Source of the DNA: Eledone cirrhosa
Lineage: Eukaryota
Length of the DNA stretch: 64,000 bases
Assembly: GCA_964016885.1 (NCBI GenBank)
Contig: OZ024743.1
Location: 63,922,001 to 63,986,000, forward strand
Direction: 5' to 3'
The translations under genes were made by a program, and so were the position numbers. Positions 1 to 64,000 of the stretch are shown here, one piece after another. Within the stretch, counting starts at the first letter, position 1, and every line of letters starts with the position of its first letter. The notes beneath the pieces were generated by a model. The model was not told the DNA's origin. It searched no databases and worked only from the letters and a program-made list of their open reading frames with translations.

Positions 1-1012
1 AAGAGGAGACCGAAGAAGATGGGCGCCTGGCACATTGAATGCGCTCAGGCGCTCACAGTCCTCTGTCAAGTGGGCACGACAATCAGTGGAGACTCCACTT
101 CAACATTCTATAGAGGGTTAGTATGTCACAAGGGCGACAACGTGCTCGGAGAGACTCTAGGCGTTGAGGATGAAGAACTCCCCAGTCTGTTTAGTAAGAC
201 TTTCCGCCCGGGACCTATGGACAACTCCCAGAAGTCCGTGGCCTGGCAGTGCTACCGAGGAGCTCTACCAGTTCGTGACAAGATCTACAGGCACGGACGT
301 CCCGACAGGGATCCTTCCAAGAGGACGTGTCCAAGATGCGGGCAGGACATCAAAACCGTCCTGCACGCAATTGTACACTGCTCGGGCGTAACCGACATGT
401 GGAACTACGCAGAACAACTGCTGTCGCGTATGGGACAAATCCAGTTGACAGCCGAGTCCATAGTAAGGATCAAACCGCCAACTTCTTTCAAAAACGAAAG
501 AGAGGCGGTTTTCCTCTGTACAGTGGCTATGGTGAAAGAGGTTATATGGTGGACGAGATTGAGAGGACTGAGGACAGATGCCTTTCTCTCCGGACAACAA
601 CTCATTCCCTTCTTTAGATACCACTTTAGAAGGAGAATCAGAGTGGAGAGAGAGGCACTGTACCCCTGTAAATTTACTGAAAAGTAGGTGAATGTGGCAA
701 AAATGGCCCGAGTGATTGGGCCTTCTCTGTATATAAACCTGTAGGTTGAAGAAAAGAGCAAAGGAAAGAAAGGAGCACTTGCACAACACGCTCCTGGAGT
801 TGAGGGTTGTTATATCGACGAGGTATTAAACAACCCATTTGTGGCGCCTCTTCCCTATTGGGGATTTCGATTGTTATATTTGTTTGTTTCATATTTTTAC
901 ACGATTGTATGTAAAATACCCGGCATGTCTTTGTTTTGTCCCCTTTTCTTGTGCGCCCTTGTGGCTAATAAAGAAATCTATCTATCTATCTATCTATCTA
1001 TTTATTTATCTA
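1..1012 (+). mobile_element. 3' end of L1/Tx1-clade LINE (Tx1-A) with (TCTA)n tail, cut by the window edge
   Basis: ORF 19-687 matches the ORF2 C-terminus of the downstream copies (MDNxQKSxAWQCYRGALPVR, CPRC..H..C zinc finger). Premature TAG at 685-687; homologous stop at 742-744. AATAAA 967-972; (TCTA)n 977-1012. Confidence 0.9.
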
Positions 1013-1247
1013 TATAAATCTAGCTGTCGTCTGTTCTACAGTGTGGATGTCATTCACTTCGCACAGAAGTTTTGTTCAAATTTATTGAGGAAATTTTGTG
1101 AGTTCAAACTTAATTTTGATACAATTGTGTAGCTTGACCCTCCGTCTGAACTGTCAGGCGGTGGGTCAGCTCATCTTTACCCCTCCTAGAGGTGAAAAAC
1201 CTGTTTTAAAAAATTTTGTGTAAAAAAATTTCAATCGTCTAACAGAA

Positions 1248-3149
1248 ATGTTAAACGCAGCGAACGAAAATAGTGGTGGGGGGACAGCGGTAAGAGTTGT
1301 AAGCTCGCACGCTTTAGTCCTCCCTTCCTTCCCAACTAACGTCATAGAGAAGGAAGGAAAAATTAAAATAAAAACAGACGAATCTGCGGAGAAAAAATTA
1401 AATGACGAAAACACAAATCTGGACTTGGATTCCAACAACGAAAAAAAAAAATTTGAAAAATTGCATGACAATACTAATAACACAAACAAAGACACAACAA
1501 ACACAAAAATAACAGTTGAAAATAACACCATATCAGAAAACAAAGCAGACGACAAGATTTCATTTGCACAGAAAACAAAGAAATCTTTGACTTATATAGC
1601 GGAAAACATTTCAGATGTGGTACGAAGGATCACGGACGCCAAACAATACATAAGTGAAGGAGAGAATGGTATTTTATCCGTAAAAATGCCTCAAGAATTC
1701 ACGAAAGACATTGAAAGCCGAACGGTCAAGTTTCGGACCATCAACAACAGTACAAAAAAACCTGAACAGCCTTCTCAAGCAGATATCAAAACAGTACTCA
1801 CAGAAGTACTTAATGAAACCACTTTCATAAGAAAAGACAGACTGTATGGAAGCCTAGCAATTATCATGAAGAACGAATCGGCGGCAAAAAAATGTGCTTT
1901 GTCACCGATTCGTTCGAAAAATTTCACCTTTTATCCATCTTATATGGGGAAAAGAACGCAACGCATATGGCTGGATGCAATGATGCCAGATGTGGACTAC
2001 TGCTGGCTCATAGCTGGTTTCATCGATCCAGTGAATGACAACGTGATTTCCATTGGGAAAACCACAGGCAATGCGTTCAGTGGAACAGGTATAGAGCTGG
2101 TAGTACAAGTGAAGCCTGAACGCATCGCCCAAATACCCGACAGAATCCTATTAGAGGACCACGGGTATATAAACATTAGCGTGGAGGGGAGAAGGCCGTC
2201 CTGCCATATCTGTGCAGGAAGAGGGCACCTGAAGGCCGCTTGTCCCCAACTCAACAAAAAGAAAACCCTGCTACCAACACCAGCTCCACCACCACCACCA
2301 CAACAGATAAACAAACAACAAAACTCAGTCCCACCCAACCCGTCCCTCAGTAAAACCACAACACCACCACAACACAAACAGTCACAACACATTACCCCAA
2401 AACAAAATACAGGCCCACCCAACCTATCACTCAATAAAACAACACAACCACCGCAGACACAACACACAACACAGTCTAACATAGTGACATCCATCTCCCC
2501 CACAAAGAAAACCAACACGGAAACATTACCAGCAAACATACCTCTTTCCTCCAACACTGAAGATAACCCAACGAATTCGGAGGAAGAAACGGAGTCCTTC
2601 AGACAGATTAAAAGGAAAAAAAGAAAACATGTGCAAAACACACAAGGACAAACAACCCCCACCCAAATCTCAACACAATCCAACAAAACAGAAAACACCC
2701 CTCCAGCAACAAACAAAACCAAACCTGCCCCTCCCCTCTTCGAAACACTCACACCATCGGAAAAAAAGACATTACACTATACTTACATCAACAGAAACAA
2801 TAATAAATTAAATGAGCTCATATACAATAATCCTTCGGTACAAACCGAAGGTGTAAACTTTGTTTCGTCAGAAAACTACCCACATTTAAAACTAATAAAG
2901 ATCCCAATGAACCTCTACCAAAAACTAAAAAAGGATTTTAAGGAGGACGTAGGACCACCCTCTGTCAAACCCATAAACCGCGTCCTACTAAAAAGCTTTC
3001 CCCCTCCCCTTCCCCTCCCCAACACAACTCCAAACACCCCAACCCCACCACACACTGACGACCCCACACCACCACAAGACACCCCTTCACCCAACACCCC
3101 CGACCCCATGGAAGTCGTGCAACCCGAACCCCGGGAAGCGGAAAGGTAG
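1248..3149 (+). CDS. Tx1-B ORF1 (gag-like nucleic-acid-binding protein)
   Basis: 633-aa open frame; CCHC knuckle CHICAGRGHLKAAC; Pro/Thr-rich linker; directly upstream of the APE-RT ORF. Confidence 0.88.
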   Translation: MLNAANENSGGGTAVRVVSSHALVLPSFPTNVIEKEGKIKIKTDESAEKKLNDENTNLDLDSNNEKKKFEKLHDNTNNTNKDTTNTKITVENNTISENKADDKISFAQKTKKSLTYIAENISDVVRRITDAKQYISEGENGILSVKMPQEFTKDIESRTVKFRTINNSTKKPEQPSQADIKTVLTEVLNETTFIRKDRLYGSLAIIMKNESAAKKCALSPIRSKNFTFYPSYMGKRTQRIWLDAMMPDVDYCWLIAGFIDPVNDNVISIGKTTGNAFSGTGIELVVQVKPERIAQIPDRILLEDHGYINISVEGRRPSCHICAGRGHLKAACPQLNKKKTLLPTPAPPPPPQQINKQQNSVPPNPSLSKTTTPPQHKQSQHITPKQNTGPPNLSLNKTTQPPQTQHTTQSNIVTSISPTKKTNTETLPANIPLSSNTEDNPTNSEEETESFRQIKRKKRKHVQNTQGQTTPTQISTQSNKTENTPPATNKTKPAPPLFETLTPSEKKTLHYTYINRNNNKLNELIYNNPSVQTEGVNFVSSENYPHLKLIKIPMNLYQKLKKDFKEDVGPPSVKPINRVLLKSFPPPLPLPNTTPNTPTPPHTDDPTPPQDTPSPNTPDPMEVVQPEPREAER

Positions 3150-3182
3150 GTCTCTACACTCTCCTTTGGCTCTGCCGCCCAC

Positions 3183-6100
3183 ATGGATGTGTTAAGAGTA
3201 GGATGTTTGAATGCACGTGGCCTGGGCTCAACTTGGAAGCAAGCAAAGCTTCTAAATGACCTCAGGTCATGTAGTATAAATGTAATGGTTATCTGTGAGA
3301 CTCGAATCAGCGTCGTGCAGCAGCTGGCCCCCACCTTCGATGACTTTGAGGTGCATGCATCTCTCTGTCAACCTGGAGGTGGGGGTGGGGTTGTCGTACT
3401 GCTGCAAAAACACCTGGGTCTTGCCGTACAGGTTGTGCACTCGGACCCGGAGGGTCGTTTATTGGTGCTAGACGTTGGCAGTAGTGAAAGTGCGGCCTTG
3501 AGACTGGTCGCCGTCTACTCCCCTTTCGGAGCTGAACGGCCCGACTTCTTCCAGCGTTTGGAGACTTTTCTGGGAACGTCGCGTTCCCTGCTTCTAGCGG
3601 GGGATTGGAATGACATCCTGGATGCACGTTGGGACTATGCAGGAGCATGTCCTAATAGAGGGGGGTGTAACAGCCTCAAGGGGTTACTCGACCGTTTTAA
3701 CTTGGTCGATAGATATCGACTAGATTTTCCAACTGTGCCTACCTGGACTTGGAGAAACCACAGTGGTCAATCTAGATCGTACTTAGATTCTTAGTTAGAA
3801 GTAAGGATAGGGACATATTAAGCTGTCCAGAAATGCGCACGGTTGGCTACACGGATCACAAATTAGTGACCTGCGTGGTCAATCTCGAGAAAACACATAG
3901 ACAGGGTCCCGGTTACTGGAAACTTAATTTGTCTTTACCGGCAAAAGAGACTTACAGAAACCGGATTAGCAGATTAGTTAAGGAGAGGTTGACGGGTGCA
4001 ATCGTCAACAACCGATGGTGGGCATCTCTCAAAAGAGAGATTAGAACAGAATCAATAAGTTATAGCAAGATGTTAGCTGCCGATAGGAATAGAAACGAGA
4101 AAGAATTAACAGGTAAATTAGAAGAGGCAATCAAGAGCGAAGATGTGGCCAGAGTGCTGGCATCGAGGACGGCCTTGAACCAGTTTTTCGATGCAAAGCA
4201 CGAAGGCTGCGTCATTCGAAGTAAAATACGGGCTCTAGGTAATGAGGGGGCCAAAGCCGTTGGATGGGCCCGCGTGACAGAAGCTAAGAGTGGAAATCGA
4301 TACCATCCGGTCGTTGCAAGACGAAGATGGACGGGTGATCCGGGAGCCTAAGCAGATGTGCGAGGCCTTTCAAATGCACTTTGCCCGATTGTTCGGGGGA
4401 GGCGAGGGTCCGGGCGGGGGCGTGGATTTCGGTCCATACCTCGACGGCCTGCCGCGTCTCTCGAGCGAAGAGGCAGAGTCCTGCGAGGGACCAATCTCGG
4501 CTGATGAGATCGGAGATGCGCTGAGCCAATGCAGCAGACGCAAATCTCCAGGTCTCGATGGTATACCTTACGAACTTTATTTAGCAATGCCGGTCTTCTT
4601 CTCCGAACTCCTCGAAGCGGTCTACTGCAATTGGCAGCAGAACGGGAGAATTCCTTGTTCTGTAGCCAAGGGCGTAGTCACGCTGGTGAGGAAGGACGAG
4701 AACAAGGGGGATAGTATAAATAATTTTCGGCCCATAACCCTGCTAAACACAGAGTTAAAGATTTTGGCCAAGGTGTTAGCAAAGAGGTTGGCGCTTGTCG
4801 TGGGTGGCCTGGTGGGAGATGCACAGACATGTGCTATCCCATCCAGGTCCATTCACGATAACCTCCACCTCATGCGATACATCATAGAGAGGGTTGGCAA
4901 CAAACCCGGCTTCGGTGGGGCCCTGATCAACTTGGATCAGTCTAAGGCCTTCGATAGGGTCGACCATGGTTACCTGGATGCGGTGCTAGCGGCGGCTGGG
5001 TTCGGTCCTGTTTTCAGAGGCTGGATCACTGCCCTACATAGCAACCACATCTGTTCTAGGATCAAGGTGAACGGCTACCTTTCGAAGCCGTTCGAAATCA
5101 CACGATCCATTCGACAGGGGTGCCCTCTCTCCTCCCTTCTGTACGTATTGACTCTCGAGCCTTTACTGAGGAAGTTGGAGTTGTTGCAGGGTATCCCCCT
5201 GGAACCAGGATTGAGCAAAGCGGTGTCGGCCTACGCCGATGACGTAACAGTAATGGTATCAACCGACTCGGAGATCGAGGCGATCGGTACCTTACTGGAG
5301 GAGTACGAAAGGTTGTCAGGAGCGAAACTGAACCGGGAAAAATCCATCGGGCTGCAACTCGGAACGTGGAGAGGCAGACCGATGCCTCCTGACGGTGTCG
5401 TCGGACACTGGACGGAGGGCCCGGTAAAGTTGCTTGGTGTCTGGTTTGGACCGGACCTCCAGGTGGAAAAGAACTGGAACGAGGTTACGAACAAGGTGTT
5501 TGCACTAACCCAGAAATGGGCCAAGTGTAAGCTGTCCCTAAAAGGCCGGGCGGAGGTGGCGAACATTTACATAGCGTCCGTCACTTACTACCGCCTGACT
5601 GTCGTGCCTTGCCCTAAGGAAACACTCACCACCATGGAACGCATGCTCTTCCAATTTCTTTGGAAGAAGCGTCCTCCTATGGTGAGAAGATCCATCTGCT
5701 GCCAACAACCTTCGAAAGGAGGGCTGGGGATGCCGTGGTTGATGATGCGTAGGCACGCATTAAGGCTACGGCACCTACAGGTATTCCTCACTGGTCAACC
5801 GGTGTGGGCTCCGTTCGTGAAACGAGCCTTTCCGAGACTCGTCTCGCTCACCGAGCTACAGTCCTGGGTCAAGCAAAGATCCGGAAAACTGGGAGACTGG
5901 CACACTGGGTGTGCTCAGGCGCTCAGGGCTCTCTGGCAAGCGGGCCGGGCCATCGGTGGAGAATACACCTCATCATTCTATAGAGGGCTGGTGGCTAGCA
6001 GGGGCGATGACACCCTTGGAGAGTCGCTGGACATGGAAGAAGACGAACTGGCCAGCCTGTTCGGTAGGACTTTCGGCCCAGGACCAATGGACAACTTCCA

Positions 6101-6614
6101 GAAGTCACTGGCCTGGCAGTGCTACCGGGGGGCTCTACCCGTTCGAGAGAGGCTCTACAGACACGGGCGCCCGGGCAGGGATCCCTCAAAAAAGATTTGC
6201 CCTAGATGCGTGCGTCACGAAGAAACCGTTGCGCACGCATTGGTGCAATGTCCGGGCGTGGCTGATCTGTGGGGCTACACCGAACAACTGCTGTCGCGGG
6301 TGGCGCCGATTAAATTGACCGCCGAGTCCGTGATGACAATCAAACCGCCTCCCCTCTTCACAAAGGAAGCAAAGGCGGTTTTTCTGTGCGTAATAGCCAT
6401 GTTGAAAGAGGTTGTTTGGTGGACACGATTGAAAGGTCTGAGGTCAGGCAACTTCCTCTCTGGCCATAGTCTGGTCTACTTCTTCCGATATCACTTCGGA
6501 AGAAGGATAAGAATGGAGAGAGAGGTGCTTGGCCACAGGCAGTTTTATGAAAGGTGGGTGATAGTGGCGAGAATGGCTCGTGTAAATGGGCCTTCTCTGT
6601 ATACCATCCTGTAG
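3183..6614 (+). pseudogene. Tx1-B ORF2 (APE endonuclease, reverse transcriptase, zinc finger), frameshifted
   Basis: Pieces 3183-3794, 3833-4351 and 4290-6614. APE motifs LNARGL, ET, GDWN, SYLD, TDH. RT motifs KSPGLDG, FRPITLLN, LDQSKAFDRV, RQGCPLS, YADD. C-terminal CPRC..H..C. Confidence 0.92.
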
Positions 6615-6927
6615 GTAAAGAAGTAAAGGAGAGGGGAGCACCTTTTCCATGTGCTCCCCGGGCAAAGGATTGCACACTTTTTCGGGGGTGTGTGCAACCC
6701 CCATCACGTCCCCTCCCTTTTGAGGTTATTTTCGATTATTTTCATGTTACACCCTTTTTACTCGATTATATGTAAACTCCCCCTTTGTATTTGTCCCTTC
6801 TTTTTATGCCTTTATGGTAAATAAAGAAATCTATCTATTTATCTATCTATCTATCTATCTATTTATCCGCCCCCTCTCTCTTTATATATGTATATACATA
6901 TATATTTGTGTGTGTGTATACATACAT

Positions 6928-6982
<55 letters not shown>

Positions 6983-6985
<3 letters not shown>

Positions 6986-7412
6986 TCATCATCATCATTT
7001 TACGTCTGCTTTTCCCTGCTTGCAAGAGTGGGACCGGTCCTATTCAGCACATCATCTCTCCACTTGTTACGGCCCTTCGTCATCTCCTCCGTGAGTTTCA
7101 GCGATCTGAGATCTGCTCTCATCACCTCCACCCATGTTTTTCGTAGTCTTCCTCTACTGCGTCTTCCTTGGGATTTCTTGGCACTTCTTTACCCACCGGT
7201 CATCCTCCATGCGCATCACATGTCCATACCATCTCAGTCTTCTCTCCTGCACACCACATATCCCTCTTATACCCAGTTTCTTTCTCAACTCATTTATGCA
7301 CATTCACATTGCACATCCAACGGAGCATGCTTGCCTCATTTCTCTCCAGCCGTCGCATATCCTCTGCAGTTGCTGCCCGTGTCTCACTACCATGCAGCAT
7401 CGCGCATCTCAC
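6983..7412 (-). mobile_element. RTE-clade LINE 3' fragment with (GAT)n tail
   Basis: Minus translation [32 protein letters not shown]; (CAT)n at 6983-6998; same 3' sequence as 11894-12140 and 17885-18147. Confidence 0.75.
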
Positions 7413-7430
7413 ATATATATATATCTGTGT

Positions 7431-7483
7431 GCGTGTATACATACATATATATATATATATACACACACATGCACACACACACA

Positions 7484-7565
<82 letters not shown>

Positions 7566-7566
7566 T

Positions 7567-7598
<32 letters not shown>

Positions 7599-7600
7599 GT
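7431..7600. repeat. Compound (TA)/(CA)/(TC) microsatellite
   Basis: Read directly from the sequence. Confidence 0.95.
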
Positions 7601-9339
7601 GCATATATAATGAAAAAATGAAGAATAACTCGGATAAGCCTTCTCCATCCTGACCACCGGGGCTGTAGGGCAGCCAGCATGTAGGATCCCATTTACTCAC
7701 TATACAGAGAGATGGAGGCGATGACAGTGGGAGTTCGGCTCTTCCGTGTTCGGACACATTGCACTTGTCAAGTGTGTATTTCCATACTTGTGAAGAACGT
7801 AAACTAAATACCATAAATGTGACACTCATTTTAAAGTCTGTTAACCCTCAGCTTAATTTTCCTCTCCACCTCCTACTGCACCTCCCACTCATGCCTTCAC
7901 ACATAATGTATTAGCCTATCATATCAATGCTTCAATCAAACCACAACATTTTATAAATATATATATATACTTAGGTTAATAGGAGTTAGGTATTGTATAC
8001 CCGTGTCCCATTAAGGTATTAGCAGAAAGGGGTTTGATTGGTGTTATGGACTCTACCAACCAAACATTCAAGAACAAATAGTAAAGAGAGTAAAGAGCAA
8101 AAGCAGGGGACGATAAGTATAATTTTGGTGCGGGAGGGTGGGGTGTGGGTCCTTGTTTACTAGCTGTGGTCATATTCATTCCCGGGAGTCGAGTGGTTAG
8201 TTGAGCCATAGATGGGGTGGCGTCGATAGTAGGGTGCAGAGGGTGTGCAGAGGCTACACACACACAAAGGGCATACAATATATATATAACGGAGGAGAAA
8301 GTACACGAGGTAATTAGAAATGGAAAAAGAGTAATAATAATAATCTATAATTAATAATGTATAATAAGGCATGGGAAGATTACACTATAATAAGGTATAA
8401 AAGTAAGAATAAGGTAAAATATAAAGGAGGATAACAGTGAAAATAAGAATAAAGATAAAAATATATATATATATAAATAAAAAAAAATATATAGAGAATA
8501 TATAAAGAAATATAAGCAAGTATTAGAAAGGGAAAAACACAATGTAAAAAAACCGATTTTTTCAAATAAAAAAATTATAAATATGGAGGGAGAAAACGGG
8601 ATAGAGAAATATAATCAAATGTGATTAGTTGAGAGAATATAAGATGATAATAGTTATGTCAAGTTTATACATCTTAATAATAAATAATCTGTATATCAGA
8701 GTTACACATCCTTCAATTCACTTGCAGGTTCAACCCACGTGGCATAGTCCATTGTTCATCTGTGCGGTCATGTGCGTTTGTTTTTGACACCACAGCAGAT
8801 GCACAAGTTCATAAATTCCAATGCAGATAGAAATCTATTTTTGCTCACCCAGACATTGACGGAGGATCCAATATTCCTAGTTCAATATGTGTGTGGTGTT
8901 ATTTTGGTCGCACAAATCAATCACTTGGTTCAATATTATGGAGTATGGTTTTCTGGTCTTCGTAACAGTGTCAGTGGTTGTATATCTCGAAATCACAAGG
9001 ATCACAGTACTCCGGTTTGGTGTGATTATCGGTCATCCAACTATGTTGTCGGTGGTTGGATTCAATTCTATTGCCCCGAACGTAGAACTTTGGTGTCGAT
9101 TGAACATTAACGAGGCAGAGTGAGATCGATATATATATATACACTGTGTGAGAAAAACCACAGACTCTCCATCTCAACTCTACTTTTGAAAAGCAGAACT
9201 GCGAAACTGGTAAAGGAACCAAATATATATATTTTTTTAAATAAGACTCCAGTTGCATTTTCGATTTCATCTTTTTTTCTTTATACTTTCACTCGTGTAG
9301 GACACCTCGGTTATTTTTCACTTTGTAAAAAAACCTCAC

Positions 9340-9411
<72 letters not shown>

Positions 9412-9444
9412 GGATTTAAATGGATACAGTTCAGTAAAAGGAAT

Positions 9445-9565
9445 TTATTGACACGTGTTTCAATAACAGTTATATAACCTAAAAACGGTTGCTATCTACA
9501 AATTATTAATTATGCAGACACTCAATATTTCAATGTTATTTTCAACTATCATTTCATCAGAATAA
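9445..9565 (-). ncRNA. Type-I hammerhead ribozyme motif with long stem II
   Basis: Minus strand: ttatt-CTGATGA-aatgatagtt...aactgttatt-GAAACACGTGTC^aataa. Stems I and II pair; stem III is the palindrome ACACGTGT. Confidence 0.72.
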
Positions 9566-9619
9566 CGATAAGTTGTTATCCCATATATATATATATGGGA
9601 TAACAATTTATCGTTATAG

Positions 9620-11830
9620 GTAATCCAGTTAAGGTTGTGAGTACTCTGTATTGTGGATAGTTTTAACGTATGGCTTTGTTTGACTCAACAAGATGTATAC
9701 ACCATGAGTCTTAATACATACAATAACTTTATACGTCGTGAACTACACAAAAAATAAAGAAAACTACAGAATCTACACTCACTAGCATTAATAAGGAAGG
9801 ACTTAGCATAGTAAAAAAACTGAAAATATCTGATAGAACCGAGCCTCTAACCACTTGTAACCCCACATTTAACCTAAAAGATCATAAAAATAATTCCGAA
9901 ACAGACCCCACAATTAGATTAATATGCCCATCGAAGTCGGATATAGGTAGAATTACTAGATAAAGTAATAGCACAAATCAAGGACAAACTAGTAATTAAG
10001 CTATGTGGTAACACTAACGAAGCAATAGACTAGTTCAGCAAAATAGACAGTAGGGAAACATCCAACTTCGTTCAGTTCGACATTAACGACTACTACTCCT
10101 CCATCTCCTCAGTCACCATAGATAAAGTGCTAGCCTTTGCCCAGAAAAACTCGGACCTAACCTCTGATGAAATTAGAATAATATTAGCTGCTAGGAGAAC
10201 TATCATTAGATTCGAAAATAGTTACTGGGAACGAAAAAACAGACAGAATAGCTTCGATATCACAATGGGATCTAGCGACTCAGCACAGGTAACAGACATA
10301 GTTGGAATATATATAGCGTATAATTTACATAAGGAATTTAATAACCTCCAAGGAGGAATTTATAGAGACGACACACTACTTTTAGCTAAGAACTTAAATA
10401 ATCAAAACATGGAAAGATTACGGAAAAACACCAGAGTCTTCTTCAACAAACTAGGCCTAGGTATCACTTTCGAACTTGACTCTAAAAAAGCAAACTTCTT
10501 AGATGTAACACTCAACCTAAACGCAGGATTAATAGAGCCCTTCCATAAAAATAACGAGAATCTAGCCTACATTAGTTATAACTCAAACCACTCTCGATCC
10601 ATAATTAACTCCATAGCACATAATAACTGAACCGAACATTAATATAGGGACCCCTAGAAACTATAGAAAATCCAGAGATAGGAAATACTTATGGTTCAAT
10701 CCAATATTCAACTCCTCTATAAAAACCAAACTACCTTCTACATTCTTTAAGCTAATTGACAAACACTTCTCTAAACTACACAAATACCATAGAATCTTTA
10801 ACAGAAAAACTATCAAACTCTCTTACTCTACTGCAGCCAACATAGAATCACACATACATAAAATCAACTACAAAAGAATCTCTAAAGAAAATAACCTACC
10901 AACATACACCGTAGCACCAAATACAAAACGCAAACACATAACAACATCACAACCACACACACATCAGGGCGCATCGCAACAAAACATCAATAAGCCTAAA
11001 TCTCAACCCATCCATAACAACATAAAAAACCGCAACGGAGAACCTGCACACAGGAAGGCCTCCAACTGCCACCTGCCGAATAAATGCCCACTACAAAATA
11101 GACGCCTGGAATCAAGTATGGTGTACCTGTGTACTATAAATTCGGACAACTTAAGATGGCACTACATAGGTTTCACGGCTGGGGAATTCAAAAAAGATGG
11201 TACGTTCACAGACACTCTATGAAGAACCATAGACTAGGGAACTCAACAACGTTGGCCGATAAAATCTGGCAACTGAAGGACACAAACCAGGAATATAGGA
11301 TTAGCTGGTCAAAATTATCGGGAGCAAGGGCCTATAACAATGGAATGTCCCACTGCGGTCTTTGCAATATGGAGCTGTTCCATATTTTAAAGTATGATAA
11401 GATGCTGCTTAACAGCAAAATAGAAAGATCAATATTTCTGTAGGCACAAAGCAGCTACCAAGTTCGCAAATTTCAAACCAACATGATTCGATCCAGCAAT
11501 CTCAAAATTCGAGCTGAACTACCCGGATTTGAATGTACTGAATACATACCACTCCACTATTATTAGCTGTAAACTGATCGACTGGTCACTAGATCAACAT
11601 CATACATCTCCTAATCTTTCTTTCACTCTCTCGGGGCGACCGGCTAAAGTGGAAGATGCTAGATGGTCGGTCGTCCTCGGGTCTATAACTTTCAGCCCCA
11701 TGTATTTTATCTGTTGCATTCATTTATTATATTTCGAATACCTGATGATATCACCGGATTCATACGGAACCCGGTCATTGAAATGATCATAGTATAATAA
11801 ACCTTTCAAGGATTTACACAAGTCCAGCTT
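9620..11830 (+). mobile_element. Degenerate Penelope-like element (Naiad-like RT + GIY-YIG)
   Basis: FDITMGSSDSAQVTDIVG, GIYRDD and NFLDVTLNL in ORF 10127-10630; C-terminal CGLC in 11129-11443; multiple stops and frameshifts; 3' HHR, AATAAA and (TA)n. Confidence 0.85.
11738..11795 (+). ncRNA. Hammerhead ribozyme motif at the PLE 3' end
   Basis: atac-CTGATGA-..accgg..ccggt..-GAAATGATCATA^gtat; palindromic stem III ATGATCAT. Confidence 0.65.
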
Positions 11831-11851
11831 CCTGTTATTTTATTATAATTA

Positions 11852-11893
<42 letters not shown>

Positions 11894-11896
<3 letters not shown>

Positions 11897-12140
11897 ACAT
11901 GTGATGCGTATGGTAGATGACCGCTGGGTAAAGAAGTGCCAAGAAATCCCAGTAGAAGGAAGACGCAGTAGAGGAAGACCACGAAAAACATGGGCCGGGA
12001 TGGTGAGAGCAGACCTCAGATCACTGAAACTCACGGAGGAGATGACGAAGGACCGCAACAAGTGGAGAGATGCTGTGCTGAATAGGACCCGTCCCACCCT
12101 TGCAAGCAGGGAAAAGCAGACTAAAAACGTATATGATGAT
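11894..12140 (+). mobile_element. RTE-clade LINE 3' fragment
   Basis: Translation VEGRRSRGRPRKTW...DRNKWR; short GAT tail; homologous to 6983-7412. Confidence 0.75.
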
Positions 12141-12153
12141 ATATATATATATA

Positions 12154-14900
12154 TACAAATAAAATACAGAGTTACAAACTCATATTGATACCCTGCAATT
12201 AACAAGCTCAAAGTATAAATACTGAGCATTATATATTAAAATATGTAGAAATAAACACAGTAAATCCCGTGTCTAAAATTACGAGAGTAGAGAATGCCAC
12301 AAATGTTTTATATATTTAACCTGAAACATACAGTAAGATATAATTCTATACAGACCGTATCAATAACCATTTCATCTCTCGGACAGATTAGAGATTTAAT
12401 CTGTTTCGCCCTGAAAATTGTGTTTGTAACAGATAATCCGTAGGCTTTCCTCAGCGACAGATTAGATCAAATGAAACAAAACACATATAACAGCAACTCA
12501 AGGAGTAATTAATACACCTCGTGAGTTGCACGCTATACGTGGTATGAGTGGTTATGTTAGAAATAATAGCCTTATTACACTCAACTTATAAGCTCACCTA
12601 GTTAGGGAGCCGAAATACAAATAAAATACAGAGTTACTAACTCATATTTATACCCTGCAATTAACAAGCTCAAAGTATAAATACTGAGCATTATATTAAT
12701 ATATGTATAAAGGCGAAACAGATTAAATCTCTAATCTGTCCGAGAGATGAAATGCTTATTGATACGGTCTGTATAGAATTATATTCTACTGTATATTTCA
12801 GGTTTAATATAAGTTGGCGATACGTCAACAACCCCTCTATTCGGCTTATTAACCCTACGAAGCCCGATTTAGGTAGACTTAGTAAAAGGATTTTAGATAG
12901 AATTATACCTGAAATTAGAAGCTTGGCCCCTCTTGCACTGTGGAACAATTCTTTCGCGGTGATTGATTGGTTCAATGGCATATACAACAAGGAACATTGC
13001 CGTTTTATCCAATTCGACATCAATAACTACTACACCTCCATCACTTTACCACTTCTTCTTAGAGCTATTACTTTCGCTAAAACGCTCACGGTGGTTAAGG
13101 ATTTCGAATTTGATGTCATCCTCAATGCCCGTAAGTCGGTGATTAATTTCGTCGACTCTATTTGAATTAAAAAATCTAATAGTGCCCCATTCGACATGAG
13201 TATGGGCGTCAGTGATTCGGCGGAGGTTAATAATCTTATCGGTCTTTTCCTTCTTTTCTCTATCAAGGAAGAATTCCTCAATGTGGGCGGTGGTTTGTAT
13301 CGTGATGACGGTCTTTTGACCATGACAAAGTGCGGTCTACGCGCTTGCGACAGGTTCAGAAAAGAACTCCCAGCCTTCTTTAAAGGCTTCAACCTCTCCA
13401 TACAGGTTGAGGCCAACCTCTCTGTCGTTAATTACCTAGACGTTACCCTCAATTTGTCGAATGGCTTGCACTGCCCGTATAGAAAGCCGAATGATATGCT
13501 TAATTACATAAGTAAGCATTCTAACCATCCTGCCAGCATAACCATGAACTTGGTAAGAAACGTTTTTTTAGGCTTTCCCGTCTATCTACAAACGAGCATA
13601 TTTTCACCGACCATTCCACATATTAGAATGAAGCTCTTGCTCGGAGTAGATTTATCGATAAGGTAGCATATACTAAGTATGAGCATAGACCAAAGAAAAA
13701 TAGATCCTGACGCATTATATGGTATAACCCACCATATAATATGGAGGTGGCCACACTATTAGCTAAGATCTTTCTCTCCCTTATTAAGAAGCATTTCCCT
13801 TCAGCACATAAATATAATAACATTTTTAATAGAAATACCATAAAAATATCTCACTCTACAACTCCTAACCTTGCTCATATCATCACTGCTTCAAATTTAG
13901 CTAATTACCTAGCCGTAGGAACACGTGCAACCCTGTAGCTAGTACTAACTGTAATTGTAGGAATCGGGTTGACTGCCCTCTATCCGAGAAATGTCTCTCC
14001 AGTAACATAGTCTACAAATGTAAGGTCGAAACACCCACATCCCGTAGGGCCTACATAGGGTTAACCGCCAATAGATTCAAGCAGCGTCTTTACATGCATT
14101 CCCATTCTTTTCTTAACCCTTTAAGAAGGAATATGACGTCACTTTCAGCTTATATCTGGAGTCTAAAAGACAACCACACCCAATATAGGTTACACTGGGA
14201 GATCCTAGCTGAGGCTAGATCGTATAACGGAAATAAAAGACCATGCGATCTTTGCGCCGCTGAAGCCCTGGAAATACTCTACGCCAATGACCACATCTTA
14301 AACAAAAAATCTGAGGCAATTTCGGATTGTAAACATAAATTGCATACAACTTTCCTGTATTACAGCCCCACATTATACCCTAACGGATAGTACGAACAAT
14401 ACGCGGATAATTTACGTCTTGATGTGGTAGCTAAGTATATTTTATATTTATACCATTTCTTATTTGTATAGGTAAGTATACCTTACCCGTATGTTTTTTG
14501 AAGGTACGTATACTTTCTCGTACGTATATTTGCTTGTATTTGTTATACGTGTATATATTATATTATATATACTGGTACATGTGCATATGGTTATGTGTAT
14601 ATGTGTATTTTGTGTTTGTGTGTGTATGCGTGTTTGTACGTATGTAAGGTGGGTATATGTGTACTTTGTGTTTTGGTTGACGTACGTTTAGTGAACATAT
14701 ATGTATTTACCTGTAGGTATGTGTGTGTGTGTGTGTGTGTGTGCGTTATTTACGTATTTATATGTGTATATTTATATACATTTATATAATTATATGTATA
14801 CACACATGCGTGGATGCTTGTATGTATATATTTAATTATTGTTGAGTTCAATAACCTCTGTCATTTTCGTTCTACTAATTTATTTACATTATTCTTAACT
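12154..14900 (+). mobile_element. Penelope-like element (Naiad-like), 5'-truncated, preceded by pLTR-like direct and inverted repeats
   Basis: Disrupted ORF ~12815-14390 (QFDINNYY, FDMSMGVSDSAEV, GLYRDDGL, CNC..CPL, YIG, CDLC, CKH). Upstream repeats at 12154-12810. The 3' boundary is approximate. Confidence 0.82.
12374..12462 (-). ncRNA. Type-I hammerhead ribozyme motif
   Basis: Minus strand: atctgtcg-CTGAGGA-aagcc...ggc-GAA-ACAGATTA-aatctc-TAATCTGT-C^cgagagat; GUC cleavage triplet. Confidence 0.78.
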
Positions 14901-14905
14901 TTGAA

Positions 14906-15098
14906 GGGCAGTGGATTGGCAGTATCGGTAGAGGGTCGGACGCCATGCTTTGACGCATAGAGTTATATCCCTTGCCATTCTGAGTTCAAATCCTGCCGAG
15001 GTTAACTTTGCCTTTCATCCTCACGGGGTCGATGAAATAAAGTACCAGTAATGCACTGGGTAATTGCTGGCCTTGTACCTAAAGTAGAAACAATTATT
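14906..15098 (+). mobile_element. tRNA-derived SINE (Meta-domain-like body)
   Basis: A-box-like TGGCAGTATCGG, B-box GAGTTCAAATCC, body gcctttcatcc..ggggtcgat. Five copies in the window. Confidence 0.8.
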
Positions 15099-15111
15099 AC
15101 TATATATATAT

Positions 15112-15300
15112 GGCGGTGGATTGGCAGTATCGGTAGAGGGTCGGACGCCATGCTTTCCAGCATAGTTACGTCCCTTTACGATCTGAGTTCAAATCCCGCC
15201 GAGGTTGACTTTGCCTTTCATCCTTACAGGGTCGATAAAATAAAGTACCAGAAATGCACTGGGTAATTACTGGCCTTGTGCCTAAAGTAGAAACAATTAT

Positions 15301-15302
<2 letters not shown>
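15112..15302 (+). mobile_element. tRNA-derived SINE, same family, in tandem with the previous copy
   Basis: Highly similar to 53973-54162; aattattactatata occurs on both flanks. Confidence 0.8.
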
Positions 15303-15358
<56 letters not shown>

Positions 15359-15392
15359 CCGGAATTTTATTATAATAATAAACATTTTTATT

Positions 15393-15465
15393 ATTTTATT
15401 ATACGTATTTCGAAGACATATTGCTTTTGTATAACATCTGCCAACGTGTTCTCTTCAGATAAAAT
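15393..15465 (-). ncRNA. Hammerhead ribozyme motif
   Basis: Minus strand: attttat-CTGAAGA-g...c-GAAATACGTATA^ataaaat; 7-bp stem I; palindromic stem III. Confidence 0.62.
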
Positions 15466-16149
15466 CCACAGGAGACGTAAATATTCGTTGATATGCAGTC
15501 AGTCATACAAGTTATTCACTTCAGCGAGTGGTCAGCCTATGGCTGGAAAGACTTCACGCAAATATATCTTACAGTTGGTGTTGCTGTTTTTGGTTTGGCT
15601 AGGGTATCGGGCTACCGGATTGGTCAATTAGTTCAAAGGGAAGCATATATGGACTGTTACTCTTTTACTCTTTTACCTGTTCCAGCCATCTGTCTGAGGC
15701 CATGCTGGGGCACCGCCCTTAGTTAGTCTATTTTTTTCCTTTTATGCTAGATTCAATTCACTTAAATACTATTTCAAATTTTAGGTATTTATCTATAGAT
15801 GCTGAAGTTATAATGTAACTAAATATAAAAGAATTTTGAATTACTTATTTCCTAGTTTATTTAACTTAATTTACGTTTTATCTAAATACCCTATGAAAAG
15901 TCTTGCTGACTTTGTGCACACACGAACTAAAAATTTCCGAGCATTTATTTATAATTTTATGACTATTGTTTATGATGTGGAGAATCTCAGTGGTACAGAG
16001 GTCACACCCTTTAGATATAAAAGGATTTGTGTATAGAAAAGAGTGTGAGACCTTTTGCCAAGAAAGGGAATATTCAACATTAATATTTTTAAGCGACCAA
16101 ATCAGTTCTGATAGGACCGTACTACATCTTTTATCTTCTCTTTTAAATT

Positions 16150-16720
16150 AATGGCGATGGTTGTACCACCTTTCCTTAAATCTAGTGGCACTAATATAAG
16201 ACTTACTACTAGTTTTAACTTTGCATTCATAAACTGTATTATTATCTAGACAGTTATTATTCAATGGGCAAATATTACGATTTCATACAAATGGATATAA
16301 CTAGCTACTACTCATTTATTTCATCAACACTACTCAATAGGCATCTAATATACGCAATGATATATATGGATTTTACGAGTGCAGAAGTTAATATTATTCT
16401 TATGGCCAGGTAAACGATGATAGATTTTAACGGAGAATTATGGACCAGAGCTGACAGACCTTAAAACTTCGACATCATCATGGGATCTACAGACTCAGCT
16501 AAGGAGGTTTGTACCGTGATGACGCCCTTTTCACGTTAATTAACCATAACAGTAGTGACCTAAATAGGAAAAAAAAATAATAATCGATTTTTTAAAACAA
16601 TTACAGTCTCAAGCTAGAAATAGAAAATAATAATAGAATAACTAACTTCCTACACATAACGTTAAACCTCAATTCAGGGCTATACTATACTTCAGGGCTA
16701 TATACTATAAATAAACGGTC
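16150..16720 (+). pseudogene. Highly decayed Penelope-like RT fragment
   Basis: Manual translation gives FDIIMGSTDSA (~16468) and GGLYRDDA (~16503). Confidence 0.6.
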
Positions 16721-17299
16721 GGAAATTGTTAGTTCTTGTCTGCACATATATATATAGAGAGAGAAGGGGAATTCAGATCGATATGATGCTTGAGGCACAA
16801 AACCCAAAACAATTTTTCAATCTCGCTTTCTATAGAACTGCTCATTAATAGCGATACCACGAGAGTGGAGATTTCGTTTTGGAGTACATCTCTACTGATT
16901 CCTTCATAGGAAAGCAGTACCCATATAGAACAAACAGGCTGAGAACAATGAAAGAAATTTAAGAATTCCAACAGTTTAACTAAGAAAGAGTTGAGATATT
17001 TACACTTCCATCACCTGGACCAAATTTGGTTTCAATCCACCAAAATATTTGCCATCTACAAGTATTGGAAAATGATTATTGGTAAATTAGGACATGGAGG
17101 CATTTATTAACAGCCAATAATTCTCATGTTATACAGAGGCGAAGCTGTGTATCTGCGTTCAACAGTTATCTGACAAGAAATGGGCTAACGGGGTGATTGG
17201 CAGGAAGATGCTAAAATAGTAGCACCAGTCAAAAGCAACTTAACCGGTGGAGTTATGGTGCTGGGAGGCTCTCTTGAACACTACATTTGATTCCTTTTA

Positions 17300-17830
17300 T
17301 AGCCAGGTACTCTCTCAGTCCATCCATGCTCTGCCATTCTCTCACATTAACACTGAACATCCATTAAAGCATGCTTGCCTCATTTCTCTCCAGCATGTGC
17401 ATATCCTCTGCAGTCGCTGCCAGTGTATCACTACCATGCAGCCTTGCACTTCCCATATGGGCACTATAAGGCTGCCCTTTCGTGTGTAGGGAGAAACCTT
17501 TTGTCGTCAACAGAGTGAGTAGCTCTCTAAACTTTTTCATCCTATTCTTATTCTAGCTATGTTCTTGGAGCACACTCTTCCACAGATAATTAGATCCCCT
17601 AGGTAGCAGAAGCTATCAACTACTTCTATGGATCTTTTTTGTGATTGGAAAATGTTTATATCACTGACCCTGTTTCCATTGATTACCCCAGTGCATCTAT
17701 TCATATGAAGTCTTCCTTTCCTGTTAGTCTGCCTGTTATCCCACTTGTGTACCCAATATTTGCATTGTGGATATCGTATAGAGATTTTCTGCCTGTTTTC
17801 TTTCCTGCTTACTAGCACTTTAGTTTTATT
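17300..17830 (-). mobile_element. Decayed RTE-clade fragment
   Basis: IEVVDSFCYLGD motif; similar to 7290-7400. Confidence 0.6.
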
Positions 17831-17884
17831 TTAAGTTTACTCTCAGCCCTTTTGATTATAAATTCTGTTTTCACAGCTAAAACT

Positions 17885-18147
17885 TTGTGTTGTTATGGAC
17901 ATGTGTTGCACATAGATGATGATTGCTGGGTGAAGAAGTGCCAGGAAATCCCAGTGGGAGGAAGCCACAGTAAAGGTAGATCAAGAAAGACATGGGTAGA
18001 GGTGGTGAAAGCTGATCTCAATTTGTTGAAACTCACAGAGGAGATGACGAAGGAATGTGACAAGTAGAGAGATGCTGTGCTGAAAAGGACCTTTCCAACC
18101 CATGCAAGCGTGGAAAAGCAGACATAAAAACGATGATGATGATGATG
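17885..18147 (+). mobile_element. RTE-clade 3' fragment with (GAT)n tail
   Basis: YGHVLHIDDDCWVKKC..GRSRKTW; tail at 18132-18147. Confidence 0.7.
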
Positions 18148-18989
18148 TGTATGTGTGTACGCAGCTGTGTGTGAGTGGTGTGGGTACGTCTTTGTTTATG
18201 TTTGTGTCTATGTCTATATTTTAGTCAAATAACCTAGCAAAAAGAGATCGAGAAAATATGTACCAAATATGAAAACATAAGTCCTGGGATTGATATGATT
18301 AAATAAACCCTTTCAAGGTGGTGCCGCAGTCTAATGAGTGTAACCAACCTAGGTACAGAGTCTTTCACCCTCTCCCCTTCCCCCTCTTTCTCCCACTGCC
18401 TTTGTTCTTTTCCTCCTTTTCTTCACATTTATGGCATTTATAGTCCTTTCCTTTACTTTCATATACAGCCAGATCTGCCCTTCTTTACCCCCCCCCCCTG
18501 TTTTTTCATTACTTAATTTTGTTTTTATCTTTTTTTTTTATACTTTCATCATTGTATAACTTGTGTTTGTAAAATATATTTGACATAATAAAACCATAGC
18601 TAAACAAAAGAAAAAAAATGATTATTTATATAAAAAAAGGGACTCGATAGAATTAATTGGGGTGGAATATGTTTTGGATTATTTAATTGAATAAACAGTG
18701 AATGGGAGAGGAGTGGGGTGTGTATTTAATTGAGGTCACATGGTGATGAAACAAGCAAATATATCAAACAGAAAGTTATTTGTCATTAACCTTCAGTGCG
18801 CTCTAGGCACCTTATGTTGCCAATAGAGTAATCTCCCCTTAATACATAAGGCAGTGTCAAGGGAAACAATTCATAAAAATGTTCAGCATACTAAAGGCTA
18901 ATATACTTGGATAACTCAATGAAAAGATAATCATCAAATCAGAGAAGCATTTAAACATAAAAACAAAATTAGAATTTGGTTTTTCATTC

Positions 18990-20255
18990 TAACATCATCC
19001 GGCAGCCTCAGCCGAAATGGACTCAACAATTGGTTGATCCCTACGAGGGTCTATCATTCATTGCCGTTGCCAAGTCCTGTATTTCAACCAGAATCTCTGG
19101 AGATGACATCAAGATAGGAGAGCTTGTGGCCCCTGTTATTAGTGACTGCTGGTGGTTTCCAAAGCAATAATGGGGACACAGCCTCATAGGTGGCATGATG
19201 ACAGTGGCCAGCAAATCTTACTCTGCTTTTACGTACAACGATAGATATGCGTGGGAGGCTGGCATATATCTCTCTCACAGTCAGATGTCGCCAGCTTATG
19301 TTCTGAATGCGGTGAAGCAGGCAAGTGTAAGTGCCAACAAGGTGCTTTTGTTGTTTGGATGAGAGCGTCCATGTTTCACTTCCATATAGCAAGATTGGTT
19401 GAATTGTTACTTGGAAGAGTCTGATCTTGGTGTGGCTGGAAAGATTTGAGCGCCAAACTCGATCCATCTTGTTGCAAGCTGACCATGCTTGGGCTTTTCT
19501 GGTGGCGAAATCCTTCCCAATGTTCATGATCCAGGACCCAAAATACTTGAACTCTTGACTTGCTTGATATCACTGCCATTGATTGCTTTGATGCTGTTTC
19601 CTGTACAGTTTGATATGTACTCCATTTTACCCCCATCGAGATGAAGGCCAACGAGGCGGTTGCTTCCTGGAGAGATGTCAAAAGTTGTTGCGCATTTTCT
19701 AGGCAATCTGCAAAAAGTGCAATGTCATCCGCAAAGTCAAGGTCAGTGAGATATTTAGAGGGGTGCCTAGAGCTCAGGCGGGTTTGATGGTTATACCTTT
19801 GTTATTGATTTTGTCAATTGAGAGTCTCAGGGTGTAGTCTAGTGCAATGATAAAGAGGAATGGGGCAAGAGTGTTACCCTGAAGCACTCCTGCTGAAATG
19901 TCAAAGAACTCTGTTGGACCACCAGGGGTGATGATAGTGGCACTTGTGTTGATACACAGCCTTAATTGCTTCCACAAGGTAGAATTTCAAACAGAATGTC
20001 TCTGTTTATGCTGTCAAATACTTTTCTAAAGTCATCAAAAACTAGAGCCATTTGTCTGTTGAAGTTTCTCATCTCCTCCACTACTCTTCTCAAGGCCAAA
20101 ATCTGTGCAAGTGTAGATCTACCACGCCTAAAACCGTTTTGATTGATGCGAAGGATTGGATTAACATACGGAACTATACGGTTTAGGATTAGTTTGTTGT
20201 AGATCTTGGTAACAATAGGCATAAGTGGTATTCCCTGGTAGTTTTTGGAGGGGAT
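18990..20255 (-). mobile_element. Decayed RTE-clade LINE (RT domain)
   Basis: NQNGFRRGRST, GVLQGNTLAPFLF, DLDFADD (~19725-19745) and ILLYGSETWTL across frameshifted ORFs. Confidence 0.8.
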
Positions 20256-20339
20256 AAGAGGTTGCCTTTTTTGGGGACAGGAACTACCCCACCCTCCCTC
20301 TCCCGTTCCGTCCACTGTGTCGATGACACAACAGTCCAC

Positions 20340-20572
20340 ACTGTAAGGTAGCCGTGTAGGAGACATGGTGAAAAGGCTCCCAGTCCACACTGTAAATGTG
20401 GTTGGTGTTAGAAAGGGCATCCAGCTATATAAAAAAAACCTGTCAGAGGCGCTTCCGTGTGAGCGAGACATGGTCTCCCGACCATTCCCGCATCAAATGG
20501 AACAAAACCGTCTAACCCATGTTAGCGTGGAAGATGGACGTTAAATGATGATGATGATGATGATGATGATGA
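20340..20572 (+). mobile_element. SINE-like repeat with RTE-type (GAT)n tail
   Basis: gttggtgttagaaagggcatccagct body; 3' end catgttagcgtggaagatggacgttaaa(tga)n; related reverse copy near 43700-43900. Confidence 0.5.
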
Positions 20573-20585
20573 TATATAGATATAT

Positions 20586-20759
20586 CAGTTGGAGATGGTT
20601 GCTTCTGACAGGACCTGCTGGAGGGAGTGTTTGGGGACTCTGCCCCCACAGCCCTCTCAAGAGTAACTGGGTGAAGAAGAAGAAGAAGAAGAAGAAGAAG
20701 AAGAAGAAGAAGAAGAAGAAGAAGAAGAAGAAGAAGAAGAAGAAGAAGAAGAAGAAGAA
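20586..20759 (+). repeat. Long (GAA)n tract, probably the tail of a short LINE 3' end
   Basis: Pure (GAA)n at 20673-20759, preceded by ~85 bp of unique sequence. Confidence 0.6.
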
Positions 20760-21109
20760 TATATATATGTGTGTGTGTGTGTCAACAGAAATAACAAAGC
20801 AATAACACAGTAATAGGAAATAATAGGAAAGCAATTAAGTCAATGATCAAATGTGATTTAATCGTCCACAGCAAAGTAAATGAAATCAATAGAGTAGAAA
20901 TGTATTTCTCTGTTGTATTGATTGAAACATTCGTAAGTCAATTAAATAATTTTATGTAATTAATCCTGGTTATTTTTATTAATTAAATTAGATGTTGAAA
21001 CGACAATAATGATGATAATGCTGATACATATATAGATATATAGATATTTATTAAAATATTTGATATATATTTATCCTTATCGAGACCTGTTTGGATTTTA
21101 GTCTGCACA

Positions 21110-24100
21110 TTTATTATTATTATTATTATTATTATTGTTGTTATTCCTTGAATCTCAGTCATTGATGTTGGTTAACTGGAAAGTCCGTTGGATTGAATAT
21201 CAAGCCACTACCTGCAGCCTCAGATATTCAGGACGTATCGGAGGGTTCTTGCTGTTCCAAGCAAGCATGCCTTTTGAAGCGTTCCAAAAAGCGTGAAGGG
21301 GCCGATTTTCTTTAACCATCCCTGGAAACTTTTGGAGATAGTCCCCAGTGCGCCTATGACAATCGGGATCACTTTGACTTCATGGCAGTTCCAAATCCTT
21401 TTCACCTCCCACTTTAGGTCCTGGTATCGGTTAATTTTCTCCCTCTCCTTCTCTTGCACTCTCGTGTCGAACGGGCAGGCCACATCCACAATCAGACACG
21501 ATCTTTTTTCTTTGTCCACAACCACCAGGTCAGGTCTATTGTGTTCCAGTTTTTTGTCCGTCTGTATCCTAAAATCCCACAGCACCTTCACCTGATTGTT
21601 CTCCATCACCGCCTCTGGCCTATGCTCATACCATTTCTCAGAATGTGGTAAATTGTTTACTTTGCACAGGTGCCAGTGGATCACCCTGCCCATCACATCG
21701 TGTCTCCAGCCCTTATAGTGGGTCTGGGCTAGGTGTTTACACTCGGACACAATGTGAGCCACAGTCTCCTCTCTCTCTCCACAGATCCTGCACAGTGGGC
21801 TAGCCTCCTCCTTGTAGATATGGTGCTTCAACCACTTCGTTTTGAGGGCCTGCTCCTGCGCAGCCATTAGCATTCCTTCTGTAGCCTTTTTGAGGTCTCC
21901 TCTTCTCAACCAGTTCCATGTCTGTGGATCTCTAAATTCAGTTTTCTCAAAGAAGGTACTATGAAGGGATTTTCCCTTAAGGCTGCTCTTCCTCCTTGAT
22001 GTTATTTCCTCCTTGGACATCCCCTGGCCTATTGTCCCCTCCTTCAGTACAGTTCTGAGCATTGGCTCCTTACTATAGGTCACGTATTTGTATAGGTTGT
22101 TTTTCTCCATCTGAACACAGTCCTCTATGCTGATAAGACCTCTTCCACCCTCAGATCTCCTTAGGTAGAGTCTATCGACATCACTCCTCTTGTGGAACAT
22201 GTTGTAGATAGTCAATAGCTTCCTAGTCTTCCTATCCATTTCTTTTTGTTCAGCAACATTCCATCTCAGAATTCCCGCACTGTACCTAATAATAGACACA
22301 GCTCGGGAATTTACTGCGCTTATGGCATTTCTGCTGTTCAGATGTGACTTCAATACGCTCCTTACTCTCCGAATGTATTCAGTTCTTAACAATTCCTTCA
22401 TTTTTTTGTTCTTTATGCCATCAGCCTCCAGAACGCCCAAATACTTGTATCCTTCCTCAGAGTCAATTTCCTTTATCATCTCACCTGTTGGTATCTGGAT
22501 CCCGTTACTTCTGCTCAACCTACCCCTCTTCATCACAATGACTCCACATTTACCAATACCAAACTGCATACATATATCACTGCTGAAAATACGGACAGTG
22601 TCAACAAGCACATCCAACTCCTTCTCACTTTTCCCGAAGAGCTTAAGATCGTCCATGAAGAGGAGGTGATTGATGGTAAGCTCTCCCCTTCCCAACTTGT
22701 ATCCTGCTCTCACTTTTCGCAGCATAATGGTCAAGGGCATCAGGGCAAGGACAAACAACAGAGGGGACAGGCTATCTCCCTGGAAGATACCTCTCTTGAT
22801 CTTCACGCTTCCCAAGGATACTCCAGTTGATGTCAACTCTGTCTCCCAGGACCCCATACTCCTTCCTAGCAACTGTCTGATGTTATCTGCCACCCTGAAG
22901 ATCTCCAGGCTTTTGGTGATCCAGGAATGAGGCACCATGTCAAATGCCTTTCTGTAGTCTATCCATCCCATGGCAAGATCAGTGTGTCTCCTCCTGCAAT
23001 TCCCCATTACCATCTTATCAATAAGTAACTGGTCCTTTGTACCACGTGACTTCTTTCGGCATCCTTTCTGTTCGTCCGGTAACAAGTTGTTTGTGTGGAG
23101 GTGATGGTAGATTTCCTCAGACACAATGCTCGTCAACAGTTTCCACATTACGGACAGACATGTGATAGGTCTATAGTTGGTAACATCATTACCCTTGATT
23201 CGGTCTTTCATTATCAGAACTGTGGTACCTTTTGTCAACCACTCTGGCACCTCACCCGACACCAAGCAGTCATTGAACATGGCCGTCAGCTTCGGGTGGA
23301 GGGATGTTAAATGTTTAATCCAATACCCCTGCACACCATCTGGGCCTGGTGATTTCCAGTTGGTTAGTTTTTTGGCCTGCCCCTTAAGAGTTTCAACTGT
23401 GATACTCAAATCAGTTTGTTGTTGTGCCTGCTCACCGATTTCCCTCTGTACTGTCTCAATCCACCCTGCCTGGGCATTGTGTCTAACATCCTGCTCCCAT
23501 ATTCCTCTCCAGAATGTTTTAGTTTGCTCCGCCCCAGGGATCAAGTCGTTGCCTCTTTCTTTCCCCTCAAGCTGTCCAAACAGCATCTTCTGGTTGTTGT
23601 CGAACATGCGGTTCTGTTTATACTGACTGACTCTGTTCTCGTATCGCCTGATTTTTGCACTCTTTGCTACAATGCGTTGCTTCAGTTCCTGTATGATAAT
23701 ATTTAGCTTTTTCCTCCTAGTTTTGTATTTTATTTCCAGTCTATTTTTAGTGCCTATGTTTTTTAGTGTCCCATTCAGTAGTGACTCAAGCTTTCCTATG
23801 TCATTTCTCATTTCCCCGATTTGCCCACTCAGTCGCTTCTTCCACCACGGCTCTGCTCTTTCTTGTCTGTTGTTTCCTCTCGCTTTTATACCAAGTAGTT
23901 TCCTCACCGTATTTGCTGTTGCTTTGAGGATATTGTTGCACTGGTGAAGGCTCCTCGCCTCAAGGTATGGGATGACTTTGTTTACCTTAGCTGTTGTTTC
24001 TTTTAACTTTTTCCTGTCTACAAATCTTAGGTTCATAGGTCTCCCACTATCATTGTTCAATTCATCTACCACTAAATTTAGGATGTCAACCGAATCTTGT

Positions 24101-24852
24101 CCTAGCCCGTCAGCATTCATCTCCTCAGTGGCCGTATCTCTGTTCCAGGTATTATTTATCTCAGTATTCAGATCATTGTCTGCTTCGGGTGGTTCCTCCG
24201 TTCTCAGGACCTCTTCACCTTCATTTCCCACTGGCTCGCTTGTCTGGCATACTACACCCGCCATCTCCAAGCCATTCTCTCTGCTCAGTTCCTCCAGTTC
24301 CAGCTCGCTTATCCATCCATTAGTTCTTATTACACGAGCCTGCCCGGCCAATTTTGGTTCATCTAATTTAAATAAACCAATCTCGTTCCAGATGTTATGC
24401 ATCCGTCTCCTGTAGCCCCTCTCCTTGGGGTTACTTTTCAGGTAACATTGCATAACAGTTCTATTCAATTCTTTCGTCCAGTTGGTTCTGGCCCCTTTCC
24501 TTCTTCTCCTTCCTCCAACATCAGCAGTATTTGGTTGACAGTCAGGTTCCTGCTGCTGAGCCAGGGGGCACCTGTTGGGTGAGAGTCTGTCACATGACGT
24601 TCTAGTCTCCATTTCACCGTTATTCGAACTGTTTATGTTCGATATTTAAACACTCTTATCGAGGATTGGCGAATGTATGGTTACATATCCATCTGTGGAT
24701 CCGCCATTCCACTTGGCCCTTGTGTGGCATTATCACCACGCTGTATACGAACACACATAAACAAACAAACACACAGGCAGAAAGGGCCCCAAAAATGAAT
24801 AAGCATAAGTTTCATTGTAATGTAGTGTTCGAATGTCTGACTTATTGTCTGA
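21110..24852 (-). mobile_element. Full-length R4/Dong-clade non-LTR retrotransposon (Dong-1) in a (TAA)n microsatellite
   Basis: Single long ORF, short 3'UTR, (TAA)n on both sides. Dong elements are known to target TAA repeats. Confidence 0.92.
21220..24612 (-). CDS. Intact RT plus restriction-like endonuclease (RLE) protein, 1130 aa
   Basis: [37 protein letters not shown]; CCHC CRIC..H...C; RHD; PD..D..K motif (RPDLVV..IVDVACP..EK). Confidence 0.95.
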   Translation of the reverse strand: METRTSCDRLSPNRCPLAQQQEPDCQPNTADVGGRRRRKGARTNWTKELNRTVMQCYLKSNPKERGYRRRMHNIWNEIGLFKLDEPKLAGQARVIRTNGWISELELEELSRENGLEMAGVVCQTSEPVGNEGEEVLRTEEPPEADNDLNTEINNTWNRDTATEEMNADGLGQDSVDILNLVVDELNNDSGRPMNLRFVDRKKLKETTAKVNKVIPYLEARSLHQCNNILKATANTVRKLLGIKARGNNRQERAEPWWKKRLSGQIGEMRNDIGKLESLLNGTLKNIGTKNRLEIKYKTRRKKLNIIIQELKQRIVAKSAKIRRYENRVSQYKQNRMFDNNQKMLFGQLEGKERGNDLIPGAEQTKTFWRGIWEQDVRHNAQAGWIETVQREIGEQAQQQTDLSITVETLKGQAKKLTNWKSPGPDGVQGYWIKHLTSLHPKLTAMFNDCLVSGEVPEWLTKGTTVLIMKDRIKGNDVTNYRPITCLSVMWKLLTSIVSEEIYHHLHTNNLLPDEQKGCRKKSRGTKDQLLIDKMVMGNCRRRHTDLAMGWIDYRKAFDMVPHSWITKSLEIFRVADNIRQLLGRSMGSWETELTSTGVSLGSVKIKRGIFQGDSLSPLLFVLALMPLTIMLRKVRAGYKLGRGELTINHLLFMDDLKLFGKSEKELDVLVDTVRIFSSDICMQFGIGKCGVIVMKRGRLSRSNGIQIPTGEMIKEIDSEEGYKYLGVLEADGIKNKKMKELLRTEYIRRVRSVLKSHLNSRNAISAVNSRAVSIIRYSAGILRWNVAEQKEMDRKTRKLLTIYNMFHKRSDVDRLYLRRSEGGRGLISIEDCVQMEKNNLYKYVTYSKEPMLRTVLKEGTIGQGMSKEEITSRRKSSLKGKSLHSTFFEKTEFRDPQTWNWLRRGDLKKATEGMLMAAQEQALKTKWLKHHIYKEEASPLCRICGEREETVAHIVSECKHLAQTHYKGWRHDVMGRVIHWHLCKVNNLPHSEKWYEHRPEAVMENNQVKVLWDFRIQTDKKLEHNRPDLVVVDKEKRSCLIVDVACPFDTRVQEKEREKINRYQDLKWEVKRIWNCHEVKVIPIVIGALGTISKSFQGWLKKIGPFTLFGTLQKACLLGTARTLRYVLNI

Positions 24853-25117
24853 TTATTATTATTATTATTATTATTATTTGCATTTATCTTGCTTTATGTT
24901 TATACGAGTTATCACCAAGTCACAACCAGTGACCTCAAGAGACAACAAGGTCCGCCATGTTCAAGAAAGAACACACATATTCACACATGCATCCTTAGTG
25001 TTTAGACTTGTGATGTACTTATATTGACAGGATCTTCCTTAGTATATGGGCAGTTCCCATTAGTACTATCTTTTGTATTTCTCCTATACGCGGGTTTCCT
25101 GGGATTTGCGATAAGTA

Positions 25118-25118
25118 A

Positions 25119-25175
<57 letters not shown>

Positions 25176-27166
25176 GATTGTTATTACTCTTTGAGTCTCA
25201 GTCATTGATGTTAGTTAACTGGAAAGTTTGTTGAGATGAATATCAAGCCACTACCTGCCGCCTCAGATATTCAGGACGTATCGGAGGGTTCTTGCTGTTC
25301 CCAGCACGCATGCCTTTTGAAGCGTTCCAAAAAGCGTGAAGGGGCCAATTTTCTTTAACCATCCCTGGAAACTTTTTGAGATAGTCCCTAGTGCGCCTAT
25401 GACAATCGGGATCATTTTGACTTCATGACAGTTCCAAATCCTTTTTACCTCCCACTTTAAGTCCTGGTATCGGTTAATTTTCTCCCTCTCCTTCTCTTGC
25501 ACTCTCGTGTCGAATGGGCAGGCCACATCCACAATCAGACACGCTCTTTTTTCTTTGTCCAAAACCACCAGGTCAGGTCTATTGTGTTCCAGTTTCTTGT
25601 CCGTCTGTATCCTAAAATCCCACAGCACCTTCATCTGATCGTTTTCTATCACCGCCTCTGGCTTATGCTCATACCACTTTTCAGAATGTGGTAAATTGTT
25701 TACTTTGCATAGGTGCCAGTGGATGACCCTGCCCATCACATCATGTCTCCAGCCCTTATAGTGAGTCTGGGCTAGGTGTTTACACTCGGATACAATGTGA
25801 GCCACAGTCTCCTCTCTCTCTCCACAGATCCTGTACAGTGGGCTAGCCTCCTCCTTGTAAATGTGGTGTTTCAACCACTTCGTTTTGAGGGCCTGCTCCT
25901 GCGCAGCCATTAACATTCCTTCTATAGCCTTTTTAAGGTCTCCTCTTTTCAACCAGTTCCATGTCTGTGGATCTCTAAATTCAGTTTTCTCAAAGAAGGT
26001 ACTATGAAAGGATTTTTCCTGAAGGCTGCTCTTTCTCCTTGATGTTATTTCTTCCTTGGACATCCCCTGGCCTATTGTCCCCTCCTTCAGTACAGTTCTG
26101 AGCATTGGCTCCTTACTATCAGTCACGTATTTGTGTAGGTTGTTTTTCTCCATCTGAACACAGTCCTCTATGCTGATAAAACCTCTTCCGCCCTCAGATC
26201 TCCTTAAGTAGAGTCTATCGACATCACTCCTCTTGTGGAACATATTGTAGATAGTCAATAGCTTCCTAGTCTTCCTTTCCATTTCTTTTTGTTCAGCAAC
26301 ATTCCATCTCAGAATTCCCGCACTGTACCTAATAATAGACACAGCTCGGGAATTTACTGCACTTATGGCATTCCTACTGTTCATATGTGACTTTAATACG
26401 CTCCTTACTCTCCGAAGGTATTCAGTTTTATCAATGCCTTCATTTTTTTGTTCTTGATGTCATCAGCCTCCAGAACGCCCAAATACTTGTATCCTTCCTC
26501 AGAGTCAATTTCTTTTATCATCTCACCTGTTGGTATCTGGATTCCGTTACTTCTGCTCAACCTACCCCTCCTCATCACAATGACTCCACACTTACTAATA
26601 CCAAATTGCTTACATATATCATTGCTGAAAATACGGACAGTGTCAACAAGCACATCCAACTCCTTCTCACTCTTCCCGAAGAGCTTAAGATCGTCCATGA
26701 AGAGGAGGTGATTGATGGTAAACCCTCCCTTTCCCAACCTGTATCCTGCTCTCACTTTTCGCAGTACACTGGTCAGGGGCATCAGGGCAAGGACAAACAA
26801 CAGAGGGGACAGACTATCTCCCTGGAAGATACCTCTCTTGATCTTCACGCTTCCCAAGGATTCTCCAGTTTGCCCAACAACTGCCTGATGTTATCTGCCA
26901 CCTTGAAGATCTCCAGGCTTTTGGTGATCCAAGAATGAGGCACCATGTCAAATGCCTTTTTGTAGTCTATCCATCCCATGGCAAGACCAGTGTGTCTCCT
27001 CTTGCAATTCCTCATTACCATCTTATCAATAAGTAACTGGTCCTTTGTACCACGTGACTTCTTTCGGCATCCTTTGTGTTCGTCCGGTAACAAGTTGTTT
27101 GTGTGGAGGTGATGGTAGATTTCCTCAGACATAATGCTTGTCAACAGTTTCCACATTACGGACAGA

Positions 27167-27169
<3 letters not shown>
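25118..27169 (-). mobile_element. Dong-2, 5'-truncated and diverged (internal deletion ~26860, frameshifts)
   Basis: ORFs 25263-26384, 26405-26857 and 26845-27156 match Dong-1; TTA repeats on both sides. Confidence 0.92.
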
Positions 27170-27215
<46 letters not shown>

Positions 27216-27363
27216 GGCGACCTACGTAGGAAATCGTATTATCGTGAGCTCCGCAAAGGTTTGTTATTTCCGTTTGTTTAAAAATTGCCATTTATGGAAA
27301 ATTTTATTGTAAACTGTTTATAAGCACACATACATTGTTTACCGAAAAGGACACCCAAAAAGA

Positions 27364-29409
27364 TTGGGGCCTTGTGCCCAAAATTTTAACTTTTATTATT
27401 ATCCAAAAATTTCTTTGAAAAAAATGGCTAATTCCCCTCTGCACGAAGCAGCTGAAAGCCTTCCTCACAAAATAACACCTCACACCGACACCACCATTGT
27501 AAATGTTACTACGTTTGCCAACACAAAAAAAAATATAAGCAGTAGCAATATTTTAAATTTGTCTCAGGCAGACATTCATTTCCCGCCATTACCAATGACT
27601 GCAGGTGTTAAACCCTCCACCACCACCACCACCGCGACAACCACCACCACCACCACCACCACCGCGACAACAGAAACAAAAGAAGAAAAAAATAAATTAA
27701 CTCGTGACGTCGAAATGAAATCAAGCAAAATGGACTCTTCCCCACCAAAGACGACTGACGTCACCACCACAACTGAAAATAAAATTAATATCAACGATAG
27801 CAACAACAACAACAATGACATTATAAAACAGACCCTCAGTTTCGCCATCGTAGCAAAACAATTCGAAGCGTTCACGGTAACTCAAGAAGATTTAGAAAAT
27901 GCCAAACAAATGGTAAAGAAAGATGGGTACAGGGTCAGCCTCACCCCCCCACCTAATAAAATGGAGCATCGGCGCCTGTGCACCGTGTCGTATAGAACAA
28001 TAAATGTAAAATCGCGCCGAGTGGAACGGGCATCCGAGTCCCAAATCCAAAAAGCTTTGGGACATGTGTGGGCAAGAAAAACCCACATCAGACGTGGGCA
28101 AAAGTATGGAACCGTGGATGTGTTCTTTGAAGCACCAGAGGAGGCTAGAGAACACTCCATGGCCCCATTAAAAAGTGACGACCTCACACTCGTCCCAAGC
28201 TATTGTGGCCAGAGACTCGTAAAGATCAGGGTGACCCACGTTCCACCGGCCATCGAAATTCCCTGGCTAATAGCGGCTGTCCTCACCGGCATCGAAGCCA
28301 ACACGAAAATAATAGCAGTAGCAAAAGAAAAGCAGGAAAACTGGTCCGGATCTGGGATGGAGCTCCTGATCCAAGCGGACCAAAAAAGCATTGAGGAGAT
28401 CCCAGAGGTAATAGACCTCACTGACGGCAGCCACCTCACGGTAATTGTCGAGGGCAGAAGACCTAGGTGTGTCGTTTGTGGTGAAGGAACCCACCTAAGG
28501 GCTTTCTGCCCTCAGGCTAAAAGGTTGAGGCCACCTCTCCTACCCACCCCAGTGACAAAACCATCAACACCACCAGTAGCAGAGATGGCAGCAACAACTG
28601 TAGCAGCAACAACAGAAGCAACTATAACAGCAACAACCCCAGCAACAGTAGCAAAACCAACACCACTACCACCACCAGCAAAACCAACACCACCACCACC
28701 CAACGCTTCAGAACTAGCACCAGCGCCTACACCATCCACCACACCACAACCAAAACTAACGGCTGTGGAGGATTTTCCACTCCCCGGCCTATCACAACTG
28801 GAGACAGATTGTGACGACGAGGAGTGGGAAACGATATCCGGAAAAAAAAAAAGAAACCAAAAAAGAAAAAATTCTCTTCCTTCCCCCTCCAAAAACAAAA
28901 TACAGAGGGAAACAAATAAACTAAGAAACAAAAAAGTTAGGACAGATATGCCACCATCCACACCAGCATCACCAACCCCATCAACCCAAACACCAACACC
29001 ATCACCATCATTATCCCCAGCACCACCATCACCTACACCACAAAAGTCACCAAAATTCGAAACAGAAACAAACCCACAACAAACGCAAACAAAACAAAAC
29101 AACCAAAACGATACACACTACACAGCATTAAATTTGAACAACAAGCAATTATTACACTACATCCAACACAACACCAGCATCACAGAAAAAGACTACACAA
29201 CAACCCCAAAATTCACACCACCTCCACACATACAAATCACTCGCATCACACAGAAAACGTACATGACACTAAAACAAAAATTCCCAAAAGACATCGGAGA
29301 CTTCCGACAAGCACTCTCCAGGAGGATTTATAAGGACATCCTTCCCGAGGAGGCCACAAGCAGTGAAAAGGATGGAAAAACCGTCCTTCCCCTACGAGAA
29401 GTAAGGTAA
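27364..29409 (+). CDS. Tx1-C ORF1 (likely ATG start at 27424)
   Basis: CCHC CVVCGEGTHLRAFC; Pro/Thr-rich linker. Confidence 0.88.
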   Translation: MGPCAQNFNFYYYPKISLKKMANSPLHEAAESLPHKITPHTDTTIVNVTTFANTKKNISSSNILNLSQADIHFPPLPMTAGVKPSTTTTTATTTTTTTTTATTETKEEKNKLTRDVEMKSSKMDSSPPKTTDVTTTTENKININDSNNNNNDIIKQTLSFAIVAKQFEAFTVTQEDLENAKQMVKKDGYRVSLTPPPNKMEHRRLCTVSYRTINVKSRRVERASESQIQKALGHVWARKTHIRRGQKYGTVDVFFEAPEEAREHSMAPLKSDDLTLVPSYCGQRLVKIRVTHVPPAIEIPWLIAAVLTGIEANTKIIAVAKEKQENWSGSGMELLIQADQKSIEEIPEVIDLTDGSHLTVIVEGRRPRCVVCGEGTHLRAFCPQAKRLRPPLLPTPVTKPSTPPVAEMAATTVAATTEATITATTPATVAKPTPLPPPAKPTPPPPNASELAPAPTPSTTPQPKLTAVEDFPLPGLSQLETDCDDEEWETISGKKKRNQKRKNSLPSPSKNKIQRETNKLRNKKVRTDMPPSTPASPTPSTQTPTPSPSLSPAPPSPTPQKSPKFETETNPQQTQTKQNNQNDTHYTALNLNNKQLLHYIQHNTSITEKDYTTTPKFTPPPHIQITRITQKTYMTLKQKFPKDIGDFRQALSRRIYKDILPEEATSSEKDGKTVLPLREVR

Positions 29410-29443
29410 GTGGTCTTTCCCATCTTTTCCACTCCTTTTCAAC

Positions 29444-32400
29444 ATGACCTCACTCAGAATAGGCAGCATAAATGCGCGTGGCTTGGGGTCGTCATGGAAG
29501 CAGGGCCACCTGCTCAACGACCTCAGGTCACTAAACATAGATGTAGTGGCCATCAGCGAGACCAGAATCTCCGAAGCACAGGCTTTCGCACCGATCTTCG
29601 GCGGCTACGATGTGTACGCATCTCCCAGCCGTCCGGGATCGGGGGGAGGAGTTGCTGTGCTTTTTCGGAGAGGTTTGGATCTTGCCATACGGGCCATCTT
29701 CCTGGACCCAGAAGGTAAGTTGGTGGTGCTGGACGTGACCAGCGGAGACGGGCAAGCTTTCAGGTTAGTGGCCGTCTATGCCCCGACAGGAGCAGGGCGG
29801 CCTGATTTCTTCCGGCGTCTGGAGACCTTTCTTGGAACGTCCCGCTCTTTAGTGTTAGTGGGCGACTGGAACGGGATCTTAGATGCACGCTGGGATTGTG
29901 TGGGATTAGTGGATAGGGAAGGAGGGTGCAAGAGTCTCACCAACCTGCTCAGACGTTTTGAACTGTCTGACAGGTACCGAATGGATTTCCCGAATGTACC
30001 AATGTGGACTTGGACAAATCGCATAGGGTCATCCAGATCATATCTAGATAGAGTATTTTGTAGGGAAATAGATAGGTCTAGCATAGGCTGTCCACAATTC
30101 AAGATAGTCAGCTACACGGACCACAAATTCGTGATCTGTGTGCTTGACTTAGATAGGCTTCATAGACGAGGACCCGGCTACTGGAAGTTAAACACGTCTT
30201 TACCAGCGCGCAAGGCCTACAGAGACCGGATTAGCGAACTAGTTAAGCGGGCGTTGACGGGGGCCATCGTCAACAACAAGTGGTGGTTTGCTCTGAAAAG
30301 AGCAATTAGAATAGAGTCCATTAGGTTTAGTAAGACTTTAGCAATAGAGAAAAATAGAGCAGAGGGAGAATTAGTTAGAAAATTAGATGAGGCGCTTAGC
30401 AAAGGCATCGCGACCGACGTGCTTGCGGCGAAATTGGCCCTTGACCAATTCTTCAATGCAAAGCACGAAAGCTGCGTTGTCAGAGCTAGGGTGCGTGCTC
30501 TTAGACACGAGGGGACGAAAGCCGTTCAATGGGCGCGAGTGGCGGAGGCGCGTCGTGGCAACAAAGCCACGATGCGGTCTTTGGTGGACCACGACGGGCG
30601 CATGCTACTCGATCCCGGGCAAATGTGTGAAGCTTTTCAGCGACACTTCGCTCAACTGTTCGGGGGCAGTGGCGGGCCGGATCGAGGGATGGACTTTAGT
30701 GTCTACCTCGACGGACTGCCGCGGCTTTCGGCCACTGAGGCGGAGTGTTGCGAAAAGCCGATAACAACCGCTGAAGTACGGGATGCAATGACTAGTTGCA
30801 CAAGGGGTAAATCGCCTGGTTTGGATGGTCTGCCCTATGAACTTTACGTACAAATGCCAAACTTGTTCGGAGGCCTCTTGGCGGACGTCTACTGCAACTG
30901 GCAACAGAACGGGAGAATTCCCAGCTCTGTGAGCCGAGGAGCGGTGGCGCTGCTGAGAAAGGATCCGAACAAGGGGGATAACATAGATAATTTTAGGCCC
31001 ATAACTCTGCTAAACACAGAGTTCAAGATTTTGGCCAAGGTGCTAGCAAAGAGGTTGGCGCTTGTCGTTGGTGGTCTGGTGGGAGAGGCACAGACATGCG
31101 CCATTCCCGACAGATCCATCCACGACAACCTCCACCTCATGCGATACATCGTAGAGAGGGTAGCTAGGGAACCTGGCACGGGTGGGTCTTTGATCAATTT
31201 AGATCAGTCGAAAGCCTTCGATAGGGTCGACAATCGTTACCTAACGGCAGTCCTGAGGGCGGCTGGCTTTGGGCCCGTCTTCAGAGGCTGGATCGCTGCC
31301 ATGCACAGCGACATCTGCTCTGTAGTGAGAGTGAACGGTCACCTTTCGGAACCGTTCAACATCATGCGCTCGGTCCGCCAAGGATGTCCCCTCTCGTCCC
31401 TATTGTACGTATTGACTCTCGAGCCATTACTGCACAAACTGGAGACGTTGAGGGGGGTCCCGCGCGAACTAGGATGCGGAAGATCCGTGTCAGCATATGC
31501 CGACGATGTCACCGTAGTGGTGTCGAACGCCAAACACATCGAGGCGATCGGCACTACACTAAGAGAATACGAAGCGATCACAGGAGCAATGATCAACCAG
31601 GAAAAGTCAGTGGGCCTGCAGCTCGGCACCTGGAGAGGCAGGTCCATGCCGTCCAACAGCATAGTCGGGCGCTGGACGGACGGACCGGTAAATTGCTAGG
31701 GGTCTGGTTCGGTCCAGACCTCCAGACGGACAAAAACTGGGACGAGGTGACGAGCAGGGTGGCTTCTCTCACCCAGAAATGGGCCGAGAGGAAGCTATCC
31801 CTGAAAGGTCGAGCGGAGGTGGCGAATGCGTACATCGCATCCGTCATCTACTACCGCCTGACCGTCGTACCTTGTCCTAAGCCCCGCCTGACTGCGCTGG
31901 AGCGTTTGCTCTTTCGCTTCTTGTGGAAGGGACGCGCTCCGATGGTCAGGTGGTCCATCTGCTGTCAACACCCGCTACGTGGAGGGCTGGGCATGCCGTG
32001 GCTGATGATGCGCAGACACGCGCTCAGGCTACGACATCTCCACCTCTTCCTCGACGGTGATCAGGTGTGGTCGCCGTTTGCAAGACACGTTTTTCCCCAG
32101 CTCGTCTCCTTGACGGAGCTGCAGTCCTGGGTCAAGCGAAGACCGAGAGGGAGCGCTTGGAGACTGGAATGTCTTCAGGCGCTCACAGCCCTCGATCAAT
32201 CGGGCAATGTGATCGGTGGGAACTCCACCTTGGCGTTCTATAGGGGATTAGTGGAGGGGAAGAGCGACGACGTACTTGGAGAAACTCTAGGCGTCGACGA
32301 AAATCAACTAGCCAATCTCTTCGGAAGGACTTTCGGGGCCTATGGACAACTTCCAGAAATCCCTGGCCTGGCAGTGCTACCGAGGAGCTTTGCCAGTTCG

Positions 32401-32857
32401 GTATAAACTCTACAGGCATGGAGGTGCCGTCAGCCGGGCATGTCCGAGATGCGCGCAGGGCGACGAAACCGTCCTGCACGCACTCGTCCAGTGTCCGAGC
32501 ATTGCTGACTTGTGGGTTTATGTCGAACACCTGCTGTCACGTGTAGGACCTATCCAGCTATCAGCTGAGTCCATCGTGAGGATTGCCCCGCCCCCTTCCT
32601 TTAGCCTGGAAGGGCAGGCAGTTTTTATCTGTCTGGTGGCCATGGCGAAAGAGATAGTATGGTGGACACGTTTGAAAGGGCTGAAGACGAGCACTTACCT
32701 CTTCGGTGATGCCCTGATTAACTTTTTCAAATTTCATTTGAAAAGGAAAATCAGGGTAGAGAGGGAAGTGCTCTCTTCCCAGCATTTTGTTGAAAGATGG
32801 GTGAGAGAAGCAAGTATGGCCCGAATGAATGGGCCTTCTCTGAGTATGTGTCTGTAA
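29444..32857 (+). pseudogene. Tx1-C ORF2 (APE-RT-ZnF) with two frameshifts
   Basis: 1-nt deletion ~31690 and small deletion ~32337 relative to Tx1-E; APE and RT motifs present. Confidence 0.92.
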
Positions 32858-33127
32858 ATTAAAGGTGGAAAACTGGGAGAGGGCACTTGCCCTGGTGGTC
32901 AGGGCCACTGTGGTCTTTTAATGGGCTTTCTCCACAAATGTCCCTTGGAAGTCTCCCCCCTATTGGGGAATTTTTCTTTGTTATTTTATTTCAACCTCTG
33001 TTTTTTTACACGCAGAAATGCCCATTTGTACCGTCCTGTATTGTCCTGTACTGTCCTTAATGTCTACTTTATGTGAACCCTTGTGGTTAATAAAGAAAAC
33101 ATTATTATTATTATTATTATTATTATT

Positions 33128-33927
33128 GTTATTGTTATTCCTTGAATCTCAGTCATTGATGTTGGTTAACTGGAAAGTCCGTTGGATTGAATATCAAGCC
33201 ACTACCTGCAGCCTCAGATATTCAGGACGTATCGGAGGGTTCTTGCTGTTCCAAGCAAGCATGCCTTTTGAAGCGTTCCAAAAAGCGTGAAGGGGCCGAT
33301 TTTCTTTAACCATCCCTGGAAACTTTTGGAGATAGTCCCCAGTGCGCCTATGACAATCGGGATCACTTTGACTTCATGGCAGTTCCAAATCCTTTTCACC
33401 TCCCACTTTAGGTCCTGGTATCGGTTAATTTTCTCCCTCTCCTTCTCTTGCACTCTCGTGTCGAACGGGCAGCCCACATCCACAATCAGACACGATCTTT
33501 TTTCTTTGTCCACAACCACCAGGTCAGGTCTATTGTGTTCCAGTTTTTTGTCCGTCTGTATCCTAAAATCCCACAGCACCTTCACCTGATTGTTCTCCAT
33601 CACCGCCTCTGGCCTATGCTCATACCATTTCTCAGAATGTGGTAAATTGTTTACTTTGCACAGGTGCCAGTGGATCACCCTGCCCATCACATCGTGTCTC
33701 CAGCCCTTATAGTGGGTCTGGGCTAGGTGTTTACACTCGGACACAATGTGAGCCACAGTCTCCTCTCTCTCTCCACAGATCCTGCACAGTGGGCTAGCCT
33801 CCTCCTTGTAAATATGGTGCTTCAACCACTTCGTTTTGAGGGCCTGCTCCTGCGCAGCCATTAGCATTCCTTCTGTAGCCTTTTTGAGGTCTCCTCTTCT
33901 CAACCAGTTCCATGTCTGTGGATCTCT
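33128..33927 (-). mobile_element. Dong-3, 5'-truncated (RLE region only)
   Basis: Near-identical to Dong-1 ~21136-21932; ORF 33214-33903. Confidence 0.93.
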
Positions 33928-33958
<31 letters not shown>

Positions 33959-33970
33959 TATTATTATTAT

Positions 33971-34417
33971 TTCTCCGAAGAGGTAAGTGCTGGAAAGGGC
34001 TGAAGACGAGCACTTACCTCTTCGGTGATGCCCTGATTAACTTTTTCAAATTTCATTTGAAAAGGAAAATCAGGGTAGAGAGGGAAGTGCTCTCTTCCCA
34101 GCATTTTGTTGAAAGATGGGTGAGAGAAGCAAGTATGGCCCGAATGAATGGGCCTTCTCTGAGTATGTGTCTGTAAATTAAAGGTGGAAAACTGGGAGAG
34201 GGCACTTGCCCTGGTGGTCAGGGTCACTGTGGTCTTTTAATGGGCTTTCTCCACAAATGTCCCTCGGAAGTCTCCCCCCTATTGGGGAATTTTTCTTTGT
34301 TATTTTATTACATCCTCTGTTTTTTACACGCAGAAATGCCCATTTGTACCGTCCTGTATTTTCCTGTATTGTCCTTAATGTCTACTTTATGTAAACCCTT
34401 GTGGTCAATAAAGAAAA

Positions 34418-34451
<34 letters not shown>
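33971..34451 (+). mobile_element. Tx1-D, short 5'-truncated copy with (ATT)11 tail
   Basis: Matches the end of ORF2 and the 3'UTR of Tx1-C/E. Confidence 0.92.
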
Positions 34452-36435
34452 GTTATTGTTATTCCTTGAATCTCAGTCATTGATGTTGGTTAACTGGAAA
34501 GTCCGTTGGATTGAATATCAAGCCACTACCTGCAGCCTCAGATATTCAGGACGTATCGGAGGGTTCTTGCTGTTCCAAGCAAGCATGCCTTTTGAAGCGT
34601 TCCAAAAAGCGTGAAGGGGCCGATTTTCTTTAACCATCCCTGGAAACTTTTGGAGATAGTCCCCAGTGCGCCTATGACAATCGGGATCACTTTGACTTCA
34701 TGGCAGTTCCAAATCCTTTTCACCTCCCACTTTAGGTCCTGGTATCGGTTAATTTTCTCCCTCTCCTTCTCTTGCACTCTCGTGTCGAACGGGCAGGCCA
34801 CATCCACAATCAGGCACGATCTTTTTTCTTTGTCCACAACCACCAGGTCAGGTCTATTGTGTTCCAGTTTTTTGTCCGTCTGTATCCTAAAATCCCACAG
34901 CACCTTCACCTGACTGTTCTCCATCACCGCCTCTGGCCTATGCTCATACCATTTCTCAGAATGTGGTAAATTGTTTACTTTGCACAGGTGCCAGTGGATC
35001 ACCCTGCCCATCACATCGTGTCTCCAGCCCTTATAGTGGGTCTGGGCTAGGTGTTTACACTCGGACACAATGTGAGCCACAGTCTCCTCTCTCTCTCCAC
35101 AGATCCTGCACAGTGGGCTAGCCTCCTCCTTGTAGATATGGTGCTTCAACCACTTCGTTTTGAGGGCCTGCTCCTGCGCAGCCATTAGCATTCCTTCTGT
35201 AGCCTTTTTGAGGTCTCCTCTTCTCAACCAGTTCCATGTCTGTGGATCTCTAAATTCAGTTTTCTCAAAGAAGGTACTATGAAGGGATTTTCCCTTAAGG
35301 CTGCTCTTCCTCCTTGATGTTATTTCCTCCTTGGATATCCCCTGGCCTACTGTCCCCTCCTTCAGTACAGCTCTGAGCATTGGCTCCTTACTATAGGTCA
35401 CGTATTTGTATAGGTTGTTTTTCTCCATCTGAACACAGTCCTCTATGCTGATAAGACCTCTTCCACCCTCAGATCTCCTTAGGTAGAGTCTATCGACATC
35501 ACTCCTCTTGTGGAACATGTTGTAGATAGTCAATATCTTCCTAGTCTTCCTATCCATTTCTTTTTGTTCAGCAACATTCCATCTCAGAATTCCCGCACTG
35601 TACCTAATAATAGACACAGCTCGGGAATTTACTGCGCTTATGGCATTTCTGCTGTTCAGATGTGACTTCAATACGCTCCTTACTCTCCGAATGTATTCAG
35701 TTCTTAACAATTCCTTCATTTTTTTGTTCTTTATGCCATCAGCCTCCAGAACGCCCAAATACTTGTATCCTTCCTCAGAGTCAATTTCCTTTATCATCTC
35801 ACCTGTTGGTATCTGGATCCCGTTACTTCTGCTCAACCTACCCCTCTTCATCACAATGACTCCACATTTACCAATACCAAACTGCATACATATATCACTG
35901 CTGAAAATACGGACAGTGTCAACAAGCACATCCAACTCCTTCTCACTTTTCCCGAAGAGCTTAAGATCGTCCATGAAGAGGAGGTGATTGATGGTAAGCT
36001 CTCCCCTTCCCAACTTGTATCCTGCTCTCACTTTTCGCAGCATAATGGTCAAGGGCATCAGGGCAAGGACAAACAACAGAGGGGACAGGCTATCTCCCTG
36101 GAAGATACCTCTCTTGATCTTCACGCTTCCCAAGGATACTCCAGTTGATGTCAACTCTGTCTCCCAGGACCCCATACTCCTGTCCAGCAACTGTCTGATG
36201 TTATCTGCCACCCTGAAGATCTCCAGGCTTTTGGTGATCCAGGAATGAGGCACCATGTCAAATGCCTTTCTGTAGTCTATCCATCCCATGGCAAGATCAG
36301 TGTGTCTCCTCCTGCAATTCCCCATTACCATCTTATCAATAAGCAACTGGTCCTTTGTACCACGTGACTTCTTTCGGCATCCTTTCTGTTCGTCCGGTAA
36401 CAAGTTGTTTGTGTGGAGGTGATGGTAGATTTCCT
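34452..36435 (-). mobile_element. Dong-4, 5'-truncated; most of RT plus RLE in an open frame
   Basis: ORF 34538-36469 is near-identical to the Dong-1 C-terminal ~630 aa. Confidence 0.93.
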
Positions 36436-36674
36436 TATTATTATTATTATTATTATTATTGAATGCCATGGTTGACGGAGGCTCGGCTCTGTAAGGTATA
36501 GTAATTTTTAACCGTTAAAACAATTGTAAATTGTTTAAAACTTGAACCAAATTGTTGATAAAGACACCCTCCTCCTCGTGAGAGGGGTCTTTCTGTCCGT
36601 TATTTGGCCCTTCGGGGCTAAATAACCGGTTATTGGGGTTTTGTACCCAATATTCATTTTAAACAAAAAACAAC

Positions 36675-38771
36675 ATGGCTACGAAAAAGAAATTTCATAC
36701 GTCACTCCCACTCATTCCGTCTTCTTCTTCCTCAATCATCACTACAGCAGAGAGAAGATTGTCTCTCTCCCTCCCTTCTTTAAATGTGTCTCTCTCCCTC
36801 CCTTCTCTTTCGCAAGTGACGAAAGAAAAGAAAAGTCTCGTGCAAAGCGTGCAAAGTTTCTCCACGACGACGACGACAGCGACGAAACAGGTGTGCGGGA
36901 AATACGAAAACCCAGTTCATTCGTCTGACGTCAGGAATAATAGCAGTAGCAGCCGTAATAACAACAGCAACAGTGACAATGAAAACAACAGTAGCAGCCG
37001 CAACAGCATCACCAGCAGCATAAACAACAACAGCATTAGCAGCAGCAACACCAACAACAACCACAGCAACAGCGGCGGAGGCAGTAGTCGTAGTACCTGC
37101 AGCAACAACAAAAGTACCAGCAGCTCTGACGACAACAACAACAGCAGAGAAAAACCAATCTCATTTGCAGGTATTGCGAAAAACTTGGAAACAATCCTCA
37201 TAACAAATGAGGAATTAGAGGAAGCGAAGAAGATGGTTACAAAGAACGGACACCGAGCAATCTGCAAGGCAGCGGAAAAATTTTTCGAAACCCAAGAGCA
37301 CTGTACGGTCACGTACCGTACAGTAAGTACAAAATCCCGTAGGGTGGAAAGAGCCACAGAGGCCCAAATACAAAAAGCCTTGAGGTCTGTGTGGCAGCGG
37401 AAAACGCACATCACCCGAGGCAAAAAATATGCCACCGTAGACGTACTTTTTGCCACACCCCAGGAGGCAAAGGCCCAATCAGTAGTGACCCTAAGGAGCG
37501 AGGAAATGGTGTTGGTGCCCTCCTACTGTGGGCAAAAAATTGTGAGGGTCAAACTGACCCACGTCCCCCCCGGAATGACCCCTTCTTGGCTGGCCGCGTC
37601 TGTCCTCGTCGGAATCGAGGACAAAACAACTGTACTGCAAGTACAGAAAAAAGTAAGAGAAGATTGGGTCGGCTCCTCCATTGAGATGCTAATCCAAACC
37701 AACCAGGAGTGCATCGAAGCTATCCCGGATGTGATAGACTTCGATAACGGCACTCAACTGCCCATAAGTGTTGAGGGCAAACGCCCGAAATGCTTTCGCT
37801 GTGGATCGAAGACTCACCTCAGGGCCTTCTGCAACGAGAAGACCCTGAGAAAGGAGAAAACCCCCCTCCTTCCGAATCCGGCTCCACGGCTACCAGCAAC
37901 AGGACAAGCGGCAACCAGGAACGATAGGCCCGTGGCACCCATACCCACTCCACGGAAATCAAAAACAGCAGCAGCAGTGGAAATACTAACAACAACAACA
38001 GCAATACCAAATGCAGCTGCAACAGAGACTCCAGTGCAAACATCACCAACAACAACAAGTGAAAGAGTGGAGCTGGTACCCCTCTCCGACCTCACAGAAT
38101 CAGACATGGAGTGTGAGGTGGGAGAGAGATGGCAAAAGGTCGTAAGAAGGCACAAACGCAGAAGCAGCGCATCGTCGCCTTTGAAAAGGGAGGAAAGAAA
38201 TGAGAAAAGGGTAAAGTCTACTGCAAAGAGACCCACAGCAGCAACAACACCAACACCATCACCACCCACACTAGCGCCACCATCACCACCGGCGACAACC
38301 CCACCGCCAACAACACCTTCAACACCACCACCACAAGCACCAACATCGCAAACACAACAACAAAACACACACACCCAGCAACAACGACAAGAAAATAGCA
38401 GAACCACACCCCACCCCCAGAAAAACAAATGCACGGCAATAAATACACACAACAAGAAACTAATGACTTACATAATTGAACACACAGACATTTCACAGCA
38501 CGACTACATAATACCAGCACCAATCAAAACGCCAACTAACATAAGACTGCTAAAAATAGCACAGAAACAATACACAAACATTAAAACGAAATTCCCCAAC
38601 GCAGTTGGTGATTTCAGGGACCTAGGAGGAACCATCAATCGAAGAGTATACTCAGACATTCTCTTAGAAGAGCCGACGACCAGCCGAAGGGACGATTCAA
38701 CGGTCCCTTCACCAGACGATCAAGTGAAAAGGGATGTAAAAACCATCCCTCCTCTACCAAAAGTACGGTAA
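36675..38771 (+). CDS. Tx1-E ORF1
   Basis: 698 aa; Ser/Asn-rich N-terminus; CCHC CFRCGSKTHLRAFC. Confidence 0.88.
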   Translation: MATKKKFHTSLPLIPSSSSSIITTAERRLSLSLPSLNVSLSLPSLSQVTKEKKSLVQSVQSFSTTTTTATKQVCGKYENPVHSSDVRNNSSSSRNNNSNSDNENNSSSRNSITSSINNNSISSSNTNNNHSNSGGGSSRSTCSNNKSTSSSDDNNNSREKPISFAGIAKNLETILITNEELEEAKKMVTKNGHRAICKAAEKFFETQEHCTVTYRTVSTKSRRVERATEAQIQKALRSVWQRKTHITRGKKYATVDVLFATPQEAKAQSVVTLRSEEMVLVPSYCGQKIVRVKLTHVPPGMTPSWLAASVLVGIEDKTTVLQVQKKVREDWVGSSIEMLIQTNQECIEAIPDVIDFDNGTQLPISVEGKRPKCFRCGSKTHLRAFCNEKTLRKEKTPLLPNPAPRLPATGQAATRNDRPVAPIPTPRKSKTAAAVEILTTTTAIPNAAATETPVQTSPTTTSERVELVPLSDLTESDMECEVGERWQKVVRRHKRRSSASSPLKREERNEKRVKSTAKRPTAATTPTPSPPTLAPPSPPATTPPPTTPSTPPPQAPTSQTQQQNTHTQQQRQENSRTTPHPQKNKCTAINTHNKKLMTYIIEHTDISQHDYIIPAPIKTPTNIRLLKIAQKQYTNIKTKFPNAVGDFRDLGGTINRRVYSDILLEEPTTSRRDDSTVPSPDDQVKRDVKTIPPLPKVR

Positions 38772-38806
38772 GTGGTCTTTCCCATCTTTTCCACTCTATT
38801 TTAAAC

Positions 38807-41800
38807 ATGACCTCACTCAGAATAGGCAGCATAAATGCGCGTGGCTTGGGGTCGTCATGGAAGCAGGGTCACCTGCTCAACGACCTCAGGTCACTAAACA
38901 TAGATGTAGTGGCCATCAGCGAGACCAGAATCTCCGAAGCACGGGCCTTCGCACCGATCTTCGGCGGCTACGATGTGTACGCATCTCCCAGCCGTCCTGG
39001 ATCGGGTGGAGGAGTTGCTGTGCTTTTTCGGAGAGGTTTGGATCTCGCCATACGGGCCATCTTCCTGGACCCAGAGGGTAAGCTGGTGGTGCTGGACGTG
39101 ACCAGCGGAGACGGGCAAGCTTTCAGGCTAGTGGCCGTCTATGCCCCGACAGGAGCAGGGCGGCCTGATTTCTTCCGGCGTCTGGAGACCTTTCTTGGAA
39201 CGTCCCGCTCTTTAGTGTTAGTGGGCGACTGGAACGGGATCTTAGATGCACGCTGGGACTGTGTGGGATTAGCGGATAGGGGTGGAGGGTGCAAGAGCCT
39301 CACCAACCTGCTCAGGCGTTTTGAACTGTCTGACAGGTACCGATTGGATTTCCCAATGTGGACTTGGACAAACCGCATAGGGTCATCCAGATCATATCTA
39401 GATAGAGTATTTTGTAGGGAAATAGATAGGTCTAGCATAGGCTGTCCACAATTCAATATAGTCAGCTACACGGACCACAAATTCGTGACCTGTGTGCTTG
39501 ACTTAGATAGGCTTCATAGACGAGGACCCGGCTACTGGAAGCTAAACGCGTCCTTACCAGCGCGCAAGGCCTACAGAGACCGGATTAGCGAACTAGTTAA
39601 GCGGGCGTTGACGGGGGCCATCGTCAACAACAAGTGGTGGTTTGCTCTGAAAAGAGCGATTAGAATAGAATCGATTAGGTTTAGTAAGGCTTTAGCAATA
39701 GAGAAAAATAGAGCAGAGGGAGAACTAGTTAGAAAATTAGACGAGGCGCTTAGCAAAGGCATTGCGACCGACGTGCTTGCGGCGAAATTGGCCCTTGACC
39801 AATTCTTCAATGCAAAGCACGAAGGCTGCGTTGTCAAAGCTAGGGTGCGTGCTCTCAGACACGAGGGGACGAAAGCCGTTCAATGGGCCCGAGTGGCGGA
39901 GGCGCGTCGTGGCAACAAAGCCACGATCCGGTCTTTGGTGGACCACGACGGGCGCATGCTACTCGATCCCGGGCAAATGTGTGAAGCTTTTCAGCGACAC
40001 TTCGCTCAGCTGTTCGGGGGCAGCGGGGGGCCGGGTAGAGGGATGGACTTTAGTGTCTACCTCGACGGACTGCCGCGGCTCTCGGCCACTGAGGCGAAGT
40101 GTTGCGAAAAGCCGATAACAGCCGCTGAAGTACGGGAGGCAATGACTGGCTGCACAAGGGGTAAATCGCCTGGTTTGGATGGTCTGCCCTATGAACTTTA
40201 CGTACAGATGCCAGACTTGTTCGGAGGCCTCTTGGCGGACGTCTACTGCAACTGGCAACAGAACGGGAGAATTCCCAGTTCTGTGAGCCGAGGAGCGGTG
40301 GCACTGCTGAGAAAGGATCCGAACAAGGGGGATAACATAGACAATTTCCGGCCCATAACTCTGCTAAACACAGAGTTTAAGATTTTGGCCAAGGTGCTAG
40401 CAAAGAGGTTGGCGCTTGTCGTTGGTGGTCTGGTGGGAGAGGCGCAGACATGCGCCATTCCCGACAGATCCATCCACGACAACCTCCACCTCATGCGATA
40501 CATCGTAGAGAGGGTAGCTAGGGAACCTGGCACGGGTGGGTCCTTGATCAATTTAGATCAGTCGAAAGCTTTCGATAGGGTCGATCATCGTTACCTAGCG
40601 GCAGTCCTGAGGGCGGCTGGCTTTGGGCCCGTCTTCAGAGGCTGGATCGCTGCCATGCACAGCGACATCTGCTCTGTAGTGAGAGTGAACGGTCACCTGT
40701 CGGAACCGTTCAACATCATGCGCTCGGTCCGCCAAGGATGTCCCCTCTCGTCCCTCTTGTACGTATTGACTCTCGAGCCATTACTGCACAAACTGGAGAC
40801 GTTGAGGGGGCGTCCCGCGCGAACTAGGATGCGGAAGATCCGTGTCAGCATATGCGGACGATGTCACCGTAGTGGTGTCGAACGCCAAACACATCGAGGC
40901 GATCGGCACTACACTAAGAGAATACGAAGCGGTGACAGGAGCAATGATCAACCAGGAAAAGTCAGTGGGCCTGCAGCTCGGCACCTGGAGAGGCAGGTCC
41001 ATGCCGTCCAACAGCGTCGTCGGGCGCTGGACGGACGGACCGGTTAAATTGCTAGGGGTCTGGTTCGGTCCGGACCTCCAGACGGACAAAAACTGGGACG
41101 AGGTGACGAGCAGGGTGGCTTCTCTCACCCAGAAATGGGCGGAGAGGAAGCTATCCCTGAAAGGTCGAGCGGAGGTGGCTAACGCGTACATCGCGTCTGT
41201 CATCTGCTACCGCCTAACCGTCGTACCTTGTCCTAAGCCTCGCCTGACTGCGCTGGAGCGTTTGCTCTTTCGCTTTTTGTGGAAGGGACGTGCTCCGATG
41301 GTCAGGCGGTCCATCTGTTGTCAACACCCGCTACGTGGAGGGCTGGGCATGCCGTGGCTGATGATGCGCAGGCACGCGCTCAGGCTACGACATCTCCACC
41401 TCTTCCTCGACGGTGATCAGGTGTGGTCGCCGTTTGCTAGACGCGTTTTTCCCCAGCTCGTTTCCTTGACGGAGCTGCAGTCCTGGGTCAAGCGAAGACC
41501 GAGAGGGAGCGCCTGGAGACTGGAATGTCTTCAGGCGCTCACAGCCCTCGACCAATCGGGCAATGTGATCGGTGGAAACTCCACCTCGGCGTTCTATATA
41601 GGATTAGTGGAGGGGAAGAGCGACGACGTACTTGGGGAAACTCTAGGCGTCGACGAAAATCAACTAGCCAATCTCTTCGGAAGAACTTTCGGGCCAGGGC
41701 CTATGGACAACTTCCAGAAATCTCTGGCCTGGCAGTGCTACCGAGGAGCCTTGCCAGTTCGGGATAAACTCTACAGGCATGGAGGTGCCGTCAGCCGGGC

Positions 41801-42218
41801 ATGTCCGAGATGCGCGCAGGGCGACGAAACCGTCCTGCACGCACTCGTCCAGTGTCCGAAAATTGCTGACTTGTGGGTTTATGTGGAACACCTGCTGTCG
41901 CGTTTAGGACGGATCCAGCTATCATCTGAGTCTATCGTGAGGATTGCCCCGCCCTCCTCCTTTAGCCGGGAAGGGCAGGCAGTTTTTATCTGTCTGGTGG
42001 CCATGGCGAAAGAGATAGTATGGTGGACACGTTTGAAAGGGCTGAAGACGAGCACTTACCTCTTCGGTGATGCTCTCATTGACTTTTTCAAATTTCATTT
42101 GAAAAGGAAAATCAGAGTAGAGAAGGAAGTGCTCTCTTCCCAGCATTTTGTTGAAAGATGGGTGAGAGAAGCAAGTATGGCCCGAATGAATGGGCCTTCT
42201 CTGAGTATGTGTCTGTAA
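38807..42218 (+). pseudogene. Tx1-E ORF2 (APE-RT-ZnF), single +1 frameshift ~40811
   Basis: agggggcgtcc versus aggggggtcc in Tx1-C; otherwise open. Could be a consensus error in the G run. Confidence 0.9.
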
Positions 42219-42459
42219 ATTAAAGGTGGAAAACTGGGAGAGGGCACTTGCCCTGGTGGTCAGGGTCACTGTGGTCTTTTAATGGGCTTTCTCCACAAAT
42301 GTCCCTCGGAAGTCTCCCCCCTATTGGGGAATATTTCTTTGTTATTTTATTACATCCTCTGTTTTTTACACGCAGAAATGCCCATTTGTACCGTCCTGTA
42401 TTTTCCTGTATTGTCCTTAATGTCTACTTTATGTAAACCCTTGTGGTCAATAAAGAAAA

Positions 42460-42493
<34 letters not shown>

Positions 42494-42904
42494 GTTATTG
42501 TTATTCCTTGAATCTCAGTCATTGATGTTGGTTAACTGGAAAGTCCGTTGGATTGAATATCAAGCCACTACCTGCAGCCTCAGATATTCAGGACGTATCG
42601 GAGGGTTCTTGCTGTTCCAAGCAAGCATGCCTTTTGAAGCGTTCCAAAAAGCGTGAAGGGGCCGATTTTCTTTAACCATCCCTGGAAACTTTTGGAGATA
42701 GTCCCCAGTGCGCCTATGACAATCGGGATCACTTTGACTTCATGGCAGTTCCAAATCCTTTTCACCTCCCACTTTAGGTCCTGGTATCGGTTAATTTTCT
42801 CCCTCTCCTTCTCTTGCACTCTCGTGTCGAACGGGCAGGCCACATCCACAATCAGGCACGATCTTTTTTCTTTGTCCACAACCACCAGGTCAGGTCTATT
42901 GTGT
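42494..42904 (-). mobile_element. Dong-5, short 3' fragment
   Basis: Matches the Dong-4 3' end, including the caggcacg variant. Confidence 0.92.
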
Positions 42905-43166
42905 AAATTAAAGGTGGAAAACTGGGAGAGGGCACTTGCCTTGGTGGTCAGGGTCATTGTGGCTTTTTACTGGGCTTTCTCCACAAATGTCCCTCCGAAG
43001 TCTCCCCCCTATTGGGGAATTTTTCAATGTTATTTTCATTGTTATTTTTGTTACATCCTCTGTTTTTGTTTTTTTACACGCAGAAATGCCCATTTGTACC
43101 GTCCTGCATTGTCCTGCACTGTCCTTAATGTCTACTTTATGTAAACCCTTGTGGTTAATAAAGAAA

Positions 43167-43215
<49 letters not shown>
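42902..43215 (+). mobile_element. Tx1-F, 3'UTR-only copy with (TTA)n tail
   Basis: Starts at the ORF2 stop (tgTAAattaaagg); variant UTR; AATAAA then TTA repeats. Confidence 0.9.
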
Positions 43216-43217
<2 letters not shown>

Positions 43218-43491
43218 TTATTAGTAATATATATATATATATATATACATATATCAAATTTAATATAGAAATGGCTTCTACAGGACTAGAATTGTTTCAT
43301 TCAAAGAAAATCATCAGGAATTTTGTGTATACTCTCCTAATATTTTTGAGTACCTTACTTACTGTGGTTACCCCGATTGAACTTGGGACTCACACACACA
43401 CACAGACACACACACACATATATATATACATATGCAGGGTGTTCCTCAATATGTATATACACTTCAACAGCATTCTAATTAAAGTGTGCAT

Positions 43492-43595
43492 ATGGTGAAG
43501 GCATGTGGTTGAGTGGTTAGAGAATTGGATTCATAATCTTGAGGTTGTGAGTTCGATTCCTGGACCGGGCGATGCATTATGTCCTTGAGCAAGAC
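43492..43595 (+). mobile_element. tRNA-derived SINE head (CORE-like start), truncated
   Basis: A box TGGTTGAGTGG, B box GAGTTCGATTCC, then gtccttgagcaagac. Confidence 0.6.
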
Positions 43596-44108
43596 CGATA
43601 GATAGTATTAGCAACTGGAAAGACCGATGAAAATATTGCTTCCTCGGTCCAATTTGACGAAAGGCGATTGTTAAAAAAAATAATAATATATATATATATA
43701 TCATCATCATCATCACCATCTAACGCCTATTTTCCATGCTAGCGTGGGTTAGGTGAATTGTCCCATTGTGAGACAAGCTATGACTTGTTCATACAGAACT
43801 TTTTCTGGCTTGGTTTCTACGAATTAATGCCATTTAAAGTGTGGACTGGGTGCTTTTTATCATGACACCTACACAACCATTTAAAGTGTGGACTGGGTGC
43901 TGGGGTGGAGGAGGTGCATGTATGTAGGGTTGAGCAGGGAGAGGTAGATATAGGATGGGGTACTTAGCTGGTGATGAGTGGTGTGTAACAGCATGGATAA
44001 AGGATGGGATGTTAGAATGTGGGCGGCATGTTACAATGTGATATATATATAAACACACACACATATATATGTATATATATTTATATATTTGTGTGTATAT
44101 GTGTTTGT

Positions 44109-44154
<46 letters not shown>

Positions 44155-44242
44155 AACACACTGGACCTGTTATTTTTATCTAAAGAATTTTTTTCTAATT
44201 CCAACCCGCCCATCCCCTCAATCTATCTTATTTCTCATTTTT

Positions 44243-44278
44243 TCTTCTGATGAAGGACTAGCGTCCGAAACATTAAGA
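44243..44278 (+). ncRNA. Minimal hammerhead motif in a solo pLTR-like fragment (44160-44365)
   Basis: tctt-CTGATGA-a-ggac-tagc-gtcc-GAAACATT-aaga; stem III imperfect. Confidence 0.6.
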
Positions 44279-44387
44279 CCCTCTTCCTGCTATATCAAGC
44301 GTTAACCTAATATATTCCTTCTATATACTGTACCAATTGTGTTGTTATTTCTGTTTACCTTTTACATATATATATATATATATTTAT

Positions 44388-47300
44388 CTCACCCGATCCT
44401 CACGCCTCCTAATGCGCAACTCCATCCGCGCCTCCCGTTCCACCCTCCGCAAACTTGACCACCAACTGACCCCCACCCTCCTCCGCCTTAACTCCACCTG
44501 CCACCCCCTCCTCACCCAAGCCATCCTCCTCTTCATCCAAAACCTCAACCACGACCTCTTCTCCTTCCTCACCTCCACCAAAGCCCGCAAGCTACACTCA
44601 CTCCTCATATTTCGGCCGAACGCCACCGGCTCCGGACGCCCCAGACCCGTTTCTCGCCCTGGGCCGACGACCATCTTCTTGGACACCGGCCCCAGGGAAA
44701 TTTAGCACCCTGGACGCGTTCGTCGATGCCAGCCGTAGCGCCGTAAATCGTTTCGACTTCCGCCACCGTTCCAAACGGAATAATATCTCACGGGGCGAAC
44801 TCCTCGCTCTCTGCTCCCTCCGTAGCCGAGATGACATCGTCATCAAACCGGCGGACAAGGGAGGCGCCGTGGTGGTGTGGCGCGCGGACCTCTACACGGC
44901 CGAAGCCCTCAGGCAGCTCTGTAACCCCCTCTTCTACCGCCCTCTACCCTCCGATCCCACACCCCTCTACCAACAACAAGTTTCCTCCACCATCCAACAC
45001 CTTGTCTCCCCCCCCCGCTTCCCACCTCATCGTCCGCACCCCCCGCACCTCCACCATCTACTTCCTCCCCAAACTCCACAAACCCGACAACCCCGGCCGC
45101 CGCATCGTCTCCGCTTGCAACTGCCCCACCGACCGAACTCATCTCCGCCTTTCTCGACTCCATCCCGACCCCCTTGTCACCACCCTCCCCTCCCACACCT
45201 CCGACACCAACCACGCCCTGCGCCTTTTCGACTCCTTCACCTACCCACCCGGCCCACAGCCCTTCCTCTTCACCCTAGACATCAAGTCCCTCTATACCGT
45301 CATCCCCCACGCTGACGGCCTACGCGCCCTCAAACACTACCTCGACCTTCGCCCCTCCCCCATTCCCTAACCCCCACCCTCCTTCGCCACGCCGAGCTGG
45401 TCCTCACCCTCAATTGTTTCTCCTTCTCGGATGAGTTTTACCAACAGGTCACGGGGGTAGCCATGGGTACAAGAATGGACCCAAACTATGCCAACCTTTT
45501 TGTTGGCCATGCTGAGGCCCAATCTTCGCCCGAACTGTGCGGTCGTTACATCGACGACTGTATCGCAGCCACAAACCTCACCCGAGAACAGCTCGACTCC
45601 TTTCTCTCCTTCTTCTGCTCCTTCCACCCCTCCCTCCACTTCACCACCTCTATCTCCACCACCCACGTCCACTTCTTAGACATCCCCGTCGCCTTCGACC
45701 CCTCCCACCACTCCCTCGTCACCTCCGCCTTCTTCAAACCCACCGACTCCCACTCTTACCTCGACTTCACCTCTTCCCACCCCACACACACTAAACACTC
45801 TATTCCCTACTCCCAACTCCTCAGGATCCGCCGCCTCTGTAGCCGAGATGCCGACTTCGAGTCTCAGGCCCTTTCCCTAGTCAGCCATTTCATCCGCAGA
45901 GGTTACCCCCCCCTCTCTCGTCCACACCGCTCTCACCCGCGCCCGTGCTGTCCACCGCTCCACCACCCTCACCCCACTCCACCGCACACCCACCCACCGT
46001 ATCCCCTTCCCCCATCACCTACCACCCCTCCACCATACCCCTCCACCGCACCATCCTCCGCCTCTTCCGACGCCTCCAGTCCGACCCCTCCACCTCCCAC
46101 ATCTTCCCAGCCCCACCACTCCCCTCCTTCAAACGCGCACGCAATTTCCGCACCCTCCTCGTCCACAGCTCCCTACCCCCCAATCAACGCTCTCTTCTCC
46201 CCCGGTTCCATTCCCTGTTCTAGGCCCCGCTGCAACACCTGTCCCCCACATCACCAACACCACCACCTTCCAGGGTGCCAACGGCCACTCTCTCTCTGTC
46301 CGGCATGCCTTCCGCTGCACCTCCTTCAACCTAGTCTACGGACTTCGCTGCACGGAGTGCAGCGCGACTTACGTCGGACAGACTGGACGTCGCCTGGCGG
46401 ACAGATTTACTGAGCACCTCCGGGATATTCGTCTCGGTGGTAGTTCCCCCATCGCCCGCCACTTTGGTGCCCCTGGACATTCCGCACGCCATCTCACAGT
46501 CTGTGGCCTACTCCAATGCCACGGAACACCCGCCAATCTCCTAAGAGTTGAACAACGAACCATCTTCATCTTACAGACCCACACTCCCCCGGCCTGAACT
46601 CCCCACCCTTATTCCTTTAGCCTTCGACCGCCCCCTCCCCCCCACACATATCCCACACTAACACCACTAACACCCCCCCCCTTTTCACCACCCACCCCAC
46701 AACTAATAATACTAACACCTCCACTCCACCCCACATCCGACCACCCTTCCCCAACTAACATACTAACATCCCTCCCTTCTTCTCCTCCCCCCTCCTTATC
46801 ACACGCACACACCCACCGGCACATATATACACGCGCTCACACTAAACACACACCCTACTACCACCACTAACCCTCACCCCCACACATCCACCCCACCACC
46901 CCGCAACATCACTAACACCCCCTGACCCCAAGCACACGAACACACACACCCACTTACACCACCCACCCTACACGCAACTAACATCACTAACACCCCCCAA
47001 CCCTACGCACACGTACACACACACCCTCTTACACCACCCACTCTACACACCCTACCACCAGTGACCCCCACTAACACCCGCATTCAACCCTTTATCCACC
47101 TCCTGTATACTAACACCCACTAACACCCCCTTCACCAAACAAACACACCAGCACACCACACTCCCTCCATCGACCCCACAACCTTCTCTCCCCGCTCCAC
47201 CCACACCCTTTCTCAAACACTCACTCATCCCACTAACACCTCTACTAATACACCCCCCTCCTCACTCCAACTTTCACACCTACCCATCCTCTCCCCTTTA

Positions 47301-48160
47301 CCATTCTACCCTACTGCTGCTATGCCCTCTAACCACCTCCCCGCACACACAGACACACAACACTCCTCCTGCCTTGACCACTTCCTGTTGCGCGCGCACC
47401 CCACATCTCCCCTCTTCCGACCAATCTCTTCACGGATTACACGTATGTGAACCTTGATCCCGGAATCCACCACATCCAAGGATTTTACTAAGCATTCCAC
47501 CACATCTTCTTACGGAATCACCTTTATGACTCACCCACACACACACCCAAAAATAATTTTTTTTCCCACACGCCACCTACACCCACAACACGCTTAAACA
47601 CCACACACACACGTGCGTACCACCACATATTTACACATTCAGCCTCCGGATTCCTCTCCCCTCACCCCTCTATCCACACACGCACACACACTCCGACCTA
47701 CACCCCACCCAAACATACCTCTTCCTGAACATGCAACCCCGTTTTCCCCCAACCCTTGCTTTCACATACACACACCCACACACACGTACACCTACACACA
47801 CACACACCACCTTCAGCCCTCCCCGCTCGGACACCCCGTCTCCCTCTCCCCACTGCACCCGCCACCACCCCTACACGCCCCACACCCTTCCACCACCTGT
47901 TTTACCCCATTTTAATTTTATTTTGATCATGCTTTTATTTTTAATTTCATTTGCACCGTTTCCTCTCACCCCCTTTTTGCTATATGTCTCTCCACCACTC
48001 CCCTACACACCCTTTGAACTCTCTTCCCACACACTTTTCACCTGAAGAAGGGCTTATGCCCGAAACGTCGTACCCCACCACCACCCCACTCTCAAGAGCG
48101 TGAAATTAATAAACATTTGTTGTACTGCCTCTCTGTTTTGTTCCCGTTCAATTTTTCATT
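44388..48160 (+). mobile_element. Penelope-like element (Neptune-like), C-rich and frameshifted
   Basis: IKPADKGGAVVVW (~44840), LPKLHKP, LDIKSLYT, MGTRMDPNYANLF, RYIDD, FLDI, KPTDSHSYL, zinc-finger linker and YVGQT (GIY-YIG-like, ~46370). Long CA-rich 3' region, HHR, AATAAA ~48108, (TA)n flanks. Confidence 0.88.
48040..48070 (+). ncRNA. Minimal hammerhead ribozyme of the Neptune-like PLE
   Basis: ac-CTGAAGA-a-gggc-ttat-gccc-GAAACGTC^gt. Confidence 0.75.
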
Positions 48161-48292
48161 ATATATATATATATATATATATATAAGTATTGAAATTTCC
48201 GTTGGAAACAGAAAAGGTCATAGAAATGAAGAGTGCTCTATGTAAGTATCAGAGCAAAATTTAATGTATAAAAATCAATACAATATAATTAC

Positions 48293-48360
48293 CTCATTAC
48301 CAGAGGTTTCCCGAATGAGGCGAATACGAAATAAACGACTTCATTCGTTCGTCAGACGAG
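48293..48360 (-). ncRNA. Type-I hammerhead ribozyme
   Basis: Minus strand: ctcgt-CTGACGA-a-cgaatga...tcattcg-g-GAAACC-tct-GGTA^atgag; all three stems pair. Confidence 0.8.
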
Positions 48361-49150
48361 GCAATATAAAACATGGGCAAATACTTAGAAAAACACATCA
48401 AGAAAATCAAAAAAAGATATAGATAAATGAAATAGAAATTGAAATATATAAAAATCTATCAAGAAGTATAGTTAGGTGTGTGTATATGTATGTATATACG
48501 CCCACAGATGTGCATATATGTATATGTGCACATGTAAATGTATAGTGAGAAAGTGTGCGTAATTCTAAAATATGTATCTATATGTCTGTATTATACAGAC
48601 AGAAATGGTTACATCGTAAATATATGAATATGAAAATGAAAGCGCGCGCATAAAACGCCTGGACACTCGTACGCTTAGATGCGGAAAGAAAGGAGGTAAA
48701 GGGAGTGTAATAATTAAAAGAAAAGTATCAGTCTCGATATATTTATAAAAATATAATAACGATAAATTAGAAAGAAAAGATATTAGAAAGAAAAAATTAA
48801 AGAAAACAAAAAAGGGGGGTACATACATACACAGACACGCGTGTCTCACAAAAGAAATATAAAAATAATTATGCTTATATACACACGCGCACTTACACTT
48901 CCATACGTTCGATACGTACATACACACACACACACACACACATACTTATACTCACGCATATAAACCTGTTTGCATGCCCTCGTATGAAACTGAGTAAGTA
49001 AAAAAAGAGGGAAGGGGGGGGGGGGAGAAGAAGAAAAAAGGAACAAAACATAAAACCGAGATGTCAAAAACACGGATATAAAGACACGTACACATACGCA
49101 TAATATATACATACACACACACACAAACACCTGTACACACACATATACAT

Positions 49151-49181
<31 letters not shown>

Positions 49182-49574
49182 CCTATACATACACGCACGC
49201 GCGCGCACATACGTAGTCACTCATGTACATATATAAAAAGTATACACACATTAAGGCGTTCAGCCATATTGAAATGTGGATAAATAAGTACAAATATAAA
49301 ATTATAAGATAGGCTGCGCAAAAATAAAATAAAAATAAAAATGAAAAATATATCTGGATTGAAAAACACAAAAGACAAGTGTAATCAGTTAGTGGAGGAA
49401 AAAGGGAAGTAAAAGAAGGGGAAGTAAAAAATAGAAAATAGGAAGTGGATCGGAGAATAAAGGGGGGGGGGATGTGAAGTAAAAATAAATAAAAGTGAAA
49501 ATAAATGAAATTATTGACAAGGATAAAAATGAAAGTAAGTCAGAAAGGGTAATTAAAAAGAGAATAATAAGAGT

Positions 49575-50846
49575 TTATGGAGGATAAGTATCTGAAAGTG
49601 TGTTAAGTTTATATGAGCTGGAAAGCAGGTGTGATTTCATGTGTGGGCAACTGGTGAAAATTTCCGTCTTTGTGTTCAGGCAGGTCTTTGGTGATTTAAG
49701 ATTTTGCAATATCCAAAATTTTTCATTTATGCAGAGCGTGCATTTTCTTGTTCCTCTAGCATATTTTTTAGATTGGTTCAAAATTGACCAATCTAGTTTA
49801 TATTGGATGCCTTGGTCTTTCAAATCCCAAATTCTGCTAGCCAGAGCTGTTGTAAATCTTTTTTCTGGATGTCGAAAGGATGCGACATGTGAGTAATAAC
49901 GCGTTTTGAATCTGTCTTGCGTCATACCCACATATCGTTCACTAGTGGCTGGATGGTTGTTGCTGATGGTTGTCACTTTAGCCGCATATACAATGGCTTT
50001 GGTGTTGCATTTACCTTGTAATGGGCATTCACTTTTGATTCTACAGGAGCAAGTTTGATTTTCTCTAGGTGATATTTTGTTGAGGATATAGGACTTAATA
50101 GGGGGACCGCAGGAATAGCTAATTTTAACACAGTTTCTGTTAAAGATCTTATAGTATCTATGTGTTCTAGGGAAATGTTTATCTAGGAGTTCTAGGAATT
50201 TTTTGCCTACATTAGTTTTAACTGCTAGAGAGTAGGGGGGTGTGAACCAGATTATTTTTCTTTTCCTATTTTTATGTTTAATAGAGTTAGTGTAGTTAGG
50301 TATGTATTTAATCGGTTCGCTAAAGCCGCTATTTTGGAGGGCTTTGTTATAGTATGGGGATGCCTTATTAAAAATAGCTTCTGATGAAGAGAGGGTGGAG
50401 ATCCTACGGCTAATATTAGGGATAAGGTTTTTAAAAACTATAGGTGGATGGCAAGATCCTTTATTTATATATTTTAAGTTTTCATTAGGTTTATGGTATG
50501 GTTTATAAGAAGCAGTAGGCAAATCTAGGTTTATATCTAGGAAATCTACGTTGGAAAGGTTAGTGTCAATAGTAATTTTAAGATTAAAACTAGCGAAGGT
50601 TTTTATTAAGTCTTTCCTTAATCTATCTAAGTTATGGCCTATGGTGGTATGGGAAAGTATTAGACCATCATCGCGATAAAGCCCCAAAATATGGTTAGGA
50701 AATTTTTCTTTAAGTGTATGTAAGAGGAATAGGCCGACCAGATCACAAACCTCGGCACTGTCATAAGAGCCCATTGAGACATCGAATGGGTTCTCTGGGT
50801 TAGATATTTTTACCCAAGTGTCATTATCATTAAAAAGTAGAGTGTT

Positions 50847-50849
<3 letters not shown>
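49575..50849 (-). CDS. PLE RT C-terminal half plus GIY-YIG endonuclease (5'-truncated, uninterrupted)
   Basis: MGSYDSAEVCDLVG, GLYRDDGL, FLDI, CSC..CPL, AIVY..YVG, FKTRY..H, CTLC..EK, CPH. Confidence 0.85.
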
Positions 50850-50925
<76 letters not shown>

Positions 50926-51024
50926 GTGTGTATACTAATACTAGGCAGAGGAGTTTTTAAATAAAACTAACAAAACAAAAAAACTTCAACAAAATTAAGG
51001 AAAGAAACAAACTATTTCAGAAAT

Positions 51025-52089
51025 CTTCATCTACATCACCATCACCACCACCACCATCATCTACATCACCATCACCACCACCATCATCTACATCACCATC
51101 ACCACCACCATCATCTACATCACCACCATCACCACCACCACCATCATTTACATCACCATCACCACCACCACCACCATCATCTACATCACCACCATCACCA
51201 CCACCACCATCATTTACATCACCATCACCACCACCACCACCATCATCTACATCACCATCACCACCACCACCACCACCATCATCTACATCACCATCACCAC
51301 CACCACCGCCATCATCTACATCACCATCACCATCACCACCACCATCATCTACATCACCATCACCATCACCACCACCATCATCTACATCACCATCACCACC
51401 ACCACCACCATCATCTACATCACCATCACCACCACCACCACCATCATCTACATCACCATCACCACCACCACCACCATCATCTACATCACCATCACCACCA
51501 TCATCTACATCACCATCACCACCACCACCACCATCATCTACATCACCATCACCACCACCACCATCATCTACATCACCATCACCACCACCACCACCATCAT
51601 CTATATCACCATCACCTCCACCACCACCATCATCTACATCACCATCACCACCACCATCATCTACACCACCACCACCACCACCATCATCTACATCACCATC
51701 ACCACCACCACCACCATCATCTACATCACCATCACCACCACCACCACCATCATCTACATCACCATCACCACCACCACCACCATCATCTACATCACCACCA
51801 CCACCGCCATCATCTACATCACCATCACCACCACCACCACCATCATCTACATCACCGTCACCACCACCATCACCATCATCTACATCACCACCACCATCAT
51901 CTATATCACCATCACCATCATGACTGCCGTCAACATTATCACCATCATCATCATCATCATCATCATCGTCATCAGCATCATCATCATCAACATTATAATC
52001 ATTATCATCATGATAAACAACACCATCATCATCACCATCAACACTGCCATTACTATCACTATCACCATCATCATCATCATCATCTTCAC

Positions 52090-52143
<54 letters not shown>

Positions 52144-52230
52144 TATCATCATGATAAACATCACCATCATCATCACCATCAACACTATATTACTATCATC
52201 ATCATCATCATCATCATTACCATCATCATC
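51025..52230. repeat. Compound CAC/CAT minisatellite (~24-33 bp unit CATCATCTACATCACCAT(CAC)n) grading into (CAT)n
   Basis: Read directly from the sequence. Confidence 0.92.
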
Positions 52231-52319
52231 ACTAGTGAATTTAATTAATTCCCTTGTATTAATAAGCCAAATATACCTTTGTTAATGAGGTTAACTGTAG
52301 TAGCAGTAGATGCCATCAC

Positions 52320-52705
52320 TGTTGTTGTTGGTGGTGGTGGTTGTAATGGTGGTGGTGGTAGTGGTGGCGGTAGTGATGGTGATGATGGTAGTGGTGGTAG
52401 TGGTGGTGGTGGTGGTGGTGGTGTTGGTAGTGGTGTTGATAGTAGTGTTGGTAGTGGTGTTGGGGTTGTTGGTAGTGTTGCTGGTAGTGGTGGGTGTTGG
52501 TGTTGTTGTTGTTGTCGTTGTTGGTAGTAGTGTTGATGTTGTTGGTTGTGGTTATATTGTTGGTAGTGGTGTTGGTGTTGTTGGTTGGTTGTGTTGGTAG
52601 TTGTGGTAATGTTGGTGTTGGTATTGTTGTTGTTGTTGTTGTCAGTGGTAGTAGCATTGGTAGTGTTGGTAGTGGTAGTGTTGGTAGTAGTTTTGATGAT
52701 GCTGT
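52320..52705. repeat. Degenerate (GGT/GTT/GTA)n trinucleotide repeat
   Basis: Read directly from the sequence. Confidence 0.9.
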
Positions 52706-52862
52706 TGTATATATTTATTCATGCATTCGTTATTGTGTTAATCAAGTGCAAAGTTGTGGTGTGAACAGTAGCTAGGATGTTTCAAAGACACAGAGAAAAG
52801 ACCAACGTTGATGGCTTTGAAGTTCACTTTGAATAGCCCACTGTTGTACTTAATCCCTCAAC

Positions 52863-52990
<128 letters not shown>

Positions 52991-53084
52991 AAAGTTAAAA
53001 ACTCAAATTAGTCCCTTATAATCAAAGTAGCTCAAGGAAAAAATTTTCCGAGCCTAATAATACCATAAAGAGAGATGATCACAG

Positions 53085-53115
<31 letters not shown>

Positions 53116-53389
53116 CAAATCACAAAGGACAAAAAACCTGCCAGGGTGAAGCAAATATTGACTAAAGATAATACGGTTCACATGACTCAATTAAAAGGAT
53201 AAATCAGTTTGTAAATAAGATTTACAAACAGATTATGATAACTATCAACATCCAGACTGCTTTGGGTAGGACTGTTTTGCAAATCAGTGGAGAGAGTTAG
53301 AGATTCCGTGCTCTTCCGTGGATGTTCGGATCAGTAATCACTCCACTACTAATTTCTTTAGCAGACTAAATAACACGCATTATTTCTTT

Positions 53390-53575
53390 GTGGATTGGCA
53401 GTATCAGTAGAGGGTCGGACGCCATGCTTCCCAGCATAGTTACGTCCCTTTACGATCTGAGTTCAAATCCCGCCGAGGTTGACTTTGCCTTTCATCCTTA
53501 CGGGGTCGATAAAATAAAGTACCAGTAATACACTGGTTAATTGCTGGCCTTGTGCCTAAAGTAGAAACAATTATT
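53390..53575 (+). mobile_element. tRNA-SINE (Meta-like family)
   Basis: Same family as 15112; flanked by a ~34-bp direct repeat. Confidence 0.82.
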
Positions 53576-53615
53576 TCTTTAGCAGACTAAATAACACGCA
53601 TTATTTATCCTCCAG

Positions 53616-53805
53616 GGCGGTGGATTGGCAGTATCGGTAGAGGGTCAGACGCCATGCTTTCCAGCATTGAGTTACGGCCCTTGCCATTCTGAGTTCAAAT
53701 CCCGTCGAGGTTAACTTTGCCTTTCATCCTTACGGGGTCGATAAAATAAAGTACCGGTAATACACTGGGGTAATAGCTGGCCTTGTGCCAAAAGTAGAAA
53801 CAATT
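53616..53805 (+). mobile_element. tRNA-SINE (Meta-like family)
   Basis: Target-site duplication (TSD) attatttatcctccagggc at 53600-53618 and 53803-53821. Confidence 0.85.
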
Positions 53806-53972
53806 ATTTATCCTCCAGGGCAATGTCTTCACCATCCTGTCAGTTGGGACCATGGGGTAGACTGACCCTTAAGTTTGATTTATGGAGGTGGCATCAGCAT
53901 AAGTAGGTTAAGAAATGAAACATGGTTGAAAGAAACTACAAAATATATTCTATTATATCTTAAATCTGGATT

Positions 53973-54162
53973 GGCGGTGGATTGGCAGTATCGGTAGAGG
54001 GTCGGACGCCATGTTTTCCAGCATAGCTACGTCCCTTAACGATCTGAGTTCAAATCCCGCCGAGGTTGACTTTGCCTTTCATCCTTACGGGGTCGATAAA
54101 ATAAAGTACCAGTAATGCTCTGGTTAATTGCTGGCCTTGTGCCAAAAGTAGAAACAATTATT
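53973..54162 (+). mobile_element. tRNA-SINE (Meta-like family)
   Basis: Same family; A and B boxes present. Confidence 0.82.
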
Positions 54163-54442
54163 TAGTCTCCTAAAGAAATTAGTAGTGGAGTGATTACTGA
54201 TCCGAACATCCACGGAAGAGCACGGAATCTCTAACTCTCTCCACTGATTTGTGAAACAGTTCTACCCAAAGCAGTTTGGATGTTGATAGTTATCATAATC
54301 GGTTTGTAAATCTTATTTATCCTTTTAATGAGTCTTGTGAACTGCATTATCTTTAATCAGTATTTGCTTCACCCTCGCGGTTTTTTGTCCCTTGTGATTT
54401 GAACGCATATATGTATATATCTGTGTTTATCTCTCTTCATGG

Positions 54443-54474
<32 letters not shown>

Positions 54475-54478
<4 letters not shown>

Positions 54479-57400
54479 GAGAGGTATAGAGATTGTTTTA
54501 GCAAGAAGCTAACGGCATTCTATAACATATATGCGACTATAACGTCAAGATGGGAAAAGTAGTTAACAAAAGATTTAGGAAAAATAACTCAAACTCATCT
54601 CAAAAGAGAATCAGGATATAAATTCATCCACAGAATTTAGTAAAATCCAGGGAAAATCTATAGACCTTTAACTCATGATAAAATAAAGTTTGAAACACTT
54701 ATCCTTCAATTTGGAATAACATCAAATGCTCTGTATAGTCTTAAAAGACTATTTCATGAAAACTTTCAGTGGAGATGGTCACGGTTGGAATTTCAATCAT
54801 CAGCAGAGCTCAACAGAAAACCAGGGCTCTCACAGTAATATAATCCGAAAAAGGGAATTCTAAAACTGGCTAGTTCGCCTTCATGTGTATTTATGAAAAA
54901 GCACATGAGGAAAAAAACGGGGCTAGTGACGTCAGGATGGAAGTGAATGTTTATTTACAAGAAATAGCAGTCAAATACATTCTGAAAAAAACTCTACAAA
55001 GGAGTTCAGCAAAATAGCAATAATTATCACAGTTTTTATGAAAAAAACCGGGATTAGTCACAGATAGTTTAAGCACTCTAGGAAAAGAATCCGAGTATAA
55101 ATATAAATGAGAGGTATAGAGATTGTTTTAGCAAGAAGCTAACGGCATTCTATAACATATATGCGACTATAACGTCAAGATGGGAAAAGTAGTTAACAAA
55201 AGATTTAGGAAAAATAACTCAAACTCATCTCAAAAGAGAATCAGGATATAAATTCATCCACAGAATTTAGTAAAATCCAGGGAAAATCTATAGACCTTTA
55301 ACTCATGATAAAATAAAGTTTGAAACACTTATCCTTCAATTTGGAATAACATCAAATGCTCTGTATAGTCTTAAAAGACTATTTCATGAAAACTTTCAGT
55401 GGAGATGGTCACGGTTGGAATTTCAATCATCAGCAGAGCTCAACAGAAAACCAGGGCTCTCACAGTAATATAATCCGAAAAAGGGAATTCTAAAACTGGC
55501 TAGTTCGCCTTCATGTGTATTTATGAAAAAGCACATGAGGAAAAAACGGGGCTAGTGACGTCAGAATGGAAGTGAATGTTTATTTACAAGAAATAGCAGT
55601 CAAATACATTCTGAAAAAAAAAACTCTACAAAGGAGTTCAGCAAAATAGCAATAATTATCACAGTTTTTATGAAAAAAACCGGGATTAGTCACAGATAGT
55701 TTAAGCACTCTAGGAAAAGAATCCGAGTATAAATATAAATGAGAGGTATAGAGATTGTTTTAGCAAGAAGCTAACGGCATTCTATAACATATATGCGACT
55801 ATAACGTCAAGATGGGAAAAGTAGTTAACAAAAGATTTAGGAAAAATAACTCAAACTCATCTCAAAAGAGAATCAGGATATAAATTCATCCACAGAATTT
55901 AGTAAAATCCAAGGAAAATCTATAGACCTTTAACTCATGATAAAATAAAGTTTGAAACACTTATCCTTCAATTTGGAATAACATCAAATGCTCTGTATAG
56001 TCTTAAAAGACTATTTCATGAAAACTTTCAGTGGAGATGGTCACGGTTGGAATTTCAATCATCAGCAGAGCTCAACAGAAAACCAGGGCTCTCACAGTAA
56101 TATAATCCGAAAAAGGGAATTCTAAAACTGGCTAGTTCGCCTTCATGTGTATTTATGAAAAAGCACATGAGGAAAAAACGGGGCTAGTGACGTCAGAATG
56201 GAAGTGAATGTTTATTTACAAGAAATAGCAGTCAAATACATTCTGAAAAAAAAAAACTCTACAAAGGAGTTCAGCAAAATAGCAATAATTATCACAGTTT
56301 TTATGAAAAAAACCGGGATTAGTCACAGATAGTTTAAGCACTCTAGGAAAAGAATCCGAGTATAAATATAAATGAGAGGTATAGAGATTGTTTTAGCAAG
56401 AAGCTAACGGCATTCTATAACATATATGCGACTATAACGTCAAGATGGGAAAAGTAGTTAACAAAAGATTTAGGAAAAATAACTCAAACTCATCTCAAAA
56501 GAGAATCAGGATATAAATTCATCCACAGAATTTAGTAAAATCCAGGGAAAATCTATAGACCTTTAACTCATGATAAAATAAAGTTTGAAACACTTATCCT
56601 TCAATTTGGAATAACATCAAATGCTCTGTATAGTCTTAAAAGACTATTTCATGAAAACTTTCAGTGGAGATGGTCACGGTTGGAATTTCAATCATCAGCA
56701 GAGCTCAACAGAAAACCAGGGCTCTCACAGTAATATAATCCGAAAAAGGGAATTCTAAAACTGGCTAGTTCGCCTTCATGTGTATTTATGAAAAAGCACA
56801 TGAGGAAAAAACGGGGCTAGTGACGTCAGAATGGAAGTGAATGTTTATTTACAAGAAATAGCAGTCAAATACATTCTGAAAAAAAAAACTCTACAAAGGA
56901 GTTCAGCAAAATAGCAATTATTATCACAGTTTTTATGAAAAAAACCGGGATTAGTCACAGATAGTTTAAGCACTCTAGGAAAAGAATCCGAGTATAAATA
57001 TAAATGAGAGGTATAGAGATTGTTTTAGCAAGAAGCTAACGGCATTCTATAACATATATGCGACTATAACGTCAAGATGGGAAAAGTAGTTAACAAAAGA
57101 TTTAGGAAAAATAACTCAAACTCATCTCAAAAGAGAATCAGGATATAAATTCATCCACAGAATTTAGTAAAATCCAGGGAAAATCTATAGACCTTTAACT
57201 CATGATAAAATAAAGTTTGAAACACTTATCCTTCAATTTGGAATAACATCAAATGCTCTGTATAGTCTTAAAAGACTATTTCATGAAAACTTTCAGTGGA
57301 GATGGTCACGGTTGGAATTTCAATCATCAGCAGAGCTCAACAGAAAACCAGGGCTCTCACAGTAATATAATCCGAAAAAGGGAATTCTAAAACTGGCTAG

Positions 57401-60400
57401 TTCGCCTTCATGTGTATTTATGAAAAAGCACATGAGGAAAAAACGGGGCTAGTGACGTCAGAATGGAAGTGAATGTTTATTTACAAGAAATAGCAGTCAA
57501 ATCCATTCTAAAAAAAAAACTCTACAAAGGAGTTCAGCAAAATAGCAATAATTATCACAGTTTTTATGAAAAAAACCGGGATTAGTCACAGATAGTTTAA
57601 GCACTCTAGGAAAAGAATCCGAGTATAAATATAAATGAGAGATATAGAGATTGTTTTAGCAAGAAGCTAACGGCATTCTATAACATATATGCGACTATAA
57701 CGTCAAGATGGGAAAAGTAGTTAACAAAAGATTTAGGAAAAATAACTCAAACTCATCTCAAAAGAGAATCAGGATATAAATTCATCCACAGAATTTAGTA
57801 AAATCCAGGGAAAATCTATAGACCTTTAACTCATGATAAAATAAAGTTTGAAACACTTATCCTTCAATTTGGAATAACATCAAATGCTCTGTATAGTCTT
57901 AAAAGACTATTTCATGAAAACTTTCAGTGGAGATGGTCACGGTTGGAATTTCAATCATCAGCAGAGCTCAACAGAAAACCAGGGCTCTCACAGTAATATA
58001 ATCCGAAAAAGGGAATTCTAAAACTGGCTAGTTCGCCTTCATGTGTATTTATGAAAAAGCACATGAGGAAAAAACGGGGCTAGTGACGTCAGAATGGAAG
58101 TGAATGTTTATTTACAAGAAATAGCAGTCAAATACATTCTGAAAAAAAAAAACTCTACAAAGGAGTTCAGCAAAATAGCAATAATTATCACAGTTTTTAT
58201 GAAAAAAACCGGGATTAGTCACAGATAGTTTAAGCACTCTAGGAAAAGAATCCGAGTATAAATATAAATGAGAGGTATAGAGATTGTTTTAGCAAGAAGC
58301 TAACGGCATTCTATAACATATATGCGACTATAACGTCAAGATGGGAAAAGTAGTTAACAAAAGATTTAGGAAAAATAACTCAAACTCATCTCAAAAGAGA
58401 ATCAGGATATAAATTCATCCACAGAATTTAGTAAAATCCAGGGAAAATCTATAGACCTTTAACTCATGATAAAATAAAGTTTGAAACACTTATCCTTCAA
58501 TTTGGAATAACATCAAATGCTCTGTATAGTCTTAAAAGACTATTTCATGAAAACTTTCAGTGGAGATGGTCACGGTTGGAATTTCAATCATCAGCAGAGC
58601 TCAACAGAAAACCAGGGCTCTCACAGTAATATAATCCGAAAAAGGGAATTCTAAAACTGGCTAGTTCGCCTTCATGTGTATTTATGAAAAAGCACATGAG
58701 GAAAAAACGGGGCTAGTGACGTCAGGATGGAAGTGAATGTTTATTTACAAGAAATAGCAATCAAATACATTCTGGAAAAAAAACTCTACAAAGGAGTTCA
58801 GCAAAATAGCAATAATTATCACAGTTTTTATGAAAAAAACCGGGATTAGTCACAGATAGTTTAAGCACTCTAGGAAAAGAATCCGAGTATAAATATAAAT
58901 GAGAGGTATAGAGATTGTTTTAGCAAGAAGCTAACGGCATTCTATAACATATATGCGACTATAACGTCAAGATGGGAAAAGTAGTTAACAAAAGATTTAG
59001 GAAAAATAACTCAAACTCATCTCAAAAGAGAATCAGGATATAAATTCATCCACAGAATTTAGTAAAATCCAGGGGAAATCTATAGACCTTTAACTCATGA
59101 TAAAATAAAGTTTGAAACACTTATCCTTCAATTTGGAATAACATCAAATGCTCTGTATAGTCTTAAAAGACTATTTCATGAAAACTTTCAGTGGAGATGG
59201 TCACGGTTGGAATTTCAATCATCAGCAGAGCTCAACAGAAAACCAGGGCTCTCACAGTAATATAATCCGAAAAAGGGAATTCTAAAACTGGCTAGTTCGC
59301 CTTCATGTGTATTTATGAAAAAGCACATGAGGAAAAAACGGGGCTAGTGACGTCAGAATGGAAGTGAATGTTTATTTACAAGAAATAGCAGTCAAATACA
59401 TTCTGAAAAAAAAAACTCTACAAAGGAGTTCAGCAAAATAGCAATTATTATCACAGTTTTTATGAAAAAAACCGGGATTAGTCACAGATAGTTTAAGCAC
59501 TCTAGGAAAAGAATCCGAGTATAAATATAAATGAGAGGTATAGAGATTGTTTTAGCAAGAAGCTAACGGCATTCTATAACATATATGCGACTATAACGTC
59601 AAGATGGGAAAAGTAGTTAACAAAAGATTTAGGAAAAATAACTCAAACTCATCTCAAAAGAGAATCAGGATATAAATTCATCCACAGAATTTAGTAAAAT
59701 CCAGGGAAAATCTATAGACCTTTAACTCATGATAAAATAAAGTTTGAAACACTTATCCTTCAATTTGGAATAACATCAAATGCTCTGTATAGTCTTAAAA
59801 GACTATTTCATGAAAACTTTCAGTGGAGATGGTCACGGTTGGAATTTCAATCATCAGCAGAGCTCAACAGAAAACCAGGGCTCTCACAGTAATATAATCC
59901 GAAAAAGGGAATTCTAAAACTGGCTAGTTCGCCTTCATGTGTATTTATGAAAAAGCACATGAGGAAAAAACGGGGCTAGTGACGTCAGAATGGAAGTGAA
60001 TGTTTATTTACAAGAAATAGCAGTCAAATCCATTCTGAAAAAAAAAACTCTACAAAGGAGTTCAGCAAAATAGCAATAATTATCACAGTTTTTATGAAAA
60101 AAACCGGGATTAGTCACAGATAGTTTAAGCACTCTAGGAAAAGAATCCGAGTATAAATATAAATGAGAGGTATAGAGATTGTTTTAGCAAGAAGCTAACG
60201 GCATTCTATAACATATATGCGACTATAACGTCAAGATGGGAAAAGTAGTTAACAAAAGATTTAGGAAAAATAACTCAAACTCATCTCAAAAGAGAATCAG
60301 GATATAAATTCATCCACAGAATTTAGTAAAATCCAGGGGAAATCTATAGACCTTTAACTCATGATAAAATAAAGTTTGAAACACTTATCCTTCAATTTGG

Positions 60401-62331
60401 AATAACATCAAATGCTCTGTATAGTCTTAAAAGACTATTTCATGAAAACTTTCAGTGGAGATGGTCACGGTTGGAATTTCAATCATCAGCAGAGCTCAAC
60501 AGAAAACCAGGGCTCTCACAGTAATATAATCCGAAAAAGGGAATTCTAAAACTGGCTAGTTCGCCTTCATGTGTATTTATGAAAAAGCACATGAGGAAAA
60601 AACGGGGCTAGTGACGTCAGAATGGAAGTGAATGTTTATTTACAAGAAATAGCAGTCAAATACATTCTGAAAAAAAAAACTCTACAAAGGAGTTCAGCAA
60701 AATAGCAATTATTATCACAGTTTTTATGAAAAAAACCGGGATTAGTCACAGATAGTTTAAGCACTCTAGGAAAAGAATCCGAGTATAAATATAAATGAGA
60801 GGTATAGAGATTGTTTTAGCAAGAAGCTAACGGCATTCTATAACATATATGCGACTATAACGTCAAGATGGGAAAAGTAGTTAACAAAAGATTTAGGAAA
60901 AATAACTCAAACTCATCTCAAAAGAGAATCAGGATATAAATTCATCCACAGAATTTAGTAAAATCCAGGGAAAATCTATAGACCTTTAACTCATGATAAA
61001 ATAAAGTTTGAAACACTTATCCTTCAATTTGGAATAACATCAAATGCTCTGTATAGTCTTAAAAGACTATTTCATGAAAACTTTCAGTGGAGATGGTCAC
61101 GGTTGGAATTTCAATCATCAGCAGAGCTCAACAGAAAACCAGGGCTCTCACAGTAATATAATCCGAAAAAGGGAATTCTAAAACTGGCTAGTTCGCCTTC
61201 ATGTGTATTTATGAAAAAGCACATGAGGAAAAAACGGGGCTAGTGACGTCAGAATGGAAGTGAATGTTTATTTACAAGAAATAGCAGTCAAATCCATTCT
61301 GAAAAAAAAAACTCTACAAAGGAGTTCAGCAAAATAGCAATAATTATCACAGTTTTTATGAAAAAAACCGGGATTAGTCACAGATAGTTTAAGCACTCTA
61401 GGAAAAGAATCCGAGTATAAATATAAATGAGAGGTATAGAGATTGTTTTAGCAAGAAGCTAACGGCATTCTATAACATATATGCGACTATAACGTCAAGA
61501 TGGGAAAAGTAGTTAACAAAAGATTTAGGAAAAATAACTCAAACTCATCTCAAAAGAGAATCAGGATATAAATTCATCCACAGAATTTAGTAAAATCCAG
61601 GGAAAATCTATAGACCTTTAACTCATGATAAAATAAAGTTTGAAACACTTATCCTTCAATTTGGAATAACATCAAATGCTCTGTATAGTCTTAAAAGACT
61701 ATTTCATGAAAACTTTCAGTGGAGATGGTCACGGTTGGAATTTCAATCATCAGCAGAGCTCAACAGAAAACCAGGGCTCTCACAGTAATATAATCCGAAA
61801 AAGGGAATTCTAAAACTGGCTAGTTCGCCTTCATGTGTATTTATGAAAAAGCACATGAGGAAAAAACGGGGCTAGTGACGTCAGAATGGAAGTGAATGTT
61901 TATTTACAAGAAATAGCAGTCAAATACATTCTGAAAAAAAACTCTACAAAGGAGTTCAGCAAAATAGCAATAATTATCACAGTTTTTATGAAAAAAACCG
62001 GGATTAGTCACAGATAGTTTAAGCACTCTAGGAAAAGAATCCGAGTATAAATATAAATGAGAGGTATAGAGATTGTTTTAGCAAGAAGCTAACGGCATTC
62101 TATAACATATATGCGACTATAACGTCAAGATGGGAAAAGTAGTTAACAAAAGATTTAGGAAAAATAACTCAAACTCATCTCAAAAGAGAATCAGGATATA
62201 AATTCATCCACAGAATTTAGTAAAATCCAGGGAAAATCTATAGACCTTTAACTCATGATAAAATAAAGTTTGAAACACAGTGGAGATGGTCACGGTTGGA
62301 ATTTCAATCATCAGCAGAGCTCAACAGAAAA
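54475..62331 (-). repeat. Tandem array of ~630-633-bp hammerhead-containing units (12 complete plus 1 partial)
   Basis: Unit starts (aaatgaga) at 54475, 55105, 55737, 56370, 57002, 57633, 58266, 58897, 59529, 60161, 60793, 61425 and 62055; (TA)n on both flanks. Confidence 0.97.
54728..54809 (-). ncRNA. Type-I hammerhead ribozyme in array unit 1 (repeated in all 12 complete units)
   Basis: Minus strand: GCTCTG-CTGATGA-t-tgaaa...tttca-t-GAA-ATAGTCT-ttta-AGACTAT-A^CAGAGC. Confidence 0.85.
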
Positions 62332-62344
62332 TATATATATATAT

Positions 62345-63152
62345 ATATTTAATACATTAACAGAGAAAGCTTTAAGCAATACTCCTACCGGCTTCCGTCT
62401 CACTCAACAAACATTAGGATATACCTTAGTATAATCCCAATTATACGTTTGGGGTGCTAACTATACGTATTTTGCGGATAGCCAGTTGTATTATTTTATA
62501 TGAGACATAATTAAATACATCTCTCTTTCCAAACGATCGTTTCATTATAAGTTTTCTATAAATTGGGAAAATAATGTCCAGGTTATATAGAAGCCTACAC
62601 ATAGTCTATAGGAATATATGCAGGTGGGCACTTATAAATCATCAGTGGATGCCTGACAAATATCGATATAAAAAAAACCTTAGCGATATTAATGTTCAGC
62701 GATGGTACCCTTCCGTGCTAGAATGACCGCCAAATTTGAAATTCCAGCAGTCTCACAATGAGAAATCTCACACCGCCACCAAGCGGGAAGGAGAGGTCAT
62801 CGCAAAACATAAAAGAATAAAATAATATGCAAGCAAGTCAATTAATTCTTTCCATAATTTTAACCATGCGTGAAGAACTCAATTGGATATAAAAAATAAA
62901 TATATGCATGTATTATTTATACACGCATATAGGTATTTTCTTAGGCTAAAAACAGAGACAAGATACCGGAAAAACAATCAATATTTCATACAAAGAATAA
63001 ATACAGAAAGTCATACCTAAAAAGTATCTGGAAATATTCATCTCTGGACAAATCAAGAGTATAATATTTAATACATTAACAGAGAAAGCTTTAAGCAATA
63101 CTCCGACCGGCTTCCGTCTCACTCAACAAACATTAGGATATACCTTAGTATA

Positions 63153-63153
<1 letters not shown>
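62345..63153 (-). mobile_element. ~719-bp HHR-containing unit with ~90-bp terminal direct repeat (pLTR/retrozyme-like)
   Basis: 62345-62434 equals 63064-63153 with one mismatch; microsatellite flanks; internal HHR. Confidence 0.72.
62528..62649 (-). ncRNA. Hammerhead ribozyme motif with long stem II
   Basis: Minus strand: tcca-CTGATGA-t-ttataagt...acttataa-t-GAAACGATCGTT^tgga; palindromic stem III. Confidence 0.72.
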
Positions 63154-63205
<52 letters not shown>

Positions 63206-63332
63206 TACTTTTATACTTTGGGAGGGTCATGTTGCCAAAAAATGTATAACAATATCTGTTTCAACACACGTCTTCAGATAAGAAATCTTGCAAAACAAAT
63301 TAAAAAACGAAATATATATATATATAGATTAC

Positions 63333-63368
63333 GAGCTGAAGATCCGCTAAGGTGAAACAATTGTTCTC
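63333..63368 (+). ncRNA. Minimal hammerhead motif
   Basis: gag-CTGAAGA-tcc-gctaa-ggt-GAAACAATTGTT^ctc. Confidence 0.6.
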
Positions 63369-63531
63369 AGTATAGTGAACTAACTGTTGTGTAACCACTT
63401 CTATATATATATATGCTTTCAGTGCCTTAGAGGACTAACACCACACTCTGGATCTGAGCATATCAATGGATTAACAAGGTAAAATCTATTACTACATTAT
63501 GTTTTCCTGATTTTCCTGTTCAAGTTCTTAC

Positions 63532-63586
63532 TGCCTGATGAGGTCATAGTTGTTGAATAATGGCTATCACTGAAATATATATCGCA
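63532..63586 (+). ncRNA. Hammerhead motif followed by AATAAA
   Basis: tgc-CTGATGA-ggtcatagttgtt..aatggctatcact-GAAATATATATC^gca. Confidence 0.65.
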
Positions 63587-63756
63587 ACGAATATGAATAA
63601 ACGAAGCTAATTTTAACCTGTTGACTTACATTTCTTGTTTTTACATTACTCCGGTGTAAACAGACCCACCTGCGCACTTCGTTGAGTGCTCGAACCTGCA
63701 TACTGAAATCAACACCTACTCAAAATTATATATATGTATATGTATGTATATATATA

Positions 63757-64000
63757 ATGATAATGATAATGAAATTATTGCGTACAGTGCTCAGGTGCAC
63801 TACAACTCATCAAAGGTGCATGAATAGTACATAGAATAATGTACAAATGTCGGGAAAGTGAACAATGTATGTGTCATGATATACACACAGATACATGCAT
63901 GCGTGTGTACGGAGGGGGAATATCAGGTATAGTGTTGGCGAATTTCAGGAAGCATGGAAGTTTTGAAGGATGCAGTGTCCTAGCAGCTAACAACTGATGC
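63757..64000 (-). mobile_element. Possible CR1-group LINE 3' end
   Basis: Minus translation ASVVSC*DTASFKTSM resembles CR1-group C-termini; short ATC/ATT tail. Weak support. Confidence 0.35.

What the first reader, a model, noticed from the sequence alone, without database searches (positions are those of the whole stretch)
25118..43215. Strictly alternating Dong(-)/Tx1(+) array sharing (TTA)n tails: possible composite two-LINE unit
Seen: the order is D2-T(C)-D3-T(D)-D4-T(E)-D5-T(F), with TTA repeats at all but the last junction. The three tail-to-tail junctions (~33100, ~34420, ~42460) share the variant ttGTTATTGTTATTcc, whereas stand-alone Dong-1 has ttGTTGTTATTcc. The last two junctions also share an identical (ATT)11 length, Tx1 UTR variants (gggtcactg, ccctcgg, ggtcaata) and a Dong variant (caggcacg), yet their outer ends differ. 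Inference: the Tx1-tail-antisense-Dong junction was copied as a unit, for example by 3' transduction in Tx1 read-through RNA or the reciprocal. That would be a composite of an APE element and an RLE element that target the same microsatellite in opposite orientations and whose tails regenerate each other's target.
Basis: partly seen in the sequence, partly recalled or inferred. Interest (0 to 1): 0.85.

Follow-up and report, generated by a model that had tools for sequence, protein, structure and literature searches.

The report
Two LINE families sharing one microsatellite
This is a pile-up of two kinds of retrotransposon that sit in opposite directions in the same (ATT)n repeats at hundreds of places in this genome and likely arrived one at a time; the one duplicated junction is likely a local copying event inside a single element, not a travelling two-element unit.

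Summary
The array is real; the composite element is not supported. 21111-43223 holds Dong-like RLE elements (-) and Tx1-like APE elements (+) separated by (ATT)n tracts. The true order starts with three Dong-type pieces (D1, a second Dong family, D2), so alternation is not significant (p 0.12-0.29). The tail-to-tail junction occurs at 474 places genome-wide, but the 'shared' marks are common family alleles (tail variant in 11 of 21 unjoined copies; caggcacg 4,044 copies). Tx1 and Dong haplotypes are uncorrelated over 65 junctions (Mantel r 0.01, p 0.46), and Tx1 tails precede Tx1 heads (26.8%) more often than young Dong tails (12.6%). The one truly copied junction is local: T(E) and T(F) are a single Tx1 (18 of 18 relatives carry the T(F) UTR), into which 730-780 bp of T(D)-D4 from 8 kb upstream was pasted, homologous at the left end and joined by 3 nt of microhomology at the right. 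That joint is unique in the genome. Likely mechanism: independent target-primed insertions into opposite strands of one microsatellite, plus one templated repair event. Worth noting: an (ATT)n-targeting Tx1 lineage sharing Dong's target.

The parts
21111..21146 (.). left-hand (TTA)8 tract plus Dong tail variant GTTGTTATT; true left end of the array
21147..24844 (-). D1: near full-length young Dong-like element; intact 1141-aa ORF at 21220-24645 (RT, CCHC finger, PD-(D/E)xK-type motif)
   Evidence: other copies run on past 24844, so D1 is probably slightly 5'-truncated
24852..24878 (.). (ATT)9 tract
24879..25117 (-).
   Evidence: 96-99% matches in 11 of 150 loci; C-terminal peptide resembling that of D1
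25119..25186 (.). (TAT)n tract and D2 tail
25187..27167 (-). D2: 5'-truncated Dong of a more diverged subfamily (93-94% to D1)
27168..27215 (.). (ATT)16 tract
27216..33100 (+). T(C): full-length Tx1-like element; ORF1 27313-29409 with CCHC knuckle; ORF2 (APE, RT, zinc finger) 29405-32857 in three frames
33101..33139 (.). tail-to-tail junction 1; independent of junctions 2 and 3
   Evidence: T(C) UTR differs from T(D) at 8 of 250 sites and is identical over 412 bp to at least 4 unlinked copies with different Dong partners
33140..33927 (-). D3: 5'-truncated young Dong
33928..33971 (.). (TTA)14 tract
33972..34418 (+). T(D): 5'-truncated Tx1 with a 17-bp fold-back at its left end (33975-33991 pairs with 34009-34025)
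34419..34463 (.). tail-to-tail junction 2 (donor of the copied tract)
34464..36435 (-). D4: 5'-truncated young Dong (99.4% to D1)
36435..36460 (.). (TTA)8 tract
36461..42124 (+). T(E) body: Tx1 of a second subfamily (ORF1 36663-38771; ORF2 from 38612 with one frameshift)
   Evidence: 97-99% to full-length relatives; family states up to 42124
42125..42904 (+). copied tract: copy of 34083-34862 (T(D) end, ATT tract, first 400 bp of D4 = 'D5'); left switch between 42125 and 42175; right end joined by TGT microhomology
   Evidence: 1 difference over 780 bp; T(D) states at 42176, 42186, 42198, 42209, 42211 where 18 of 18 relatives differ
42902..43168 (+). 'T(F)': the original 3' UTR of T(E), starting at the ORF2 stop
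   Evidence: 18 of 18 relatives with an intact 3' end match it at 97-100% against about 94% for the present T(E) UTR
43169..43223 (.). right-hand (ATT)n tail and end of the array

Best explanation
The region is an array of Dong-like (-) and Tx1-like (+) retrotransposons in one (ATT)n microsatellite, likely built by eight independent insertions, with one junction likely copied afterwards by local templated repair. Shown: both families are flanked by ATT tracts in a fixed opposite polarity at many loci; neighbours pair without regard to haplotype; T(E)+T(F) is one element interrupted by a copy of T(D)-D4. Inferred: each family's endonuclease nicks a different strand of (ATT)n/(AAT)n and primes reverse transcription there; every insertion leaves a tract on both sides that either family can use again, so mixed arrays grow. 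Inferred for the copy: a break near the T(E) ORF2 stop; the left end invaded the 96%-alike T(D) 8 kb upstream, copied through the tail and 400 bp into D4, then rejoined the right end at a 3-nt microhomology (one-sided invasion or replication template switch).
For: Counts: 3,757 young Dong 3' ends, 6,657 Tx1 3' ends, about 62,000 perfect tracts of 7 or more units (31,790 + 13,708 + 16,567). Tx1 tails are 5,487 of these (8.8%); 474 of 3,757 young Dong ends (12.6%) have a Tx1 tail beside them, against 455 of 1,698 T(E)-family heads (26.8%). Junction tracts run from 18 to 69 bp and carry tail B 45, tail A 39, other 9 times in 93 junctions. Tail B stands in 11 of 21 unjoined and 3 of 9 joined Dong ends. 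Mantel r -0.006, p 0.49, n 26; r 0.010, p 0.46, n 65 of 93; pairs near-identical on both sides 7 observed, 9.5 expected. The only pair identical on both sides and in the tract lies in a segmental duplication, 99.7% over 10 kb. T(E)/T(F) identity and switch points. The T(D)/T(E) UTR 30-mer has 5 copies in the genome, 2 here, and the other 3 are diverged and not joined to Dong; the D5|T(F) joint has 1 copy. T(D) has a fold-back at its left end, as expected of a Tx1 cDNA end (known from R2 and L1 5' junctions; recalled).
Against: Among the first 30 Tx1 3' ends on C1, 14 are followed by a Dong-type 3' end and only 5-6 by Tx1; among the first 30 young Dong ends 9 abut a Tx1 tail, above the genome-wide 12.6%. 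The genome-wide figure is about 1.4 times the tract-based expectation, and the patterns behind numerator and denominator are not identical, so a mild preference is not excluded. With older Dong subfamilies included the first Mantel test gave r 0.22, p 0.064 (n 34). I did not count all Dong subfamilies. The haplotype test covers 65 of 474 junctions and only the AAAAC end type. The endonucleases' cutting was not tested. The copied tract cannot be told apart, by sequence, from an RNA-templated copy.
Confidence: 0.87

Rival explanations
1. A composite Tx1-tail/antisense-Dong unit is moved by 3' transduction in Tx1 read-through RNA (or the reciprocal) and spreads through the genome.
For: The junction stands at 474 places; 12.6% against about 8.8% expected; one junction in the window was copied as a block.
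Against: No haplotype correlation; tract lengths and tail variants vary freely; the same T(C)-type Tx1 end is joined to different Dong haplotypes; the window's copied haplotype is found nowhere else; Tx1-Tx1 adjacency is commoner.
Confidence: 0.03
2. Insertions are independent, but the copied tract was made during T(E)'s own retrotransposition: its reverse transcriptase copied the 3' UTR, jumped at TGT onto a read-through RNA or exposed DNA of the neighbouring T(D)-D4, then switched back to its own RNA in the homologous ORF2 end.
For: Before T(E) arrived, the donor lay only about 1.6 kb from the insertion tract; a similar local copy (101 bp, 100% identical to the neighbouring Tx1 UTR) sits at a Dong 5' junction in L051.
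Against: Needs two switches, the first at 3 nt of homology inside an intact template; a single break near the ORF2 stop explains why the left switch (42125-42175) and the right joint lie within 40-90 bp of each other in T(E) coordinates.
Confidence: 0.1
3. The copied tract is the remnant of an unequal crossover between T(D) and T(E) followed by a 7-kb microhomology deletion, or it is an assembly error.
For: Local duplications of these arrays exist (seven near-identical Tx1-Tx1 junctions at C1:441.10-441.13 Mb).
Against: The deletion would have to end within 90 bp of the crossover point; the two copies differ at one site (34291/42333), and the joint is a clean 3-nt microhomology.
Confidence: 0.08
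4. Dong mildly prefers fresh Tx1 tails, or Tx1 prefers Dong tails, so alternation is slightly favoured without any co-mobilisation.
For: 1.4-fold excess over the tract-based expectation; 14 of 30 Tx1 ends followed by Dong-type ends.
Against: Tx1 heads show a larger excess (about 3-fold) next to Tx1 tails; 12 of 30 T(E)-family heads follow a Tx1 tail and 5 of 30 a Dong head; clustering of insertions in long pure tracts raises all adjacencies.
Confidence: 0.2

Closest known systems
Dong (Bombyx mori), R4 clade of RLE non-LTR retrotransposons
   Same: Single ORF with RT, CCHC finger and PD-(D/E)xK-type motif; best solved relatives are R2 proteins; sits in (TAA)n. PMC3774820 (passages) places Dong in the R4 lineage and builds its 5' junction with TAA repeats. 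Dong-R4 is reported as recently active in Octopus vulgaris (PMC13282606, passages).
   Different: Here it shares its target with an APE element and has at least three lineages in the array (young, about 93% diverged subfamily, DongB). No ribozyme match at the 5' ends tested.
Microsatellite-specific Tx1-clade elements: Kibi (TC)n, Koshi (TTC)n, crocodilian (TTCC)n/(TTTC)n families
   Same: Two ORFs, CCHC knuckle in ORF1, APE-RT-zinc finger ORF2 closest to L1 ORF2p; microsatellite on both flanks; tandem arrays by sequential insertion. Targets as given in PMC4494074 (passages), which also reads tandem SINEU-3 copies as sequential insertions and not a composite.
   Different: Target is (ATT)n, which I did not find for a Tx1 family in searches; two subfamilies share ORF2 (96%) but have ORF1s only 41% alike.
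One-sided invasion / synthesis-dependent strand annealing finished by microhomology joining
   Same: Copied tract homologous at one end, microhomology at the other, donor nearby in cis. SDSA and MMEJ as outlined in PMC4888836 (passages); the one-sided form was seen there only as a reference title, the rest is recalled.
   Different: Inferred from a single product; no experiment.
L1 3' transduction
   Same: Flanking sequence downstream of a LINE tail appears in a second place (recalled).
   Different: The copy ends without a new tail, lies inside an existing element and has no unlinked daughters.

Membership tests
Dong/R4 clade | single ORF with RT followed by CCHC finger and restriction-like PD-(D/E)xK endonuclease, no APE | tested here: met
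   ([26 protein letters not shown]...[10 protein letters not shown]; motif reading recalled)
Dong/R4 clade | insertion in (TAA)n, element sense strand ending in (AAT)n | tested here: met
   30 of 30 young 3' ends picked without the tract in the pattern abut an ATT tract in that polarity
Dong/R4 clade | RT phylogeny inside R4 rather than R2, NeSL, HERO or CRE | tested here: inconclusive
   1,308 relatives, the 120 listed carry no clade name; PDB holds only R2 and L1; no tree built. The name Dong rests on anatomy, target and recall
Dong/R4 clade | HDV-like ribozyme at the 5' end | tested here: inconclusive
   no Rfam match in the window or L003, L044, L047; true 5' end not fixed, and Rfam may not model it
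Tx1 clade (L1 group) | ORF1 with zinc knuckle; ORF2 with N-terminal APE, RT and C-terminal zinc finger | tested here: met
Tx1 clade (L1 group) | sequence-specific target | tested here: met
   all 30 loci of the DNA search carry an ATT tract behind the 3' end, one after a short insert; 1,698 heads preceded by ATTATT (heads without it not counted)
Tx1 clade (L1 group) | RT phylogeny with Tx1/Kibi/Koshi rather than L1 proper | not tested
   no named Tx1 reference was obtained; L1-group membership only
composite element moved by transduction | same joined haplotypes and break point at unlinked loci with different flanks | tested here: not met
composite element moved by transduction | transcript across the junction | not testable with these tools
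   no RNA holder listed

The most novel reading that the evidence does not exclude
An APE-type Tx1 lineage has converged on the (TAA)n target of RLE-type Dong, on the opposite strand, so that the two farm each other's targets in thousands of mixed arrays; in such arrays Tx1 reverse transcriptase now and then switches onto read-through RNA of a neighbour and captures antisense Dong sequence, and the T(E)-D5-T(F) chimera is one such capture, a first step towards a composite element.
Probability: 0.1. Interest if true: 0.55.

Novelty: new member of a known kind. Interest (0 to 1): 0.27.

Why it matters
The composite two-LINE unit would have been new, but it is not supported. What remains is modest but useful: young, apparently intact families of two unrelated endonuclease types (D1 has an intact 1141-aa ORF; 9 of 20 T(E)-family copies keep a 1204-codon open frame) use the same trinucleotide repeat in opposite polarity. 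That is a natural pair for asking how APE and RLE enzymes read one target, and whether such elements maintain a genome's (ATT)n repeats: Tx1 tails alone account for about 9% of long tracts. The locus is also a clear case of how local repair makes a chimera that looks like a composite element.

Tried and rejected
Tail variant GTTATTGTTATT as a junction mark: rejected, it is the commonest tail (14 of 30 ends). caggcacg as a mark: rejected, 4,044 exact copies; I did not count the other allele. ggtcaata-type junction elsewhere: 3 matches, 2 here and 1 on C3 with another Tx1 haplotype and tract. T(D) as the end of a Dong read-through: unlikely, its left end has a fold-back. L272/L273 as transduced twins: segmental duplication. 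Sequencing runs: no RNA holder listed. Contigs of runs X1-X4 laid on the D5|T(F) joint: no listed piece bridges it; the listing is cut, rare forms are dropped and the best holders share only 0.83 of the words, so this proves nothing either way. Rfam: nothing at gathering score, one chance match at E 0.34. Homologue search and Atlas gave no clade names. Earlier findings of this scan: none for this genome. Literature: (opposite orientation, same target, tandem arrays, microsatellite, alternating) found 0 papers; some searches gave listings; Repbase, Kojima and Fujiwara 2004 and Xiong and Eickbush 1993 were not read, and no supplements were opened, so an (ATT)n Tx1 family may already be described there.

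Full report
What is there. Self-comparison and tandem-repeat scans of the window show one array from 21111 to 43223 in which two kinds of non-LTR retrotransposon are separated by (ATT)n tracts. The minus-strand kind (D) has a single ORF; D1 encodes an intact 1141-aa protein with RT, a CCHC finger and a PD-(D/E)xK-type motif, closest among solved structures to R2 proteins. The plus-strand kind (T) has an ORF1 with a CCHC knuckle and an APE-RT-zinc finger ORF2 closest to L1 ORF2p. The labels Dong and Tx1 fit anatomy and target; they were not confirmed by a tree (one search gave no clade names). The genome is 3.0 Gb; I did not identify the organism. Both families are reported as recently active in octopus (PMC13282606, passages; PMC8967140, passages).

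The 240 bp between D1 and D2 are not flank: they match 11 of the 150 loci then held at 94-99.6% and encode a C-terminus like that of D1, a second Dong-like family. The order is therefore D1, DongB, D2, T(C), D3, T(D), D4, T(E), D5, T(F).

The junction is common but not a unit. Exact patterns give 3,757 young Dong 3' ends, 6,657 Tx1 3' ends and 474 tail-to-tail junctions (177 with the AAAAC end alone). Tail variant B is in 11 of 21 unjoined and 3 of 9 joined Dong ends among the first 30 on C1. The caggcacg allele has 4,044 copies. In 93 junctions (90 loci, the first listed apart from three at the end of C1, one on C3 and the last few on C4, plus the window's three) tracts run from 18 to 69 bp and tails B, A and other occur 45, 39 and 9 times. 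After dropping 28 in which either side was too short or diverged, 65 junctions show no correlation between Tx1 and Dong distances (Mantel r 0.010, p 0.46); pairs near-identical on both sides number 7 against 9.5 by permutation (a first set of 26 gave r -0.006, and with older Dong subfamilies r 0.22, p 0.064, n 34). The one pair identical throughout is part of a segmental duplication.

Alternation is not favoured. A Tx1 tail lies left of 12.6% of young Dong 3' ends and left of 26.8% of T(E)-family 5' ends (455 of 1,698). Tx1 tails make up 5,487 of about 62,000 perfect tracts of seven or more units, 8.8%, so Dong's adjacency is about 1.4 times and Tx1's own about 3 times that baseline; the patterns are not identical, so these ratios are rough, and some Tx1-Tx1 junctions are local duplicates. 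Against my reading, small samples from the start of C1 lean to T-D (9 of 30 Dong ends, 14 of 30 Tx1 ends), and I did not count all Dong subfamilies.

One junction was copied, locally. 34083-34862 and 42125-42904 differ at one base. The 30-mer that marks their Tx1 UTR has five copies in the genome: these two and three diverged copies not joined to Dong. Of 20 T(E)-family elements fetched, 18 have an intact 3' end, and all 18 carry the T(F)-type UTR (97-100%) and not the one T(E) now has (about 94%). T(E) shows family states up to 42124 and T(D) states at 42176, 42186, 42198, 42209 and 42211, where all 18 relatives differ. T(F) begins at the position of the ORF2 stop and shares TGT with the end of D5. 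So T(E) and T(F) are one element, and 730-780 bp of T(D)-tail-D4 were pasted in, homologous on the left and by 3 nt of microhomology on the right. This explains the identical tract, the shared variants and the missing TTA at the last junction all at once. The joint occurs once in the genome. The simplest mechanism is a break near the ORF2 stop repaired by one-sided invasion of T(D) and microhomology joining (inferred; pathway outline in PMC4888836, passages). A template switch during T(E)'s insertion, a crossover plus deletion, or an assembly error remain possible; public contigs could not decide.

How it likely works. Tx1 reads ...AATAAAGAAAWC(ATT)n on its sense strand and Dong reads ...(AAT)n on its own, so in target-primed reverse transcription they would nick opposite strands of the same repeat (inferred). 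T(D)'s 17-bp fold-back marks its left end as a likely Tx1 cDNA end.

Against what is known. Dong in the R4 lineage with TAA flanks (PMC3774820, passages) and microsatellite-specific Tx1 families (PMC4494074, passages; PMC4640811, passages) are established. An (ATT)n-specific Tx1 sharing Dong's target did not turn up in paper searches, but Repbase and the 2004 survey were not read. Verdict: new members of known kinds in an ordinary nested array, with one local chimera; the composite element is not supported. Interest 0.27.

Noticed in passing
window 1-6867: Two tandem Tx1-like elements about 70% alike to T(C)/T(E), flanked by (ATCT)n tracts at 976-1013 and 6829-6867: a related lineage with a different microsatellite target.
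   Followed up: no
window 27216-29360 and 36461-38720: T(C) and T(E) share ORF2 and 3' end at 96% but their 5' UTR and ORF1 do not align as DNA and ORF1 proteins are 41% alike: likely exchange of the 5' module between subfamilies.
   Followed up: partly
L051, about 2004-2104 in the orientation: A Dong 5' end is joined through about 6 nt of microhomology to a 101-bp copy, 100% identical, of the Tx1 UTR on its other side: a second local templated copy.
   Followed up: partly
window 54466-62278: Tandem array of a 632-bp unit, about 12 copies at 99.4% identity, with no stop-free frame of 80 aa and no Rfam match.
   Followed up: partly
G000:C1:441098472-441134899 and G000:C3:74.40/74.53 Mb (L300-L303): Runs of Tx1-Tx1 junctions with the same unusual tract, and a 10-kb segmental duplicate with a doubled 787-bp Dong piece: these arrays also grow by DNA-level duplication.
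   Followed up: partly
L005, 1634-1659: 26 bp identical to the Dong 5' region (window 24642-24667) lie between a Tx1 3' end and its ATT tract.
   Followed up: no
window 51027-52232: Long (CAT/CAC)n compound repeat with 27-33-bp periods.
   Followed up: no
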